Source of the DNA: an uncultured Candidatus Altimarinota bacterium
GTDB lineage: Bacteria; Patescibacteriota; Gracilibacteria; BD1-5; UBA2023
NCBI GenBank assembly: GCA_938036655.1
Contig: CALHQS010000055.1
Coordinates: 1-43,995 of the forward strand
Length of the DNA stretch: 43,995 nucleotides
Reading direction: 5' to 3'
Shown: positions 1 through 43,995 of the stretch, piece by piece
Numbering within the stretch: the stretch's first letter is position 1
How the letters are laid out: every line of letters starts with the position of its first letter
Made by a program: the position numbers and the translations under genes
The notes under the pieces: generated by a model
The model's input: the letters and a program-made list of their open reading frames with translations, nothing else
Told to the model about the DNA's origin: nothing
Database searches by the model: none

Positions 1-1672
1 CAGGAATTCTCAAAAAACCAATAGCTTGTTCATAAGTTTTGGCTGTCATTTGTTTTTTCAAATCAATACGAGACTTGTAAGGACGATTATTAAAAATCTT
101 TTTGGCAAGTCTTTTATCAATTCCAGAAATATAATTCAAAACATAACTTGAAGCTGCATTTACATTTATTCAGATTTCATTTACCACATCTTCAACGACA
201 TTTTCAAGTTGTTCTTCCAGTTTTTTGGCTGGTACATCATGTTGATACAACCCAACTCCAATCGACCCAACTGGCACTTTTACAAGTTCAGAAAGTGGAT
301 CTATAAATCGTCTTCCCAGAGAAATAGTTCCCCTGTCCAAGCTATCCAAATCAGGAAATTCCTCTTGTGCGATTTTGCTGGCACTGTACACTGAGGCCCC
401 GCTTTCATTCACGATAAAAATATCTTTTGAAGTGATTTCTTGTAGTAATTCTACTGTTTCTTTGCTTCCAGTTCAGTTCCCCACAATTATCACATCAGGA
501 GAATATTTTTTTAAAAATTTTTGTAAAATATCTTTTGCCAAATCTTTTTTGTGTAAATAAATTTTTGTAAAATCCAAAGGATTTCATAAATTATCCAAAA
601 ATGCAATTTTGCATCATGCTGCATATCCTGGATCAATTGCCAAAATATTTTTCCCATATTCTGGTTTTGTCATCAAAAGTTTTTCCAAATTTGTTTGAAA
701 AGCCTTGATTGCATCATCTTCTCAAGTTTCTGATAAATTAGCCCTGATTTCATTTTCTACTGAAGCAAAAAGTGCTTCATATCATTTTTCAAATCATGCC
801 AAAAGTTGCTCTGCAAAAGGATATTTTGTTTTCAAAATTCTTGCATAATGAAATGCTATTCACTCAAAAGTTTTTTCTGTTTTTTCTATTTTAATATTCA
901 AAATTCCCAAGTTTTCCCCACGATTTAAAGCCAAAACTTGATATGGTTTCAGGTATGAAATTTTAGCTGTAAATTCATTATAAATTTCAAATTTTGGGAT
1001 TTGTTCACGATCTTTTTCATTTAATTTTTCCAAAGATTTTTCAGTTTTATATTTTGAAGAAATCTCTCAATATTTATTCAAAGTTTCAATTAAATCTGCT
1101 CTCAAATCAGCATTTGCTGAAATTTCTGCTCAAATAATTTCAATACTTCACTCAATTATTTCCGCAAAAGAAAAATCAGCAAGCAAAGTTTTCAAAACCT
1201 CATCATTTTCAGAAATATTTTTATTTTTCCTGATTTCATCAGCCACAATTTGAAACCCATTTTCAATTGCAATCATTGCTTTTGTTTTTTTCTTTGATTT
1301 GTATGGCTTGTAAATATCTTCTACTTCCTTCAAAGTTTTTGCTTTAAGAATATTTTCTTTCAGTTCATCAGTTAATTTTCCTTGCTCAAAAATACCATTT
1401 AATGCCGTTTTTTTAGCTTCATACAAATTTTCAATTCTTGTTTTTTCTTTCAAAATGTCTCTGATTTGATCTTCATCAAGATTTCCTGTTTTCTCTTTTC
1501 TATAACGAGCAATAAAAGGAACGGTCGCGCCCTCGGCCGTCAGTGCCAAAATAGTTTCCACTTGCGAATTTTGGAGCGTTAAAATTTCTGCGATTTCCAC
1601 CAAATAGTCAGGTTTCTGAATGAGAACAATTTCATTTTCTGTATCGAGATTTTGAGTTGTTTCTGTTGTCAT
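1..1672 (-). CDS. tex: Tex-like transcription accessory protein; C-terminal part lies beyond the window start
   Basis: Track ORFs 170..412 and 1148..1840 share one frame. Tex hallmarks present: ATVPFIARYRKEKTG, SIGVGLYQHDV, and INVNAAS...YEQAIGFLRI after the in-frame TGA at 170-172. The 412-1148 gap contains no track ORF of 60 aa or more; I assume it is broken only by sense TGA codons but did not translate it. ATG at 1670-1672 (MTTETTQ). Confidence 0.85.
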
Positions 1673-1764
1673 AAAAAATGTTAAGATGCGCTCATTATAG
1701 GGATTTTTGCATTTTTTCCAAAAATTTCTGACAGAAATATTACAAGAAAAATACACCAAAATAA

Positions 1765-1786
1765 AAAAAGGCTTTCGCCTTTTTTT
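1765..1786. terminator. Hairpin aaaaaggc-tttc-gccttttt flanked by A and T runs; bidirectional intrinsic terminator
   Basis: Lies immediately after the TAA (1788-1790) of the 1294-aa gene. GC stem with T-run when read on the minus strand. Confidence 0.6.
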
Positions 1787-1787
1787 A

Positions 1788-4700
1788 TTACTTGAAGTTT
1801 CTCCAAGTCTTGAGATTCCATCCGAGACCATTTTCTGCACGCTTCAAGAAGTATCGGATAATTCCGCGTCCTTCATCCGCATCCTTATGGCTGAAGAGCT
1901 CCATTCCGACTGAGATCCATCCGTCTTTGTAAAATGTCTCAAAGATTGGAGCATATTTTCCATCAATCAAGCTGTCCCAAACTGGACCACCAGGCCCACT
2001 TGACGAACGAGTCACAAGAGGAGGTTGTGGCTGTGGCTGTGGTTGTGGAGTTGGAGTTGTTCCATCATTCTTTGTGAGTTGGCCAATGAGTTGTGTGAGT
2101 TCATGTACGAGACCATCACGTTTTGTTACAGTGAGAGTTGCTGTGTCATCAAGAGCTGCTTTGGCTTCAGTAATCTTGTTCTGAAGAGCTGTTTTGTTGG
2201 CATCTGCTACTGTTTTTGGATCATTGAGAGCAGTTTCTGCTTCAGTGATTTTGTTCTGAAGATTAGTTGTGTCGATGGCTGTTGTATCTTCTTTTGTACC
2301 AACAAGCACCACCTGAGTCACTGGCTTCTTGATCACACGCTCTACGGCAGCAGTATGTTTAAGAACTACACCAGTTTTAGCATTTTTGAGATCGCGGTAT
2401 ACGATTTCTTTTTTACCTTTTTGACCTGGCGTTTTGATTTGTTTTTCACCTTTCTTGAGAGTATCAGTCTTTTCTTCAGTGATTTCAAAATTAATTTCTT
2501 CTTCTGTCTTGACAGCATCATACACAGTACGAAGCGTACCAACACGAACGGTTCGTTCTACTGGACGAACATCTGGATTAGCGATTTCGTATTCGATTTC
2601 AAATGCATCTTTGAGTGCTACTGGCATTTTTTCGTAACGAGTCAGATCGTTGATAGTTACCCCTTTCATCGCAATTTCTTTCTTTGATTCGAGTACTTTA
2701 CCCGCAGATGTACCAGTGGACACGATATAATCACCGAGCAAAAGTCCGTCCTTATCGTCTGTAAGATTTCCGAGCTTATAGTAATGAGTTTTGAGATCAG
2801 GATATGGATCAAGTACATTACGACCTCCTTTGTTAGCTGCAGCTATAATGGCATTATTTACTGCGGCCTTACCGACTTTGCGAGCTACTGAGACATTGAC
2901 AAGAGGCTTATCTTCAACTGTCTGTCCGAGTGGAAGATTCTCATCAATGATTGCTGTCATACGAATAGGAAGTTCTTTTGAAGAATCTTCTGTCGTTTCT
3001 TCGGCCATACGGGTTAGAGCAAAGTTTGTACGAGCATCATCCTTAAGAGTGCCCGCTGTAGCCGTTACATCAGCACTGTATTCTGCATCTTCATATGCAT
3101 CCATTCCATCTGTTGAAGTTGCGAGGTTAAGTGGATTTTTGGCAATAAATTCATTGTCACGAGCATAGCGAAGCGTGAACTGACTCGACAATACCCGAAG
3201 TGGCTTCGCTGCCGCAGCTGACGTAAGATCTACGCTATCTACCGTGATTTTGTTTCCCGCAAATACAAACGGCTGAGTGAATTGAAGCATTGATGGGAGA
3301 TTCGATGGCTTTGCACCTGTGTTCATCGTATAACCATTTACTTGCGGTTGCACGGTATGTCCCGTCAAACCAGTTACATTGATAAGAGGTTTAAGCGTGG
3401 CGTATGCTGATACGATTTTCCCCATATCAATCGCGTTACCAGTCATTTCGATTTTTTTGGCATTTGTATTGATCGAAATCACTGATTCTTGATTTGATGA
3501 CTTACCAATTACTGATTCTTTGAATTTGATGTTGTTGTTATTGAATTTGAGAGAACCATGGAATTTGTTCTGTCCCATTTCGGTTGTTTTTCCATCAGTA
3601 GTCGTGAGACCAACATTTCGTGTTGTTTCAGAAATATTGATTGGAGCATATTTTCCTACTTCCGCAACAATGCGATCAACATTTACTATGTTGTTAGTAA
3701 TGCGGATATCACCAGAACCGTATCCAATACCATTAGAGAATTTGCTAAAATCTTTTTGGAATTCTCGCCCAAGTTGCTGCCCATCAAGAGCGCTATTGAT
3801 GATTTTAAAAATATTGTTTGCAGAAACTCCTGAGATATCATTGTTATCGATGATGAGCTCATAATCAAGGTATGGTTCCTGCATACGAACCAACATCGCA
3901 TTGGCAATGTATGATTTTCCGTCGTGCGTGTTTCCTGATTCATCAAGTCCGCGAATCGTGTTGCCACTGATTTCAAAGTGACCTCGTGAACCATCTGTGC
4001 TAAGACGACGAGCCTTTTCGTTTGTCTGCAAATGAATCGCTTCAAACTGAAGATAGTCTCCATGAGGGTCAAATGCCCCATTGAGATGCAAATCATCGCG
4101 TTCCAGACGATTGTGTGTATCCTGGAAAACAGTGTTATTTCGAATCGTTACATTTTCCATTTTGAAAGTACGATTGTACACAGAAATACCAAGCAAACGG
4201 TCACCGTGCGAAATATTGTTTTCAATGAGAATATTGTCACCATCGTGGATATCAAGACCCTTACGGTAGTTGTGGCTTGTGAAGTTGTTGCGGAAAGTAA
4301 TATTGTTGTTCATAGAACCCGCTTCCGAAGCAAAACCATAACCAGTTCCACCAGATCGTGTATGCCCGTTTTCGTATGACACAGAATTACTGATTTCAAA
4401 TCCGTTCTGATATGAAAACTGAACACCCGCTACACGGTTTTGATACAAAATACTGTTTGTAACCTTGTTTCCTTCCATCATGCGAAGCACGCTAGCATCA
4501 GTATAATCACCACATCCTTTGTCATTAAGGCGCGTTATACCTGCAAGATTTGCAGCCACACAATAAGAAATAGAACGAAGTGTTCCACCAATATTAAGTT
4601 TTTTCACACCATTGTATGCTGATGTGAATCGCACACCAGCCTTATTGGCACCAGTCACTTCAACATTATCCACTGTTACATGCTGAGAATCACTCACATG

Positions 4701-5672
4701 GATACCGTCTACTTTTCCATGATATGGGAACCCTTTCACATAAAAGGCTGGATCAAGGTCGCCATTGCGCTTGATGCGAAGTGAAAAATCTTTCACAAAG
4801 AAATTGTCATGATCTTCCACGAGAAGCACCGCATGGTCACGATTATCAGTATCGTTTTCATTTGGATTCCATGGTTCACCAAACTGTACAAGGCTTGTTG
4901 TAATAGTTGTTGTTGCAAGACCATCACCGAAGAATCCTTTTACATGAGGCAATTCTTTGTCGATTTTAATCTGCTGGAAAAGCCCATCCTTTCGATAAAT
5001 TGGGAAGATAATTCCGTGATGTTTTTTCTTATCAGAATCAGTATATTCTACTACGCCTTCTTCTACATAACTAATTTTTTTAAATTCTTCAGGAGTAATA
5101 TTTGCTGGATTAGCAACACCAGCGAGTGTCGCTCCACTAACTTTCTGACCAAGTCCACTATCGTATGTACGAAGTTCGTAGTGGTCAAGCACTGCACCAT
5201 CACGGGCAATATTTACCACACCAGAAACTTGCACCGCTACACCTCGAGTTTCCTGACCATTCTGAACAATGATCGTATTATTCGCGGCCTGAAGCGTTGC
5301 TACTACTGCTGGAGTATCATCCTGATTATCTTCTGTATTAAGTCCAAAATCACGAGCGTCAAGATAGAAAACATTATTTTCTTTATCAAAATATACTGGA
5401 TAATTCACTTCTGAACCATCAGCTGTTTTTACAGTCACACCAGAAGTGGTATCAATTGGTGTTGCCTGAGGTTTTGCTGTTGTAGTAGCTGCTGGTGCTG
5501 CTGGAGTTAGTGTCGCAGGAACAGCTACTACTGGGTCACTTTCTGCGGCCAATACTGAATAGGTTACATGGTTAGAAAGAATTGGCGATGCCATAACTGC
5601 GGCGATCATTGCCATACTTCCAAGACGGGCGTTCATTCTAGTAGAACGAGGCTCTGCTGTCTGTTTTTTCAT
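1788..5672 (-). CDS. Large secreted surface protein: signal peptide, right-handed beta-helix (pectate-lyase-like) repeats, G5 domain, helical repeats, PQ linker, basic C-terminal domain
   Basis: Uninterrupted 1294-aa ORF. N-terminus MKKQTAEPRSTRMNARLGSMAMIAAVMASP. Beta-helix motifs such as NNITFRNNFTSHNYRKGLDIHDGDNILIENNISHG. G5-like block EINFEITEEKTDTLKKGEKQIKTPGQKGKKEIVYRD...VVLVGTKE. Repeats LQNKITEAETAL / LQNKITEAKAAL. PQPQPQPQP linker. Visibly more GC-rich than its neighbours. Confidence 0.85.
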   Translation of the reverse strand: MKKQTAEPRSTRMNARLGSMAMIAAVMASPILSNHVTYSVLAAESDPVVAVPATLTPAAPAATTTAKPQATPIDTTSGVTVKTADGSEVNYPVYFDKENNVFYLDARDFGLNTEDNQDDTPAVVATLQAANNTIIVQNGQETRGVAVQVSGVVNIARDGAVLDHYELRTYDSGLGQKVSGATLAGVANPANITPEEFKKISYVEEGVVEYTDSDKKKHHGIIFPIYRKDGLFQQIKIDKELPHVKGFFGDGLATTTITTSLVQFGEPWNPNENDTDNRDHAVLLVEDHDNFFVKDFSLRIKRNGDLDPAFYVKGFPYHGKVDGIHVSDSQHVTVDNVEVTGANKAGVRFTSAYNGVKKLNIGGTLRSISYCVAANLAGITRLNDKGCGDYTDASVLRMMEGNKVTNSILYQNRVAGVQFSYQNGFEISNSVSYENGHTRSGGTGYGFASEAGSMNNNITFRNNFTSHNYRKGLDIHDGDNILIENNISHGDRLLGISVYNRTFKMENVTIRNNTVFQDTHNRLERDDLHLNGAFDPHGDYLQFEAIHLQTNEKARRLSTDGSRGHFEISGNTIRGLDESGNTHDGKSYIANAMLVRMQEPYLDYELIIDNNDISGVSANNIFKIINSALDGQQLGREFQKDFSKFSNGIGYGSGDIRITNNIVNVDRIVAEVGKYAPINISETTRNVGLTTTDGKTTEMGQNKFHGSLKFNNNNIKFKESVIGKSSNQESVISINTNAKKIEMTGNAIDMGKIVSAYATLKPLINVTGLTGHTVQPQVNGYTMNTGAKPSNLPSMLQFTQPFVFAGNKITVDSVDLTSAAAAKPLRVLSSQFTLRYARDNEFIAKNPLNLATSTDGMDAYEDAEYSADVTATAGTLKDDARTNFALTRMAEETTEDSSKELPIRMTAIIDENLPLGQTVEDKPLVNVSVARKVGKAAVNNAIIAAANKGGRNVLDPYPDLKTHYYKLGNLTDDKDGLLLGDYIVSTGTSAGKVLESKKEIAMKGVTINDLTRYEKMPVALKDAFEIEYEIANPDVRPVERTVRVGTLRTVYDAVKTEEEINFEITEEKTDTLKKGEKQIKTPGQKGKKEIVYRDLKNAKTGVVLKHTAAVERVIKKPVTQVVLVGTKEDTTAIDTTNLQNKITEAETALNDPKTVADANKTALQNKITEAKAALDDTATLTVTKRDGLVHELTQLIGQLTKNDGTTPTPQPQPQPQPPLVTRSSSGPGGPVWDSLIDGKYAPIFETFYKDGWISVGMELFSHKDADEGRGIIRYFLKRAENGLGWNLKTWRNFK
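2023..2048 (-). repeat. Hexanucleotide microsatellite (TGTGGY x4 on the plus strand) encoding the PQPQPQPQ linker
   Basis: ggttgtggctgtggctgtggttgtgg read directly from the sequence, inside the surface-protein CDS. Confidence 0.7.
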
Positions 5673-5708
5673 ACTTTTTCATAAGGGGTAAGAGATAAAA
5701 GCAAAAAA

Positions 5709-5737
5709 AGTATAGCATATAAAAAAATAATTTGCAA
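5709..5737 (-). promoter_or_regulatory. Candidate sigma70-type promoter of the surface-protein gene (TTGCAA-N17-TATACT on the minus strand)
   Basis: -35 at 5732-5737, -10 is the reverse complement of agtata at 5709-5714, spacer 17 nt. About 40 nt upstream of the ATG at 5672. Confidence 0.4.
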
Positions 5738-5793
5738 AAATACAGCATTTTTTATGAGAAAAAGTCTCAAATCCCTTACAACTGACAAAATAA

Positions 5794-5817
5794 AAACTAT
5801 CGATTTTTTGATAGTTT
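5794..5817 (-). terminator. Hairpin aaactatc-N8-gatagttt, followed by a T-rich tract on the minus strand
   Basis: 8-bp perfect inverted repeat between the CRISPR array and the surface-protein promoter. Confidence 0.35.
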
Positions 5818-5940
5818 GAATAATGTTAGTTCAATATAAGATAATTCTGATAAAATAGCGCTTAAAAACTCTTTTTTAAAATTATTTTGAGAAAAATATG
5901 AGCAATTTTTGTAAATTTTTACAACTTTGCAAAATAAAAA

Positions 5941-5962
5941 AATCCCCTATTTTTGTGGGGGT
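5941..5962 (-). terminator. GC-clamped hairpin (cccc...ggggg) followed by a T-run on the minus strand, downstream of the CRISPR array
   Basis: Minus-strand reading is aaacccccacaaaaataggggattttttatttt. Lies about 155 nt beyond the degenerate terminal repeat. Confidence 0.4.
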
Positions 5963-6117
5963 TTATAATATTTTGAAATAAGATAAAACAACATCACACA
6001 AGAATTGGTGTTACGATAAAAAGCCAAAGTGCTACAGGTGCACTACGAAAATCAGAAAATGGTCGTGGGAGTAATCACAAAAAATCAGGGAAAAAATTTG
6101 TCATACAATAAAATATG

Positions 6118-6715
6118 ATTGGAAACAGTAGAAATTTACTAATGAAATTTGAGGAAAAAAAGATGATTAACAAGCGGATATCTACAACAGTAGAAATTTA
6201 CTAATGAAATTTGAGCACTTGGATGCAAGAAAAATAGAATAATCTACAACAGTAGAAATTTACTAATGAAATTTGAGTTATTAGTTCGAAGCGAGAAGAG
6301 TTTTTATCTACAACAGTAGAAATTTACTAATGAAATTTGAGATGAGAACAATGATACGGAATCGATCATCTACAACAGTAGAAATTTACTAATGAAATTT
6401 GAGTGCTCAAGATACTATAGGAAGTCTTGCATCTACAACAGTAGAAATTTACTAATGAAATTTGAGCTTCCCTGCTTGGCTGGTTTTCGCGCATCTACAA
6501 CAGTAGAAATTTACTAATGAAATTTGAGTTCTTTTGTGTAGTAAAGGCCACCGAATCTACAACAGTAGAAATTTACTAATGAAATTTGAGTAAGCCCGAT
6601 AAATATATGCTTGACATATCTACAACAGTAGAAATTTACTAATGAAATTTGAGTATTCCTTCTGCGGTAGGGTACCAGCATCTACAAAAGTAGAAATTTA
6701 CTAATGAAATTTGAG
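6118..6715 (-). CRISPR. CRISPR array with Cas12a/type V-A-like repeats: 10 repeats of 36 bp, 9 spacers of 26-28 bp
   Basis: Plus-strand repeat ATCTACAACAGTAGAAATTTACTAATGAAATTTGAG starts at 6118, 6180, 6242, 6306, 6368, 6431, 6493, 6555, 6618 and 6680. The minus-strand reading CTCAAATTTCATTAGTAAATTTCTACTGTTGTAGAT ends in AAUUUCUACUGUUGUAGAU. The repeat at 6118 is degenerate (4 mismatches), marking the distal end. The repeat at 6680 has one C>A change in the predicted loop. All spacers are unique. Confidence 0.95.
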
Positions 6716-6928
6716 AGCGAAAAAGTGATATTTAAGCCAAAAAGATGCAATATGCCCCCAATTGAACATAGACTTCTTGGCTTAAAATCGTTTCATAAAA
6801 AAATTAAGACTGAGGTTTGCATTCCTCCAAATGTCATTACCAAAATTTCCACCGAAGGTGTTTGTTGAATTTGGGAATGTTAAAGAACTATTGTTAGTAT
6901 ACAGAAAAATAATTTTTTGCAAATTTTT
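6716..6928 (-). promoter_or_regulatory. CRISPR leader with a candidate promoter (TTTGCA-N16-TATACT on the minus strand, 6896-6923)
   Basis: 213-bp non-coding stretch between the rsmA stop (TAG 6929-6931) and the first full repeat. Also contains the inverted repeat TAAGCCAA...TTGGCTTA (approx. 6738-6789). Confidence 0.35.
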
Positions 6929-7738
6929 CTAATTTTTCAGATTTTTCAAACAATCCAAAATCTTTTCCCAATCCTCCAAACGAATCGCTTCAGCACGAAC
7001 CTGTTCAGAATATCACAAATTTTTTAAATTCTCCAAAATTTTTTCATCAAAAATCCCAGCAGACTTGAGATTGAAGGCCAAAGTTTTTCGCGGATGTTTG
7101 AAAATCTTGTCCCAAAATTCAAGTTTTTGCAAATCAGTATCAATATCACGATTTTTTTTCGGGAAAAATTTGAGCACAATAGAATCCACTTTTGGCGCTG
7201 GATCAAAACTTTCACTCGGAACCAAGCAAATTTTTTCAATATTTTCGCATGCAAGCCACATCGCAAGCGAAAAATACGAATGTTGCGTTTTTTTACCTTT
7301 GGTGGCAAGAATTTTTTCGCCCACTTCTTTTTGCATCAGAATCACCATTTCTTCGGGTACAGCAAAATTTTGCGGATACAAAAAATGAAACAAAATCGGG
7401 CTCGTGATATAATACGGAATATTGGCAATGAGCGAATATTTTTCAAAATTTGGAGAAAATTTCAGAACATCAGCATGATGCAAAGTGATGCGATCTGAAA
7501 AATCTGCCCAATCCGTAATCATTTTTCCGCGAAGAATCGCAATCATATCAGAATCAAGTTCGACCAAATCAATTTTTTTGGGATTTTCTTGCAACAAAAA
7601 ATCCGTCAAAGCTCCGTATCACGGCCCCACTTCGACGATATTTTTTTCAGTGATTTCCGTTGCAGAACTGATAGCTATGAGCGCATCAATATCCACGAGA
7701 AAATTTTGCCCGAGTGATTTTTTGGCACGAATTTTCAT
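6929..7738 (-). CDS. rsmA: 16S rRNA (adenine1518/1519-N6)-dimethyltransferase RsmA/KsgA
   Basis: MKIRAKKSLGQNFLVD...VEVGP[TGA]YGALT (SAM motif GPGxG), then IANIPYYITSPILFHFL. A second sense TGA at 7013-7015 extends the ORF to TAG at 6929, giving a typical C-terminus (RAEAIRLEDWEKI). Confidence 0.9.
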
Positions 7739-7739
7739 A

Positions 7740-8477
7740 TTATTTTACGGCTTGACGAATATAATGAGTAATTTTGGAAGCGGAACGGAAAACAATTTTT
7801 TGATAATTGTGAAATTTTTCCAAAATCGCACGATAATTGCCCTGAATACCCTCCATATAATAACTTCGGTCATTTTCAAAACTTTTATAAATTCCCTGCT
7901 GCATCAAACTATTGCCCAGATTCATCCACGCGTTTTTCTTTTTCTGCGCCACAAGCATACAAATTTTCTGCGGATACGCGTCTGATGAAATTCCAAATTT
8001 CCGATTTTGTGAATTGGAATCCAAAAAATTGGAAATCCTAGAAAATTGACAAATCGTATCATAAAAATACGCGAGCGATTTTTGTGTCTCGTCGCCCTTC
8101 CCGAGGATGCACGAACCATACGCCTGCGTCCATGCAACCGGATCTTTATCACGATAACGCTGCAATTGCTGCATATATTGCTTTACCTTGGTATCAGCCT
8201 CATTCATGAAAAAATTGGTCGCAATATAATATGCGAGGCGTTCGTTCGTGAGCTCAACACGATCTTCAAGCGCAAATTCACCCGCTGGACACTGAAAATC
8301 TTCAATTGTATTGGAAGTGCGATTGGCACGAGCTTCCAGACACTGATCGATTTTAGAAACCACTTCATCGGCTGTTGGCTTAATTTCAGAAAAATTTGGG
8401 CATTGCGGTGCGGCTGCAAAAATATTTTGCACACCAAAAAATGAGAAAAAAATCGCGATAAAAAAAATTTTTTTCAT
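7740..8477 (-). CDS. Secreted hypothetical protein (signal peptide, several Cys)
   Basis: ATG at 8475-8477 gives MKKIFFIAIFFSFFGVQNIFAAAP. 245-aa ORF ending in TAA at 7740-7742. No family recognised. Confidence 0.6.
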   Translation of the reverse strand: MKKIFFIAIFFSFFGVQNIFAAAPQCPNFSEIKPTADEVVSKIDQCLEARANRTSNTIEDFQCPAGEFALEDRVELTNERLAYYIATNFFMNEADTKVKQYMQQLQRYRDKDPVAWTQAYGSCILGKGDETQKSLAYFYDTICQFSRISNFLDSNSQNRKFGISSDAYPQKICMLVAQKKKNAWMNLGNSLMQQGIYKSFENDRSYYMEGIQGNYRAILEKFHNYQKIVFRSASKITHYIRQAVK

Positions 8478-8478
8478 A

Positions 8479-8724
8479 TTATTTTTTTCGGTTAAAAAGG
8501 CGCGCGAAAAATCCTTTCTTGGCTGATTTTTCAGCCGTTTTTTCTGGATTTCGATTTTTTTCGTTGGCTTCATTTTTTTCGTTCGCATCGCGAAGTTTTT
8601 TCACGCCATAGAGCGACGCGACCACGCCACCCAAAACCGCACCCGTAATGACCGCGTCCATTTTTTTGATGCCGCGTTTTACCACTGCATCATCTTCCGT
8701 TTTTTTAGATTTTTTGAAAAACAT
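8479..8724 (-). CDS. Small single-pass membrane protein, hypothetical
   Basis: 81-aa ORF with one hydrophobic helix (AVITGAVLGGVVASLYGV) and a Lys/Glu-rich tail. Tightly packed between neighbouring genes. Confidence 0.5.
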   Translation of the reverse strand: MFFKKSKKTEDDAVVKRGIKKMDAVITGAVLGGVVASLYGVKKLRDANEKNEANEKNRNPEKTAEKSAKKGFFARLFNRKK

Positions 8725-8726
8725 AA

Positions 8727-9191
8727 CTAATTTTTAGTTGCATCTATTTTAATAGATTTTGAGATCAATGTCAATTTTGGAATCAAAATTGTAATCACAT
8801 TGTGTTCCACAGATGCGGAAATTTTGTCAAAAGCAAGATTTTCCGGCAAAATAATTGACCGAGAAAACGCTCCGTAAAAACATTCTTCCACAAGCATTCG
8901 GCGCGCCTCCATATAAATCGGATTTTCACGACGATTGCCAGAAATCGTCAAAATATTTCGCGAAAGGCCAATATCCACTTCCGAAGGATCAACACCCGCA
9001 ACCGGCGCTACAATGACGATAGCATCAGATAAATCAAGAATATCAACCGCGATTTGTCCAATATCCGTCTCATGATCGCGTTCCGCGTCCATTTCTACTT
9101 CGATGGCTTCGGCTTGGGAAGTCTCGATAGTACGAACTTCCATTCGTTCGCCCGATTCATTTTCATTAGAAACTCAGAAAACTTTAAACAT
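8727..9191 (-). CDS. Hsp20/alpha-crystallin family small heat-shock protein
   Basis: IAVDILDLSDAIVIVAPVAGVDPSEVDIGLSRNILTISGNR...FYGAFSRSIILPENL...VEHNVITILIPK. The start is either ATG 9191 (which needs a sense TGA) or 9143. Confidence 0.75.
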
Positions 9192-9200
9192 AATTTTTTG

Positions 9201-10286
9201 TTAGGATTTAGAAATTTTTGGATTTTTGGAAAGAATTTTTTTGAACTGCTCAAAAATTACCACTTCATCAAAAATATTTTTTTCCGGAAGATTGAAATCA
9301 TGATTTTTTTCGATTTGAGAAAAAATTTCCGACAATTTTTCCAGATGATTTGGATGAATTTTTATTGCGTGCGGATAAAAATCAAACGCGCGAATATCGG
9401 ACAAAATCATGAGCAAATCGTGCGAATTGGCAAGTTCAACATTCACTTTAGTCGTATTGTACGCTCCGACAAAAATCCACGATTTTGCCTTTTGGTAAAG
9501 CATTTCTTGCGAATGAATATCGAGAATTCCTGTGATGTGCACCCATTTTTCCAGTTTTTCGCGACGCAAAATTTCGGTCAAAAATTTAAGTGATTTGGCG
9601 GAATTTCCGTGCAAAATCAAGTGCGTTTTTCCGTGCAAATCGTGGATAAATTTTCCAAATTCATGAAGCAAAATCTCAATATTGGATTCTGATCAAAAAG
9701 TCGCATCGTACAAGAAAAAATTTTCTGGCAAATTATTTTGCGCGAATAATTGCTTATTTGGTGGGATTTTTTCTATCTCAACAAACGGCAAAATATCGAT
9801 TTTCTGTTCATGGATATTCCAGAGTTCGACGAGTTCATTACCCGCAAAAAAACTCGGCACGATAAAATGGGAAGAATTTTTGAGGAGGCGCTTGATCTCG
9901 AATTCGCGTTCTTTTCGTCGCAAAATATTGGCGTTCGTTTCGTTGTCGTAGAGCCAACGACCCATATCCATCACAAAAGTCAGCGTCGGAATACTCGAAT
10001 CATACGGCGCGTATCGCGAAAAATTGATAGCACGAAAAATCTCATTTGTGTTCGTGGAGGCAATTTTTTTAGAAGAAGAAAACCAGCCGACTGGCTTCAC
10101 ACGGAGAAAATTTTCTCATTCAGGCGCCTCCTGCTGATCAAAAATCAAAAAAGTACAAGTATCGTGCGGATTATATTTTTTCCATTTTTTCGTCCAGTTT
10201 TGCGCGTAACGGATGATTACCGCATCTTCGGGATGTCGACTTCTGATATCAACAATCAGGTGCATAGCATAAATTATTTTTCTCAT
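9201..10286 (-). CDS. Glycosyltransferase (GT-B fold, family 1/4-like)
   Basis: Three track ORFs (9201..9671, 9693..10100, 10116..10304) share one frame and are joined by two sense TGAs. The C-terminal domain resembles GT1 (THLILHGNS...WVHITG...YQKAKSWIFVG). Confidence 0.65.
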
Positions 10287-10515
10287 TATGCGAAAAAATA
10301 CCAAAAAGTCGAGCCGCGTCGAGATTTTTTTGAAAAATTGACTTGCATTTTGATGAAAATATGTTTTGATACAAAAAAATCACCAACTTAAAAAAGTGGT
10401 GATTTGGAATTTGACGACTACAATTCATCTCAGCCATCTGGTTTGGAAATGCCAATATCAATTGCCATCCCAGCCATCGTGACCAATAAAAATAAATTTT
10501 TTTTCGAAAAGTCAA

Positions 10516-10536
10516 AGAAAAATCCCCACTGGGGAG
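10516..10536 (-). terminator. gatB terminator (tcccc-agt-gggga plus T-run on the minus strand)
   Basis: Hairpin 13 nt after the gatB TAA (10549-10551). Confidence 0.5.
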
Positions 10537-10548
10537 ATTTTTACAAAA

Positions 10549-11991
10549 TTACGACAATTTTTTCTTGAGAATTTCAGTGAACATTTTTGGATTTCCCTGG
10601 CCTTTTGAGGCTTTCATACATTGTCCCACAAAAAATCCAAACAAATTTTCTTTTCCACCCTTGTATTCTTCGACTTGTGACGCATTCTGTGCAAGCACTT
10701 CGTCCACAATCGCCTCAAGCGCACCCGTGTCATTAGATTGCTTGAGACCGAGCTTTTCTGTCCATTCCCGCGCATTTCCACCTTCAAAAACCAATTTTTC
10801 CATCACAATTTTTGAATTGGTTGACGAAATTTCATCTGCATTTACCATTTTAATCACTTCAGCAAATTCGCGAGTTTCAGCTTTTACATCGGCCAAAGTG
10901 ATTTTTTCTGGCGCACTTTCAAAAATTGCAAAAAGTACCGTCGTGATATACGAACAAGATTTTTTCGGATCACCAGAAATATTCACTAATTCTTCATAAA
11001 AATCGCTCGTAATTCGGTCGTTCGAAAGAATTCGCGCATCATCTTCGATCAATTTGTATTCGTTCAAATATTTGAGGCGGCGATCAATCGGTAATTCTGA
11101 AAGTTTTCGCTCAGAGATAAATTCGTCAGAAATGTGAAGTGGTGGCAAATCTGGATCTGGAAAATAGCGATAATCCATCGCATCTTCCTTGGAGCGAAGC
11201 GAAGTCGAATATCCCTTTTCATCGTTCCAACCGCGAGTTTCTTGATCGAGCGTTCCGCCTTCTTCGAGAATTTCTACCTGACGAGCAAATTCTGCGTCAA
11301 TAGCGCGTCCAATCGATGAGAATGAGTTAATATTTTTGAGCTCAACACGCGTTCCAAATTCTTTTTGGCCATGCGGGCGAATCGAAATATTCACATCACA
11401 ACGCAATTGTCCTTTTTCCATATCCGCATCAGAAGCACCACACCAACGCATCAATTTTTGAATTTCTTCAAGGTACGCGAGCACATCAGCTTTGGAACGA
11501 AAATCTGGCTCTGTCACAATTTCCATAAGTGGAGAACCTGCACGATTGTAGTCACAAAGCGTTTTTCCATTAGCATGCACAAGTTTTCCGGCATCATTTT
11601 CGATATGCATATGATGAATGCGGAAAGTTTTCAATTCGCCATCAACAAGCGTTCGAACTTCCCCGCCCATCGTGATTGGATGGTACATTTGCGTAATCTG
11701 GTACGCCATCGGCAAATCCGGATAAAAATAGCTTTTTCGGTCAAATTCACTCACATTTTGCACATGGGACGAAAGTGCGTGACTCGCGCGAACTGCCAAA
11801 TCTACAACACCCTCAGAAAGTGTCGGCAATTGTCCAGGAAATCCCATACAAACGGGACAAACATGAATATTTGGCTCTGGCGCCAAATCAGTCGCATTCT
11901 TACAAGTACAAAACATTTTCGTCTGAGACTTGACACGCACATGCGTTTCGAGACCCATAACAATCTCGTATTTATCGTGATAATTCGTCAT
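10549..11991 (-). CDS. gatB: Asp-tRNA(Asn)/Glu-tRNA(Gln) amidotransferase subunit B
   Basis: Full 480-aa ORF. YEIVMGLETHVRV, MFCTCKN, PVCMGFPGQLP and a C-terminal YqeY-like domain. Confidence 0.95.
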   Translation of the reverse strand: MTNYHDKYEIVMGLETHVRVKSQTKMFCTCKNATDLAPEPNIHVCPVCMGFPGQLPTLSEGVVDLAVRASHALSSHVQNVSEFDRKSYFYPDLPMAYQITQMYHPITMGGEVRTLVDGELKTFRIHHMHIENDAGKLVHANGKTLCDYNRAGSPLMEIVTEPDFRSKADVLAYLEEIQKLMRWCGASDADMEKGQLRCDVNISIRPHGQKEFGTRVELKNINSFSSIGRAIDAEFARQVEILEEGGTLDQETRGWNDEKGYSTSLRSKEDAMDYRYFPDPDLPPLHISDEFISERKLSELPIDRRLKYLNEYKLIEDDARILSNDRITSDFYEELVNISGDPKKSCSYITTVLFAIFESAPEKITLADVKAETREFAEVIKMVNADEISSTNSKIVMEKLVFEGGNAREWTEKLGLKQSNDTGALEAIVDEVLAQNASQVEEYKGGKENLFGFFVGQCMKASKGQGNPKMFTEILKKKLS

Positions 11992-12092
11992 AAAAAATTT
12001 TAATTTCTTTTATTGTATAGAAAATTGAAAAAAATCAACCAAAATTTTGTGAGAAATTTTGAGAAAAATCATTGGAAAATTTTGAAAAAATC

Positions 12093-12118
12093 AAAAAAGT
12101 CCCATACACTGATGGGAC
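12093..12118 (-). terminator. Hairpin gtcccat-N6-atgggac with a T-run on the minus strand
   Basis: 7-bp perfect stem directly after the stop of the 123-aa ORF (12131). Confidence 0.6.
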
Positions 12119-12130
12119 TTGAGTGAGATA

Positions 12131-12502
12131 TTACAACAAACTATAATATCTCATTTCCTCTTTCGTGAAAGACAGTTCACTCACTAAAAGAACGCTTCTT
12201 TCTCCATCTTTCCGAAAAACAATACGCTTCAGCCGAAGTATGTCGTTGTTAACGATAACTCGGACGCCTGTTTGTGTCATTTCTGACTCATTAAGATCAG
12301 AAATGGTGATCGCCCCGTCTGAATCTGTGATATATTCTCGAAAACGATTTCGAGAATTTTCTGGTGTTTGGGGTATGCGCTCAATACTGAGCGAAATCCC
12401 AGACAACATTTGTCGTCGATGACCACGCACACGAATTTTGGCGCGCCATACACGTCTTTGTGCCACTACATCAATCCTTTCAAAAAAAGAAGTTTCTCCC
12501 AA
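12131..12502 (-). CDS. Hypothetical 123-aa protein, Arg-rich N-terminus, TTG start
   Basis: ORF with no ATG start. An in-frame TAA lies just upstream, so the first plausible start is TTG at 12502. GC-richer than its surroundings, followed by its own terminator. No family recognised. Confidence 0.4.
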   Translation of the reverse strand: MGETSFFERIDVVAQRRVWRAKIRVRGHRRQMLSGISLSIERIPQTPENSRNRFREYITDSDGAITISDLNESEMTQTGVRVIVNNDILRLKRIVFRKDGERSVLLVSELSFTKEEMRYYSLL

Positions 12503-12588
12503 AATCGGGATTGGAATTATTTTAGGAGTTTTTCATTATTTGTCAAATGAGAAATAAAAAAAGCCAACAAATGTTGGCCAGCAAATTT

Positions 12589-12789
12589 TTAAAAATTAAA
12601 AAATTCAGAAAAAGCACATATTATGGCCAAAATCCCAAGAATTTTTCCGGTGATGTTTTTGGCAACAAATATATAAATAACGCCCATTGTCAAGACGAAT
12701 ATGGCGGAAAATTGAAACATTATAATGATAATTCCTATCAAAAATAATGCCAAAATCCACCAAATCTTGCTTTGATTTTGATAGAGCAT
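12589..12789 (-). CDS. Small (66 aa) two-helix hydrophobic protein, paralog of 12901..13104
   Basis: ATG at 12789 preceded by GGGAG-N6. MLYQNQSKIWWILALFLIGIIIIMF...GKILGILAIICAFSEFFNF. Followed by the hairpin gccaac-N4-gttggc plus T-run. Confidence 0.55.
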   Translation of the reverse strand: MLYQNQSKIWWILALFLIGIIIIMFQFSAIFVLTMGVIYIFVAKNITGKILGILAIICAFSEFFNF

Positions 12790-12900
12790 AATTTTCTCCC
12801 AATCAAATTTCTGACAAAAATATTTTAATTGAGAAAATAAAATTGTCAATTAAAATATTGAAAAAGAAAAAGCCGGAAAATTCCAGCTTTGAGAAAATCT

Positions 12901-13104
12901 TCAAAAATTAAAAATTTTCCCGAGGATTCCAATCACGAGCAAAGCGACGACTATTCTGGCGAACAGCGTCTTCACTCGAGAAAGGAACCAAATTGCAATC
13001 ACCAACGCCACCCAAAATGGCTTGATTGGCAACATAATGAACCCAATGAGCAACAACATTGGCATACACAAAATAATGAATGTCCATTTGAGAAATGTAA
13101 GCAT
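12901..13104 (-). CDS. Small (67 aa) two-helix hydrophobic protein, paralog of 12589..12789
   Basis: ATG at 13104 preceded by GAGGAG-N5. MLTFLKWTFIILCMPMLLLIGFIML...VALLVIGILGKIFNF. Shares the C-terminal FNF with its paralog. Confidence 0.55.
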   Translation of the reverse strand: MLTFLKWTFIILCMPMLLLIGFIMLPIKPFWVALVIAIWFLSRVKTLFARIVVALLVIGILGKIFNF

Positions 13105-13194
13105 TTTCGCTCCTCTTTCAGGAAAAATTGATGACACGAGCATTTTGCCATAAAAAATAAAAATGTCAAGGAGTTTTCATCGAAAAAATCCATA

Positions 13195-13244
13195 TTGCGA
13201 ATTTTCGCAAAAAATTTGAATTTTCAAAAAAATATGCTATACTC
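13195..13244 (+). promoter_or_regulatory. Promoter (TTGAAT-N17-TATACT) overlapped by two palindromes, TTGCGAATTTTCGCAA and TTTGAATTTTCAAA
   Basis: Palindromes at 13195-13210 and 13214-13227. -10 at 13239-13244, 26 nt before the ATG of the first fur-family gene. Confidence 0.4.
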
Positions 13245-13269
13245 TTCGGGTTATTTTAAAATTTTGAAT

Positions 13270-13641
13270 ATGACTGATACTCGCATTACGCGGCCGCGAC
13301 GGATTTTTGTCGAATATATTGGAACGGTTGGAAAATCCACTTTTACTGATCTCAAAGCGAATCTTGTAGGAAAATGAGAAGACAAAATGGACCTGACGAC
13401 ACTCTATCGAATGATTGAAATTTTCAAAAGTCAGGGCCTCATCCACGAAGTGAAACACCAAAATGAACGAATTGTTTTCTTGGTGACGGACGATTTTAAT
13501 CCAAATCGCGACAGCGTAGAAATCTCGATTTGTGAAAATTGTGGAAATATCGAGACAATTTATGAGCCGCTTCCGCCAAATTTCACGGCCCGATCAATCG
13601 AAAATCGCCTCAAATCTTGTGATAAATGCGTTATTCTCTAA
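13270..13641 (+). CDS. Fur-family metalloregulator (paralog 1)
   Basis: Track ORFs 13195..13377 and 13387..13641 are in one frame, joined by a sense TGA at 13375-13377. Winged-helix segment TLYRMIEIFKSQGLIHEV. C-terminal CENCG...CDKC metal-site pairs. Confidence 0.75.
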
Positions 13642-13664
13642 TCCCTTTCTGAAGGGATTTTTTG
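13641..13664 (+). terminator. Intrinsic terminator atccctt-tctg-aagggat plus T-run
   Basis: Starts at the last base of the TAA stop (13639-13641) of fur paralog 1. Confidence 0.7.
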
Positions 13665-13929
13665 ATGGAAATTTTGGATTTGTCAAAAATAAAATTTCGC
13701 GCGAAATGATTTTTTTGTTTGCAAATTATTGGAAAGATCTTTTGTAAAAAACTTGCATGTGCAAAAGTCTTGTCCTGGAGAAAATCACATCATTTCCTGT
13801 TATAGTAGAAAAAAAATTGCCCGGAATGGCAACCCCAAAAAATCCGGAGCGAAGCGATTTTTTTGCAAATTACATCATTATTGGAATGTTTGACAGAAAT
13901 TTAAAAAATAAATTTTCTTGTAAAAAAAC

Positions 13930-13956
13930 TTGCATTTGCAGAAAAATGCATATAAT
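13930..13956 (+). promoter_or_regulatory. Promoter TTGCAT-N15-TATAAT with embedded TGCA-N6-TGCA dyad
   Basis: -35 at 13930-13935, -10 at 13951-13956, 30 nt before the ATG of fur paralog 2. A partial copy of the same module lies at about 13700-13767. Confidence 0.45.
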
Positions 13957-13986
13957 AATTTTTGCAAAGTTAAAAAATAAAAAAAT

Positions 13987-14334
13987 ATGTTGTCAACAAT
14001 TCATCAAAGAAATATTTTGGAAATGTTTCAAAAAGAAAAATCAATTTCATTAGATGATTTAAAAAATCGCTTTGTAGAGCCGAAAATAATGAATCAAACG
14101 ACCCTGTATCGAATTCTAGAACGCTGGAAATCTGAAAAAATGATTTATGAAATCGAAGTTGAGAAAAAGCGGATTTTTATGCTTTGTGATCATCATCACG
14201 AAAACGAGGGCATCCAGATTTCGTATTGCAAAAGTTGTGAAAATGTTCAGGAATCGCATTTTCCACTTCCAGAAAACGCGGAGTACGCCGAAACAGTGCA
14301 ATTCCTCAAAAAATGTGAACATTGTGAAAAATAA
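13987..14334 (+). CDS. Fur-family metalloregulator (paralog 2), first gene of the operon
   Basis: 115 aa. TLYRILERWKSEKMIYEI, HHHENEG, CKSCENV...CEHCEK. Only 9 nt separate it from the next gene. Confidence 0.75.
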   Translation: MLSTIHQRNILEMFQKEKSISLDDLKNRFVEPKIMNQTTLYRILERWKSEKMIYEIEVEKKRIFMLCDHHHENEGIQISYCKSCENVQESHFPLPENAEYAETVQFLKKCEHCEK

Positions 14335-14343
14335 TTTTTTTGT

Positions 14344-15582
14344 ATGAATATTTCAGAAAATCTTAAAAAAAATCTACGAAAAATCCTTATCGAGGATGAA
14401 ATCGAGGCCATCAGCGTCGTCAATCCTGAACAATTTGAGAAAAATATTGAAAATTTTGAAAAAATTCTTGAAGAAAATCGTCTCAAATACGCGATTCATT
14501 CAGTTTTGAAAGTCAATCATTCGAATGCTCTGCTTGGCGTTGCGAAATCGAAAAATCTGCGCGCGGATGTGTCGTCAATAGGAGAACTCAATCAGGCGCT
14601 TGCAATGGGATTTTCGGGCGAAAATATCACGAGCAACGGCCCAAAAAATCGAAAATTTCTGAACAAAAGTATCGAAATCGGCGCAACCATCGCAGTGGAT
14701 AGTATTGAGGAACTTGAAAAAATCACAAAAATTGCCAGCGAAAAAAATCAAAAAATCTCGATTATTCCGAGGCTCAGTGCATTCAAAGATGCACCCCACG
14801 CGCGCTTTGGAATCGCAAAATGGCTTTGGAATCTTGCGATCAATATTATCGAAAAAAATCGTGAAAATCTCGATGTTTTAGGCTATCATTTTCATATCGA
14901 TACTCTTGATGTGAATGCGAGAATTGATATTTTTTGGGAAAGTATTGAATTTTACAAAAAATTGCTCGCGATTGGATTTGCGCCAAAAATTATTGATATT
15001 GGCGGTTCGTATGGTACTTTTTACCAAAATGACAGCATTAAGAACTTTGGAAACTCTGGAATTGAGCATCAAAAAATGTATCAAAATCCTGAATATGCTG
15101 GTGAAAAATCTTTGGAACAAATTTTAACAAAAACAAGTCCAGGGAAGCCTGCCATCAAAGATTTTTTCCGCGAAAATAATATCACACTTTGGATTGAACC
15201 TGGAAGGTCGCTTTTGGGAAATAATGTCGGTTTTGTCGCGACGACAGTGCTCGGGACGCGCGAAGACAGCCTCATCGTGAATACACATTCTTTTGCACTG
15301 GGAATGCGCGAGGAAGAATTACCGACCAATCCGATTCTCGTAGACGATGCGTACGGCGAGAAAAATAATTTTTATTATTTTTTGGGAAATTTATGTCTTA
15401 GGAGTGATATAATATATTCCCGAAATATCGGTTTTGCACGAAAAGTTCATGAAAATGACATTATTATTTTTCCAAATATGGCAGCATATCATATGGATTT
15501 TTATGAAACAGAAAGCATCGCTCATCCTAAAAAAGTAAAATTTTTTGAGGATAAAAATGGCGATTTGGCACGCGATTTCTAA
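14344..15582 (+). CDS. Fold-type III PLP-dependent decarboxylase (Orn/DAP/Arg decarboxylase family, SbnH-like)
   Basis: 412 aa. HSVLKVN (PLP-Lys context), ADVSSIGELNQAL, GYHFHIDT, IDIGGSYG and EPGRSLLGN match the family's signature positions. Confidence 0.75.
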   Translation: MNISENLKKNLRKILIEDEIEAISVVNPEQFEKNIENFEKILEENRLKYAIHSVLKVNHSNALLGVAKSKNLRADVSSIGELNQALAMGFSGENITSNGPKNRKFLNKSIEIGATIAVDSIEELEKITKIASEKNQKISIIPRLSAFKDAPHARFGIAKWLWNLAINIIEKNRENLDVLGYHFHIDTLDVNARIDIFWESIEFYKKLLAIGFAPKIIDIGGSYGTFYQNDSIKNFGNSGIEHQKMYQNPEYAGEKSLEQILTKTSPGKPAIKDFFRENNITLWIEPGRSLLGNNVGFVATTVLGTREDSLIVNTHSFALGMREEELPTNPILVDDAYGEKNNFYYFLGNLCLRSDIIYSRNIGFARKVHENDIIIFPNMAAYHMDFYETESIAHPKKVKFFEDKNGDLARDF

Positions 15583-15593
15583 TTTTTATTTTT

Positions 15594-16295
15594 ATGAATA
15601 CACCGCAAAATAACAAAAAGATCGAAGAATTTTCCGACGAAATGGGAAATACTTTTATACCAATTTCTAATATTACTAATTTTATCAAGATGCAAACAAA
15701 TGATATTCTTCCCAAAGAGAAAGTTTTACCCGCTCAAAAAAAACCAAATATCACTATGACACAAAATAATATTCTTCTCAACAAAAACACGCCAACACCT
15801 AAACAATGAGCGCAAGACAAAACGCCAACACCTAAAGAATGGGCGCAAGGCGAAACTGAGAAAAAAATCAGCCACGAAGCAAAAATTCAAAAAGAGCAAT
15901 TTTTGAAACAATATTTTGAAATGGATGTGGACGCGACGCAAAATCGCCCAAATATCAAAAATGTTAATCTCGATGACGAAAATGCTATTTTTCAATTTGC
16001 CGCATTACAAAACATCGCGTGTGCGTTTAGTTGTTGTATTGATACAACAACTCCTGGTAGAATCGAGGAAATTGGGAAAATTTTTCAAGGGAAAAATGAC
16101 GGAAAATTTGTGCATTTTGTAATTTATCCAAGCCCAAAATGGGGCGCAATTAAGTTACAAAACCCAAAAGAAGCACTCGCATATTTTGAGGTTTACCTCA
16201 AAGACGAACCGCAAAATGATGCTGAAAAAGCTGATGTTATGGCACAATTTCGCACACTTTCTCACACTGTAAAAAATCAAAATGATCATCAATAA
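15594..16295 (+). CDS. Hypothetical 233-aa protein with an in-frame 33-nt tandem duplication
   Basis: Track ORFs 15594..15809 and 15903..16295 are one frame joined by a sense TGA at 15807-15809. TPTPKQ[TGA]AQDK / TPTPKEWAQGE. No family recognised. Its last 14 nt overlap the start of the next gene. Confidence 0.55.
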
Positions 16296-17550
16296 TATCC
16301 AAGAAGTTATCGGAAATACACCACTTTTTCTGATTCCAGAAAAAATCCACGGCATCAAGGGGCTCGAATTGTATGCAAAATGTGAATTCTTGAACCCGTT
16401 CGGTTCAGTCAAAGATCGCACTGCGATGGGACTCCTTCGTGAAGCGAAAAACTACGAATATATCATTGAATCCTCGAGCGGAAATACTGCGAAGGCTCTA
16501 GGGATTTTGGCGAGTGTTCAGGGGAAAAAATTGCTCGATGTCTCAAATAAAATACATCTACAAGAAGTCGAAGATATTATCAAAATTATTGGAACAGAAA
16601 TCAAAAGTCTGCCGGCTGGTTCAGAGTGTCCCGACCCAACTAATCCAAATTCTCCACTCAAAGCCATCAATCGGATTATGAGTGAAAACCCTGGAAAATA
16701 TTATTATACGGATCAATTTTCTAATACAGGAAATCCAAAAATTCACGAAGAAACAACCGCCAAAGAAATTGATGATGATATCGGAACGCCAGATTTTTTC
16801 TTTGCAGGACTCGGAACAACCGGCTCCAGTAAAGGAATCCGTGATTATTTTGCAAGCCGCGGAAATATGCAAAGTATTGGTATCATCACAGCAGGACATT
16901 CGTATTTACCAGGTATTCGCAACAGCCAAGAAATGTTTGAAGTTGGGCTTTTTGACCCAAAACTCTACGCAGATTTTAGTGAAGTAGATGAGCAAAACGC
17001 GATTGACTACATGCTCGTACTTATCAGGAAATGTGGTCTCCTCGTGGGACCAACTTCTGGTGCTACATTTTTTGGTGCGATTCAATATTTCAAAAAACAA
17101 AATCCTGAAGATCTTATTGGGAAAAAGGCGGTTTTTATCGCTTGTGATCGCTTGGAGTCGTACACTGGATATTTACGAGAAAAACGAAAATCTCTTTTTG
17201 AAGAAGAAATTTTGGAAACAATTCCAAAAAATTCAGAAAAAATCGCAGTCCAGACAATCGAAAATATTGAAGAAAATTCTGGCGAAATCCTCGTGGATAT
17301 GCGAAGTTATGTTTCGTACGATCTTGGGCATATTAAGGGAAGTCTCAATTTTCCATTCGAGGATCTCAGAAAATATCTAGCGAGCGATTATTTGCCGTTT
17401 CCCAAGGAATCGAAAATTATTTTTATTTGTCCGTTTGGCGAAGAATCCGCGATTTTGGCGGAAATGTGAGCCAAGCTCGGATATAACGCCAGTTCGCTTG
17501 CTGGCGGATTTCTAGAATTTAGAGAAAAATTTCCTGAAAAAATTGTGTAA
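16282..17550 (+). CDS. CysK/CysM/SbnA-like PLP enzyme fused to a C-terminal rhodanese domain
   Basis: GNTPLF...EFLNPFGSVKDRTA...SSSGNTAKAL...GLGTTGSS...GPTSGA (cysteine-synthase fold). After about residue 320: VDMRSYVSYDLGHIKGSLNFP...FICPFGEESAILAEM[TGA]AKLGYNASSLAGGF (rhodanese). The sense TGA at 17467-17469 extends the ORF to TAA at 17550. Confidence 0.75.
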
Positions 17551-17566
17551 ATTTTGGCAATTTTCT

Positions 17567-17594
17567 TTGAAAAAATCGCGTTTTGTGTTACAAT
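17567..17594 (+). promoter_or_regulatory. Possible internal promoter TTGAAA-N16-TACAAT
   Basis: In the only sizeable intergenic gap (50 nt) of the operon, just upstream of the ATG at 17601. Confidence 0.35.
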
Positions 17595-17600
17595 GCGAGC

Positions 17601-19088
17601 ATGAAAAAATTTTTACTCATTCTCGCGTTATTGTTCGCATTTTTTGGAAATATTTTTGGAGCGCTCGCCTGCGCGTTGCCGCCCGATATTTTGCACGAAT
17701 TTCGCATCGATGCCTCTCAAAATCCTGTCAAAATCGAGTATTCACTGATGGCTTGGGAAAATCTCAAACCGCAAGTTCTCTCGACACTTGAAAATAATTC
17801 TCATGCGAAAATTTCGGAAAATTTTGAAAAAATTCTCGAAGAAAATATTACACAAAATGCACATTTTTCTTTTGATGGCACGCCTTTTTCGCTCAAATTT
17901 TTAAGTGGATCGGTTGTTGAAAATACCGAAAATGAGCCTGGAAATTATTTACCAAATCCAATTCTGAAAGCCACTTTTTCGACGGATATTTCGGTAGATT
18001 GGGAGAAAATCAATACTTTCTCGCTTGATTTTAACAAAAAACCGCTGCTCGATATTTCGCCGTTAATTCATCCATATATCGCGACAACAATGCAGAATCC
18101 GCAAGGATATCAGGGCTATGTGATGGACGCCAATGGAAAAATCTGGGATTTATACATACATAATTCGCAAAAAATCGTCATCAAAAGTGAATTCACGGAA
18201 GAGGCTGAAATCAATCATTTTGCGCTTTCGTTCGGACGAGAAAATGATACTTTCGTGAATCCCAACGATACGCGAACGACTACCCCACGCGCTTCTGTTC
18301 CGGATAAACTCAGCAACCCAAATGCTGAGACTATCGATCTTTTCCAACCTGGGCAAACGCTCAAAAATTTTCTTGACAACAATACAGGTTTTGGCCTCAA
18401 AATCGTGGGAATCGTGGTGGCATTGCTCGCAGGGATGGCGCACGGACTATTGCCGGGACATTCCAAAAGCTTGCTCGTAGGATATGTTTCAAATAGCGGA
18501 AGACTCCGTAAAAATGAAATTTTCACTATCATTGCTGGCGTGACTTCTTCGCATACGATGTTTATTTTTCTCTTGGCAATTGTCATTATTGTTCTAGAAA
18601 AATGAACCAGCTTTTCAGCTCAGTTGACGGAAAAATTCGGCGCTGGATTGTATATGATTTTTGGAATTTTTTTCGCGTGGCAAGCCATCAAATTTTTTAG
18701 AAAAAAATCAGATAATTTTGCTAATTTTGGCCGAAATCCACTCAAAAATTCTCTCGAAAATCATCCAAGCAACTGCGCGTGTTGTCAGACGGGAAATACC
18801 AAAAATGCCTTAATGGTGGGACTTTTGGCGGGGCTCGTTCCTTGTATCGATGCGCTAGCGCTTTTTGTTTTTGCGATTGGAATCGGCAATGTGTGGTATT
18901 CTTTTTTCATTATTATCGCATTTTCGCTCGGGCTCGGCTTGATGCTCGCAATCATCGCCTTTTCCCTTTCGTCTGGGAAAAATTTTCTTCACAAAATCGG
19001 ACCAAATTTTGCCAACAATTTTTCTAATTTTTTGACGCTTTTGGCAGGGATTTTTCTCATTGTGATGGGACTTTCTAAAATTTTTTAA
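17601..19088 (+). CDS. Fusion of a secreted/periplasmic domain (DUF1007-like?) and a NicO/RcnA-type (COG2215) metal permease
   Basis: Signal peptide MKKFLLILALLFAFFGNIFGALA, a soluble domain of about 250 aa, then TM helices with GMAHGLLPGHSKSLLVGY and GLLAGLVPCIDALALF. Track ORFs 17583..18605 and 18624..19088 are in frame across a sense TGA at 18603-18605. Confidence 0.65.
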
Positions 19089-19097
19089 AATATTTTT

Positions 19098-20060
19098 ATG
19101 ACAACAAAAAAAATTCCAATTACGATTTTGACAGGTTTTCTTGGAAGCGGAAAAACGACACTTCTCAATCATATTTTGAAAGGAAATCACGGCCTTAAAA
19201 TCGCGGTGGTAGAAAATGAATTTGGGCAAGCGGGGCTTGATGGTGCACTCATCAAGGCAGAATCAACTGAGGAAATCATCGAGGTTTCGAATGGTTGTCT
19301 TTGTTGTATGGTTCGAAAAGATTGGATGGATGCGATTGAGACACTTCTGAATTCTGGAAAAGAAATTGATGCCATCGTGATTGAGGCCAGTGGCGCAAGT
19401 GAACCGCTTCCTATCGCGCAAAGTTTTTTGATGAATGATATGGATGGGCGCGTGCAATTGGATTCGATCATTTGTCTAATTGATGCACTCAATTATGAAA
19501 ATTTGTTCGCGCAAGATGCCAAAATCGCGCTTGAACAATTGGAATTTGCAGATTTTATCGTGATGAACAAAATTGATTTGGTCGATCAAGAAAAGAAAAA
19601 TTTTCTCACGACGGCAATTCGTCGCGTGAATGCGTTTGCACCAATTATTGAAGCAGAACACGGAAAAGTAAATATCGACCTCCTGTTGGGAACTGGGCGA
19701 TTTTCGCTTACTGATGCGATGGAAGAAAAAAATAATACACCACACCAGCATGCTCACGACGATTTGGAAACATTTGAATATACTGCACGCGGAAAATTTT
19801 TCGTGCAAAAAATGGATGCATTTTTTCAGGATTTGGACAATGATTGTTACCGCGTAAAGGGATTTGTGCAGTTTGTTGAAAAGCCCGATACTTGGTATTT
19901 GATTCAAAAAGCGGGCGCGCGTGTGACGATGGAGCCTTGGGAAGGTGATGCACCAGGAAAATCTCGTCTTATTTTTATCGGGCGAAATTTTAAGATTCCG
20001 CTTATCACCAAACTTCTTGATGATTGTTCGGACGCACCGAAATCAGTTTTATTTATGTAA
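19098..20060 (+). CDS. COG0523 (CobW/YjiA/ZigA-type) G3E metallochaperone GTPase
   Basis: Walker A GFLGSGKTT, metal motif NGCLCC, NKIDL, His-rich HQHAHDD linker, CobW C-terminal domain. Confidence 0.85.
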   Translation: MTTKKIPITILTGFLGSGKTTLLNHILKGNHGLKIAVVENEFGQAGLDGALIKAESTEEIIEVSNGCLCCMVRKDWMDAIETLLNSGKEIDAIVIEASGASEPLPIAQSFLMNDMDGRVQLDSIICLIDALNYENLFAQDAKIALEQLEFADFIVMNKIDLVDQEKKNFLTTAIRRVNAFAPIIEAEHGKVNIDLLLGTGRFSLTDAMEEKNNTPHQHAHDDLETFEYTARGKFFVQKMDAFFQDLDNDCYRVKGFVQFVEKPDTWYLIQKAGARVTMEPWEGDAPGKSRLIFIGRNFKIPLITKLLDDCSDAPKSVLFM

Positions 20061-20069
20061 TTTCCAAAA

Positions 20070-20423
20070 ATGTTTGGCAAAAATATGGACGACATTCACG
20101 ATTTTTTAGAAGGAAATAAAATTAAAATTTTGTACATTGGGACGCGGTTTTGCTCAACTTGCCAAGCACTTTTTCCAAAAATTGAAGAACTCGCAAAAAA
20201 TCTGGATTTTGTGAATCTCATGCGCGTAGAAATTGATGAAGTGCGCGAAGTTGCGAGCGCGTTTCAGGTTTTGAGTGCACCGACAATTCTCGTTTTTCAC
20301 AACAAAAAGGAATATTTTCGCTCATCGCGATATACTCGAATGGAAGAATTTTCTGAAAAAATTATCGCGCTAAAACCCCTCACTGAAGGGAAAAATTATT
20401 TTTCTGACGAAAATATTTCATAA
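20070..20423 (+). CDS. Thioredoxin-fold protein (CSTC active-site-like motif)
   Basis: 117 aa. ILYIGTRFCSTCQALFP...VLSAPTILVF is a typical thioredoxin-like topology. Confidence 0.6.
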   Translation: MFGKNMDDIHDFLEGNKIKILYIGTRFCSTCQALFPKIEELAKNLDFVNLMRVEIDEVREVASAFQVLSAPTILVFHNKKEYFRSSRYTRMEEFSEKIIALKPLTEGKNYFSDENIS

Positions 20424-20446
20424 AAAATCCCCGTTTTGGGGATTTT
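20424..20446. terminator. Bidirectional terminator aaaatcccc-gttt-ggggatttt between the operon and convergent uvrC
   Basis: Perfect stem flanked by an A-run and a T-run. Confidence 0.75.
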
Positions 20447-20452
20447 ATTTTC

Positions 20453-22428
20453 TTAAACAAGTCCATGATCACGAAGTGTCTCTAATTGTTTTTTGTTCAC
20501 GATTTTGAGAATTTCCGTCTCGTCGAGATTTTTGATCTCATCAATGGAACCAGCAATTTTGAGCAATTTTTTGCGCGTCGTTGGGCCGATGCCTGGCAGT
20601 TCTTCCAAAACATTTTTTTTCATAGATTTTCCGCGAGCGCTGCGGTTTGCCGTAATCGAAAACCTGTGTGATTCATCGCGCGCTTTCTGGATCACCATCA
20701 ACTCGGGCGTTCATTTTTCGAACAAAATCGGATTTTTTTGTCCTGGCAAAAAAACTTCCTCTTCCCTTTTGGCAAGGGAACAAAGTCCCACATCGCCACC
20801 CAGAATTTCCGAAATTTGACGCCATTTCGCATCTAAATGCTCACTTTTTTCTGACAAAAATTTTTTAAGTTTTTCAGGATTATTTTCAGCGAAAAATTTT
20901 TCAATTCCAAGAGAAATCCCTTCCAAGGCTGATGAAAGCTGTCATTTTCCCCCATCAATGATAATTAAATTGGGGAAATTTCCCTGCGAAAGTCCCTCCA
21001 TCGTTCGGCGCATCATCACTTCTTGATGCGATGCAAAATCATCGATTTCACCAGCGCGAAGCGATTTTATTTTATATTTTTTATAATTATCCGTATCGGG
21101 TTTTCCATTTTTTATCACCACACGACTCGCATACGTAAATTGTCCGTGCGTGTGAGAAATATCATAACATTCAAAAAAAATCGGTCATTTTTTGGGGATA
21201 GAATATTTCAATCGCTCTAAAATTTGCTCCATATGGCCGCGCGTAAGCGTATTATTTTCAAGCAAATGCCAATTTTTTTTTTGGGCCAATAAACTACTAG
21301 TCCAGTCTTTATCAATAACAGCAGCTCTATTATCGTAAAATCCAAAAGTTCTTTTTTGGTGCCGATTTGTGGCATCAAAATCTGAATTTTTTTCATTTGC
21401 AAAAATGCTTCCAAAATTTCATCGTCAAAATTTTTTTCGACCAACAAAATTTTGGGAATATCAGCAAAATCATCACTATATTGTCGCACCAAAAATTGTG
21501 AAAAAACCTCCGAAATCGTCGCTCATTTAGCATCCACACTTGAACGAAAAACGCCGATAATTTTCCCATCACGAACGCTTGTCAGGCCGACAAAAATCTG
21601 ATTATATTTTTCCAAAATCACGCACGCATCCACATCGCCATCCACCATATCGCGCGCAATTTGTCGCTCAGAAAACATCTCGATGGCCGCAATTTCTTCT
21701 TTGATTTTTTGTGCTTTTTCAAATTCAAGATTTTTCGCAAAAATCTGCATTTTTTCTCGTAGATTTTCTAGAATTTTATTGGTTTTTCCTGACAAAAATT
21801 CTTGTAAATGAGAAATATTTTGATTGTGTTCGTTGATATTTTCCCTTTTCAAAAGGCACGGCGCCGGACAAATCCCGATATAATAGTCCATACACGGCAC
21901 GCCGCGACCAGCCTTATCCGTGATTGTGATTTTCCCACCAATATCAGAAAATTTCATCTTGCACGCACGAATTTTGAACATTCGCCTGAGTGATTTAATA
22001 TTTTCCGAAAGATTCATTCCCTGCGTAAAAGGCCCAAAATATTTGGCGCCATCATTGATTTTTTGACGCGTTTTGATAAGTTCTGGAATTTTTCCTGTCG
22101 TGATTTTGAGATACGAAAGATTTTTGTCATCCTTCATCAAAATATTATATTTTGGCGAAAAATGCTTAATCAAATTGGTTTCTAGCACTAGCGCTTCAAC
22201 TTCCGTCTGACACAAAATCGTCTCAATATCCACAATTTGTCCGACCATATTTCGCTTTGCAACGGTCAAATCTTGCCCTTCACGAAAATACGAACTCACA
22301 CGCGAACGCAAGTTTTTTGCCTTTCCTACATAAATAATTTTCCCCGTTTTATCCTTCATCTGATATACTCACGGCGTTTTCGGAAGGTTTTGCAAAATAT
22401 GGGCGATGTGCTCAGAAATTTTTTTCAT
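20453..22428 (-). CDS. uvrC: Excinuclease ABC subunit C, with an apparent 1-nt frameshift near 21331-21348
   Basis: N-terminus MKKISEHIAHILQNLPKTP[TGA]VYQMKDKTGKIIYVGKAKNL (GIY-YIG). Middle FFECYDISHTHG and IIIDGGK[TGA]QL. C-terminus IQKARDESHRF and LEELPGIGPTTRKKLL (HhH). The N-terminal part (21523.., 21217..) and the C-terminal part (20711.., 20453..) are in different frames. Confidence 0.8.
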
Positions 22429-22593
22429 GTGAAAATTATATCTCAAAAATTTTTTATGCAAGCAAAAAACACGAAAAATAGCGAAAAATTTTTCTTGACT
22501 TTTTTAAAATTTATTTTAAAAAATCTCAGTTAGTATATTTGATGTCACATCTGAATATACTAATTTTTTCAAAAACAACTCAGGGAGAGGAAG

Positions 22594-22890
22594 ATGTTGC
22601 TACCCAAACAACAATTACAAACGCTGATTCTCGGCGTAAATTCAATACTTATCACAAAAATGATAGGTCACCAATATCAGAGCGGAATAGGAGCTATAGG
22701 TGTATTAACGATCGGTATTATATTATGGGATATCGTACTGACGACGGATTATCCCGACTATAATACTCATCAGCTCAATATGCTCGTTACCTGGTGCTTG
22801 ATGATGAGTTTATTCTTTGGAATCATATTTTCGCTTATTTTGATACAGACGACAATTTATGATTCAGATGTGAAACTTGGTACACACTGA
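22594..22890 (+). CDS. Small polytopic membrane protein A (98 aa if TGA terminates)
   Basis: GGGAGAGG SD-like motif, ATG at 22594, hydrophobic helices (IGAIGVLTIGIILWDIVL, MMSLFFGIIFSLILI). The ORF closes with TGA at 22888-22890. Confidence 0.5.
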   Translation: MLLPKQQLQTLILGVNSILITKMIGHQYQSGIGAIGVLTIGIILWDIVLTTDYPDYNTHQLNMLVTWCLMMSLFFGIIFSLILIQTTIYDSDVKLGTH

Positions 22891-22983
22891 AGCGTACCCT
22901 CATCTGGTATGCGTTATGTTTTGTGACATATTTTTGCTGGAAGCAATTCAGCCATTGGTTTTTTCCAGAATCCTAATACCAAT

Positions 22984-23013
22984 CCCTCACTCGGTTGAGA
23001 GGTTTTCGTTTTC
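22984..23013 (+). terminator. Hairpin ccctcactcggttgagagg plus T-rich tail
   Basis: About 95 nt after the TGA of gene A, immediately before the next TTGACA promoter. Confidence 0.5.
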
Positions 23014-23099
23014 AAAAATTTATTGACAAATAATTTTTTTGTCGTAAAATACCAAAATCAATCAGGCTTTTTTATCAATTGTTTAGATAGGAGGTTAAA

Positions 23100-23573
23100 A
23101 TGGATTCTGATTTGATATTGACAAGTGCATTCGTGGCATATGCCTTTTCTCTTATAGTCTATCAAAGAACTATACGAGAAGCTTTTTCAATGTTCGTAGT
23201 AGCGCATCTCGTAGCGCCGATATTAACATTCTTTCCGATCGAATGGTTCGCGGAAGGAACAGGATTTCTCACTCTATCCGTTGGAACGATATTGATTGGA
23301 CCAATAGTCTCAATAAGTGTAATAGTAGCCCTCTACGAGCCAATATCGGGCGAAAAAACGGTACGAAAAACTCAGGTCTTTCTCGCGTTTCTCGTACTCA
23401 GTACCGTCATATATTGGGCCTTACTCAAAAATAAATACTGGGGTTTTTACCAAACCCTCGAGCGATTGGAATTGCTCTTGATTTGGTGTCTTTTTGTCGC
23501 GGTTTTGACCGTGTTCACCAGATTTATATTCGATAAACATGGTGAAAAGGCGCTCGAAGACCACAAATCTTAG
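23100..23573 (+). CDS. Small polytopic membrane protein B (157 aa)
   Basis: Promoter TTGACA-N16-TAAAAT (23028-23055), SD AGGAGG, ATG at 23100, 4-5 predicted helices. Ends ...EDHKS then TAG. Confidence 0.65.
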   Translation: MDSDLILTSAFVAYAFSLIVYQRTIREAFSMFVVAHLVAPILTFFPIEWFAEGTGFLTLSVGTILIGPIVSISVIVALYEPISGEKTVRKTQVFLAFLVLSTVIYWALLKNKYWGFYQTLERLELLLIWCLFVAVLTVFTRFIFDKHGEKALEDHKS

Positions 23574-23592
23574 ATTTTTTCACAATCTGTCT

Positions 23593-23616
23593 GCCCCTCA
23601 CTCGAGGGGCTTTTTC
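23593..23616 (+). terminator. Terminator gcccctc-actc-gaggggc plus T-run
   Basis: Perfect 7-bp GC-rich stem 20 nt after the TAG of gene B. Confidence 0.75.
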
Positions 23617-23859
23617 TTGACAAAAAATTTTTTCCATATAGTGCTCGGGCCGATGAGATTTTTCTTATCGGATTCTTTTTTCTTGTTCAATTCTTTTTTC
23701 GAAGGAATTCAAATGCAAAATCTACTCATGATAGATTTTTTATTTTTTCATGATATGCTTGGAAATGATGGCAACATTAGTCGCTAATTTTCCTGACAAA
23801 TCCGTAAGATTTCTTGCTATTTTAGGACTTTTTACGCCGATTTTGATCACATTTTTTCC

Positions 23860-24150
23860 GTGGCAAATTTTACAAAAAAATATCATACTTGGATTTTTGG
23901 AATTTTGATTTTTACTCTGCTCGTGATTACTTTTTTGAGTGGATTTCAAGAATCGCGAAGCGAAATGCTGAGCGAGCAAAAAGTACCAAATATTGCTTTG
24001 ACAATGCATTTTGTTTTGTATAACCTCGTTTCCAGTGGAATGATTTTTGCTGGATTGATTGATGCGACAAAATACAATTGCTGCCACCAAGAAATTTATA
24101 ATTATCTCGATAATATCAGCATGTTCGTTTTTGGAAAAGAGGGGTTTTAG
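23860..24150 (+). CDS. Small membrane protein C (96 aa from GTG; possibly the 3' part of a frameshifted longer gene starting at 23765)
   Basis: WIFGILIFTLLVITFLSGF...MHFVLYNLVSSGMIFAGLI. An upstream ORF in another frame (MMATLVANFPDKSVRFLAILGLFTPILITFFPWQILQK) abuts an A7 run at 23874-23880. Confidence 0.45.
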   Translation: MANFTKKYHTWIFGILIFTLLVITFLSGFQESRSEMLSEQKVPNIALTMHFVLYNLVSSGMIFAGLIDATKYNCCHQEIYNYLDNISMFVFGKEGF

Positions 24151-24275
24151 TTTGAGAAAAATTTGACAAAATATATTTTTTACATTAAAATAAATTCATC
24201 ATTGTTTCAATTTTTTTAATCGAAAATTTGGGCCAATGATACTTGGCTCAGTTTTCTCTTTTTAGGAGATTTAAG

Positions 24276-24683
24276 ATGAAAGCTCTCAGAGCAACGCTCA
24301 AAAGCGTCTCAAATATAAGCGTCCTCATGGTGTTTGTTTTACTAGTGTGTATACACCTCAATCTTTCGATTGTGTGGGAAACACTAGGAATAGGTGGAAG
24401 TATCATTTCTATTGTTGGGAAGCTTATTTTAGAAAAACGGAAAAAGCCCTTCTATGAGCATTGTAGAGACCTGATTGAAAAAATCGTCACTATCATGGTG
24501 CTCTCTTTGATAGGGTACATGAGTTTACTTTGGCTGTACACTCAGACTCACGAAGGCATGAATGTTGATTCATTATTCTCTTCACTTCTTAGTTTTGCAT
24601 TTTATACCATGATTTGTGGTGTAGTATACGTGAACTTACTAGTAGGAGAAGGCTTTGATGATCACAAGTCCGATGAAAATTGA
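24276..24683 (+). CDS. Small polytopic membrane protein D (135 aa if TGA terminates)
   Basis: Promoter-like TTGACA at 24167, SD AGGAG, ATG at 24276, 4 hydrophobic helices. C-terminus ...DDHKSDEN followed by TGA, then a terminator 10 nt later. Confidence 0.55.
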   Translation: MKALRATLKSVSNISVLMVFVLLVCIHLNLSIVWETLGIGGSIISIVGKLILEKRKKPFYEHCRDLIEKIVTIMVLSLIGYMSLLWLYTQTHEGMNVDSLFSSLLSFAFYTMICGVVYVNLLVGEGFDDHKSDEN

Positions 24684-24693
24684 GCCACAAAAA

Positions 24694-24728
24694 CCCCACT
24701 CTTCGAAAGAGCGGGGTTTTTCTTTTTT
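24694..24728. terminator. Terminator ccccactctt-cgaa-agagcgggg plus T-run, between gene D and the convergent M16 peptidase gene
   Basis: 10-bp stem with one mismatch, T-run 24717-24728. Confidence 0.75.
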
Positions 24729-24747
24729 GGGAAATTATTTTTTAAAC

Positions 24748-27585
24748 TTATTCCAATTCGCGGATTTCAAATCCCATTTTTTCACATTCTTCACGATTCT
24801 GTTTTCCCGTAATCACCACTCGGCTCGCATTTGTCAAATCTGACAAATATTCTCGTGCAATACGCTTGAGATCATCAATTGTCGCATCAAGAATTTTTGT
24901 GCGATTACGATTTTGAGTTTCTTTCGTGTATCCACGAAAACGCAATATTGCATCAGCTAGGGCTTCTTTGGCTGGTGAACTCGGCGTGTCAATCTTCGCA
25001 ATAACTCCAATTTTCGCTTCATCCAGACGCTCTTCGGCGTGATTGTTTTCCAAAAGCCACCGAATAGAATTTTCAAAATCTTCAAAAGTTCCCTGAATTC
25101 GTGGGTCGCGATATGAGAAAAATCGGAAGCTTTCGCTCTCAGCATCATAACCTGCTCCAGAGCCGTATGCACCGCCTTGCTCGCGAATCGCTGTGTGCAA
25201 AAATCCGTCTCGCAAAAATTGTCCAAGAAGCACGAAAAGTGGCGCATCTTCATGTTCTACTGGCACAACCTTCACAGCAAGCGCACAATATCCCACCGCC
25301 AAATCTGTGAGCCACGCCTCATTGGTTCGGAACGGCTCAAAATTTTCTGACAAAAATTCTCTCGCGGTCGATGTCACATTTTCTTCATTTTTTACAAAAT
25401 TTTCTTTTGCAATCGTGAGCGTCCAGGCGTTATTTTGTAGCGCTTTTTGGTACAAATTTTCAGAAATTTCTACCATTTCGGCATCAGATTTTTTGAGAAA
25501 ATTTTTCAATGTAGAAAGTGCATCAATTCCGCCAATTTTTTCAGAAATATTCGCTGCAAGCGTGTGGCCATGGCTCGCGCGACGCATTGCAGTAGCATTT
25601 CCAGACGAAGTCAAAGCCGATTTCATCGTGAGCAATTTTTCATTGAAAATATTTTTCATCTGCTCAGTTTCGTGGAATTTGGCAGTTTTGAGCGCTTTTT
25701 CAAAAATATTCATCGCCTCCGCCCTATTTCGTTCCAAAAATTTTGCCGACGCAGAAAAATATCCGTGAAGATTTTTTTCACCATATTTTCGATACAAAGT
25801 CCACGACGCCGAAAAATTCATTTTTTGAGAAATTATTTTTTGCGCTTCTGTATAGGACAAATCACCAAATCCTAATTCTCCAATCAGGCTCGTTACCAGA
25901 GAAAAAATCGGCAATTCTGCTCTTGTAAAATTTTGGAGTGGAAAAAATTGATTGACATAATTCAGATTATTCGTCGCCACCGAATAGTGCACATGGTTTG
26001 CGGAAATTTCCTCGCGACCGCTCACAGACTTCATTTCGCGCGGAATGTCCGACATCGCAATTTTTGGCAACAAATTCATATCTTGCGGCGTTTTTTGGCT
26101 TTCTTCCAATTTTTTCGCATTTTCTCGAATTTTTTCTTTTTCTCCAGAATCCAATGTGGATTCAATTTTTTTCAAATAATTTTTTTCTAAATTTTGTTCA
26201 ATTTCCACTGCTTTTTGACTTGGAATCGCCACCACGCGCGTGCGATGCACATTTTCTACAAAATTTTCGCGAAGCAAATCTGCCAAATATTTTGGATTTT
26301 TAATTTTTTCGCGCATTTCGTCCAAAAGTTCGCTCGGATCGATCATATTTTTGAGGCTTTCATCGTGTGTTGCCGCACCAATCGCCTGCAACATCAGCGA
26401 CAAGCCGTATGGATAACCAGTTCCGAGCTCGCGAAGTGACATTTCGATTTGATCCAAAATTCCCTCCGCCTCATCAGTTGGCACGCCATTTTCGAGAATT
26501 TTTTCAAAAACATCAAAAATCAATTTTTCTGTTTCGTCAGCGTATTTGGCATCATCTGTCACAATCCCCGTTGTAATGCGGATTTCTCGGCCAGAATCAT
26601 CCATCATGGTAAGTGGCGAAATTGATGCAGCAAATTCGGCGGTTTCAAGCGCATGACGCAGTGGTGAGCCCGAATGTCCAAGCAAATATTGATACAAAAT
26701 TTCCGCTTCCAAATGCGTTTTTGCATTATTGGCGTGACCAAGCAACCATGAAAACAAAATGTGTGTCTGGTGCGGATTTTCTGTGTCACTTGACGGATAT
26801 TCCAAAATGGTTTTTTGCGGTGACAAAAATCGTGTTTCGTCGTTTGTAAGAACTTTCTCTCATTTTGAAGGGAAAAATTGTAGCGCCAATTTTTCAAAAT
26901 TTTCCTGATGATGTTCAGCAACAATATCACCAAAAGTAAAAAAAGTCGCATTCGTTGGATGATAGTGTTTTTTATGGAATGCCAAAAATTCCTCATAAGA
27001 AAGCGACGGAATAATCTGTGGCGCACCCCCAGAATCAAAATGATACGTCGTTTCTGGATGTAACAATGATTTGTTGATTTCGTACAATCGCTCATACACA
27101 TTGCCGTATACGCCCTTCATTTCGTTGAAAACTACACCCTTGAGCACGAGATTGTTATTTTCGTCAAAATCAAATCGATGCCCTTCTTGCATAAAATCCT
27201 GTTCGCGAAGATTTGGGAAAAAAACCGCATCCAAATACACGCTGAGTAAATTTTGAAAATCCTGCTTGTTCTCCGTTGCGAACGGATACGCCGTCCAATC
27301 CGACGAAGTAAATGCATTCATAAAAGTCTGCATCGAGCGTTTGAGCATTCCAAAAAACGGATCACGAATCGGGAAATTTTTGGAACCACAAAGTGCTGTA
27401 TGTTCGAGAATATGCGCCACTCCGGTTGAGTTATGCGGCATCGTACGAAGCGCAACCATGAACACATTTTCCTGATTTTTGCTCGCAAAATGAAAATGTT
27501 TCGCACCCGTCGCCTCATGCTCGTAGCTTTCGAGCGTGATATCCAGCGTCGGCAAATATTCAGTAGAAATTTTTTTGAAAGTCAT
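24748..27585 (-). CDS. M16C (PreP/insulinase-like) zinc metallopeptidase, 945 aa
   Basis: HILEH zinc motif (GVAHILEHTALCGS) near the N-terminus. Track ORFs 26860..27585 and 24748..26826 are in frame, joined by a sense TGA at 26860-26862. Confidence 0.85.
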
Positions 27586-27667
27586 AAAATTTTTTTAAAA
27601 AATACTATCTCAAAAATTATACAAAAAAAGAGAGAAAAACCAAAAAATTTTGAAAAATAAAAAATCG

Positions 27668-27697
27668 CAAAAATCCCACCAAATTTGCTTTGGTGGG
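27668..27697 (-). terminator. Hairpin cccaccaaa-N5-tttggtggg with a T-run on the minus strand
   Basis: 9-bp perfect stem, about 120 nt downstream of the nitroreductase terminator. Closes a short unassigned transcription unit. Confidence 0.6.
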
Positions 27698-27796
27698 AAA
27701 AGTACTACATTTTGCTTTTTTTGGATTCTATCTCAAGTTGGTTTCTAGCAAAGTGAAAAAGGTTTTATAGGTTTACATAGTAAAAATTTTGTCAAT

Positions 27797-27816
27797 AAAA
27801 AATCCCTAGTAGGGAT
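27797..27816 (-). terminator. Hairpin atccct-agt-agggat with a T-run on the minus strand (nitroreductase terminator)
   Basis: Ends 2 nt from the TAA at 27818-27820. Confidence 0.55.
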
Positions 27817-27817
27817 C

Positions 27818-28438
27818 TTATTTAATAAATTTGAAAAGAGTTTCGTTGGAAAGGCGGAATTTGGGGTATGGAGTTTCTGTTTCTGCGCGGTATCCAATCG
27901 GTAAAAGTGCCACAGGAACTTCATTTTCTGGAAGTCCAAGAATTTCCTGGTATGCTTTCGGGTCAAATCCAGACATCGGACAAGAGTCAATCTCAAGTTC
28001 AGCAGCAGCCGCGAGCCCAAATCCAAGTCCAATATATGCTTGTTCGGAAGCTAAACGAAAATGTTCAGAGTCTGGTATATTGCCAAAAAAATTATTCACA
28101 GAATCTTCGTAACCCTTGAGTGCGGCGCGTTTCTCCGCATTACCACCAGACAATTCTTCAAAAAATTCATCAGACATTTTTTTCAAATCAGTGTTCGCGA
28201 CAAATACCAAAAGTTCAGACGAAGTATCGATTTGATCCTGATTCCAAGAGGCAGTCTTGAGCTTTGCACGCAATTCATCGTTAGAAATCACGAGTACACG
28301 GAACGGCATTACACCAAACCCCGTTGGAGTTTTTCGGATTGCTTCAAGAATTTTAGCCAAATTTTCAGGAGAAATTTTTTTTGAAGAGTCAAATTTCTTG
28401 GTTGCATAACGCCAATCAAGTTTTTCAAGAAACGACAT
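27818..28438 (-). CDS. Nitroreductase-family NAD(P)H-flavin oxidoreductase
   Basis: 206 aa. LDWRYATKKFD...KILEAIRKTPTGFGVMPFRVLVI...SWNQDQI is the typical family N-terminus. Confidence 0.8.
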   Translation of the reverse strand: MSFLEKLDWRYATKKFDSSKKISPENLAKILEAIRKTPTGFGVMPFRVLVISNDELRAKLKTASWNQDQIDTSSELLVFVANTDLKKMSDEFFEELSGGNAEKRAALKGYEDSVNNFFGNIPDSEHFRLASEQAYIGLGFGLAAAAELEIDSCPMSGFDPKAYQEILGLPENEVPVALLPIGYRAETETPYPKFRLSNETLFKFIK

Positions 28439-28531
28439 AATTTTGATTTAAAAAGTAAAGTATTTTCAGTATATATTTTTCATATCAAAAGTCAAAAATT
28501 TTTCACAAAATAAAATCCCCTTTCAGGAATT

Positions 28532-29092
28532 TTATTCAGCAGAATCTTCATTCTCTACAAAATTTTCTGGATACTCTTTTGCATAATCTTCAATACGCCA
28601 AATTTTTTTCTTGATAATTGTTTTGCTTCCACCGCGAGATCGCACTGTGATAGAATCTGGAGTTGTTTCATCAAGCCCAAAATTCCATTCTGGTGCCATA
28701 TACAACTGCCCTTCAATCAATCGGTCTTCCAAATTTGTCGTCCCACCATATGGAATATATTCAAGTACATAATAATCCAAAGTTGGGTTCAAAATCGCAC
28801 TTTTTCCAAAATATGAAAGAGCCGTATCAATGCTGTATTTTTTATCAAATTTTCCAACACTCTCGCCATTCACAAAAACTTCGTGTTCACCATCAGCAAT
28901 TTTTTGCTTTACAGAAGCCTTGGCAGCAACCTTAAATTCTTCACCAGAATCAATTTTTACAGAAATTTCCGCGTCCGTTGGATTGTCCACAATCACCGTG
29001 TTAAACTGAAATTTTGTATAAAAATATGCAGCCCCAGCAACGATGGCAACTACGACAAACGCCATCAAGATACGCATCAAAAGATTTTTCAT
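28532..29092 (-). CDS. Membrane-anchored hypothetical protein (186 aa)
   Basis: N-terminal anchor MKNLLMRILMAFVVVAIVAGAAYFY followed by a soluble domain. No family recognised. Confidence 0.6.
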   Translation of the reverse strand: MKNLLMRILMAFVVVAIVAGAAYFYTKFQFNTVIVDNPTDAEISVKIDSGEEFKVAAKASVKQKIADGEHEVFVNGESVGKFDKKYSIDTALSYFGKSAILNPTLDYYVLEYIPYGGTTNLEDRLIEGQLYMAPEWNFGLDETTPDSITVRSRGGSKTIIKKKIWRIEDYAKEYPENFVENEDSAE

Positions 29093-29153
29093 AGAAAAAC
29101 ATTAAGAAAATAATAAAATTATTATATGAAAATTTCGATTTTTGCAAATTTTT

Positions 29154-29945
29154 TTAAAACTCAACTTCAATGAGTATTGGACAATGATCGGAACCATATT
29201 GCTCCGTCAAGTATTCTATATTTTTGGTTGCAGCAAAAATTTGAGATTCGCCCCAAAACGCATCAATCCGCCAACCAATATTTCGCTCACGAGCTTTGGT
29301 TTTCTGATCCCACCAAGAATACATCTCAGTCGTGGGATTTTGTACGCGCCAGATATCTTTCCAATCATTCACCGCACGATCATCAAGCCACGCACGCTCT
29401 GCTGGATGAAATCCGATTTTTCCGTCATTTTCCTTCGGGCGAGACAAATCAATCTCGTTGTGCGCGCAGTTGATATCACCACCCCAAAGTACCAAATGTC
29501 CAGCCTCACGAAGTGCATCCATTTTTTTGGAAAAATTGGCATAAAAAATCAATTTCCCGTCCCAAGCCTCGCTTGATTTTCCTCCATTCGGAAAATAAAT
29601 CCCAAAAATATCAAAAATTTTGTCATCTTTTTCCAGAATCACATGCGAAACGCGCCCTTCATTGGCAGTTGGATCTCACTTAAATCCCGTCTGCACCGAA
29701 TCGACATATTTGCGAATTTCGTTTTTTATCCACACGCCCGTCCCCGCATAACCCGCCTTTTCTGCTGGATTATAAAATGCTTCATAGCCTTCTGGTGCAT
29801 TCAAATATGCCGAAAATTTGTCAGGCGTTCCTTTAATTTCCTGTAAAAAAAGCAAATCAGGATTATATTTTTCTATCAGATTTTGAATCTCGCCTTTTCG
29901 CTCCACAGCGCGGATTCCGTTCACATTCCAAGAAATTATTTTCAT
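29154..29945 (-). CDS. xth: Exodeoxyribonuclease III (Xth/APE1 family)
   Basis: MKIISWNVNGIRA...LFLQEIK...GYAGTGVW...[TGA]...WGGDINCAHNEIDL...GSDHCPI. Two track ORFs are in frame across a sense TGA at 29676-29678. Confidence 0.9.
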
Positions 29946-30018
29946 ATTTTTTAAAAAATTTTGGTGATTATAAGAATTTTTCGCAAAACACAAAATTTTT
30001 ATTTTTTGAAAATCACAC

Positions 30019-30081
30019 AAAAAAACTCCCCGACCAAGGGAGCTTTAAAGCTTTGAACCTTTGATGTTTCCATCGCGGAAC
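30019..30081 (-). ncRNA. Candidate ~60-nt small RNA (orphan promoter-terminator unit)
   Basis: Minus-strand extended -10 TGATATAAT (30088-30096), followed about 45 nt later by the hairpin CUCCC-N7-GGGAG plus U-run (30026-30042). Contains no ORF. Confidence 0.3.
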
Positions 30082-30199
30082 ACTGGCATTATATCAAATT
30101 TTTTGAAATTTCAAGCAAAATCATCAAAAATTCACACTTTTTTCACATTCTTTTTTTATTTTTATTTTTTTCAAAAATACTGCCCAGAGTTTTTAGAAA

Positions 30200-31432
30200 T
30201 TATTTTTTCACGATTTTAATAATTTCGCGGCCAACATTTTGTGATTCTCGACGATACAAAAGCGATCCATTTTTGGTATTGAGTTCCAGTTCACGAGGCA
30301 ACAATGACTCGATTTTAAAGCCATTTTGCTCAACAATTTCTGAAATATTTTCGAGAAAAACATACACATTTTGCACTTTCCAAAACGGAAAACTCATCAC
30401 AATTTCTCCAGAAAATTTGGCACGCGCCAATGATTGGAAAAATTTTTCATACAACCGAGAAATGGCTCTGCGTTCAGAAAAAACGATATCTTGCGTCATT
30501 TCCTCTTTTCGCATAATTCGCCCAAGATACCCCTCAGAAATAATGTTGATATTTTTGGGAATTTTCTCATCAATAAAAGCCCTCTCGATTATCGTCGCAT
30601 CCAGCGGAAATACTTTCGCCACCAGATTGGAAAAATCTTTTTGCGGCACGCCGCCAGCCGCCCTGATTCGTTCTTGCCACCTTTTTTCTTCTGCAACAAA
30701 ATTATGCAAACTTTCTTCAGAATTGGTCACCATTTCACGAGAAATATCACTTCCAAAAACGGTAGTAATTCCGCGATTTACCGCTTCAATGAGCGTCGTC
30801 CCCAGACCACAAAACGGATCATATACACCATTTTTTTGTACATTTTTTGACAAAAAATTGATCATCATTTGCACCAGTTTTGGTGGCATCATCCCCGTGA
30901 TCATATCGCGATTTTTGGCAGTGTCGCGTCGAGAATATGCATCAATATCCTGGCAAGCAAGCGAAAAGCCAAGATAATTTTTTTCAGCAATATGAATCAG
31001 AGAAATCTCGGTTCCAGTTTTTGCTAATTTTTCACGTTTAAAAACCGCTGAATGAATATTTTCATTTTTAACATTCAAAAGTCGCACCGAAAAATTTTTG
31101 GCGAGCGTTTTTTTGACACGCATTCCCACGTCCGCAAGCGGAAATTTGGCGCCAAACGAAGCCAACGCAAAAGAAAATTTGGAATTTTTTTCTTTTTGAG
31201 AAAGGATTTCGATGGCATCGGTCGCAAAACTTTCTAGTGTCATCTCTCTCACAATTTGAATAATGCGCGTCGTTCCACCAAGAGTAAGAATCGCTTTGGA
31301 ATCAAGTTTTTCAAGTTCAAAAATCGCAATTTCTTCATTAAAATCACGCAAATTTGACTGACCAAAAATATGAATCAGTTCCGCGAGTGATAATTTATAT
31401 TCGCGACCGAGAATAAAGGCAAAAAGGATCAT
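30200..31432 (-). CDS. THUMP-like/UPF0020-type RNA (guanine-N2?) methyltransferase
   Basis: 410 aa. SAM-MTase motif VYDPFCGLGTTLIEA, catalytic-region context typical of Trm11/RlmL-like RNA methylases. Confidence 0.65.
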   Translation of the reverse strand: MILFAFILGREYKLSLAELIHIFGQSNLRDFNEEIAIFELEKLDSKAILTLGGTTRIIQIVREMTLESFATDAIEILSQKEKNSKFSFALASFGAKFPLADVGMRVKKTLAKNFSVRLLNVKNENIHSAVFKREKLAKTGTEISLIHIAEKNYLGFSLACQDIDAYSRRDTAKNRDMITGMMPPKLVQMMINFLSKNVQKNGVYDPFCGLGTTLIEAVNRGITTVFGSDISREMVTNSEESLHNFVAEEKRWQERIRAAGGVPQKDFSNLVAKVFPLDATIIERAFIDEKIPKNINIISEGYLGRIMRKEEMTQDIVFSERRAISRLYEKFFQSLARAKFSGEIVMSFPFWKVQNVYVFLENISEIVEQNGFKIESLLPRELELNTKNGSLLYRRESQNVGREIIKIVKK

Positions 31433-31433
31433 A

Positions 31434-32318
31434 TTAGGCTACTACAAGAGGAGAAATAGAATATTCGGAATTTTCACAATATTGAGCAATATTTTCCATA
31501 AAATAATTTGGCAGAGCGCGCTGGATTTTCCCAACAGTAAGGTACGCACCGAGCATCATCGGACCATAATTTTCATGATCAAAAATCGGCAAATCAAGCT
31601 GATTTTTTCCAAATTGTTGATTTTTTTCATTTCCAAAAACCACAAAAAGTTCATTATCATCAGGAATTACGGTCATCGCGTGCTTGATCTGCTCAAAAGT
31701 TGCGACATCGCGCGCCACTTTTCGTCCAAAAAGTTCAATAAATTTGGTTTCAATCATATTTTTGAGCAGTGCAAATTCGTTCGGAATCACTACAAAAAAT
31801 GAAGAAAATCGCGCAAAATCAAAATTTTCCAAATTTTTTTCCAGATTTTGCAAATATTTTTTCACCGCTTCAAGCGAATAATTTTGCGATTCTGATCAAT
31901 AAATATATCCAAAATATGTGGAAGTATTGTATGTGTATGGTTCAGAAATTTTGGGAAAAATGTAGGAATGATCGGCCTTCCCTGATGCCTCAGAATTTGG
32001 CGTGGAAGACATAAGGTGTGCGACCTTTTTGTGCTGGTGTGCGAGGTCTATGAGAATGGGCGCGTGTTTGCTTCCTGATGCAGAAATCACCACAATTTCC
32101 TGAATTTCAGAAAGACCGATTTTATCAGGCGCATCCGATTCACTCGCAAAAAGTGCTGGATTTTTTCGGAATAGGATTTTCCCCGTTTCAATAGCATTTC
32201 CAGAGCCCAAAACGAGCGGAAAACGAAAATTTTCTGTCCGAATCGGCGTGAGATTTTTCTGATTTTGGAAAAAGTCGAGCGTTTTAATGACCGTTGTATC
32301 AAGAAAATCGAGCTGCAT
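31434..32318 (-). CDS. Hypothetical protein with an SIS-like (sugar isomerase) N-terminal domain
   Basis: Track ORFs 31896..32459 (from the internal ATG at 32318) and 31434..31865 are in frame across a sense TGA at 31896-31898. LVLGSGNAIETG and VVISASGSKHAPILIDLA resemble SIS motifs. Confidence 0.5.
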
Positions 32319-32419
32319 AAGAAAAATTAGATTGCCTCTATTATGCTCAAAAAAAGTTTTTTTGCAAAAAATTTTGAAAAATAAAAACTCCGCCACAAGG
32401 GCGAAGAATTGATTTTTCG

Positions 32420-32496
32420 TGGAGCAGGTAATGGGACTCGAACCCACAACGGCCGCCATGGCAAGGCGGTACTCTAGCCAATTGAGCTATACCTGC
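32420..32496 (-). tRNA. tRNA-Gly (anticodon GCC), CCA encoded
   Basis: Minus strand reads GCAGGTATAGCTCAATTGGCTAGAGTACCGCCTTGCCATGGCGGCCGTTGTGGGTTCGAGTCCCATTACCTGCTCCA. Acceptor GCAGGTA/TACCTGC, anticodon stem CCGCC/GGCGG with loop TTGCCAT, T-arm GTGGG-TTCGAGT-CCCAT. Confidence 0.93.
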
Positions 32497-32684
32497 AGAT
32501 GAATTTATTATATAGAAAAATTTTAAAAATCAAGCCATTTTTTCAGTTTATAAAAAATTTTGTTTTTATTGAAAAAATCGTTATAATTTCGCTGTATTCT
32601 CCCTCGCCAGTCCGAACGAGTTTTGAATTTTTTGAAAATTGGTTTGGATAGACGAGAGAATATTTTATTTTTATTGTTATTTTT

Positions 32685-34931
32685 ATGATTCTTTGACTCA
32701 AAGACAAAGACGCTATTTCGCGTCAAATTGTCGAAAAAACATACGAAATTGCCGGCAAGAAAATCACTTTTGAAAGTGGTCGTTTGGCGCTTTTTGCACA
32801 AGGTTCAGCCGTGATTCGTGATGAAAATGGGAATTTTTTGTTGACGACAGCTGGCATTGGCCAGCCAAAAAGTGGCGATTTTTTCCCGCTCACAGTAGAA
32901 TATCAAGAAAAATATTACGCCAGCGGTAAAATCGGTGGAAATCGCTTCCAGAAGCGAGAAGGTCGCCCAAGCGAAGCAGCCATTTTGAATTCTCGATTGA
33001 TCGATCGCCCGATTCGTCCGATGTTTCCAAAAAATACTCGCACCGAAGTGCAGATTATTTCGACGATTATGTCATCTTCTGGTGCATCAGATTTTGGTTT
33101 TTTCGGAATTACTGGTGCGAGTCTTTCGCTTATGCTCGCTGGCGTGAATGATTTTGAAGGACCAATCGCGGGCGTACGAATCGCAGCTGATGAGGCGGGT
33201 AATTTTATTTTTGATCCGACATTTGAAGAACTCGAAAAATCGCATCTCGATTTGACGGTTGCGGGAACGGCCGAGACGATTACGATGGTGGAAAGTCAGG
33301 GCCATGAAGTGGACAATGATCTTATGATTCGTGCGTTTGAATTTGCGCACAAAATTATCGTGGAATTGTGCCACGCACAAAGCGATTTTGTAGCGGAATA
33401 TCAGAAAATTTATGAACTTCCAAAAGTGGAACTTTCGCTTGCAGAAGAAAATACCGAACTCATAGAGATGACTAAAAATTTGGTTTCTCGTGAAATTTTG
33501 GACGCATTTTATGGTCTTGGAAAAACCGAATTTTATGACAAATATAATGAAGTAGTTGCGGATTTTATCAATATCATTGCCGCCAAAAAATTCGAAAATC
33601 TGAACGAAAATGAAACGATTTCGCTCGAAGAAATACTTGAAAAAATTGATCAAAATGCGATTGCGGACGCTCTCAAAGATGCTATCAAAACAGATATGCG
33701 AGCGCGAGTTTTGGAGCAAAAAATTCGCCTTGATGGTCGCACACCAAACGAAGTGCGGCCCGTTCGTGCAAGTACGGGACTTTTACCACGTACACACGGA
33801 TCAGGGCTTTTTGAACGTGGTGTAACGCAAGTACTTTCTGTGACGACGCTTGGTGGGCCGAGTGATATTCAGATTGTGGATGATATGTATGAAGAAGATC
33901 TCAAACGATATGTGCATCACTACAATTTTCCACCATTTTCCGTAGGTGAAGTTCGTCCGCTTCGTGGAGTTGGTCGTCGAGAAGTTGGGCACGGGCGCCT
34001 TGCAGAAAAAGCGCTCGAACCAGTGTTGCCATCAGAATCAGATTTTCCATATATGATTCGCGTTGTTTCTGAAACGACAACTTGTAACGGATCTTCTTCT
34101 ATGGCGTCCGTTTGTGGTTCTACAATGTCGCTCATGGATGCTGGTGTTCCTATCAAGGCGATGGTAGCAGGAGTGGCGATGGGAATGATTTTTGACGAAG
34201 AAACAGGAAAATTCGTGATTTTGTCAGATATTCAGGCGCAGGAAGATTTTTTGGGTGATATGGATTTTAAGGTGGCTCGCACTGAAAAATGAATCACTGC
34301 CCTACAAATGGATTGTAAAATTTCTGGATTGACAATGGAAGTGATTCGTTCGGTATTTAATCAGTCAGTTGAAGCAATTTCGTATATTATGGGTGAAATG
34401 AAAAAGAGTCTTGACGCGCCTCGTCCAGAACTTTCTCCGTATGCGCCATTTTTGCTGGCAATTTTTGTGCCAGAAGACAAAATGCGCGAAGTGATCGGAA
34501 AAGGTGGTGAAACTATTCAAGGAATTGAAAAAAATTTTGGTGTGGAAGTGGACTTGCAAGATGATGGACATTGTACGATTACTGCCAAGACGCAAGAATC
34601 GGGAAAAAAGGCACTCGATTTTATCAAAAATATTTTGAAAGATATTGAGGTTGGCGACGAGTACGAAGGGAAAATTACCAAAATTCTGGATACGGTTGGG
34701 GCGATTGTAGAGCTCGGAAAAGGAAAAGAATGAATGATTCATATTTCCAAATTTGGTGTCAAAGAACGCGTTGAAAATGTAAACAGCGTTGCTAAGATTG
34801 GTGAAATTGTTAAAGTTCGTGTTTACAAAGTAGAAAAAGATAAGAATCGTATTGGTCTAGAAAAAATTGTTCCGGAAGCAGAAAAAACAGAAAAAATCGA
34901 AAATTCAGAACAAACAACAGAAAAAGCATAA
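32685..34931 (+). CDS. pnp: Polyribonucleotide nucleotidyltransferase (PNPase), 748 aa
   Basis: Three sense TGAs (32694, 34290, 34731) join the ORF pieces. FKVARTEK[TGA]ITALQMDCKISG (consensus ..GITALQMD..), a KH domain, then GKGKE[TGA]MIHISKF (S1 domain). Confidence 0.93.
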
Positions 34932-34973
34932 TTTTTATTGACAAAAAAATTATTTAATGTGTATTATACGAGT

Positions 34974-35186
34974 CATCGAGTGTTCGCTTACTTGGTGATG
35001 AGGATTTGGAAATTTTGTGGTTTTAGAGTTTGCCACTGCATGGCCCCGCCTGATGGGAAATTTCCAAGTACTGGTGCGGATGCAAAGCCATAACCGCACG
35101 ACTCCTTACGGGATAATCAGGCACCAAGGATGGATGGACGCCCGCCATCCTCACTCATCTCTCATTGTTGAATGAGAGATTTTTAT
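34974..35186 (+). ncRNA. Unclassified structured RNA, copy a (~210 nt)
   Basis: Promoter TTGACA-N18-TATTAT (34938-34967). Terminator tctctcatt-gttg-aatgagaga plus T-run (35158-35185). Contains no ORF. Shares the blocks CCCgCCTGATGGG and AATCAGGCACCA with copies b and c. Confidence 0.6.
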
Positions 35187-35251
35187 TGTTTCAATTTTTC
35201 AAAAACCTAAAAATTATTTGACAAATAAAAATTTTTATTTAAAATACCGAG

Positions 35252-35536
35252 GCCAATTGGCAGATCGTGCTTAGCCAGCTCGGATTTTTCATGGATATGC
35301 AACAGGATGGAATATTTTGTTTGATATAGGATTAGTGAAACATGCTTTCAGAACGCCCTACTAGAACAAAATTAGTAAATCCACCCTTGCCTAATGGGGG
35401 TTGTGTATCGAGAACATAGCAGGTCGTTCCCTGTGAGTGGTCTCAACCTTTCTCTATTAGAAACAGAATTAGGCACCATGAGGTTTAAAACTGTACCTCT
35501 ACCGATTCACTCCTTCTTTTGAAGGGGTTTTTTTAT
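35252..35536 (+). ncRNA. Unclassified structured RNA, copy b (~285 nt)
   Basis: Promoter TTGACA-N16-TAAAAT (35218-35245). Terminator ctccttc-tttt-gaagggg plus T-run. Blocks CCCTTGCCTAATGGGGG and AATTAGGCACCA. Confidence 0.6.
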
Positions 35537-35594
35537 TTTTCGAAAAATTCTTAAAATTTATTTGATAAATACAGATTTCTATTTACAACACTCT

Positions 35595-35948
35595 AGCCAG
35601 TGAGAAGCAAGGGTTTCGAGTGGTCTTTCATCAATGTTATTGTTTGGCTGGAGGAGTTTATGTTGGATTCGGGACGTGGTTGTGCATGGAACACCCGATA
35701 CAACATGAATGAAATCTGCCCTTGCCAGATGGGGGGGCTCAGCAATGGTTTGTGTGAGTAGCCTGTTCGCCTACAAATACAAACATCCATGTCAGTCAGT
35801 ATCCAAACGACTATCTGGGACCGAACAACAAAATCACGGAGATCATGCAGTGCCTTTCTTGATGGAATTGTTTGAAAAGGTAGAATCTTGGCACGAAAAG
35901 GTTTAACTGCACCTTTTCCAAGTCCTTCTTCGGAAGGGCTTTCTATTT
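35595..35948 (+). ncRNA. Unclassified structured RNA, copy c (~350 nt)
   Basis: Weaker promoter TTGATA-N16-TACAAC (35562-35589). Terminator gtccttc-ttcg-gaagggc plus T-rich tail (35922-35948). Blocks CCCTTGCCAGATGGGGG and AATCTTGGCACGA. The 3' part is about 75% identical to copy b. Confidence 0.55.
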
Positions 35949-36003
35949 GACGAAAAAAAATTTTATATATAATGAGATTGTTTTATTCTTTTTTCAGAAA
36001 AAT

Positions 36004-36726
36004 ATGATTTCAAAAAATATGACGGTTGGGGAAATTGTCGCAAAAAATGTTGCATTCGCCGACATTTTTGAAAAATACGGCATCGATTTTTGTTGTGGTG
36101 GTGATGTTTCTTTTATAGAAATTTGTGAAAAAAATAATCTCGACGCAGAAAAAATCATCGCAGAACTCCAAAATCTTCCCGAAAAACAAAGCGCGGATCA
36201 TAATTTTGAAAATTTTGATTTGGGTGATTTGGCTGATTATATCGTGGATGTACATCACACTTTTGTGCGTGAAAATATTCCACGAATTGACGAATATTTG
36301 AACAAAATTTGTCGCGTGCACGGCGAGAATCATCCAGAACTTTTTGGTGTTTTGGAAAATTATGAAGCCGTTCGCGAGGAACTGCTCGCGCACATGCCAA
36401 AGGAAGAAAATGTGCTTTTCCCATACATTCATCGCCTTGTAGATGCTGAAAAAAATAATATCGCGCCAGCGAAGCCACCATTTGGAACAGTGAAAAATCC
36501 GATTCAGATGATGGAAATGGAGCACGACAATGCGGGCGATGCGACCAAAAATATTCGAAATCTGACGAATAATTTTACACTTCCAGAAGACGCGTGTAAC
36601 TCGTATCGAATCACTTTTGAGCTTTTAGAAAATTTTGAAAAAGATTTGCATGTGCACATTCATTTGGAAAATAATATTTTATTTCCGAAGGCAATCGCGC
36701 TCGAAGAAAAATTGTGGAATGCATAA
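36004..36726 (+). CDS. ric: Iron-sulfur cluster repair di-iron protein (RIC/ScdA/YtfE family)
   Basis: MTVGEIVAKNVAFADIFEKYGIDFCCGG (ScdA_N) followed by a hemerythrin-like domain (HHTFVRE..., HPEL, EENVLFP, MEMEHD, HLENNILFP). Confidence 0.88.
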   Translation: MISKNMTVGEIVAKNVAFADIFEKYGIDFCCGGDVSFIEICEKNNLDAEKIIAELQNLPEKQSADHNFENFDLGDLADYIVDVHHTFVRENIPRIDEYLNKICRVHGENHPELFGVLENYEAVREELLAHMPKEENVLFPYIHRLVDAEKNNIAPAKPPFGTVKNPIQMMEMEHDNAGDATKNIRNLTNNFTLPEDACNSYRITFELLENFEKDLHVHIHLENNILFPKAIALEEKLWNA

Positions 36727-36741
36727 TTTTTCCAAGAAAAA

Positions 36742-36768
36742 ATCTCCGATTTGGAGATTTTATTTTTT
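36742..36768. terminator. Bidirectional terminator atctcc-gattt-ggagat plus T-run
   Basis: Between ric (stop 36726) and the convergent DJ-1-like gene (stop 36773). Confidence 0.65.
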
Positions 36769-36772
36769 GAGT

Positions 36773-37441
36773 TCAGCAATCACTCGCGCGCGCAATCGCT
36801 TTGGAACTAAACGGATTTTGTCCAGTAATAAGGTTTTCATCAATCACAACCTTGGAGCTCATAGGGAAAAATACTTTCTCATAATGCGCGCCATGATTTT
36901 TTAACGCTTGCTCGAGATTGAATGGCACCAATTTTTTGCGTTGTGCAAAAAATTCTTCCAGCCAACTAAATCCTGTAATTTTTTTATCAGCAATCGAATT
37001 TTTACCATTAGAAATCCTCACATTCAGTAATCCGCCAACACCGCGACACACAGCCGAAAGAATTTTCCTTGCTTCATAATGTATTGCAATTATCGCTTGC
37101 AAATCAGTATTTTCAGGGAAATCATACATGGTTCCGTAACCGCCCGAGAGATATATTGCATCAAATTTTTATCACGAAATCTCCGCAAGGCTCGGGGTAT
37201 TTTCAAGAATTTTTCGAAATTTTTCATCATTCCAATATTTTTTGGTTACCGTATCGAGCAATATCGGGCGCAGACTTTCCGACTCAATGGGAACTTTACC
37301 ACTCAAAGGGCTCGCGATGGTCATCTCAATTTTTTCTTGTCTCGCCAAATCATACAAATGCGTAATCTCAGAGGGCCGCAATCCCGTCGGCGTTCCATTA
37401 TCATAAAGCGACTGACTCGTTACAATTCATAAAATTTTCAT
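36773..37441 (-). pseudogene. DJ-1/PfpI (Hsp31-like class I glutamine amidotransferase-like) gene interrupted by an in-frame TAA
   Basis: MKIL[TGA]IVTSQSLYDNGTPTGL...LAEIS[TGA][TAA]KFDAIYLSGGYGTMYDFPEN...LSAVCRGVGGLL. Both halves are in one frame. The TAA at 37169-37171 sits inside the conserved core just before DAIYLSGG. Confidence 0.6.
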
Positions 37442-37471
37442 ACTATTTTGTCAAAATGTAAAAATTACAAA

Positions 37472-37491
37472 AATCCCTGCATTTGAGGGAT
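37472..37491 (-). terminator. lysS terminator atccct-N7-agggat with a T-run on the minus strand
   Basis: Hairpin 10 nt beyond the lysS TAA (37501-37503). Confidence 0.65.
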
Positions 37492-37500
37492 TTTTCGTTT

Positions 37501-39090
37501 TTATTTTTCATCAGATTTTTTCTCAGATTGTGCTTGCTTCATAAATGGGAAATACTGCACTTCACGAATTGGCTTTCCTTCCAAGAATGCAAAAAGTCGC
37601 TCACCAAAGCCAAAACCACAAGTTGGCGGCATTCCGTGTTCCAACATTTCGATAAATTCCCAATCTGGCATCATCGCTTCATCATCACCACCTTCGAGCA
37701 TTTCTTGTTGTTTTTCAAAACGCTCACGCTGGTCGATTGGATCATTCAATTCGCTGTAACCATTCCCCACTTCTGAACCTGCAATGATTGGTTGGAATCG
37801 TTCCACTTTTCCTGGGAATTTTTCTGAAACCTTGGCGAGTGGCGAAATCAATTCTGGATGATTCACCAAAAAAGCTGGTCCAGCAATCTGTTTACGCACA
37901 TATTTCCAGAGCGTATCAGTCAATCGTTCACGATTAGTTCCTTCGTATTTTACACCCAATTCCTCAAGCTTGTGGCGCATTTCGTCATCAGTCGCTGTCA
38001 AAAGATTAATCCCAGTGCGTTCTTCTACCGCTGTCAAATAGTCAATTCGTGGCCATTCTCCGGCAAGATCGAATTCAAGACCCTTATGAGAAAATTTGGT
38101 TGTTCCATACACAGATTTTGCGATATGTTGGTACAATCCCTGCACAAAGCGCATTCCATCCTCATAATCAGCATACGCCCAATAAAATTCGAGATTCGTA
38201 AATTCTTGCAGATGGTCTGGGCTTGACCCTTCATTTCGGTACGCACGACCAATTTCAAAAGTTTTTGGAAAGCCTCCGGCCATCAATCTTTTTTGCCACA
38301 ATTCTCCGATAGAAATTCGCAAAAATACGTCTACATCATAGTCGTTGTGATGCGTTGCAAATGGGCGCGCCTCTGCCCCACCCGTTGTATGTTCAAGCGT
38401 TGGCGTTTCCACTTCCAAAAATCCGTGCTGCTTCAAATATTCTCGCGTTGCATCCCAGAATTTTGACTTTCGCACAAACATGGCGCGCAACTCATCGTCA
38501 GTCGCCATATCAAGATATCGCTTGCGGTAGCGCTCTTCATCACTTTCAATTCCGTGGAATTTTTCTGGAAGCGGCCGAATCGCTTTCGTCAAAAATGAAA
38601 ATTCTTCTGCAAAAATCGTCAATTCCCCCTTGTGTGTATAAAATAATTCTCCGCGCACACCGATAAAATCTCCCATATCCACGAGCTTTTCTGCAAATTT
38701 GTACGCAGACATTTCTTCGTTTTCAGAATTTTTGAGAATTTCGAGCGATTGTCCTCCAACGCGAATTTTACAATTTTCACGAGAAAAAAGAATTTGAATT
38801 TTTCCCGTTCCATCGTTAATGGTAGCAAAACAAATTTTCCCAAAACTTCGGTGCAACATCACGCGACCAGCCACAGAAAATTCTGATTTTGGTGACGCCA
38901 CAACATCAGTCACATCGCGAAGTGGACTCGTCTCGCCTTCATCCAATGATGATTTAAATTTTTCAAGAATTTGTGCAATTTGATGATTGGCATCAAATTT
39001 TGTTGCAAATGGATTCACGCCAAAATCCTTAATTTTTTCCAGTTTTTTGATACGATCAAGCGTTTCGTTTGAATAATTTGGTGTTGTCAT
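37501..39090 (-). CDS. lysS: Lysine--tRNA ligase, class II
   Basis: Full 529-aa ORF. OB-fold N-domain, class II motifs (FLEVETP, YRNEGSSPDHLQEFTNLE, GFGFGERL). Confidence 0.95.
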   Translation of the reverse strand: MTTPNYSNETLDRIKKLEKIKDFGVNPFATKFDANHQIAQILEKFKSSLDEGETSPLRDVTDVVASPKSEFSVAGRVMLHRSFGKICFATINDGTGKIQILFSRENCKIRVGGQSLEILKNSENEEMSAYKFAEKLVDMGDFIGVRGELFYTHKGELTIFAEEFSFLTKAIRPLPEKFHGIESDEERYRKRYLDMATDDELRAMFVRKSKFWDATREYLKQHGFLEVETPTLEHTTGGAEARPFATHHNDYDVDVFLRISIGELWQKRLMAGGFPKTFEIGRAYRNEGSSPDHLQEFTNLEFYWAYADYEDGMRFVQGLYQHIAKSVYGTTKFSHKGLEFDLAGEWPRIDYLTAVEERTGINLLTATDDEMRHKLEELGVKYEGTNRERLTDTLWKYVRKQIAGPAFLVNHPELISPLAKVSEKFPGKVERFQPIIAGSEVGNGYSELNDPIDQRERFEKQQEMLEGGDDEAMMPDWEFIEMLEHGMPPTCGFGFGERLFAFLEGKPIREVQYFPFMKQAQSEKKSDEK

Positions 39091-39297
39091 AAAAATTTTT
39101 AAAACAATTCAACTATAATGAATTTTAAGGGAAAATCAAGGGGAAATTTTGAACAATCACAAAAAATCTGAAAAAAATTTTCTACCCAAAAAAAATTCCA
39201 AGAAAAAAGAAAAAATTTGCGTTTTTATTTTGCTTTTTTGAAAAATTTGTATATATTGGAAAATAGCCTTTTTAACAGAATTCTTAACAGAAAAAAT

Positions 39298-40662
39298 ATG
39301 AATATTCCAAACAGAGTGAAGGGTACGCAGGATATTTTTGGTGAGTACCAGCGATATTTCACATTTCTCAAAAAACTCGCGCGACACGAATTCCGAACGA
39401 ACGGATTTACGCGCATTTCAACACCAATTTTGGAACACACAGACCTCATCGCGCGATCAAGCGGTGCGTCAAGTGATGTTGTTTCCAAAGAAATGTACGA
39501 AATGACCGACAAAGGCGGGCGTTCGCTCGTGATGAAGCCAGAGGGAACGGCTGGTGTGATGCGCGCATATCTCGAACATATGCTCGATGAACCACAGCCT
39601 GTGTATCTGTATTACATTGAACCACATTTTCGATACGATCGCCCGCAGAAAGGTCGATATCGTCAGTTTCATCAGATTGGTGGAGAAATCATCGGCGAAG
39701 AAGATCCAATTTTGGATGCCAAAATGATTCACATCATGAAAAATCTCATGGATTCTGCGGGACTTGCTGGCACTTATACGATCAAAATCAATTCTCTTGG
39801 CGTAGAAAAAGAACGCGAAAAATATCTCATCGAATTGCAGTCATTTTTTGAAGGACGTAAACATTTGCTCGATGAAACAGATTTGCACCGACTCGCGACA
39901 AATCCACTTCGAATTTTGGATTCCAAAAATCCTGATGTTCAAGAACTTCTCAAAATCGCTCCAAAAATTACTGATTTTCTCAAGGGAGATTCGAAAAAAT
40001 TTTATGAAAGTGTGAAAGAATATTTGACAATTCTTGGCGTAGAATTTATAGAAGATCCGACGCTCGTTCGTGGTTTGGATTATTATTCTCACACGGTTTG
40101 GGAATTTGTAGACGGATCTGGGCGCACGCAGGACGCCTTTGGTGGTGGTGGGCGCTATAATTCGCTCGCAAAATCTATCGGCTACAAAAATGAAGTTCCA
40201 GCCGTTGGGTTTGCGCTCGGTGTGGAACGACTCATTGAAGCCATGATGGCACACGGTGTAAAACTCAAAAACAAAGATTCTATTCACCTCTATATCGTGC
40301 AACTTGGTGACGACGCGAAAAAACTTGCACTTCCTCTCAATCTCGAATCCCGAAAAAAAGGCATCAATTCTCTTTTGTCGCTCGGAACGCCATCTATCAA
40401 AGTTCAACTCAAAAAAGCCAATCGCGTGGGTGCTCGATTTGTGGCAATTATCGGCATTATGGAAGCCAAAAAAGGCGTTTGTCAACTCAAAGATATGGAA
40501 AAAGGAACGCAGGAAGAATGTCATCTTGACGATGTGATTCATCGCGTAGTAGAGGCTATCGGAACGGAAAATCTTTCTTTTTATCATCCATCATTTGACT
40601 GGGTGATTGAACCACCAAAAATGGAAGAAAATCCTGAAAATCCAGAAAATATCACGGAATAA
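39298..40662 (+). CDS. hisS: Histidine--tRNA ligase
   Basis: MNIPNRVKGTQDIFGEY..., YYIEPHFRYDRPQKGRYRQFHQIG, GGGGRYNSL, and a C-terminal anticodon-binding domain. The ATG at 39298 is preferred over the longer track ORF. Confidence 0.93.
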   Translation: MNIPNRVKGTQDIFGEYQRYFTFLKKLARHEFRTNGFTRISTPILEHTDLIARSSGASSDVVSKEMYEMTDKGGRSLVMKPEGTAGVMRAYLEHMLDEPQPVYLYYIEPHFRYDRPQKGRYRQFHQIGGEIIGEEDPILDAKMIHIMKNLMDSAGLAGTYTIKINSLGVEKEREKYLIELQSFFEGRKHLLDETDLHRLATNPLRILDSKNPDVQELLKIAPKITDFLKGDSKKFYESVKEYLTILGVEFIEDPTLVRGLDYYSHTVWEFVDGSGRTQDAFGGGGRYNSLAKSIGYKNEVPAVGFALGVERLIEAMMAHGVKLKNKDSIHLYIVQLGDDAKKLALPLNLESRKKGINSLLSLGTPSIKVQLKKANRVGARFVAIIGIMEAKKGVCQLKDMEKGTQEECHLDDVIHRVVEAIGTENLSFYHPSFDWVIEPPKMEENPENPENITE

Positions 40663-40664
40663 AA

Positions 40665-40687
40665 ATCCTCATTTCGAGGATTTTTTG
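40665..40687 (+). terminator. hisS terminator atcctc-atttc-gaggat plus T-run
   Basis: Starts 3 nt after the TAA. Confidence 0.7.
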
Positions 40688-40879
40688 TTTTTGAAAAATT
40701 TAGAAAATAAAAAAATTCCCCTTGCGGGGAATCTGAAAACCGAAGTTTTCTCAATTGACCGAACGGCATTGGTCGTGCACTATTATAGTGATTTTTTAAA
40801 AAAGTCAAAAGAAAAAATTGGCTTGCAAATCGGCTTCAAAATTTTATAATGGCAATAATATTTTCTAAATTTTTTGCCT

Positions 40880-42700
40880 ATGTGTGGTGTTTTTGGATAT
40901 ATTGGACAATCTGGAAAAGCCTCAAGTGAGGTTCTTGCAGGTTTGCAGCGGCTCGAATATCGCGGTTATGATAGCGCAGGACTTTGCGTTCTCAATCACG
41001 ACAAATCTTTGCAAATTATTAAATCTGTTGGAAAAGTTGGCAATCTCAAAGTAAAAACTGAAAGTTATGAGCTCGGTTCATATCACATCGGAATCGGCCA
41101 CACGCGCTGGGCAACGCACGGAGGCGTAACGGAGGCAAATTGTCATCCGCATTATTCTCATTCTGAGCGTTTTATCGTGATTCATAACGGAATTATTGAG
41201 AATTATGCCGAACTCAAAAAAGAACTTTCAGCAAAATATGATTTTTATTCTGAAACAGACACAGAAGTTGCAGTAAAACTTTTTGAAGATTTGTGTGATG
41301 GTGATCACATCGCAACGCTTCTCAAACTCAAAGAAAAAATCCACGGCGCATATGGGCTCGTATTTTTGGATCGCGAAAATCCTGATATGCTTTTTGGCGT
41401 GAAAAAATGATCACCAATGGTACTCGGATTTGGTGGCAATGAAAAATTTATTTCATCAGATTATCGCGCGCTCATCGGACTCATTGAGGATTATATTATT
41501 TTGGAAGACGGCGATGTTTTCATGATGACGCCGATAGATTATACGATTATTTCAGAAAATCCGAATGAAATCCGCACCAAAATGCAGATTGATGAAACAG
41601 AAAAACAGGCGGAATTGGGTGATTTTGAACATTTTATGCTCAAAGAAATTTTTGATCAGGGAGCGGTGATTCGCGATGTTTTCCGTGGGCGCGTAGATTT
41701 TGAAAACGCGAGCCTACATTCTGAAACACTCAACGAAATTGCGCCGAAAAATTTTGAAAAAATCACGATTGTCGCATCAGGAACAAGTTATCACGCGGGG
41801 CTTATGGGAAAATATTATTTGGAAGAATTGGCGGATATTCCGACTGATGTGATTGTTTCGGCTGAATTTAAGTACAAGAAAAAATTTATTGATGACAAAA
41901 CGCTTTTTGTGTTTGTTTCACAATCGGGCGAAACAGCCGATGCGCTCGATTCGCTCAAAATCGTAAAAGAACAAGGTGGAAATGTCTTCGGAATCGTCAA
42001 TGTGCCAGGATCGGCTATTGCACGAACGACGGGACAAGGCCTCTACACGCGAGCAGGCATTGAAGTGGGAGTTGCCTCAACAAAAGCATTTACAACACAA
42101 GTCGTGACATTTTTGATCATGGCACTTCACCTCGGAAAACGCCGAAATCTCGACTATCGTCGATACCGAGAAATTCTTTCTGGACTTGAAAAATTACCAG
42201 ACGCTATTGAAAAAATTTTGGAGAAAAAATCTGAAATCCAAAAAGTTGCCAACAATTTTGCGCATTACAAAAATTTCTTTTTCTTGGGTCGCGGTGCAGA
42301 ATTGCCAATCGCGATGGAGGGCTCGCTCAAGCTCAAAGAAATCAGTTATATTCATTCAGAAGCATATGCATCAGGCGAGCTCAAGCACGGCTCAATTGCA
42401 CTCATCGATCATGATTTTCCGACGATTATGGTGAATGGAAAAACTTCATTATACGAGAAAAATATTTCGAGTGTACAAGAAATCAAAGCACGCGATGGGC
42501 AAGTAATTGGCGTAGTGGCGAGCGATGATCCAAAAAAAGATATGTACGATGCGGTGATGACTTTTGATTCTATCCAGAGCGATGTAGATCCAATTTTGGA
42601 AGTGGTGATTTTGCAATTATTTTCATATTTTGTAGCGCTTCATCTGGATCGAGAAATCGACAAACCGAGAAATTTGGCAAAATCTGTGACGGTGGAGTAG
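40880..42700 (+). CDS. glmS: Glutamine--fructose-6-phosphate aminotransferase (isomerizing)
   Basis: MCGVFGYIG (N-terminal Cys nucleophile), GHTRWATHG, GVKK[TGA]SPMVLGFG (consensus ..GSPL.iG.G), two SIS domains, C-terminal LAKSVTVE. Confidence 0.95.
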
Positions 42701-42714
42701 GAAAATTTATAAAA

Positions 42715-42744
42715 AATAAAATCCCTTAAAATAGGGATTTTATT
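42715..42744. terminator. Bidirectional terminator atccct-taaaat-agggat
   Basis: Between the glmS TAG (42698-42700) and the convergent TAA (42740-42742). Confidence 0.6.
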
Positions 42745-43066
42745 TTATCTCACAAAGATTTGTAATTAGATAATTTTTACAAACACAGGGATTATCATTG
42801 TATTCCCATACATGAAAGGCTGATGATATAATTTCTTGTTTTTTTGGTTGAAAAGACTTATTAACACAACTTGCAGCAAATCACAAGCAATCGTCTTCAG
42901 CTTGACAAGAACGAACAGTTGGAATTTGCAAAGGGGAATAACCATTATTAAGACTAAAATCTGAATACCAAATAAGAGACATGAAAATAAGTATTCCTAA
43001 TAATAGAAATACTATTATTTTTTGAAAAACGGAAATTTTTTTATTGCTGGAAGATAGCATAATCAT
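42740..43066 (-). CDS. Small secreted 6-Cys protein, copy 1 (108 aa)
   Basis: Track ORF 42881..43066 continues through a sense TGA. Signal/anchor KIIVFLLLGILIFMSLIW, then C-x5-C-x6-C-x26-C-x-C-x8-C (SCQAEDDCL[TGA]FAASC...PCVCKNYLITNLC). Confidence 0.55.
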
Positions 43067-43077
43067 ATCAGTAATGA

Positions 43078-43254
43078 CTATTTAAAATATCAATAGGTTT
43101 TACAATATTTCATCCATCACTGTCAATATCCCATTGCATTGCAAATACTTAAACGAGACATAGCTTGTGCCATCATATCAGAATATGGTCGATTCAAAAG
43201 CATTGTATTGACATAACTTGTAAGAAAATTTTTATTTGTAGTGTTCAAAGACAT
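43078..43254 (-). CDS. Mini-protein a (58 aa) ending ...ICNAMGY[TGA]Q[TGA]WMKYCKTY[TGA]YFK
   Basis: ATG at 43252-43254 to TAG at 43078-43080, with three sense TGAs. Shares the motif IC-x(1-3)-[FY]G-x-GWM-x-YC with mini-protein b. Absent from the standard-code track. Confidence 0.4.
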
Positions 43255-43327
43255 TTTTTTAACTACAATTTTATCGTATTTTCTTCATTTTGCTTGTAAA
43301 AAATCAAGAATCCCTATTTATGGGGTT

Positions 43328-43606
43328 TTATTTTCATATGCAATGATGAAATACACATTGACATTCTATATCATAGTTTATTAGAACTTGCGTAAGTCAA
43401 TGCTTTAATCATCCATCATAATTTTTGTTAATGCAAATATTATTATATTCTCGAGCCACACACTGATCATCTGCTTGACAAGAAAATTTTTCACTATAGT
43501 ATCATACATCAAATATAGAATAATAATTACTTCATCCTAATGATAACCATCATAAAATTACAATTATTAATATAGTAGTGCTTATAATGAGTAGTTTTTT
43601 AATCAT
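43328..43606 (-). CDS. Small secreted 6-Cys protein, copy 2 (92 aa)
   Basis: MIKKLLIISTTILIIVIL signal/anchor, six sense TGAs, framework C-x5-C-x8-C-x23-C-x-C-x4-C (SCQADDQC...ECQCVFHHC). Promoter-like TTGACA-N17-GATACT upstream. Confidence 0.55.
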
Positions 43607-43647
43607 ATTATAAGTCGTAGTATCTCACTTTGCCATATATTTGTCAA

Positions 43648-43731
43648 TTAATTAAATCCACAGGCCAAACAATAAATCATCCATCCATGTCCAAATCAAC
43701 AAATCTTACTCAATTCAAATAAGCTAACCAT
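43648..43731 (-). CDS. Mini-protein b (27 aa): MVSLFELSKIC[TGA]FGHGWMIYCLACGFN
   Basis: ATG at 43729-43731 to TAA at 43648-43650. C-terminal motif paralogous to mini-protein a. Confidence 0.35.
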
Positions 43732-43761
43732 ATTGATTGGGAATAATAAATTTTATTGGTA

Positions 43762-43995
43762 CTATTTTTTGTTACATATATAAAAAGAACATTGACAAGG
43801 AGGATTGTCGAGTATATATGGTTCAAATCATTTGAAATTTTTATATTCAATATTTCAACATGCATCATGATGTTCTGAATATTTACATTGATAATCTTCT
43901 AAACATCATATTTGTCTATGGGGTGCTAGTATTTCAATGTCATGGAAAAATTTGAAATACGCAGCTAGTAATAGAATTAAAATAAGAAATATTAT
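43762..43995 (-). CDS. Small secreted 6-Cys protein, copy 3 (5' end beyond the window)
   Basis: ...IIFLILILLLAAYF anchor, then [TGA]CLEDYQCKYSEHHDAC[TGA]NIEYKNFK[TGA]FEPYILDNPPCQCSFYICNKK followed by TAG. Framework C-x5-C-x8-C-x20-C-x-C-x4-C. Confidence 0.5.

Follow-up and report, generated by a model that had tools for sequence, protein, structure and literature searches.

How an array of CRISPR repeats with no cas gene in its neighborhood might function, and which effector it serves, is the question raised by positions 6118–6715 of the stretch of bacterial DNA analyzed here (43,995 nucleotides, hereafter the window). A preliminary description of this locus, made from the sequence alone, counted ten 36-bp repeats and nine unique 26–28-bp spacers, and this count was confirmed in the sequence, with the repeats recurring at 62–64-nt spacing and the spacers of 26–28 nt lying between them. 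The array is laid out as follows.

6118..6715, minus strand: CRISPR array, with its leader end at 6715 and its trailer end at 6118
6118–6153, 6180–6215, 6242–6277, 6306–6341, 6368–6403: repeat copies 1–5
6431–6466, 6493–6528, 6555–6590, 6618–6653, 6680–6715: repeat copies 6–10
6680..6715, minus strand: leader-proximal repeat with a loop variant, a single change at 6688 (UGUU to UUUU) that keeps the stem
6118..6153, minus strand: terminal truncated repeat, the first 28 nt being repeat and the remainder conserved flank

Read on the minus strand, the 36-nt repeat is CTCAAATTTCATTAGTAAATTTCTACTGTTGTAGAT. Over its 3′ 19 nt, it matches exactly the short FnCpf1 repeat AATTTCTACTGTTGTAGAT as published in PMC5716609, and the earlier statement that the repeat ends in the Francisella Cas12a handle was thus borne out; the long FnCpf1 repeat GTCTAAGAACTTTAAATAATTTCTACTGTTGTAGAT, given in the same paper, is equal in length to the window repeat. 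The minimum-free-energy fold of the repeat comprises a 5-bp UCUAC/GUAGA stem and a 4-nt loop—that is, the type V-A handle—and the same fold is predicted for both the UUUU loop variant of the window and a UGUG loop variant found in relatives. The loop variant of the leader-proximal repeat, already noticed in the preliminary description, is private to the window sequence, the near-identical contigs L121, L123, and L138 lacking it. Rfam at gathering thresholds returned only a tRNA, and the failure of any CRISPR-DR family to reach its cutoff is to be read as uninformative rather than as a negative result. As a side observation, three Leptospira phages in INPHARED (KF114879.1, KF114880.1, and KX656785.1) each contain, in unannotated DNA, a single exact 27-nt match to the 3′ end region of the repeat, which could be a solitary repeat unit, and a Leptospiraceae genome also has an array carrying this Cas12a handle (L078).

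The polarity of the array had been assigned from a degenerate terminal repeat at 6118 and a non-coding leader at 6716–6928. The polarity itself held, with new spacers being added at the leader end among related strains (see below), but the terminal repeat proved to be truncated at 28 nt rather than degenerate, the rest being flank. The flank part (TTTCCAAT...) is also found in strains without an array, and the homology of the window to such array-less strains restarts at window position 6128. Similarly, a conserved leader is indeed present, but it covers 6716–6889 (175 nt) and not the whole intergenic stretch. The leader and the features around it are listed here.

6716..6889, minus strand: conserved 175-nt leader; the leaders that follow cas2 in ten prfA-linked loci are 95–97% identical to it
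6896..6923, minus strand: promoter-like TTTGCA-16-TATACT just upstream of the conserved leader, a putative site
6932..7738, minus strand: rsmA, directly upstream of the leader (Pfam RrnaAD, E=3.6e-38); context, not a cas gene
6028..6044, minus strand: hairpin with a T-run after it, resembling a terminator and lying ~75 nt beyond the trailer end of the array, the putative pre-crRNA end
1788..5672, minus strand: gene for a 1294-aa beta-helix/G5 surface protein, downstream of the array; context

The window leader is 95–100% identical to other rsmA-linked leaders, and the leader is the sole non-array sequence common to rsmA-linked and prfA-linked loci. The promoter-like site matches at 9/12 positions, which is no better than in shuffled sequence; a similar TTGATT-N16-TACAAT was observed at the equivalent relative place in a cas-linked locus, L086, described below. 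Two terminator-like hairpins were found in the array region, against 0.4 expected. With respect to the flanks, the array was correctly described as lying between rsmA and a surface-protein gene, Pfam RrnaAD being found on one side and the beta-helix/G5 protein on the other. The core genes around the array—rsmA, HSP20, gatB, and tex—stand in conserved order in every record, and no integrase, transposase, or phage genes adjoin it. The gene slot downstream of the array is hypervariable (window 1788–5672 compared with L133–L142 and L163–L182), with unrelated 1300–1372-aa proteins, split genes, or nothing before tex occupying it elsewhere.

TGA is read as sense in the window, where total ORF length about doubles under tables 4 and 25, and two in-frame TGA codons lie in rsmA. 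The code-25 genome proposed in the preliminary description is therefore upheld, TGA also being found at conserved Gly of the related Cas12a. An origin of the surface-protein gene as foreign DNA, considered on account of its 0 TGA in 1295 codons, was dropped, because TGA makes up only ~3% of the Gly codons in other window genes, so that a count of zero is unremarkable.

Searches by tblastn under table 25 found no match to Cas12a, Cas4, Cas1, or Cas2 in the window, in agreement with what had been described, and none in L121, an oral-metagenome contig that is 99.9% identical to the window and reaches 8.2 kb past its left end (52 kb seen in total). No cas pseudogene remnants were found near the array. 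One ORF of Cas12a-like size (1028 aa, at 37501–40587 on the minus strand) was rejected, its C-terminal half being a lysyl-tRNA synthetase and its N-terminal extension being spurious; this read-through shows stop-poor code-25 DNA inflating ORF lengths. A homolog search with the Cas12a fragment of Candidatus Gracilibacteria bacterium GN02-873 returned nothing above 60% identity, and it is unusable for the samples of the window because table-11 gene calling fragments the TGA-containing gene.

The cognate cas genes were found in a related genome. Scanning of one genome per species for the 19-nt handle gave at least 120 loci; among the matches listed, a V-A Cas homolog lies in the same block of ≤8 kb in 50 of 73 loci with at least three handle copies, and the full 36-nt repeat occurs only in GN02-873 (one genome per species). 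At 648–656 kb of MORC01000001.1 in this genome (GCA_003260345.1; locus L086), the identical repeat lies downstream of cas12a-cas4-cas1-cas2, with ORFs passing the Pfam thresholds for Cpf1 PI (122 bits), RuvC_1 (260 bits), NUC, Cas4, Cas1, and Cas2. The identical repeat adjoins cas12a not only in L086 but also in L128, L131, and L159. Full-length Cas12a, taken from L131, is 1236 aa long and matches FnCas12a structures from end to end (E ~1e-151), and its in-frame TGA codons coincide with conserved Gly residues, as in LLPGPNKMLP, indicating that the gene belongs to a code-25 genome. In L086, the interval of 175 nt that separates cas2 from the first repeat is ~96% (95.5%) identical to window 6716–6889. 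The preliminary assignment to type V-A accordingly stands on the identical repeat next to cas12a in relatives, on the canonical handle and stem, and on the TTTV protospacers described below. An unannotated ORF lies between cas12a and cas4 (L086, 2020–2590; L159, reverse complement, 5666–6240), and is possibly one of the 'unannotated ORFs inside V-A operons' to which PMC10746230 refers.

The same contig of GN02-873 (683,334 bp) also carries an rsmA–leader–array arrangement at ~76.6–77.1 kb. This locus (L173, 64.7–79.2 kb of MORC01000001.1) was found by means of the window GatB; it contains gatB, HSP20, rsmA, the leader, and an 8-repeat array, and it is ~94% identical to the window over 14.8 kb. 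GN02-873 therefore holds an rsmA-linked array at ~77 kb and a V-A operon with an array of its own at ~652 kb, ~576 kb apart, and its two leaders are 98.9% identical to each other. Both locus types are likewise represented in the metagenome assembly OEJT01 (L129 and L132). With two arrays and a cas operon in GN02-873, the window array is not isolated at the level of the lineage; a true orphan would have neither cas genes nor a cas-adjacent array of the same repeat in its genome, and GN02-873 has both. The preliminary description had offered service in trans by a distant locus as one possibility and had proposed a search for cas genes and further arrays with the same repeat, which were found in GN02-873 at ~652 kb. 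The homologous array and complete operon on one contig, the near-identical leaders of that genome, and the leader-end turnover and TTTV PAMs set out below all favor this possibility. Two further observations concern the assemblies and arrays themselves. One spacer recurs 4–5 times in each of L049 (MORC01000005.1) and L125 (s145 and s174). In GN02-873, the prfA flank seen on contig C1 occurs again on contig C5, accompanied there by another array; either strain heterogeneity in the assembly or a real duplication could account for this.

The rsmA site was compared across 29 distinct records obtained from RsmA, HSP20, and GatB look-ups and from a leader scan. An array is present in 23 of them, and these arrays comprise 118 unique spacers in no fewer than 13 sets. 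The other six (L134–L137, L168, and L181) have neither leader nor array; an unrelated 1.09-kb cassette replaces window 6129–6941, with breakpoints in the last codons of rsmA and in the interior of the truncated terminal repeat. Several of the arrays are nested, as seen in these spacer orders.

L133, leader to trailer: s17 s18 s19
L139, leader to trailer: s20 s21 s22, then s17–19
L173 (GN02-873), leader to trailer: s89, then s20–22, then s17–19
L140, leader to trailer: s23–s29, then s17–19

Novelty at the leader end on top of shared trailer-end spacers was observed across L133, L139, L173, L140, L141, and L171, and this combination is the signature of ongoing acquisition. Other pairs at the rsmA site have only the trailer-most spacer in common. 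Furthermore, s56–s58 occur consecutively and in the same order in both an rsmA-linked array (L164) and a cas-linked array (L086) of different strains, indicating that array segments are exchanged between the two loci by recombination. The nine spacers of the window are unchanged in four other contigs (L121, L123, and L138/L182), which says little about turnover because these contigs are 99.9% identical and come largely from one cohort.

Targets were sought by searching the 330 spacers of both arrays against all loci gathered, after masking of the arrays. Matches to prophage-like DNA adjacent to prfA, in L143, L146, L147, and L161, were obtained for 14 spacers. A 5′-TTTV motif lies directly upstream, on the spacer-sense strand, for 11 of these 14 (background 3.4%; binomial P=2e-14), and position −1 of the 14 protospacers is never T. 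One of the matched spacers belongs to the window.

6529..6554, minus strand: spacer 3, TCGGTGGCCTTTACTACACAAAAGAA, matching L161 19227–19252 at 26/26 positions with the 5′ flank TTTA

The 5′ TTTV that the preliminary description had recommended looking for beside spacer targets was found for this window spacer as well as for the lineage. The target of spacer 3 is a 289-aa ORF that scores 29.8 bits against Pfam Zot (cutoff 20.3), also matches the PHROGs families 'Zot-like toxin' and 'protein I of M13', and is open only if TGA is a sense codon; the protein was found to have no relative in IMG/VR. This Zot/pI-like ATPase belongs to an inovirus-like integrated element at L161 13,700–21,080, together with ORFs of 388, 272, and 597 aa, and TGA must again be read as sense. 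The element and an IS30-type transposase stand in place of cas4 and cas12a in L161, and seven spacers from other strains, window spacer 3 included, target the element. A prophage-like block (DUF1064, PDDEXK_1, AAA_24, and a DNA methylase) lies at ~800–9,500, upstream of prfA, in L143, L146, L147, and L161, replacing CLIPPER-CorA-VanY genes in some strains, and is itself targeted by seven spacers. For one spacer, s172, L146 has the PAM TTTC, whereas L147 and L143 show TTGA in its place, possibly through an escape mutation. The remaining eight window spacers have no target in INPHARED (BLAST of the array) or among the loci gathered, and window spacers 1–6 have no exact match in IMG/VR. The 36-nt repeat is absent from the 2.9 million IMG/VR contigs, and BLAST against INPHARED found no copy of the window array, only short partial matches to the 3′ part of the repeat. 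An anti-cas array, as known for type I-F in E. coli, was considered and rejected, since no spacer matches any cas gene.

The effector gene itself is frequently missing from the related strains. PrfA look-ups gave 17 complete prfA-linked loci, among which cas12a is present only in L159, and the addition of loci from the leader scan brought the number of resolvable loci to 22. Here, cas12a is present in six and absent from 16, the array being kept, whereas cas1 and cas2 are kept in all 22. The cas12a-less loci are L143–L146, L150, L153–L158, L160–L162, L183, and L184, and were compared with L159, L086, L128, and L131. In the most frequent allele, a clean deletion of 4.4 kb takes away cas12a, the unannotated ORF, and the first ~23 codons of cas4; its junction is free of N runs and was recovered by different assemblers from different sources. 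At least three further cas12a-less alleles exist, and in one of the cas12a-less loci (L153) the whole of cas4 is retained. Among loci sharing the same deletion junction, L146 carries a spacer backbone alone, L144 the backbone plus s241–244, and L143 the backbone plus s271–273, the additions being at the leader end. These spacer orders point to continued adaptation in cas12a-less strains in the absence of the effector, without amounting to proof. Because cas12a is absent from 16 of the 22 related loci, the effector may be missing from the window strain as well; the array could then be neither processed nor put to use.

Taken together, the window array is most probably (at a probability of roughly 0.8) a genuine type V-A array, namely an additional array, remote from the cas genes, of the V-A system carried by a human oral Gracilibacteria lineage related to GN02-873. 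The array would be transcribed on the minus strand from the leader (6716–6889 and the AT-rich stretch above it), Cas12a, needing no tracrRNA, would cut the pre-crRNA upstream of the AAUUUCUACUGUUGUAGAU handle, and the resulting crRNAs, expected to be ~42–44 nt long, would direct Cas12a to DNA with a 5′-TTTV PAM. Cas1-Cas2(-Cas4) would recognize the near-identical leader and insert new spacers at the leader–repeat junction, with all Cas proteins being supplied in trans by the prfA-linked cas12a-cas4-cas1-cas2 operon. The targets would be elements, prophage-like or inovirus-like, that circulate among the bacteria of the same population. The sequences directly show the array with its leader, the identity of both to a cas-adjacent copy in one related genome, the polarized turnover of spacers, and protospacers with TTTV; transcription, processing, and interference, as well as retention of the effector by the window strain, are inferred.

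Several other explanations bear on the same evidence. If the array were a dead relic of a former V-A locus between rsmA and the surface-protein gene, inactive throughout the lineage, then the leader abutting rsmA where cas2 would be expected, and the 52 kb around the array being free of cas genes, would be readily understood; however, cas pseudogene remnants are lacking, the repeats are not degenerate, and GN02-873 combines the same cas-less arrangement with a full cas operon elsewhere. The 118 different spacers among strains at the site, with additions at the leader end, tell in the same direction, and the relic reading is already contradicted by this polarized turnover, so that we regard it as very improbable. 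Horizontal acquisition, which the preliminary description had allowed for, was not upheld. Transfer on a phage, plasmid, or other mobile element, in the manner of a virus-borne mini-array, could draw on the insertion/deletion polymorphism of array and leader (the 1.09-kb cassette in 6/29 records) and on the three consecutive spacers common to both array loci, which show that recombination moves segments, but the array occupies one conserved chromosomal site in 23/29 records, its core-gene flanks keep their order everywhere, mobile-element genes do not adjoin it, and the virus collections hold neither the repeat (IMG/VR) nor a copy of the array (INPHARED); we consider such a transfer extremely improbable. 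That the repeats serve an effector other than Cas12a, or that the feature is not CRISPR at all, is scarcely credible: the silence of the Rfam CRISPR-DR families at gathering score could be cited in its favor, but Cas12a adjoins the identical repeat, the PAMs are TTTV, and the handle and stem are canonical for V-A.

A more serious alternative is that the array is functionally stranded, the window strain belonging to the cas12a-less majority; the array could then be transcribed, and perhaps gain spacers through Cas1-Cas2, but without processing or interference. This has a substantial chance of being correct, at somewhat less than even odds, given that cas12a is absent from 16/22 prfA-linked loci, mostly by a clean 4.4-kb deletion recovered by several assemblers, and that the window spacer set is unchanged in four other contigs. 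Against it, cas1 and cas2 are kept in all 22 related loci, a cas12a-positive genome with the same rsmA-linked array exists (GN02-873), and the repeats are intact save for one loop SNP while the leader is 95–100% conserved, which argues that the array has not decayed. A broader hypothesis, which we put forward as speculative and on balance doubtful, is that cas12a has been lost in most strains by several independent deletions, yet cas1-cas2 and both arrays persist, gain leader-end spacers, and swap blocks. The window array would then be a memory without a resident effector, useful if cas12a is regained from co-circulating strains, or would have an effector-independent role.

As regards significance, the practical value of the favored reading, a second V-A array of an oral Gracilibacteria lineage, lies in a host–virus link: the spacers connect uncultured oral Gracilibacteria with an inovirus-like element and with a prophage, neither of which is otherwise present in IMG/VR or INPHARED. 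They also yield, in silico, a TTTV PAM for a Cas12a of a code-25 genome. Of greater interest, at the level of the population, is the frequent deletion of the effector from strains that keep the adaptation genes and two arrays that are still diversifying. If this is true, a common human oral symbiont would provide a natural system for studying why CRISPR memory outlasts interference.

Compared with known systems, the closest counterpart is the prfA-linked V-A locus of GN02-873, which has the identical 36-nt repeat, the 175-nt leader (95.5%), code 25, and, like the window, a truncated terminal repeat at the end of an array with spacers of 25–29 nt. The two differ in context, the GN02-873 array following cas12a-cas4-cas1-cas2 with a prfA flank and the window array following rsmA with no cas neighbor, and also in spacer contents. 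The system of Francisella novicida U112 (FnCas12a/FnCpf1) shares with the window the 36-nt repeat length, the identical last 19 nt, the 5-bp stem, and the UGUU loop, and with the window lineage a T-rich 5′ PAM and a Cas12a to which the related protein aligns end to end, by way of FnCas12a structures. The 5′ 17 nt of the repeat are unlike those of Francisella, however (CTCAAATTTCATTAGTA against GTCTAAGAACTTTAAAT). The Francisella array adjoins its own cas operon; the window array, in contrast, belongs to a lineage in which it is cas-distal by hundreds of kb, as in GN02-873, and in which TGA encodes Gly.

A class of arrays located at a distance from cas genes has been described before (PMC8616872). 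Like the cas-distal and orphan arrays of Shmakov et al., the window array is far from cas genes and shares its repeat with a cas-adjacent array in a related genome; it is of type V-A, whereas that comparison concerns class 1. In E. coli, as in the window lineage, cognate cas genes have been lost in some strains, but the I-F orphan arrays of E. coli target cas genes, and no spacer of the window lineage does. Gracilibacteria and Absconditabacteria rely almost exclusively on V-A systems, according to Liu et al. (mBio 2023, PMC10746230), and the systems described there are of the same phylum, subtype, and habitat as that of the window. With V-A in Gracilibacteria published and cas-distal arrays forming a known class, the window array is in itself ordinary, and the finding as given carries little weight, being one more cas-distal array in a documented subtype and phylum. 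That survey scored complete systems per genome, and its main sections do not feature an rsmA-linked second array or the deletion polymorphism of cas12a.

Follow-up and report, generated by a model that had tools for sequence, protein, structure and literature searches.

We describe an operon of an oral Gracilibacteria organism that we tentatively read as a metal-responsive unit, in which a metal permease and a metallochaperone are combined with a pair of PLP enzymes that would probably make a sulfur-containing metal ligand. The two enzymes, a fold-type III PLP decarboxylase and a PLP beta-replacement enzyme fused to a rhodanese domain (PALP-rhodanese), form a conserved core pair, and in three unrelated lineages this pair is linked to metal handling. 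The operon lies in a stretch of 43,995 nucleotides, which we refer to as "the window".

Operon structure and genetic code

The features of the operon and of the region upstream of it are the following:

13195..13210, plus strand: candidate operator, TTGCGAATTTTCGCAA, a perfect palindrome of 16 nt that immediately precedes the promoter-like site of fur1
13270..13641, plus strand: fur1, Fur-family regulator, 123 aa (Pfam FUR 40.5 bits, cutoff 23.1)
13640..13659, plus strand: terminator-like intrinsic hairpin closing fur1 (8-bp stem, then a T run)
13660..13986, plus strand: conserved regulatory spacer between fur1 and fur2, with palindromes AATTTCGCGCGAAATG (13693-13708), TTGCATGTGCAA (13753-13764) and TTGCATTTGCAG (13930-13941)
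13987..14334, plus strand: fur2, Fur-family regulator, 115 aa (Pfam FUR 28.8 bits, cutoff 23.1)
14344..15582, plus strand: fold-type III PLP decarboxylase, 412 aa (Pfam Orn_Arg_deC_N, E = 1e-22)
15594..16295, plus strand: small protein, 233 aa, putative metal-binding accessory (family-invariant N140, C143, C147 and H174 in the C-terminal domain)
16282..17550, plus strand: CysM/SbnA-like PLP beta-replacement enzyme with catalytic rhodanese domain, 422 aa (Pfam PALP, E = 8e-37; Rhodanese, E = 8e-12)
17567..17594, plus strand: putative internal promoter in the 50 nt between the PALP-rhodanese and permease genes (TTGAAA, 16 nt, TACAAT, extended TG; 10/12 matches)
17601..19088, plus strand: RcnA/NicO-like metal permease, 495 aa (NCBIfam RcnA subfamily, E = 1.7e-9; Pfam DsbD_2, E = 2.8e-6)
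19098..20060, plus strand: COG0523 (G3E family) metallochaperone GTPase, 320 aa (Pfam cobW 181.8 bits, CobW_C 59.1 bits)
20070..20423, plus strand: thioredoxin-like protein, 117 aa, CSTC motif (Pfam Thioredoxin 43.3 bits, cutoff 23.5)
20424..20446, plus strand: strong intrinsic terminator at the operon end (10-bp stem with 4 GC pairs, then a T run)

The operon runs on the plus strand from fur2 through the decarboxylase, the 233-aa protein, the PALP-rhodanese, the permease, the COG0523 GTPase and the thioredoxin-like protein to the terminator, with spacers of 9, 11, -14 (an overlap), 50, 9 and 9 nt from fur2 onward. An earlier note on this DNA had described a single, tightly packed operon headed by a Fur-family gene and preceded by a fur paralog with its own terminator; this description is borne out, and the domain assignments of the note are recovered by Pfam (FUR twice, Orn_Arg_deC_N, PALP with Rhodanese, cobW with CobW_C, and Thioredoxin). 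The plus-strand gene positions, spacers and terminators also hold, on a condition that the note had left implicit, namely that UGA is read as glycine.

Under translation table 11, the genes of fur1, the 233-aa protein, the PALP-rhodanese and the permease are all split, with UGA in frame at 13375, 15807, 17467 and 18603, and they are whole only when UGA codes for an amino acid. With table 4 or 25 instead, the open frames have twice the total length, and TAA is the stop codon of every gene. All three alignable UGA codons of the window's GlmS and PNPase lie opposite a glycine of E. coli, and the translation of a relative with tryptophan places this residue at invariant glycine columns; on these alignments, UGA is a glycine codon (code 25) in the window organism. 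Since the whole operon recurs in two other oral Gracilibacteria genomes (86-99% protein identity), and since synteny of the core pair extends to nearly all of the 80 loci compared below, the operon is not an assembly by chance.

Fur regulators and candidate control sites

The monocistronic fur1, which carries two CxxC pairs and a single in-frame UGA (Gly, at 13375), has Zur as its top NCBIfam match, at a score far under the Zur cutoff, and is 42-44% identical to the Fur proteins that head the clusters of more distant Gracilibacteria. The first gene of the operon, fur2, encodes an HHHE motif and two CxxC pairs, is 36% identical to fur1 at the protein level and, among the fetched relatives, is limited to the oral lineage. 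The promoter-like site of fur1 (-35 at 13216, -10 ending at 13243) follows TTGCGAATTTTCGCAA, of which the window holds one exact copy, while TTGCATTTGCAG overlaps the fur2 promoter, with TATAAT at 13951-13956; candidate operator palindromes are thus present, but their enrichment is not statistically demonstrable within a 44-kb window. Aligned over 13620-14000, which includes the fur1-fur2 spacer, the DNA shares 94% identity with two genomes whose encoded proteins differ by 9-14%; the spacer matches no Rfam family.

The core pair of PLP enzymes

The decarboxylase carries the invariant residues K56, H184, EPGR (285-288), C351, D355 and Y382, because of which we predict that it is catalytically complete and active. 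The invariant residues of the PALP-rhodanese are K44, SSGN (65-68), Q145, PGIR (210-213, a CysM-like loop), C116, which sits in a clade-specific SECPDP insertion, and C383 of the rhodanese domain. The LysA model scores the decarboxylase at 82.6 bits (cutoff 297.9) and the SbnA model scores the PALP-rhodanese at 129 bits (cutoff 350), and both PLP enzymes stay below the curated cutoffs for SbnA, LysA and CysK/M. In neighbour-joining trees with few outgroups, where the SbnA/SbnH references were chosen by gene context and are not the S. aureus proteins, the decarboxylase groups at 100% with its counterparts from siderophore and natural-product clusters, to the exclusion of E. coli LysA, and the PALP domains form a clade (100% bootstrap) that is sister (98%) to SbnA-like enzymes of such clusters; one decarboxylase relative, 29% identical, is located in a genuine IucA/IucC siderophore cluster.

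These placements bear on the possibility that ordinary LysA and CysK/CysM genes lie by coincidence among metal-homeostasis genes. Although lysA and cysKM are the top NCBIfam names, the scores are 3- to 4-fold under the curated cutoffs, both enzymes belong to separate, well-supported clades apart from E. coli LysA, CysK and CysM, the pairing is kept across bacteria and archaea, and the spacings of 9-11 nt with an overlap indicate a single operon; coincidence is effectively refuted. The view of the earlier note that these enzymes are not ordinary, for which phylogeny had been set as the test, is thereby upheld, both enzymes lying outside LysA and CysK/CysM.

The chemistry that the note had proposed was that of staphyloferrin B or [S,S]-EDDS, i.e. 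a diaminopropionate/diaminoethane carboxylate metallophore of the SbnA/SbnH type, with the 233-aa protein as a possible source of new chemistry, which would supply the condensation. The core pair is indeed the phylogenetic sister of SbnA/SbnH-like pairs, one relative lies inside an IucA/IucC cluster, the roles of SbnA and SbnH are documented (PMC12414870), and EDDS biosynthesis is controlled by Zur (PMC6103462). However, SbnB or another such dehydrogenase, NIS synthetase, SbnG and an exporter are all absent from the window and from the related Gracilibacteria loci, which confirms the absence of NIS synthetase and SbnB remarked upon before. The SbnA score given above, the universally fused rhodanese domain with its invariant cysteine, the usual SufS-like partner and the lineage-restricted, seemingly metal-binding 233-aa protein also stand against this product, which we consider very improbable. 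Instead, three features point to sulfur chemistry or sulfur transfer by the pair: the invariant rhodanese cysteine, the second, clade-specific invariant cysteine (C116) and the SufS-like partner. The metallophore idea therefore survives in its metal-linked pair of SbnA/SbnH type, but not in its diaminopropionate-based product, in whose place a sulfur-containing ligand is probable.

The accessory and metal-handling proteins

In the 233-aa protein, a hypervariable repeat linker joins the conserved N-terminus to a C-terminal domain. The protein has no match in Pfam, NCBIfam or the PDB, and its AlphaFold model (pLDDT 84), made for the fold search that the note had proposed, is matched by no PDB structure in Foldseek. 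Its orthologs lie between the decarboxylase and the PALP-rhodanese in Gracilibacteria and Peribacteria loci, the only fetched loci in which the family occurs; the other lineages examined lack the family, which comprises 21 representative clusters in 1.84 billion proteins. The protein does not belong to the conserved system and has, judged by its residues, the look of a Cys2-His metal-binding protein and not of an enzyme.

The permease comprises a signal or anchor segment, an extracytoplasmic domain of ~240 aa with no sequence relative in the PDB, about six transmembrane segments by hydropathy and a Cys-rich loop, NHPSNCACCQTGN, and is 33-36% identical to its counterparts in more distant Gracilibacteria clusters. 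Its assignment to the RcnA/NicO type is weakly scored: apart from DsbD_2, it matches the RcnA subfamily model alone, at 37 bits (cutoff 195), and has no hit to Pfam NicO or DUF1007. The COG0523 GTPase carries Walker A, GCLCC and NKID motifs and a His-rich stretch, and scores ~191 bits with the CobW and ZigA models, under their equivalog cutoffs. The thioredoxin-like protein, encoded by the last gene, is specific to the oral lineage and, among the relatives, occurs only in loci L004 and L005.

Conserved pairing and metal-linked neighbours

A scan of GTDB genomes yielded 477 relatives of the decarboxylase, from which 80 loci were fetched; in nearly all of these, as well as in metagenome loci, the decarboxylase and the PALP-rhodanese are adjacent, so that the core gene order is kept far beyond close relatives, the outcome on which the earlier note had made its proposal depend. 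The neighbours of the pair are a Fur-family regulator, COG0523 and a NicO-like permease in Gracilibacteria; Fur, cobW, two CooC-like ATPases and a SufS-like enzyme in the code-11 lineage L003; and NikR, a cobW-like GTPase and a CooC-like ATPase in Nanohaloarchaea. In Actinobacteria, a CopZ-like HMA domain fused to a domain without known family is found in 66/66 loci, and MerR adjoins the pair in some. A SufS-like enzyme accompanies the pair in most loci and lineages; the window has no such gene. The metal-regulator families beside the pair vary (Fur-family, NikR, MerR, PucR), and most Nocardia loci have no metal sensor adjacent to it, so the logic of starvation or excess may differ by lineage.

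The CooC-like ATPases match CooC structures (E = 3e-16) and share a conserved Cys-Tyr-His motif; in a reciprocal test, the pair or a SufS-like gene is adjacent in 20 of the 33 closest CooC-like loci, and CooC-like genes without the pair have a paralog of ribosomal S4 and a Fur-family regulator beside them. Such ATPases, being similar to the nickel insertase of CO dehydrogenase, would fit a role of the cluster in the maturation of a metallocentre or cofactor, where the pair and a sulfur relay supply sulfur or a fragment to a protein-bound metal-sulfur centre or a new cofactor, and the COG0523/CooC-like chaperones, together with the HMA fusion and the Cys2-His protein, assemble or insert it. The presence of up to three SIMIBI/G3E NTPases beside the pair, a NikR-controlled version, SufS-like and rhodanese proteins as the usual start of cofactor sulfur trafficking, and the lack of a conserved exporter agree with such a role. 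We nevertheless judge it unlikely: no candidate client metalloenzyme is conserved beside the cluster in any lineage, sulfur delivery alone hardly explains an invariant, catalytically complete amino-acid decarboxylase, and the tailoring enzymes in variant clusters (flavin amine oxidase, SAM methyltransferase and Asp/Arg-hydroxylase-like oxygenase) suggest, with the SbnA/SbnH-like sister pairs, a small-molecule logic. A secreted metallophore is not supported either, because conservation beside the pair extends neither to an exporter nor to a dedicated ligand importer.

The pair could also serve metal-sparing or stress metabolism with no ligand at all, as an alternative route for cysteine, persulfide or sulfur salvage or for sulfide production that is induced with the metal-starvation or metal-stress regulon and, for example, protects or rebuilds thiol pools or Fe-S clusters; the Fur-family regulator and S4 paralog beside related CooC-like genes are in keeping with this. 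As a precedent, a metal regulon of Mycobacterium tuberculosis includes a CysK-like enzyme, the copper-responsive cysK2. Metabolic paralogs are also frequent in Zur regulons (PMC6103462, PMC2770081). But the obligatory decarboxylase, the actinobacterial HMA fusion partner (66/66) and the dedicated CooC-like subfamily would be left unexplained, and the organism, whose genome is reduced, is auxotrophic for amino acids (PMC6282201); we regard this route as decidedly unlikely.

A sulfur-containing metal ligand as the proposed product

In our preferred reading, that of a metal-responsive operon whose PLP pair makes a sulfur-containing ligand, the Fur-family repressor fur2, with its paralog fur1 upstream, would autoregulate the operon, and the RcnA/NicO-type permease, through its large outward-facing domain and Cys-rich loop, would act with the COG0523 GTPase in the import and allocation of metal. 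Rhodanese C383 would bear a persulfide sulfur, loaded by the SufS-like desulfurase in most lineages, and in the window the thioredoxin-like protein would probably recycle the C116/C383 cysteine pair. The fused PLP domain would convert a serine derivative to aminoacrylate, which captures the C383 sulfur to give an S-substituted alanine, and the decarboxylase would strip the carboxylate, leaving an N,S ligand of the 2-aminoethyl-thiol type, e.g. cysteamine, or a related thioether amine. As a route from cysteine sulfur back to cysteine or cysteamine looks wasteful, the true acceptor may be another compound.

The ligand and co-encoded metal-binding proteins (the Cys2-His small protein and COG0523 in the window, CooC-like ATPases or the CopZ-like fusion in other lineages) would capture, buffer or hand over a scarce, thiophilic divalent metal, with zinc and nickel as the likeliest candidates. 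Nickel or cobalt would fit NikR, the CooC-like ATPases and the RcnA-like permease equally well; of the metal-starvation island proposed earlier, the metal linkage stands, in three unrelated lineages, while zinc is not established as the metal.

The fusion enzyme is represented by at least 2,967 protein clusters, under generic names throughout. The core pair is ancient and widespread: an uncharacterised pair of enzymes stands beside metal-handling genes in hundreds of species of bacteria and archaea.

Genetic code and layout of the operon

The operon is legible only under genetic code 25: under the standard bacterial code (table 11) several genes of the region are broken, and we have replaced the table 11 calls, which split four genes, by calls under code 25. 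Reading UGA through makes the open frames of the window twice as long in total, with all of the region genes ending at TAA. The codon is read as glycine: in GlmS and PNPase, both encoded in the window, the three alignable in-frame UGA codons are all located opposite a glycine of the E. coli protein, and a decarboxylase relative that the database has translated with Trp shows W in columns where Gly is invariant. Among public genomes, “Candidatus Gracilibacteria bacterium GN02-873” and one oral metagenome-assembled genome (MAG) come closest; oral Gracilibacteria have been described as having about 37% GC, code 25 and many auxotrophies (PMC6282201).

With code 25 applied, the gene layout of the earlier note is reproduced exactly, and each of its domain calls is borne out by Pfam, the permease being the weakest case. 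The spacers between successive operon genes are 9, 11, −14 (an overlap), 50, 9 and 9 nt. None of the operon proteins reaches a curated NCBIfam cutoff for any specific family.

Features of the operon and of the upstream fur gene, as called under code 25 (coordinates, strand, description).
13270-13641, +, fur1, upstream Fur paralog
13640-13659, +, terminator after fur1
13987-14334, +, fur2, first operon gene (Pfam FUR)
14344-15582, +, fold-III PLP decarboxylase
15594-16295, +, 233-aa protein
16282-17550, +, PALP-rhodanese fusion, PALP-Rhd (Pfam PALP, Rhodanese)
17601-19088, +, permease (partial RcnA-subfamily and DsbD_2 matches)
19098-20060, +, COG0523 GTPase (Pfam cobW, CobW_C)
20070-20423, +, thioredoxin-like protein (Pfam Thioredoxin)
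20424-20446, +, terminator closing the operon

Just upstream of fur1, two small hydrophobic ORFs (80-86 aa) are located on the minus strand (12589-12849 and 12901-13143), with terminator-like hairpins after them at 12562-12579 and 12869-12890. On the other side of the operon, uvrC is interrupted and occurs as two overlapping frames (427 and 340 codons; 20453-22428, minus strand, junction at about 21217-21232), where two related genomes have one uninterrupted frame of 673-678 codons; the split is a frameshift, which reflects either pseudogene formation or an error of assembly. A surface protein of 1,294 aa (1788-5672, minus strand), which has a right-handed β-helix and a G5 domain, coincides with a GC content of 41%, against 31-33% in its flanks. 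A di-iron protein of the ScdA/RIC type (DUF542 and hemerythrin domains) is encoded at 36004-36726, 16 kb from the operon; in other bacteria, proteins of this type repair damaged iron-sulfur clusters.

The decarboxylase and PALP-rhodanese pair

The two PLP enzymes of the operon, to which we refer as “the pair”, are equipped for catalysis. In the decarboxylase, the fold-III catalytic set is complete, with all of its elements invariant (K56, H184, EPGR, C351, D355 and Y382); the C-terminal Orn_DAP_Arg_deC domain of Pfam was not detected. The PALP domain of PALP-Rhd retains the PLP lysine, the SSGN loop, the Gln, the phosphate loop and a short, CysM-like PGIR loop; at the position of Q145, most family members have Gln-Tyr and the window protein has Gln-Phe. 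In SbnA, the residues that select O-phosphoserine are Arg132, Tyr152 and Ser185 (PMC12414870). The rhodanese domain (45.9 bits, Pfam cutoff 22.2), which is fused to PALP in every member of the clade, has the active-site loop C-P-x-G-E/D-x-S, with its catalytic cysteine, C383, being invariant in 16 diverse members; a further invariant cysteine, C116, is located within a “SECPDP” insertion that is unique to the PALP-Rhd clade.

The models of known families score these enzymes far below their cutoffs: for PALP-Rhd, the SbnA model gives 129.2 bits (cutoff 349.95), less than the generic cysKM model (140.8), and the CysK/CysM models TIGR01136, TIGR01138 and TIGR01139 give 117-141 bits (cutoffs 344-394); for the decarboxylase, the LysA model TIGR01048 gives 82.6 bits (cutoff 297.9). 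In neighbour-joining trees (200 bootstraps; true SbnH is absent from the decarboxylase tree), the rhodanese-fused PALP domains form a 100% clade that is sister (98%) to the SbnA-like enzymes of a siderophore cluster (L084) and a natural-product cluster (L085), with E. coli CysM and CysK outside this group, and the decarboxylase groups (100%) with the decarboxylases of the same two clusters, to the exclusion of E. coli LysA and LysA-like proteins. Since LysA, CysK and CysM are all placed outside, the firm clustering with ordinary lysine and cysteine enzymes, which the earlier note had named as the outcome that would speak against its metallophore proposal, is not what the trees give, and its label “SbnA/SbnH-like” is right as a statement of ancestry; PALP-Rhd itself is, in the tree, a sister group of the SbnA-like enzymes and not a branch inside the SbnA family. 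A decarboxylase relative with 29% identity is located in a clear NIS siderophore cluster, together with IucA/IucC, a TonB-dependent receptor, HpcH/HpaI, MFS, FecCD and a PALP enzyme that lacks a rhodanese domain and has SbnA as its best NCBIfam model; another relative is located in a natural-product-like cluster.

The decarboxylase family is small in the vicinity of the query (82 clusters), and scanning the GTDB species representatives has returned 477 relatives, i.e. such relatives are spread over at least 477 species-level genomes. In essentially all of the best 80 of these 477 loci, which come from Gracilibacteria, Peribacteria, Nocardia, Nocardioides, Actinoplanes, Nanohaloarchaea, a gammaproteobacterium and Bdellovibrionales, the pair is adjacent, and in the context look-ups the PALP-rhodanese gene is always the next one after the decarboxylase; the gene order is thus kept well past close kin, with the adjacent pair seen in Actinobacteria, Proteobacteria, Gracilibacteria (CPR) and Nanohaloarchaea (DPANN). 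The PALP-Rhd fusion is found in at least 2,967 protein clusters, which bear generic names throughout, such as “pyridoxal-phosphate dependent enzyme” and “cysteine synthase B”; NCBIfam has no specific model for the fusion, and we have found no description of the decarboxylase and PALP-Rhd module in the literature. One Bdellovibrionales locus (L032) has two PALP-rhodanese paralogs (1510-2793 and 8254-9537) on opposite strands, less than 8 kb apart.

A probable sulfur relay in place of siderophore chemistry

The pair resembles SbnA and SbnH in that a fold-II PLP β-replacement enzyme is co-transcribed with a fold-III decarboxylase in a metal-related cluster under Fur-family control. It differs from them in the catalytic rhodanese that is fused to its PALP enzyme and in the extra invariant C116, in the SufS-like partner that accompanies it in most lineages, and in its predicted nucleophile, which is sulfur and not the amine of glutamate. 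An SbnB-like dehydrogenase, an NIS synthetase (IucA/IucC), SbnG and an exporter are all missing from the window and from the related Gracilibacteria loci, where the dehydrogenase of the L084 cluster, used as a query, found no match either; the earlier note had already remarked on the missing NIS synthetase and SbnB, and their absence holds for the window and its Gracilibacteria relatives alike. Given these absences, the fused rhodanese and the invariant C383 and C116, the staphyloferrin- or EDDS-like chemistry that had been proposed is probably not that of the operon. The [S,S]-EDDS cluster uses SbnA-, SbnB- and decarboxylase-like enzymes; the operon differs in having no SbnB-like or lyase-like enzyme, and its rhodanese and putative sulfur relay have no counterpart in the EDDS cluster. 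In Amycolatopsis japonicum, the biosynthesis of this small-molecule chelator is zinc-repressed and controlled by Zur (PMC6103462).

The fused rhodanese, C383, C116, the SufS-like partner and the thioredoxin-like protein appear to constitute the anatomy of a persulfide relay that feeds a β-replacement enzyme. A comparable case is the CysO-thiocarboxylate/CysM route of Mycobacterium tuberculosis, where CysM works with a protein-bound sulfur donor. PALP-Rhd is likewise of the CysM type, with a short P-G-I-R loop, and could take carrier-bound sulfur instead of free sulfide, the carrier being the rhodanese persulfide; it differs in that this carrier would be a fused rhodanese persulfide and not a ThiS-like thiocarboxylate, in that PALP-Rhd is paired with a decarboxylase and linked to metal genes, and in that it stays below the cutoffs of the CysM models.

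SbnA joins O-phosphoserine to glutamate, and SbnH is a PLP decarboxylase (PMC12414870); by analogy with them, we infer that the pair would make an S-substituted alanine, the decarboxylation of which would lead to a putative ligand of the 2-aminoethyl-thiol type. The tailoring enzymes found in variant clusters (a flavin amine oxidase, a SAM methyltransferase and an Asp/Arg-hydroxylase-like oxygenase) fit a small-molecule product. The main rival explanation, which we consider improbable, is that sulfur is delivered into a protein-bound metal centre; outside the operon, the window is occupied by housekeeping genes, among which no candidate client enzyme has been found. The biosynthesis of coenzyme M has been rejected because its enzymes differ from those of the operon: the XcbA-E set consists of a ComA-like synthase, two fumarase-superfamily enzymes, a desulfhydrase-like PLP enzyme and a [2Fe-2S] protein (PMC9457059), and has no counterpart among the operon domains.

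Partner genes of the pair across lineages

In Gracilibacteria, the pair is accompanied by a Fur-family regulator, one or two COG0523 GTPases and a NicO-like permease, with a CooC-like ATPase in some loci; a lineage that uses code 11 (L003) has Fur, cobW, two CooC-like ATPases, the pair and a SufS-like gene, with a ZIP transporter nearby. The order in Nanohaloarchaea is a divergent NikR, a cobW-like GTPase, an uncharacterised protein, a CooC-like ATPase, the decarboxylase, another uncharacterised protein and PALP-Rhd. In Actinobacteria, a SufS-like gene and an uncharacterised 345-aa domain fused to a CopZ-like HMA domain precede the pair, the HMA fusion gene being present in all 66 actinobacterial loci; a MerR-family regulator follows the pair in two loci, and the N-terminal domain of the actinobacterial gene that we call X has no sequence match in the PDB. 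The commonest additional partner overall is a SufS-family desulfurase. In the window, neither CooC-like nor SufS-like genes, an NIS synthetase or other such partners have been found.

CooC is an ATPase that inserts nickel into CO dehydrogenase. The pair-associated ATPases of the other lineages, which are absent from the window itself, match CooC structures (E = 3e-16) and carry a conserved Cys motif, presumably at the position of the metal-binding CXC motif of CooC; they differ from CooC in that this motif is an invariant Cys-Tyr-His (C-Y-H) and not C-X-C, and in that no CO dehydrogenase is encoded nearby. A reciprocal metagenome search that started from the CooC-like subfamily found the pair or a SufS-like gene beside the ATPase in 20 of the 33 closest loci, and never beside more distant CooC-like proteins. 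In one of the loci without the pair (L110, annotated with Pfam), a close CooC-like gene adjoins a divergent Fur-family regulator and a paralog of ribosomal protein S4, a context that is the pattern of a zinc-starvation regulon; judged by ORF layout only, L112 and L120 share the layout of L110 and L116 is similar, the region concerned lying at about 3500-7100 in these loci.

Variant arrangements have been observed as well. In four metagenome loci (L093, L099, L108 and L114), PALP-Rhd is located apart from the fold-III decarboxylase; its neighbours in L093 are a flavin amine oxidase, a CooC-like ATPase and a SAM methyltransferase, and the other three loci repeat its order of PALP-Rhd, SufS-like and CooC-like genes. 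Five loci (L086, L107, L109, L111 and L113) share a recurrent cluster of six genes: an Asp/Arg-hydroxylase-like oxygenase, an uncharacterised 520-aa protein, a CooC-like ATPase, the decarboxylase, PALP-Rhd and a SufS-like protein. In a gammaproteobacterial MAG (L028), a small membrane protein whose tail is rich in His and Cys (HADHGDHATSHPCC) and a DUF5134 membrane protein flank the pair (9385-9849 and 13886-14497).

The 233-aa protein

Among the fetched loci, orthologs of the 233-aa protein between the decarboxylase and PALP-Rhd occur in those of Gracilibacteria and Peribacteria only, and the family comprises 21 representative clusters among 1.84 billion proteins, with four invariant residues only (N140, C143, C147 and H174). 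Structure prediction and fold search on 15594-16295, suggested in the earlier note, have given a confident AlphaFold model (pLDDT 84, above 93 in the C-terminal domain) once a deeper alignment was used, a shallow one having given a pLDDT of 46; Foldseek finds no structural relative of this model in the PDB, where a sequence search matched nothing either. In the earlier note, the protein was one that may supply new chemistry; it does not look like the missing condensing enzyme, and reads as a putative, lineage-specific metal-binding accessory protein, which may stand in for the actinobacterial HMA fusion. Homology with the small uncharacterised proteins of other lineages, i.e. those of Nanohaloarchaea (201 and 163 aa), those of L028 and Nocardia gene X, has been rejected, the BLAST similarity being non-significant. 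The linker of the 233-aa protein (15700-15870) is a hypervariable tandem repeat of TPTPKQ-x-AQGE units, one of which carries UGA (Gly) at the place of a UGG (Trp) in the unit next to it, and the length of the protein varies from 195 to 241 aa among closely related strains.

Metal-handling genes and regulatory DNA

The NicO label that the permease had received is a tentative one: the RcnA subfamily model matches it weakly (37.3 bits, cutoff 195), Pfam DsbD_2 matches with E = 2.8e-6, and Pfam NicO and DUF1007 do not match. It carries HGLLPGHSKS, which we have compared with H-x4-P-G-H-[GS]-K, a pattern that we take to be the RcnA/NicO signature; its periplasmic domain has no sequence match in the PDB. 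The COG0523 protein passes the Pfam cutoffs for both cobW (181.8 bits) and CobW_C (59.1 bits) and shows the motifs GFLGSGKTT, GCLCC and NKID, with its scores for the ZigA, CobW and YjiA subfamily models all below the cutoffs. The thioredoxin-like protein (Pfam, 43.3 bits, cutoff 23.5) has a CSTC motif and scores 46.8 bits with the canonical thioredoxin equivalog, under the cutoff of 96.8. Both Fur paralogs pass the gathering score of the Pfam FUR domain (23.1), fur1 with 40.5 and fur2 with 28.8 bits; with the Zur equivalog (cutoff 167 bits), fur1 scores 23.5 bits and fur2 has no match.

Like Zur/Nur metal-starvation regulons, the operon unites a Fur-family regulator, a COG0523 protein (CxCC) and a metal permease; unlike them, it includes biosynthetic enzymes, and its permease carries a fused extracytoplasmic domain, which is unusual, and a loop that is Cys-rich and not His-rich. 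The Zur/Nur membership that had been ascribed to these genes stands for COG0523, a classical member of Zur regulons (PMC2770081, PMC6103462); NicO and DUF1007 are without mention in Haas et al. 2009.

In an alignment over 13620-14000, the spacer between fur1 and fur2 shares 94% identity with two genomes in which the proteins diverge by 9-14%; the whole spacer is conserved above its flanking genes. It contains several palindromes, one of which overlaps the −35 and −10 elements of the fur2 promoter; a perfect 16-nt palindrome upstream of fur1 is unique in the window, with a non-significant enrichment test, and the 50-nt gap before the permease contains a good promoter-like site. TTGCA-NN-TGCAA is not enriched, its count being reached in 27 of 100 shuffles, and AATTTCGCGCGAAATT-like sites show a mild enrichment (2 of 100 shuffles), the extra sites falling in coding sequence. 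As enrichment is not demonstrable within 44 kb, the palindromes and the promoter-like site remain candidate operators. Within the spacer, at 13700-13960, a promoter-like block (TTTGCAAATTA...TTGTAAAAAACTTGCAT-NN-GCA) is present twice, and a hairpin between the two blocks (13813-13836) reads as a minus-strand terminator. Rfam detects one tRNA only, with no riboswitch or sRNA match in the conserved spacer, which may be a small RNA or a complex operator.

The metal and the role of the pathway

Zinc is suggested by COG0523, by the weak best match of fur1, which is Zur, by the ZIP transporter of L003 and by the context of Fur and the S4 paralog; NikR, the CooC-like ATPases and the RcnA-like permease point to nickel or cobalt, and the CopZ-like domain and MerR of Actinobacteria to copper or another soft metal. 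A sulfur-nitrogen ligand would suit zinc, nickel, cobalt and copper alike.

The observation of the earlier note is confirmed, and its interpretation is partly supported. We read the region as a metal-regulated operon, in which metal import and allocation are combined with a widespread, uncharacterised and probably sulfur-transferring derivative of the SbnA/SbnH pair. The role that we tentatively place first, at somewhat less than an even chance, is the making of a sulfur-containing ligand that would capture, buffer or deliver a thiophilic metal. More doubtful is the broader proposal that the pair, usually with a SufS-like enzyme, is the core of an unrecognised pathway for a sulfur-containing metal ligand or cofactor, whose dedicated metal-binding partners would be the C-Y-H subfamily of CooC-like ATPases, COG0523, the CopZ-like fusion and the new-fold Cys2-His protein.

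If this is true, a very common fusion enzyme (at least 2,967 clusters) joins a metal-handling pathway so far undescribed, and the siderophore-building logic of SbnA and SbnH has been rewired for sulfur chemistry through the fusion of a rhodanese; Nocardia and Nocardioides would be tractable hosts for studying the product, the metal and the chaperone role of the CooC-like proteins. Gracilibacteria and Nanohaloarchaea, both reduced episymbionts, have lost most biosynthesis and yet keep the pair, which suggests that it is important for their metal supply; its retention points to a metal-supply role in host-associated or symbiotic life, e.g. where zinc or nickel is withheld in the mouth.

Follow-up and report, generated by a model that had tools for sequence, protein, structure and literature searches.

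Clusters of adjoining homologous small RNA genes, each with its own promoter and Rho-independent terminator, are customary among regulatory RNAs such as Qrr1-5, LhrC1-5, the streptococcal csRNAs, PrrF1/2 and OmrA/B. The members of such a cluster have a conserved motif in common and diverge elsewhere, and these RNAs are 50-150 nt long, with simple hairpins and a short single-stranded seed. Another group, including the raiA-motif/ModT, OLE, ROOL, GOLLD, 6S and Ms1 RNAs, consists of stand-alone structured RNAs of a few hundred nucleotides that contain pseudoknots and are not gene leaders; their function was obscure at discovery, and they span whole phyla. A junction and a loop-to-tail pseudoknot placed before a terminator form a common arrangement of aptamer and expression platform. 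In the SAM-IV, SAM-I/IV and THF-I aptamers, P1 surrounds two arms and is followed by a hairpin, and one of the arms has its loop paired to the 3′ tail just before the terminator. The Y RNAs YrlA and YrlB, in turn, are paralogous structured RNAs that tether Rsr to PNPase. To our knowledge, very few non-coding RNAs beyond the universal ones have been described in the candidate phyla radiation, whose genomes of about 1 Mb retain little that is dispensable.

Here we describe a region of about 1 kb between pnp and ric (positions 34932-35948) in a genome of oral Gracilibacteria, in which three plus-strand units of ~214, 285 and 352 nt, named a, b and c, lie side by side. All positions are those of the window, which is the whole 44-kb stretch of DNA (43,995 nt) that was analyzed.

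Organization of the region between pnp and ric

The pnp gene forms a single frame of 748 codons only when two in-frame TGA codons are taken as sense, and its S1 motif then reads KEGMIHIS, which indicates that the genome uses code 25 (TGA = Gly). The closest public genome is that of Candidatus Gracilibacteria bacterium GN02-873, with 99% identity in the pnp protein, and a human-oral MAG has 97%. The neighborhood is ordinary chromosome with gatB, a decarboxylase, a cysteine-synthase/rhodanese protein, a CobW-type GTPase, an M16 peptidase and a nitroreductase; further genes of the window are xth, a methyltransferase, tRNA-Gly(GCC), pnp, the array, ric, lysS, hisS and glmS. Among the window genes, neither a reverse transcriptase, Cas, transposase, TROVE or toxin gene near the array nor a candidate partner gene linked to the units was found. 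The GC content is 37.7% in the window and 41-48% in the units. The genes and the predicted transcription signals are as follows.

32685-34931, plus strand: pnp (PNPase), frame spanning two in-frame TGA codons (code 25)
34938-34967, plus strand: promoter a, TTGACA-N18-TATTAT, sigma-70-like, 11/12 match
34974-35187, plus strand: unit a RNA, ~214 nt; 10 distinct orthologs at 91-96% identity; folding z-score -2.8
35157-35187 (35157-80 in the scan), plus strand: terminator a, 10-bp stem, 4-nt loop and T-run, invariant in 10 orthologs
35218-35245, plus strand: promoter b, TTGACA-N16-TAAAAT, 11/12 match
35252-35536, plus strand: unit b RNA, ~285 nt; core near-invariant in 8 distinct orthologs; folding z-score -1.75
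35509-35536 (35509-28 in the scan), plus strand: terminator b, intrinsic, kept in all orthologs
35562-35589, plus strand: promoter c, TTGATA-N16-TACAAC, weaker; repeat D1/D3 common to promoter b
35597-35948, plus strand: unit c RNA, ~352 nt; order of parts as in unit b; folding z-score -1.5
35920-35948 (35920-41 in the scan), plus strand: terminator c, intrinsic, with T-run
~35946-35973, plus strand: ric promoter, TTGACG...TATAAT, overlapping the tail of terminator c
36004-36726, plus strand: ric (ScdA_N plus hemerythrin di-iron protein; Pfam PF04405, PF01814)

An earlier note, made from the letters of the sequence, had proposed three units of ~210, ~285 and ~350 nt with promoters (weaker for c) and terminators, and our scans recovered this layout, including all three terminators. 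Relatives keep the TTGACA of promoter a, with TATTAT, TATGAT or TATCAT as the -10 hexamer. Promoter b is altered in four of nine relatives: L001 and L090 have lost the -35 element to an 18-nt deletion, and L006 and L112 have a spacer shortened by 3 nt (to 13 nt). Promoter c has TTGACA in most relatives and reads TTGACA...TAAAAT in L007, and the promoter regions of b and c are 79% identical. All orthologs keep the three terminators, which have stems of 8-10 bp followed by T-runs; one pair of terminator b varies between G-U, G-C and A-U. In a scan of 2 kb, neither the promoter-like sites (9 versus 5.1 expected from shuffles) nor the terminator-like sites (3 versus 1.9) are by themselves above expectation; the case for these signals rests on their strength and quality, their placement and spacing and their conservation, not on raw counts.

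Units a and b are each followed by the promoter of the next unit and by no gene, and unit c is followed by the ric promoter. Promoter a starts 7 nt past the pnp stop codon. Because no terminator separates pnp from unit a, pnp transcripts probably end at terminator a as well, and unit a may double as the pnp 3′ end. The ends of the transcripts are predicted ones, with the 5′ end of unit a placed from the -10 hexamer.

The earlier note saw no credible plus-strand ORF in this region. Code 25 opens some longer frames across it, but the longest ORFs shift strand, frame and length among orthologs, in which frame-breaking indels (1, 2 and 4 nt) are frequent. With no ORF of the units kept in frame or length among orthologs, code 25 included, a protein-coding reading was rejected.

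Proposed shared fold and loop-to-tail pseudoknot

One plan can accommodate the three units. A leader hairpin is followed by a helix P1 around a long arm (P2) and a hairpin with a CCC/GGG stem (P3), then by P4, a single strand, P5 and the terminator; drawn on all three units, this plan has 96-99.7% of its cells paired. Two blocks recur among its parts, block 1 (CCC-N1-2-GCC-NN-AT-GGG), which is P3, and block 2, which lies downstream. The elements were placed as follows.

34974-34997, plus strand: unit a, leader hairpin
35044-35057, plus strand: unit a, block 1, P3 hairpin CCC-[C GCCUGAU]-GGG; loop 35048-54 is the pseudoknot 5′ strand
35074-35099, plus strand: unit a, P4 hairpin
35116-35123, plus strand: unit a, block 2, AUCAGGCA, pseudoknot 3′ strand
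35132-35150, plus strand: unit a, P5 hairpin
35294-35303 with 35400-35409, plus strand: unit b, P1, enclosing P2 (35305-82) and P3
35384-35399, plus strand: unit b, block 1, P3 CCCU-[UGCCUAAU]-GGGG; loop 35388-95 is the pseudoknot 5′ strand
35410-35444, plus strand: unit b, P4, followed by a single strand with the pseudoknot 3′ strand
35468-35475, plus strand: unit b, block 2, AUUAGGCA, pseudoknot 3′ strand; 8/8 pairs in all orthologs
35480-35499, plus strand: unit b, P5
35719-35734, plus strand: unit c, block 1, P3 CCCU-[UGCCAGAU]-GGGG; loop 35723-30 is the pseudoknot 5′ strand
35885-35893, plus strand: unit c, block 2, AUCU(U)GGCA, pseudoknot 3′ strand with one bulged base
35895-35918, plus strand: unit c, P5

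The P3 loop, 8-9 nt long, is complementary in all three units to a strand 57-150 nt downstream. The pairings were first pointed out in the earlier note, as GCCTGAT (35048-54) with ATCAGGC (35116-22) in copy a, TGCCTAAT (35388-95) with ATTAGGCA (35468-75) in copy b and TGCCAGAT (35723-30) with ATCT(T)GGCA (35885-93) in copy c, and these coordinates are exact. The two blocks described there are indeed common to the three units. Block 1 occurs three times in the 44-kb window, in these units only, and was seen in none of 100 shuffles; block 2 by itself is not rare. In a compact alignment of 17 distinct copies, 98.5% of the cells of the block 1/block 2 helix are paired, compared with at most 46% in controls that shift the 3′ strand by 1-3 columns. 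Two of the eight helix pairs, 14/41 (U-A/A-U) and 15/40 (G-C/A-U/G-U), switch on both sides, so the variable dinucleotides covary as had been claimed, and the covariation score of the helix was reached by none of 500 shuffles. With a hairpin loop paired to a distal strand and changes on both sides, the element is a pseudoknot by comparative sequence analysis. The H-type pseudoknot originally suggested is better described as a loop-to-tail pseudoknot that locks a multi-helix junction.

The expectation of covariation in a larger alignment holds for the long-range helix over the 17 copies, while among orthologs only the covariation is not significant for units a and b. These two units show one both-side pair each, indistinguishable from shuffles, and unit c shows three, with an equal result in 17 of 500 shuffles (marginal); the weakness of this signal is due to the copies being ~94% identical. 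In unit c of L007 and L005 both strands are altered, from GCCAGAU/AUCU(U)GGC in the window to GCCAAAU/AUUUGGC, such that block 2 of L007 is AUUUGGCA opposite UGCCAAAU, and unit c of L001 and L156 carries changes weakening P3 or the pseudoknot. Ortholog changes in the pseudoknot of unit a all keep pairing via G-U, save C74 in the window copy. Compensatory changes are also present in P4 of unit c, P5 of unit a and P2 of unit b (G-C to A-U).

Outside the pseudoknot, the units agree to differing degrees. The P4 region takes up 26 nt in unit a and 35 nt in unit b; in unit c it is ~130 nt long and contains several hairpins, and ~150 nt, several hairpins included, separate P3 from the pseudoknot 3′ strand there. 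Other pairings compete with P1 and P2 in unit a and with P1 in unit c, and some substitutions break pairs of these helices; the competing helix of unit c (P1 versus block 2) is unsupported. The parts regarded as reasonably secure are limited to P3, the pseudoknot, P4, P5 and the terminators, and the folding z-scores of all three units are modest. A-rich sequence immediately 5′ of the distal pseudoknot strand might lie along the G-C-rich stem of P3, by analogy with compact H-type pseudoknots.

Homology, distribution and conservation

The earlier note took the three units to be homologous. Units b and c are demonstrably so at the sequence level, with mutual nhmmer matches in the block-1 segment and in the segment from block 2 to the terminator (E-values of 8e-6 to 2e-3). 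Unit a was missed by nhmmer profiles of b or c, and also by a covariance model (R2) that was made from these two units only and carries b-specific columns. It is tied to b and c by the otherwise unique block 1, a well-placed block 2 whose dinucleotide is complementary, the matching order of its parts and its adjacency, from which we infer that it is a diverged paralog.

Relatives were gathered by ric protein look-ups, by scanning species-representative genomes for pnp and by searching metagenomes with a DNA pattern. Every close relative has orthologs, always in the arrangement pnp-[a,b,c]-ric (L001-3, L005, L006, L007, L090, L112, L148 and L156), and L134 and L167 contain array fragments. L005 (GCA_015473165.1) was excluded from the counts for an assembly full of single-base indels. 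The carriers form one tight clade, oral GN02-873, with pnp identity of at least 97%. In a collection of 5.8 billion proteins, the next pnp proteins are 77-78% identical, and searches via ric and pnp proteins found no intermediate relatives between ~97% and 78% pnp identity. The nearest outgroups (pnp identity of 77-78% or less) have no array beside pnp, with recG or other genes there instead. The narrow distribution means that the support for the family comes from one clade alone.

No distant homolog with E < 2 was found by nhmmer and covariance model searches of ~420 kb of pnp neighborhoods from other Gracilibacteria and Patescibacteria. A covariance model of all three units (R1) finds a, b and c with E-values of 3e-18 to 2.5e-27 by construction, and its next match has an E-value of 2.4. 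Scanning the pnp neighborhoods with a descriptor of the loop and its tail complement gave noise only. IMG/VR yielded two chance matches only and the phage and plasmid collections no match. Among 94 loci from JGI metagenomes, only six belong to the family, all of them the same oral locus. Three other loci (L110, L121 and L166) were rejected as members; they have a hairpin upstream of tRNA-Ser in a GC-richer organism. Among the pnp neighborhoods and the metagenome, virus and plasmid collections searched, the predicted family is known from the oral GN02-873 clade only.

Between the window and L007, the units are 91% (a), 92% (b) and 85% (c) identical, compared with 79% at third codon positions of pnp and 88% at those of ric. 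In the core of unit b, which takes up the ~130 nt between the end of P2 and block 2, eight distinct orthologs together show only a few substitutions and a single 2-nt indel. These comparisons point to purifying selection on unit a and especially on unit b, with unit c looser.

The array matches no RNA class that we searched for, in keeping with the first reading of the sequence. With Rfam 15 at gathering thresholds, the sole match in the whole window is tRNA-Gly at 32423-96, outside the array; in E-value mode, the best match in 34800-36100 has an E-value of 0.52, far below threshold, and searches with single units gave no match for unit b and a best E-value of 3.9 for unit a. The families covered without a match include RNase P, tmRNA, SRP, 6S, Y RNA, riboswitch classes, raiA, OLE, ROOL/GOLLD and ribozymes. 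ARAGORN found a single tRNA in the window and none in the array region. Several specific candidates were also rejected. For a CsrB/RsmZ-type sponge of CsrA, GGA is enriched in unit a only (8 versus 3.1, P ~0.006) and not in b or c. An anti-Shine-Dalgarno sRNA does not suit the A/T-rich leaders of the window genes, which are without Shine-Dalgarno motifs (16 genes), and the layout and neighboring genes are unlike those of a type III antitoxin array, a retron or a guide RNA. A Y RNA/Rsr-PNPase system was set aside with no TROVE protein among the window genes and no Y_RNA match. Taken together, the data support, with limited power, a putative unclassified family of pseudoknotted RNAs.

Possible function and comparison with known RNAs

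We consider it slightly better than an even bet (a probability of about 0.55) that a single structured small RNA, specific to the oral Gracilibacteria lineage GN02-873, is encoded by the array in three tandemly duplicated genes, and that it depends on its fold and acts in trans. Each gene would be transcribed from its own A/T-rich sigma-70-type promoter to a strong intrinsic terminator, and the RNAs of ~210-350 nt would not be ORF leaders. In the predicted fold, the basal helix P1 surrounds the long arm P2 and the short CCC/GGG hairpin P3, and the P3 loop (U)UGCC-NN-AU would pair with AU-NN-GGCA in a single-stranded stretch 57-150 nt downstream, just before P5 and the terminator. This pseudoknot would tie the 3′ tail onto the junction, and the intervening arms P2 and P4, which differ in size and sequence among the paralogs, would make each paralog specific in its own way. 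The locked fold would be required for function, with stable RNAs acting in trans and probably binding a protein or a small ligand, instead of working as plain antisense regulators or mRNA leaders. Trans action appears likelier than leader-type control because units a and b precede promoters and not genes. A tentative extension, which we hold to be conceivable and yet doubtful, is that the units form a new class of fold-dependent RNA specific to code-25 Gracilibacteria, in which the pseudoknot-locked junction would serve as a binding pocket or active site (of a trans aptamer, an RNP core or a ribozyme) and three diverged paralogs would choose their partners through the P2 and P4 arms.

The units might instead be paralogs of base-pairing regulatory sRNAs like Qrr, LhrC1-5, csRNA or PrrF, with the pseudoknot as a stabilizing scaffold and with arms or single strands as seeds for mRNAs. 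Tandem paralogs that each have a promoter and a terminator are the usual layout of such clusters, and each of the three units has C/U-rich sequence (CUCCUU, CCUUUCU) 20-35 nt upstream of the pseudoknot 3′ strand. However, a C/U-rich seed would find no Shine-Dalgarno sequence upstream of the 16 window genes, and the longest complementarity to the rest of the 44-kb window, 12-13 nt, is at chance level. The units are also far bigger and more structured than typical seed-type sRNAs, and the invariant part of unit b is the whole 130-nt core and not a short seed, which makes this explanation rather improbable. Somewhat less likely still is a cis-acting array of riboswitch- or attenuator-like units with conditional terminators, in which read-through from pnp or from the unit promoters would tune ric and unit a would also serve as the 3′ UTR of pnp. 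Such an arrangement would suit the missing terminator between pnp and unit a, the orientation of the units, which is that of ric, and the position of the array, always directly upstream of ric in the clade. A junction and a loop-to-tail pseudoknot before a terminator resemble the layout of aptamer and expression platform, and promoter b is dispensable in some relatives. Yet ric has its own promoter immediately past terminator c, and units a and b are followed by promoters and not by ORFs. The terminators are strong and invariant, no alternative antiterminator pairing was found in the units, and no riboswitch family of Rfam 15 matched.

A third alternative makes the units recent tandem duplicates, some of them decaying, whose conservation would merely reflect a short divergence time and whose complementarity would be inherited and not selected. 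In its favor, all known copies come from one tight clade, changes in L001 and L156 break pairs of the pseudoknot or P3 in unit c, and orthologs of a single unit show no significant covariation for a and b and marginal covariation for c. On the other hand, the pseudoknot dinucleotide differs among the paralogs yet is complementary in every one, all three units are kept in every relative, units a and b are more conserved than neighboring third codon positions, and the core of unit b is near-invariant; we judge decay to be quite unlikely. The helix of 7-8 bp followed by A-CCA in units a and b, with 79 nt from the first paired base to CCA in unit a, also recalls tRNA-like molecules whose acceptor stem is built by a pseudoknot, as in plant viruses. 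For practical purposes this idea is excluded: ARAGORN and the Rfam tRNA model are negative in the array region, a cloverleaf is impossible with interiors as long as those of unit b (72 nt) and unit c (154 nt), and a hairpin and a terminator come after the CCA. Nor is the CCA kept: most copies of a and b have ACCA, but unit a of L007 and L148 has ACCG, unit b of L001 has lost CC, and unit c has ACGA or ACAA.

A full kilobase given to three strongly promoted paralogous RNAs, one with an almost frozen core, suggests that these RNAs do something important in human-oral Gracilibacteria. Should the fold bind a protein or metabolite, the array would represent a new RNA class and offer a way into the physiology of a lineage that is both recoded and uncultivated; should the units be ordinary regulatory sRNAs, they would be a modest addition to the catalog.

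Among the closest known systems, the array is like the Qrr, LhrC, csRNA, PrrF and OmrA/B clusters in its adjoining homologous genes, individual promoters and terminators, and common motif with divergence elsewhere. It differs from these clusters in the length of its units (210-350 nt), in their junction and covarying pseudoknot in place of simple hairpins, and in that no seed or target for the units was found in the window, where genes are without Shine-Dalgarno motifs. YrlA and YrlB are likewise a set of paralogous structured RNAs, with a functional tie to PNPase, and the array lies directly 3′ of pnp; in contrast to that system, the window contains no rsr/TROVE gene, the units have no long stem joining their 5′ and 3′ ends and no Y_RNA match, and the adjacency to pnp is lost in the nearest outgroups. 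The SAM-IV, SAM-I/IV and THF-I aptamers have a similar topology. Their conserved core nucleotides are, however, absent from the units, which have no Rfam match to them, and unlike SAM-IV-type riboswitches, each unit has its own predicted promoter and units a and b have no downstream ORF, with no switching helix found. In size, pseudoknotting and independence from a gene leader, the units are comparable to raiA-motif/ModT, OLE, ROOL, GOLLD, 6S and Ms1 RNAs, whereas the array family comprises three tandem paralogs in a single clade, with no match in Rfam 15. While the fold of the array itself matches no catalogued family, its general kind is a known one, that of tandem paralogous sRNA genes and of orphan structured RNAs.

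Divergence of the locus among close relatives

Divergence from the window is mosaic at pnp and ric, the genes flanking the array of three tandem small-RNA genes (units a, b and c), in several relatives from the oral GN02-873 clade that share this locus. At third codon positions, L090, L112, L148 and L156 are 98-99% identical to the window in ric and 85-92% in pnp, while L006 has the opposite pattern (87% in ric, 93.5% in pnp). This mosaicism suggests inter-strain recombination whose breakpoints lie inside the RNA array or close to it. Another relative, L005 (GCA_015473165.1, BNJT01001902.1), is unsuitable for covariation because its assembly is full of single-base indels; its pnp and ric are fragmented, and gene translation does not give the indexed protein.

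The unit b promoter also varies among these strains. An 18-nt deletion in L001-3 and L090 takes out the -35 TTGACA, and in L006 and L112 a 3-nt deletion cuts the promoter spacer to 13 nt.

L001, about 5245-5290; equivalent to window 35205-35235: region of the unit b promoter deletions

The -10 TAAAAT is retained despite these deletions. Either unit b is independent of this -35 element, or its transcription differs in the deletion strains.

Local sequence and folding of units a and c

Only the window's unit a carries a 4-nt GGAT duplication on the 5' side of hairpin P5 (window 35128-35131), where it reads AAGGATGGATGGAC versus AAGGATGGGC in all nine other copies. For unit c, RNAalifold pairs the 5' strand of helix P1 preferentially with the block-2 region, and not with the strand that follows P3.

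Window 35637-35649 with 35881-35895 (columns 39-53 with 285-299 of A4, the unit c alignment): alternative unit c pairing

This predicted pairing is possibly an alternative conformer in competition with the pseudoknot between block 1, in the P3 loop, and block 2; the substitutions are few and do not favour one over the other.

A 149-nt tandem repeat, abundant in two metagenomes (Ga0123341 and Ga0123342), contains AAATCCTCCCTTGCCCCATGGG by chance. It was found at metagenome loci L085, L093, L106, L107, L117, L119, L120, L124, L136, L139-141, L151, L163 and L168, and was rejected as a family member, being unrelated to the RNAs of units a-c; a satellite or a repeat protein is a putative identity.

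Coding features, translation starts and genetic code

Other features of the window are as follows.

1788-5672, minus strand: secreted protein of 1294 aa, in which a right-handed beta-helix region and a G5 domain precede a PQ-rich tail
36727-37500: gap of ~770 nt, ric terminator to lysS terminator
36739-61: ric terminator
37469-95: lysS terminator, bidirectional

In this epibiont-like organism the 1294-aa protein probably serves as an adhesin or an enzyme at the cell surface. In relatives, the only ORF called in the equivalent of the gap is one of 70 aa on the minus strand.

The 30 nt before 16 start codons in the window are A/T-rich, and a Shine-Dalgarno-like motif was absent upstream of every gene checked there. 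Example stretches are:

32655-84
35974-36003
40850-79

Some start codons directly follow a -10-like TATAAT, an arrangement that suggests very short-leadered or leaderless mRNAs.

Many window genes are broken up by table-11 ORF calls. Read from its sequence, the window's genome is on code 25 (TGA = Gly), because two in-frame TGA codons of pnp (32685-34931) are read as sense:

34290-34292: first in-frame TGA
34731-34733: second in-frame TGA

The second occupies the position of a glycine that is conserved in the S1 motif (KE-G-MIHIS).

Follow-up and report, generated by a model that had tools for sequence, protein, structure and literature searches.

What kind of genes make up the AT-rich array that closes the window (the whole stretch of 43,995 nt analysed here), and what could they do for the bacterium that carries them? 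An earlier note had described five minus-strand open reading frames (ORFs) at this end, in which three paralogous six-cysteine proteins alternate with two short peptides sharing a GxGWMxYC motif, and had proposed an effector, bacteriocin or signalling family with a cognate partner. All five ORFs lie where they had been placed (Table 1); the three that encode six-cysteine proteins (ORF-A, ORF-C and ORF-E) hold as genes, but ORF-B and ORF-D do not.

Table 1. Features at the array end of the window (positions in nt of the window; TM, transmembrane helix)
Feature	Position	Strand	Description
glmS	40880-42700	+	Conserved gene that borders the variable locus; convergent with the array
Hairpin with U-run	42706-42745	-	13 bp, over the ORF-E stop; RNAfold -13.8 kcal/mol
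ORF-E	42740-43066	-	E-type TM + six-Cys protein, 108 aa (106 aa from 43060); 1 TGA
P2-type enzyme remnant	43041-43319	-	5' half absent; 53-nt deletion
ORF-D	43078-43254	-	Supposed 58-aa peptide; residues 1-36 true-frame enzyme piece, 37-58 frameshifted read-out
ORF-C	43328-43606	-	C-type TM + six-Cys protein, 92 aa; 6 TGA
P1-type enzyme remnant	43608-43769	-	Last 53 codons + stop
ORF-B	43648-43731	-	Supposed 27-aa peptide; wholly within the P1-type remnant, in another frame
ORF-A	43762-43995	-	A-type TM + six-Cys protein; 77 of 88 codons inside the window

Six-cysteine membrane protein genes in a recoded locus

The reading of UGA as glycine (code 25), on which the earlier description depended, is borne out both outside and within the array. 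The UGA codon at X179 of GlmS is aligned to the G of RSGSPLVIG, those at X536 and X683 of PNPase to the G of GITALQMD and GKEGMIHIS, and paralogs within the array swap TGA and GGN at the same sites. As had been pointed out, the six-cysteine ORFs are missed when table 11 is used. TGA represents 54-61% of the glycine codons in the array versus 1.5% in housekeeping genes, a composition that makes the array foreign to the remainder of the window. The dense use of UGA, previously taken as a mark of native genes, is thus that of genes which do live in a UGA = Gly system but are foreign in composition. The sole match given by tRNA and Rfam scans of the window is tRNA-Gly(GCC), and the window therefore holds no UGA-decoding tRNA.

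The six-cysteine proteins are 90-108 aa long, with one predicted N-terminal membrane helix followed by a presumably extracytoplasmic domain of about 55 aa containing six invariant cysteines, and are presumably disulfide-rich. The framework C-x5-C-x6-8-C-x20-26-C-x-C-x4-8-C, together with the N-terminal anchor, was found as announced in three paralogs, at the array and nowhere else in the window. In ORF-E, the hydrophobic segment spans residues 17-35 and its N-terminal flank is positively charged; no obvious signal-peptidase site was seen behind this segment by sequence inspection. The AF2 model of P0004, which is with P0002 a homolog of ORF-A, consists of a TM helix (residues 2-25) and a four-strand domain (pLDDT 79.8). 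ORF-C could alternatively start at 43636, giving 102 aa. The array extends past the window, as had been anticipated: the start codon of ORF-A lies 33 nt beyond the end (the full ORF corresponds to 12346-12612 of locus L001), and two further paralogs, A' and C', follow about 1.4-2 kb on.

ORF length was rejected as support for these genes, being weak evidence: in a simulation at 27% GC with TAA and TAG as the only stops, the longest chance ORF reached 85 +/- 22 codons, and two ORFs of at least 92 codons arose by chance with P = 0.08. Comparative evidence is more telling. The genome carries five six-cysteine paralogs, with all six cysteines invariant in 5/5; ORF-A shares 53% identity with A' (pN 0.28, pS 0.76) and ORF-C shares 53% with C' (pN 0.30, pS 0.94). 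The ORF-E alleles of five loci (L007, L009, L018, L019 and L006) retain every cysteine, with pN/pS about 0.3-0.55, and there is no sign of positive selection on the six-cysteine domain (pN/pS < 1). Conservation of the framework in relatives, which had been set as a test of the array, was found in other oral Gracilibacteria: ORF-C has homologs of 91% identity in Ca. Gracilibacteria GN02-873 and 75% in an oral MAG, and ORF-E is related to P0006-P0011. For the genome scan the C-type alignment A6 worked, the broad six-cysteine alignment A5 being too diverse. Profile E-values for the family went down to 1e-31, and the homologs found in genome searches were confined to related oral Gracilibacteria contigs. 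As paralogy, a pN (about 0.3) well below a saturated pS, and conservation in other genomes all concur, ORF-A, ORF-C and ORF-E are, as far as sequence can tell, real genes of a lineage-restricted family. Their products gave no match in Pfam, PHROGs, PADLOC, PDB sequences or Foldseek (PDB, BFVD).

On the glmS side, the hairpin after ORF-E is a probable bidirectional terminator, shared with the convergent glmS. Another hairpin, after ORF-C, was rejected as a terminator since it is weak (-4.8 kcal/mol), and a promoter scan stayed at chance level. A VKOR gene lies 8 kb away.

Origin of the short GxGWMxYC reading frames

The motif IC..G.GWM.YC is literally present in ORF-B (FGHGWMIYC) and in ORF-D (YGQGWMKYC), and both ORFs lie over remnants of genes for a much larger enzyme, of which several types (P1, P2, P3) are known from related loci. 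The P1-type remnant, whose homology begins exactly at the ORF-A stop and whose own stop is 1 nt ahead of the ORF-C start, reads ...KNSTNKIYYSQSIWLAYLNgVRFVDLDMDGgFIVWPVDLINgQIYGKVRYYDL*. In sister strains the same DNA lies within an intact 266-aa enzyme gene: the identity to the 3' end of the gene of L007/L008 is 99%, the ORF-B frame is also open inside that intact gene, and further intact P1-type copies are present in L034, L037 and L040.

The P2-type remnant is 97% identical, over 43138-43319, to the near-full-length enzyme genes of L009/L010. A three-way alignment with L018 and L009 places the 53-nt deletion between 43147 and 43146, where it takes out the segment with the catalytic Cys and causes a frameshift; the gene of L018 stays open in the enzyme frame across the region. 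Residues 37-58 of ORF-D (ICNAMGYgQgWMKYC...) arise from this deletion, while in the frame of the enzyme 43041-43139 still encodes its tail, MQWDIDSDGgNIVKPIDILNSHYgYDYAIFQQ*, which shares 26 nt with the start of ORF-E.

The motif itself originates from GA(T/C) (ATG/AGT) GAT GGA TGA, which gives G-W-M when read one base off, and in 121 kb of related loci each GWMxYC match sits over codons that the enzyme frame reads as D-x-D-x-DGG. Stops close the peptide frame in the paralogs P2 (L009) and P3 (L001), no peptide ORF is present between A' and C', and neither ORF-B nor ORF-D has a Pfam match. As off-frame readings of enzyme remnants, ORF-B and ORF-D are therefore not genes, and the two-member cysteine-peptide family that had been proposed dissolves, its shared motif being the off-frame image of homologous enzyme DNA.

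The likeness to class IIa (pediocin-like) bacteriocins, which had also been raised, is superficial. It comes down to G-x-G...C in two short ORFs upstream of a small membrane protein gene; set against the box YGNGVxC(x4)C, both ORFs are without YGNGV or the C-x4-C spacing, both are without a double-glycine leader, and they are not conserved as peptides. Neither an ABC transporter with a C39 peptidase nor accessory genes were found among the called genes within 10 kb either side in L001, nor in L018/L019. A class IIa or double-glycine-leader reading was thus rejected on sequence and comparative grounds. More generally, in recoded AT-rich genomes with two stops only, off-frame ORFs over homologous pseudogene remnants can mimic a conserved peptide family, motif included.

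A YiiX-like enzyme and its co-varying partner

In its intact form, the enzyme is about 270 aa long: a linker (about 90 aa) separates its signal peptide from a YiiX-like permuted NlpC/P60 domain, which takes up the C-terminal part and contains a His...Cys dyad. Peptidase_C92 (PF05708) is the top Pfam match for two paralogs (E 0.0016 and 0.0035), the scores of 18.9 and 17.8 bits staying below the curated cut-off of 27. In NCBIfam, YiiX matches three paralogs and LnsA two, the 13-17 bits obtained with NF007458 being far below its equivalog-level cut-off of 216. YiiX is nevertheless the top or only match for several paralogs despite these sub-threshold scores. Because the coiled-coil linker hijacked the full-length alignment in the PDB profile search, an alignment trimmed to the catalytic domain was used instead; its sole match is E. 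coli YiiX 2if6 (E 0.015), with the GD, His and YCS motifs aligned. H40 and C123 are invariant in alignment A7 and fall on the His and the YCS of 2if6. The permuted order, with the His on a strand before a Cys that starts a helix, is seen in the family and recurs in the low-confidence AF2 model of the domain (P0021, 4-row alignment, pLDDT 51), in which His21 lies in strand 20-25 and Cys104 begins helix 104-117; this model has no Foldseek match in PDB. The N-terminal part contains no Pfam domain, only a Sec-type signal peptide, and inspection of the neighbour genes revealed no recognisable delivery domain or secretion-system link. Taken together, these matches point to a Sec-secreted, YiiX-like protein with a predicted permuted papain fold.

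Compared with YiiX/YaeF (PF05708; 2if6), the enzyme shares the GD strand, the His, the YCS/TQ Cys at a helix start, the permutation and a domain size of about 160 aa, this being the only family matched in Pfam, NCBIfam and PDB alike. It differs by its added signal peptide and linker, its sub-threshold scores, a C-terminal D-x-D-x-DGG-x-I/V-x-P-x-D tail and the setting of its gene, beside that of a partner in a multi-copy, variable locus. YiiX-like homologs of the standard code stand alone, as lipoproteins lacking a partner gene, and the enzyme could on that account be a housekeeping envelope enzyme.

The repeat unit is, on these predictions, a secreted enzyme gene followed by a gene for a TM + six-cysteine partner. 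The claim of a repeated two-gene module thus stands for the repetition and for the six-cysteine member, the other member being the enzyme of about 270 aa and not a cysteine peptide. The partner starts between 26 nt before and 10 nt after the enzyme stop, and the two genes abut or overlap in seven loci (L007, L009, L011, L034, L036, L037 and L040). Pairing is type-specific: P1 goes with C (L007, L011, L034, L036, L037, L040), P2 with E (L009, L010, L018 and the window) and P3 with A (L001, L019). In L011, the C-type gene stands behind an enzyme of 46% identity. One exception is L023, where no six-cysteine gene directly follows an intact enzyme gene, A' and C' being about 0.8 kb further downstream; L006 and L015 carry arrays of six-cysteine genes without enzyme.

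The 5' part of the enzyme gene is shared across types. Positions 13744-13385 of L001 (P3) and 1823-2182 of L007 (P1) are 97% identical, after which homology ceases, and P1, P2, P3 and P0023 all begin MKRIFSFLVALILVSSSFGV. The C module is 99% identical between lineages in which glmS is only 95% identical, and L018 carries a C'/C recombinant. None of the enzyme genes found at the locus of the window strain is intact: one copy carries a frameshift, another is reduced to 53 codons, a third is truncated and has the 53-nt deletion, and a fourth type known elsewhere is missing. The six-cysteine genes remain intact beside the displaced 3' remnants, so that the P1-type remnant followed by ORF-C and the P2-type remnant followed by ORF-E appear as orphan modules. 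Several marks of polymorphic toxin loci are hence found here, namely a constant 5' part with alternative enzyme bodies, a co-varying partner and orphan modules.

Proposed function and alternatives

With the six-cysteine genes real and the peptides reduced to enzyme 3' remnants, the locus looks like a reshuffled array of the toxin-and-antidote type rather than a bacteriocin cluster, and the effector-and-cognate-partner flavour of the earlier note is supported. Polymorphic toxin systems, reportedly treated by Zhang et al. 2012, provide the frame for a comparison. CDI cdiA-CT/cdiI and Rhs orphans share with this locus: (i) a conserved 5' part with variable 3' enzyme parts, (ii) a small partner encoded directly downstream and co-varying with the enzyme type, (iii) 5'-truncated enzyme fragments followed by intact partner genes, and (iv) modules of atypical composition, exchanged faster than the flanks diverge. 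Unlike in those systems, the conserved part amounts here to a promoter and the peptide that serves as Sec signal (about 47 aa at most in common between two enzyme types), with neither a large delivery domain nor a linked T5, T6 or T7 secretion system; the host is a CPR bacterium in which UGA = Gly, and toxicity and immunity are here a matter of inference.

The immunity protein of Tox-Act1, a T6SS toxin with a permuted NlpC/P60 core, is membrane-associated, and the YaeF/YiiX-LRAT group to which the papain-like core of the toxin belongs typically acts on acyl groups of lipids (PMC12994826). Tox-Act1/Imm-Act1 and TseH/TsiH have in common with our locus this core with His before Cys (PMC12994826), an effector that acts, or in our locus would act, outside the cytoplasm and a membrane-associated partner encoded directly downstream. 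They differ in that export would here be by Sec and not by T6SS, that the best matches of our enzyme are YiiX and LnsA, and that the partner is a one-TM, six-cysteine protein without known relatives.

We hold it somewhat better than an even prospect that a hypervariable locus between glmS and ruvB of human-oral Candidatus Gracilibacteria (GN02-873 group) has one of its edges at the window end, and that this locus is polymorphic and effector-immunity-like, nearest in kind to Tox-Act1/Imm-Act1. Its gene structure, reading frames, homology and mosaicism are as observed above; its history and function could be as follows. Recombination at the shared 5' end, with its promoter and signal peptide, would import new enzyme bodies together with their partner genes, displacing older modules downstream as 5'-truncated orphans; between lineages, too, modules are exchanged. 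The enzyme might be a secreted effector, possibly toxic, aimed at envelope lipids (or amides). The six-cysteine protein might be its cognate immunity protein or inhibitor, anchored on the outer face of the producer membrane and carrying three disulfides, and the window strain would then retain an immunity-only repertoire. More tentatively, and at somewhat less than even likelihood, the TM + six-cysteine proteins could be immunity proteins of a hitherto undescribed family, anchored in the membrane and stabilised by disulfides, that counter YiiX-like effectors secreted through Sec and aimed at lipids.

Alternatively, enzyme and partner could co-operate, the partner docking, activating or presenting the enzyme at the cell surface, for instance to remodel the cell's own lipids or lipoproteins or to attack the host bacterium of a presumed episymbiont. 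The tight, overlapping and type-specific gene pairs would fit, the weak LnsA matches recall two-component lipoprotein acylation, and the related Absconditabacteria are epibiotic predators (PMC8080830). We nonetheless consider it unlikely, since purifying selection preserves the partner genes in loci whose enzyme gene is broken or lacking, including the enzyme-free arrays of L006 and L015, a retention that immunity genes explain more easily than cofactors. Less likely again, the six-cysteine proteins could themselves be active, as surface or released adhesins, toxins or signals, next to an unrelated or accessory enzyme. This reading draws on the allelic mosaicism and on a family that expands independently of the enzyme, with five paralogs in this genome and tandem pairs in L015, but it leaves unexplained a translationally coupled position that recurs in a divergent lineage as well as behind three or more types of enzyme, and it sits poorly with a hydrophobic segment behind which no signal-peptidase site is obvious.

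A degraded prophage lysis cassette, made of an endolysin-like NlpC/P60 enzyme and a one-TM, holin-like protein, is very improbable. The enzyme remotely matches phrog_29771, a family of unknown function (E = 3e-6), and L001 carries a Phage_lysozyme2 gene at a distance of about 7 kb; yet the locus is without phage structural or replication genes, neither the enzyme nor the C-type protein has a match in IMG/VR or, by tblastn, among 50,697 phage genomes, no viral fold match was obtained, and an enzyme with its own Sec signal in tandem, type-variable modules is unlike a lysis cassette. It is scarcely credible that ORF-B and ORF-D are secreted, bacteriocin- or signal-like cysteine peptides, each paired with a six-cysteine partner or immunity protein: the motif does occur twice, each time ahead of a six-cysteine gene, but ORFs of this size are expected by chance, the motif mirrors the enzyme tail in every locus, ORF-B falls within the intact enzyme gene of other strains, the tail of ORF-D is owed solely to the deletion, and the closed frames of the paralogs, the empty A'-C' interval and the Pfam result speak the same way. 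Finally, the view that AT-rich DNA with two stops yielded the five ORFs by chance deserves practically no credit. The simulated ORF lengths would allow it, but it is refuted for ORF-A, ORF-C and ORF-E by cysteines invariant across paralogs and genomes, by pN << pS and by the profile E-values. For ORF-B and ORF-D 'chance' is nearly right, as they are by-products of another gene's DNA.

We know of no characterised physiology for the oral Gracilibacteria (GN02), and a literature search found none. On the more tentative reading, in which the six-cysteine proteins are an undescribed immunity family, the glmS-ruvB island would make up, in CPR bacteria of code 25, a polymorphic toxin-like system of effectors and immunity proteins, with which oral Gracilibacteria strains would fight each other or their host bacteria while non-producers such as the window strain hoard orphan immunity genes. 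The six-cysteine proteins are a candidate partner family private to this lineage and paired with a predicted secreted, permuted-papain enzyme; if the immunity reading holds, they would bring a new partner or immunity fold to the recently recognised lipid-targeting NlpC/P60 effectors. This strain-variable locus is thus a concrete candidate for a role in the interactions of Gracilibacteria with their neighbours or hosts.

Six-cysteine genes and the genetic code

The window is readable sensibly only with UGA as a sense codon. The sole in-frame TGA of the GlmS gene falls on the Gly of the E. coli GlmS segment RSGSPLVIG, two TGAs of the PNPase gene match Gly in GITALQMD and in GKEGMIHIS, and TGA and GGN interchange at homologous positions of the array paralogs. 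Table 25 thus applies, and the UGA = Gly reading proposed in the earlier note is borne out (Gly at TGA is written g below). Among Gly codons, the share of TGA is 1.5% (7/459) in eleven housekeeping genes of the window, 54% (15/28) across the five six-Cys genes and 61% (17/28) across two intact enzyme genes of related loci, and the GC content is 23-32% in the array vs ~38% in the window. The island is foreign by composition, yet part of a UGA = Gly system.

When read with two stop codons, the LysRS ORF gains ~500 spurious 5' codons, 7 of them TGA; the real gene, which begins MTTPNYS..., has none. This is a warning for table-25 ORF calling. A 1294-codon ORF (MKKQTAEPRSTRMNARLGSMAMIAAVMASP...) contains no TGA and lies in a 41% GC stretch of a composition unlike the rest of the window.

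Coordinates of features in the window and in related loci
Feature	Sequence	Coordinates	Strand	Remark
ORF A	window	43762-43995	-	open at window end
ORF B	window	43648-43731	-	27 aa
ORF C	window	43328-43606	-	92 aa, 6 TGA
ORF D	window	43078-43254	-	58 aa
ORF E	window	42740-43066	-	108 aa, 1 TGA
GlmS	window	40880-42700	+	
PNPase	window	32685-34931	+	
LysRS ORF, extended	window	37501-40587	-	
1294-codon ORF	window	1788-5672	-	
P1 remnant, catalytic codon	window	~43745		...KIYYSQ...
P1, intact	L007	2107-2907		
Enzyme, intact	L011	2111-2938		
P3	L001	12622-13460	-	shift near 13060
P2, split	L009	~1785		
C module	L001	12353-11722		
C module	L007	2746-3377		
C'/C recombinant	L018	5986-6276		
P4	L023	2617-3480		287 aa
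P0023	L020	51-806		
VKOR-family gene	L001	19688-20137		
Phage_lysozyme2-domain gene	L001	18664-19059		

The five minus-strand ORFs of the array lie exactly where they had been placed, and neither the Cys framework nor the GWMxYC motif occurs elsewhere in the window. One rival explanation is that they are chance ORFs: in Markov shuffles of this 27% GC stretch read with two stop codons, the longest ORF has a mean of 85 ± 22 codons, and 7.5% of the trials contain at least two ORFs of at least 92 codons. ORF length alone is therefore unpersuasive, and the evidence must be comparative.

The array runs on beyond the window, as had been predicted. The extended locus (L001) completes ORF A (88 aa, start codon 33 nt past the window end) and, at a further distance of 1.4-2 kb, adds the two paralogs C' and A'. 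All six Cys are invariant in the five-way paralog alignment, at an overall identity of 25-53%. Codon comparison gives pN 0.28 and pS 0.76 for A/A', and pN 0.30 and pS 0.94 for C/C', which indicates purifying selection on the translated frame. Homologs are few: a word-indexed search over 5.8 billion proteins yields only 13, and an exhaustive HMM search over 1.84 billion cluster representatives only 8. They are mostly truncated or W-for-G translations from oral samples, one being named Candidatus Gracilibacteria by NCBI. The framework is kept in distant members on L011, in two tandem genes of L015 and in protein P0018, which has additional TM helices. Judged by Cys invariance, by pN far below pS and by homologs in related Gracilibacteria, the six-Cys ORFs, including the three paralogs recognized in the earlier note, are real genes.

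An exact match to the table-11 C-terminal GlmS fragment finds the window locus again on human oral metagenome contigs (L001-L005), L001 being a 257-kb scaffold with 3991/3995 identity to the window tail. In a scan of GTDB species representatives, the closest named relatives are Candidatus Gracilibacteria bacterium GN02-873 (MORC01000001.1, L019) and an oral MAG (JABCOP020000009.1, L018), both of which match the window at 92-95% identity in their housekeeping flanks.

Six-Cys proteins consist of a short, mostly positive N-flank, one strongly hydrophobic segment of 19 residues (mean Kyte-Doolittle 2.6-3.2) and the Cys domain; AlphaFold2 predicts a TM helix and a small four-strand domain (pLDDT 79.8). 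No relatives were found in Pfam, PHROG, PADLOC, PDB sequence, PDB fold or viral fold searches. A VKOR-type gene (PF07884; possible disulfide-forming oxidoreductase) ~8 kb off on L001 makes disulfide formation outside the cytoplasm plausible, and the six-Cys proteins are probably disulfide-bonded. This VKOR-family gene and a Phage_lysozyme2-domain gene lie 7-8 kb past the array.

Enzyme frames beneath the GWMxYC motif

ORFs B and D had been presented as genes of bacteriocin-like GxGWMxYC peptides. In other loci the DNA of ORF B forms the 3' end of an intact gene for a 266-aa protein (L007/L008, 99% DNA identity; also L034, L037 and L040), which ends in ...YCSQSIWLAYLNgVRFVDLDMDGgFIVWPVDLINgQIYGKVRYYDL*. 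Shifted by one base, its GAC ATG GAT GGA TGA TTT ATT GT reads H-G-W-M-I-Y-C. The enzyme frame beneath the ORF-D motif reads DIDSDGgNIVKP, and in 121 kb of related loci every GWMxYC overlies a D-x-D-x-DGG in the neighbouring frame.

Sequence comparison indicates that ORF D is a chimera. Its residues 1-36 are an internal enzyme stretch in the correct frame (TSYVNTMLLNRPY vs ARYVQNNLYNKPY), and a 53-nt deletion, which removes the segment encoding KgNYNNLYCS(K/Q)gPW..., catalytic Cys included, moves the ORF into the GWMKYC frame. L018 and L009 are without the deletion, and on L018 the enzyme frame is unbroken through to ...FAMQWDIDSDGgNIVKSIDILNSHYgYDYAIFQQ*.

The "peptide" frame is interrupted by stops in paralogous enzyme genes of types P2 (L009) and P3 (L001), and the 8-nt gap that separates A' from C' on L001 contains no peptide ORF. 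As the motif is a frame shadow, the bacteriocin-like reading is unsupported. It was rejected because the same DNA is enzyme-coding in other strains and the frame is closed in P2 and P3. B and D are off-frame readings of enzyme-gene 3' remnants, and the claim of a hidden peptide family falls with them.

A YiiX-like enzyme in reshuffled modules

The enzyme paralogs compared (P1, P2, P3, P4 of L023 and the L011 protein) share a Sec-type signal peptide, a charged helical linker of ~90 aa, a ~160-aa domain with an invariant GD strand, His, and Cys in YC(S/T)Q...WLA(Y/F), and a tail D-x-D-x-DGG-x(3)-P-x-D. For two paralogs the top Pfam match is Peptidase_C92 (YaeF/YiiX permuted papain-like amidase; E = 0.0016 and 0.0035), under the 27-bit cut-off. 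NCBIfam "YiiX family permuted papain-like enzyme" matches three paralogs and LnsA (NlpC/P60 lipoprotein N-acylation protein) two, and the sole PDB match of a catalytic-domain profile is E. coli YiiX (2if6; E = 0.015), where GD, His and YCS all line up. These matches point to a divergent YiiX-like permuted NlpC/P60 enzyme, formally below score-based membership. Its AF2 model (pLDDT 51) is too poor for fold comparison; Cys104 starts a helix and His21 lies in a strand. P1 residues 117-263 remotely match phrog_29771 (function unknown; E = 3e-6). The permuted branch of the superfamily typically targets acyl groups of lipids, and it includes a phospholipase toxin of the T6SS, Tox-Act1, whose immunity protein is membrane-associated (PMC12994826).

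Where P0019, L019, L034, L036, L037 and L040 have TGT for the catalytic Cys, the P1 remnant of the window and the L007 gene, which is otherwise intact, have TAT (Tyr). P3 (L001, L019, L021, L022) requires a change of frame between GDIIIFRgKPE and KSFTKIMG in all copies found, a 61-member protein cluster (P0021) included, and P2 of L009/L010 is split at an A6 vs A7 run. These breaks could reflect pseudogenes, phase variation or programmed frameshifting.

Standard-code YiiX-like lipoproteins of ~200 aa (lipobox ...LVISCQS; L025-L033, L038-L041 and L044; contigs up to 2.5 Mb, GC 29-30%) have RLYCSQ and NVDLDSDGG motifs in common with the Gracilibacteria enzymes, at 26-30% identity, and could be their source or sister; no six-Cys gene adjoins their genes on these contigs.

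In each module an enzyme gene precedes its six-Cys partner, which starts 1 nt (P1-C) or 9 nt (P3-A) after the enzyme stop, or 11-26 nt before it (L011, P2-E). Pairing is type-specific, P1 with C, P2 with E and P3 with A, and P1-C holds in the L011 lineage, where the enzyme is merely 46% identical. Strains share a promoter and signal-peptide region at 97% identity, followed by unrelated enzyme bodies. P0023 joins the shared signal peptide MKRIFSFLVALILVSSSFGVTFAQE to a 251-aa cargo that is unrelated and has no family match, a hairpin coming next; this suggests that the region is a landing pad for varied cargos.

L007 has the order NUDIX, P1, C, P2-remnant, E', glmS. In the window lineage P3 and A replace the body of P1, leaving its last 53 codons right after the ORF-A stop. 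The C modules of L001 and L007 are 99% identical vs 95% for glmS; E alleles differ between strains (pS ~0.38), and those of the window and L018 hardly do (pS 0.03), glmS being 93% identical. Similarities above those of glmS point to recent lateral module exchange. L018 carries a recombinant gene, N-terminally C' and C-terminally C, in which all between the two is deleted: NUDIX, P3, A and the P1 remnant. The intact P4, a fourth enzyme type, lies upstream of A'-C' on L023, ~0.8 kb from A' with a 136-codon ORF also found in L001, which is without this enzyme; L006 and L015 have tandem six-Cys genes and no enzyme. The window strain has all five six-Cys genes intact and not a single intact enzyme copy: P3 can be read through only with a change of frame, P1 survives as a stub and P2 as a stub with a deletion.

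A possible effector-immunity locus

We are highly confident in the structural conclusions as a joint set: real six-Cys genes, artefactual peptides, an enzyme-plus-partner module and orphan remnants. The observed features match those of polymorphic effector-immunity loci. In the favoured mechanistic reading, the enzyme would be exported by Sec and attack envelope lipids, amide bonds being a less likely target, and the six-Cys protein would be anchored N-in/C-out and would bind and block its cognate enzyme at the producer's own membrane. This function is possible, if somewhat short of probable; structure and function taken together lean slightly towards the probable.

Several observations weaken the effector-immunity reading. 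The enzyme falls short of the family score thresholds, neither a delivery domain nor a secretion system was found with it or at the locus, pN/pS gives no sign of positive selection on the six-Cys genes, the intact L023 enzyme has no adjoining partner gene, and the lone YiiX-like lipoprotein of related standard-code organisms is compatible with a housekeeping role. Alternatively, though with lower probability, the six-Cys protein could be a cooperating anchor or activator of the enzyme, or the six-Cys proteins could themselves be the active products. A phage lysis cassette is disfavoured, as neither tblastn nor a pattern scan finds phage homologs (50,697 phage genomes; IMG/VR).

Under the effector-immunity reading, new enzyme-plus-partner cassettes would recombine in at the conserved 5' end and push older ones aside, leaving orphan 3' enzyme fragments and intact partner genes, and strains like that of the window would be immune non-producers. 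The six-Cys family and the enzyme-partner locus are absent from Pfam, NCBIfam, PADLOC and the literature searched, and the locus is best described as polymorphic and effector-immunity-like, in an uncultured recoded lineage.
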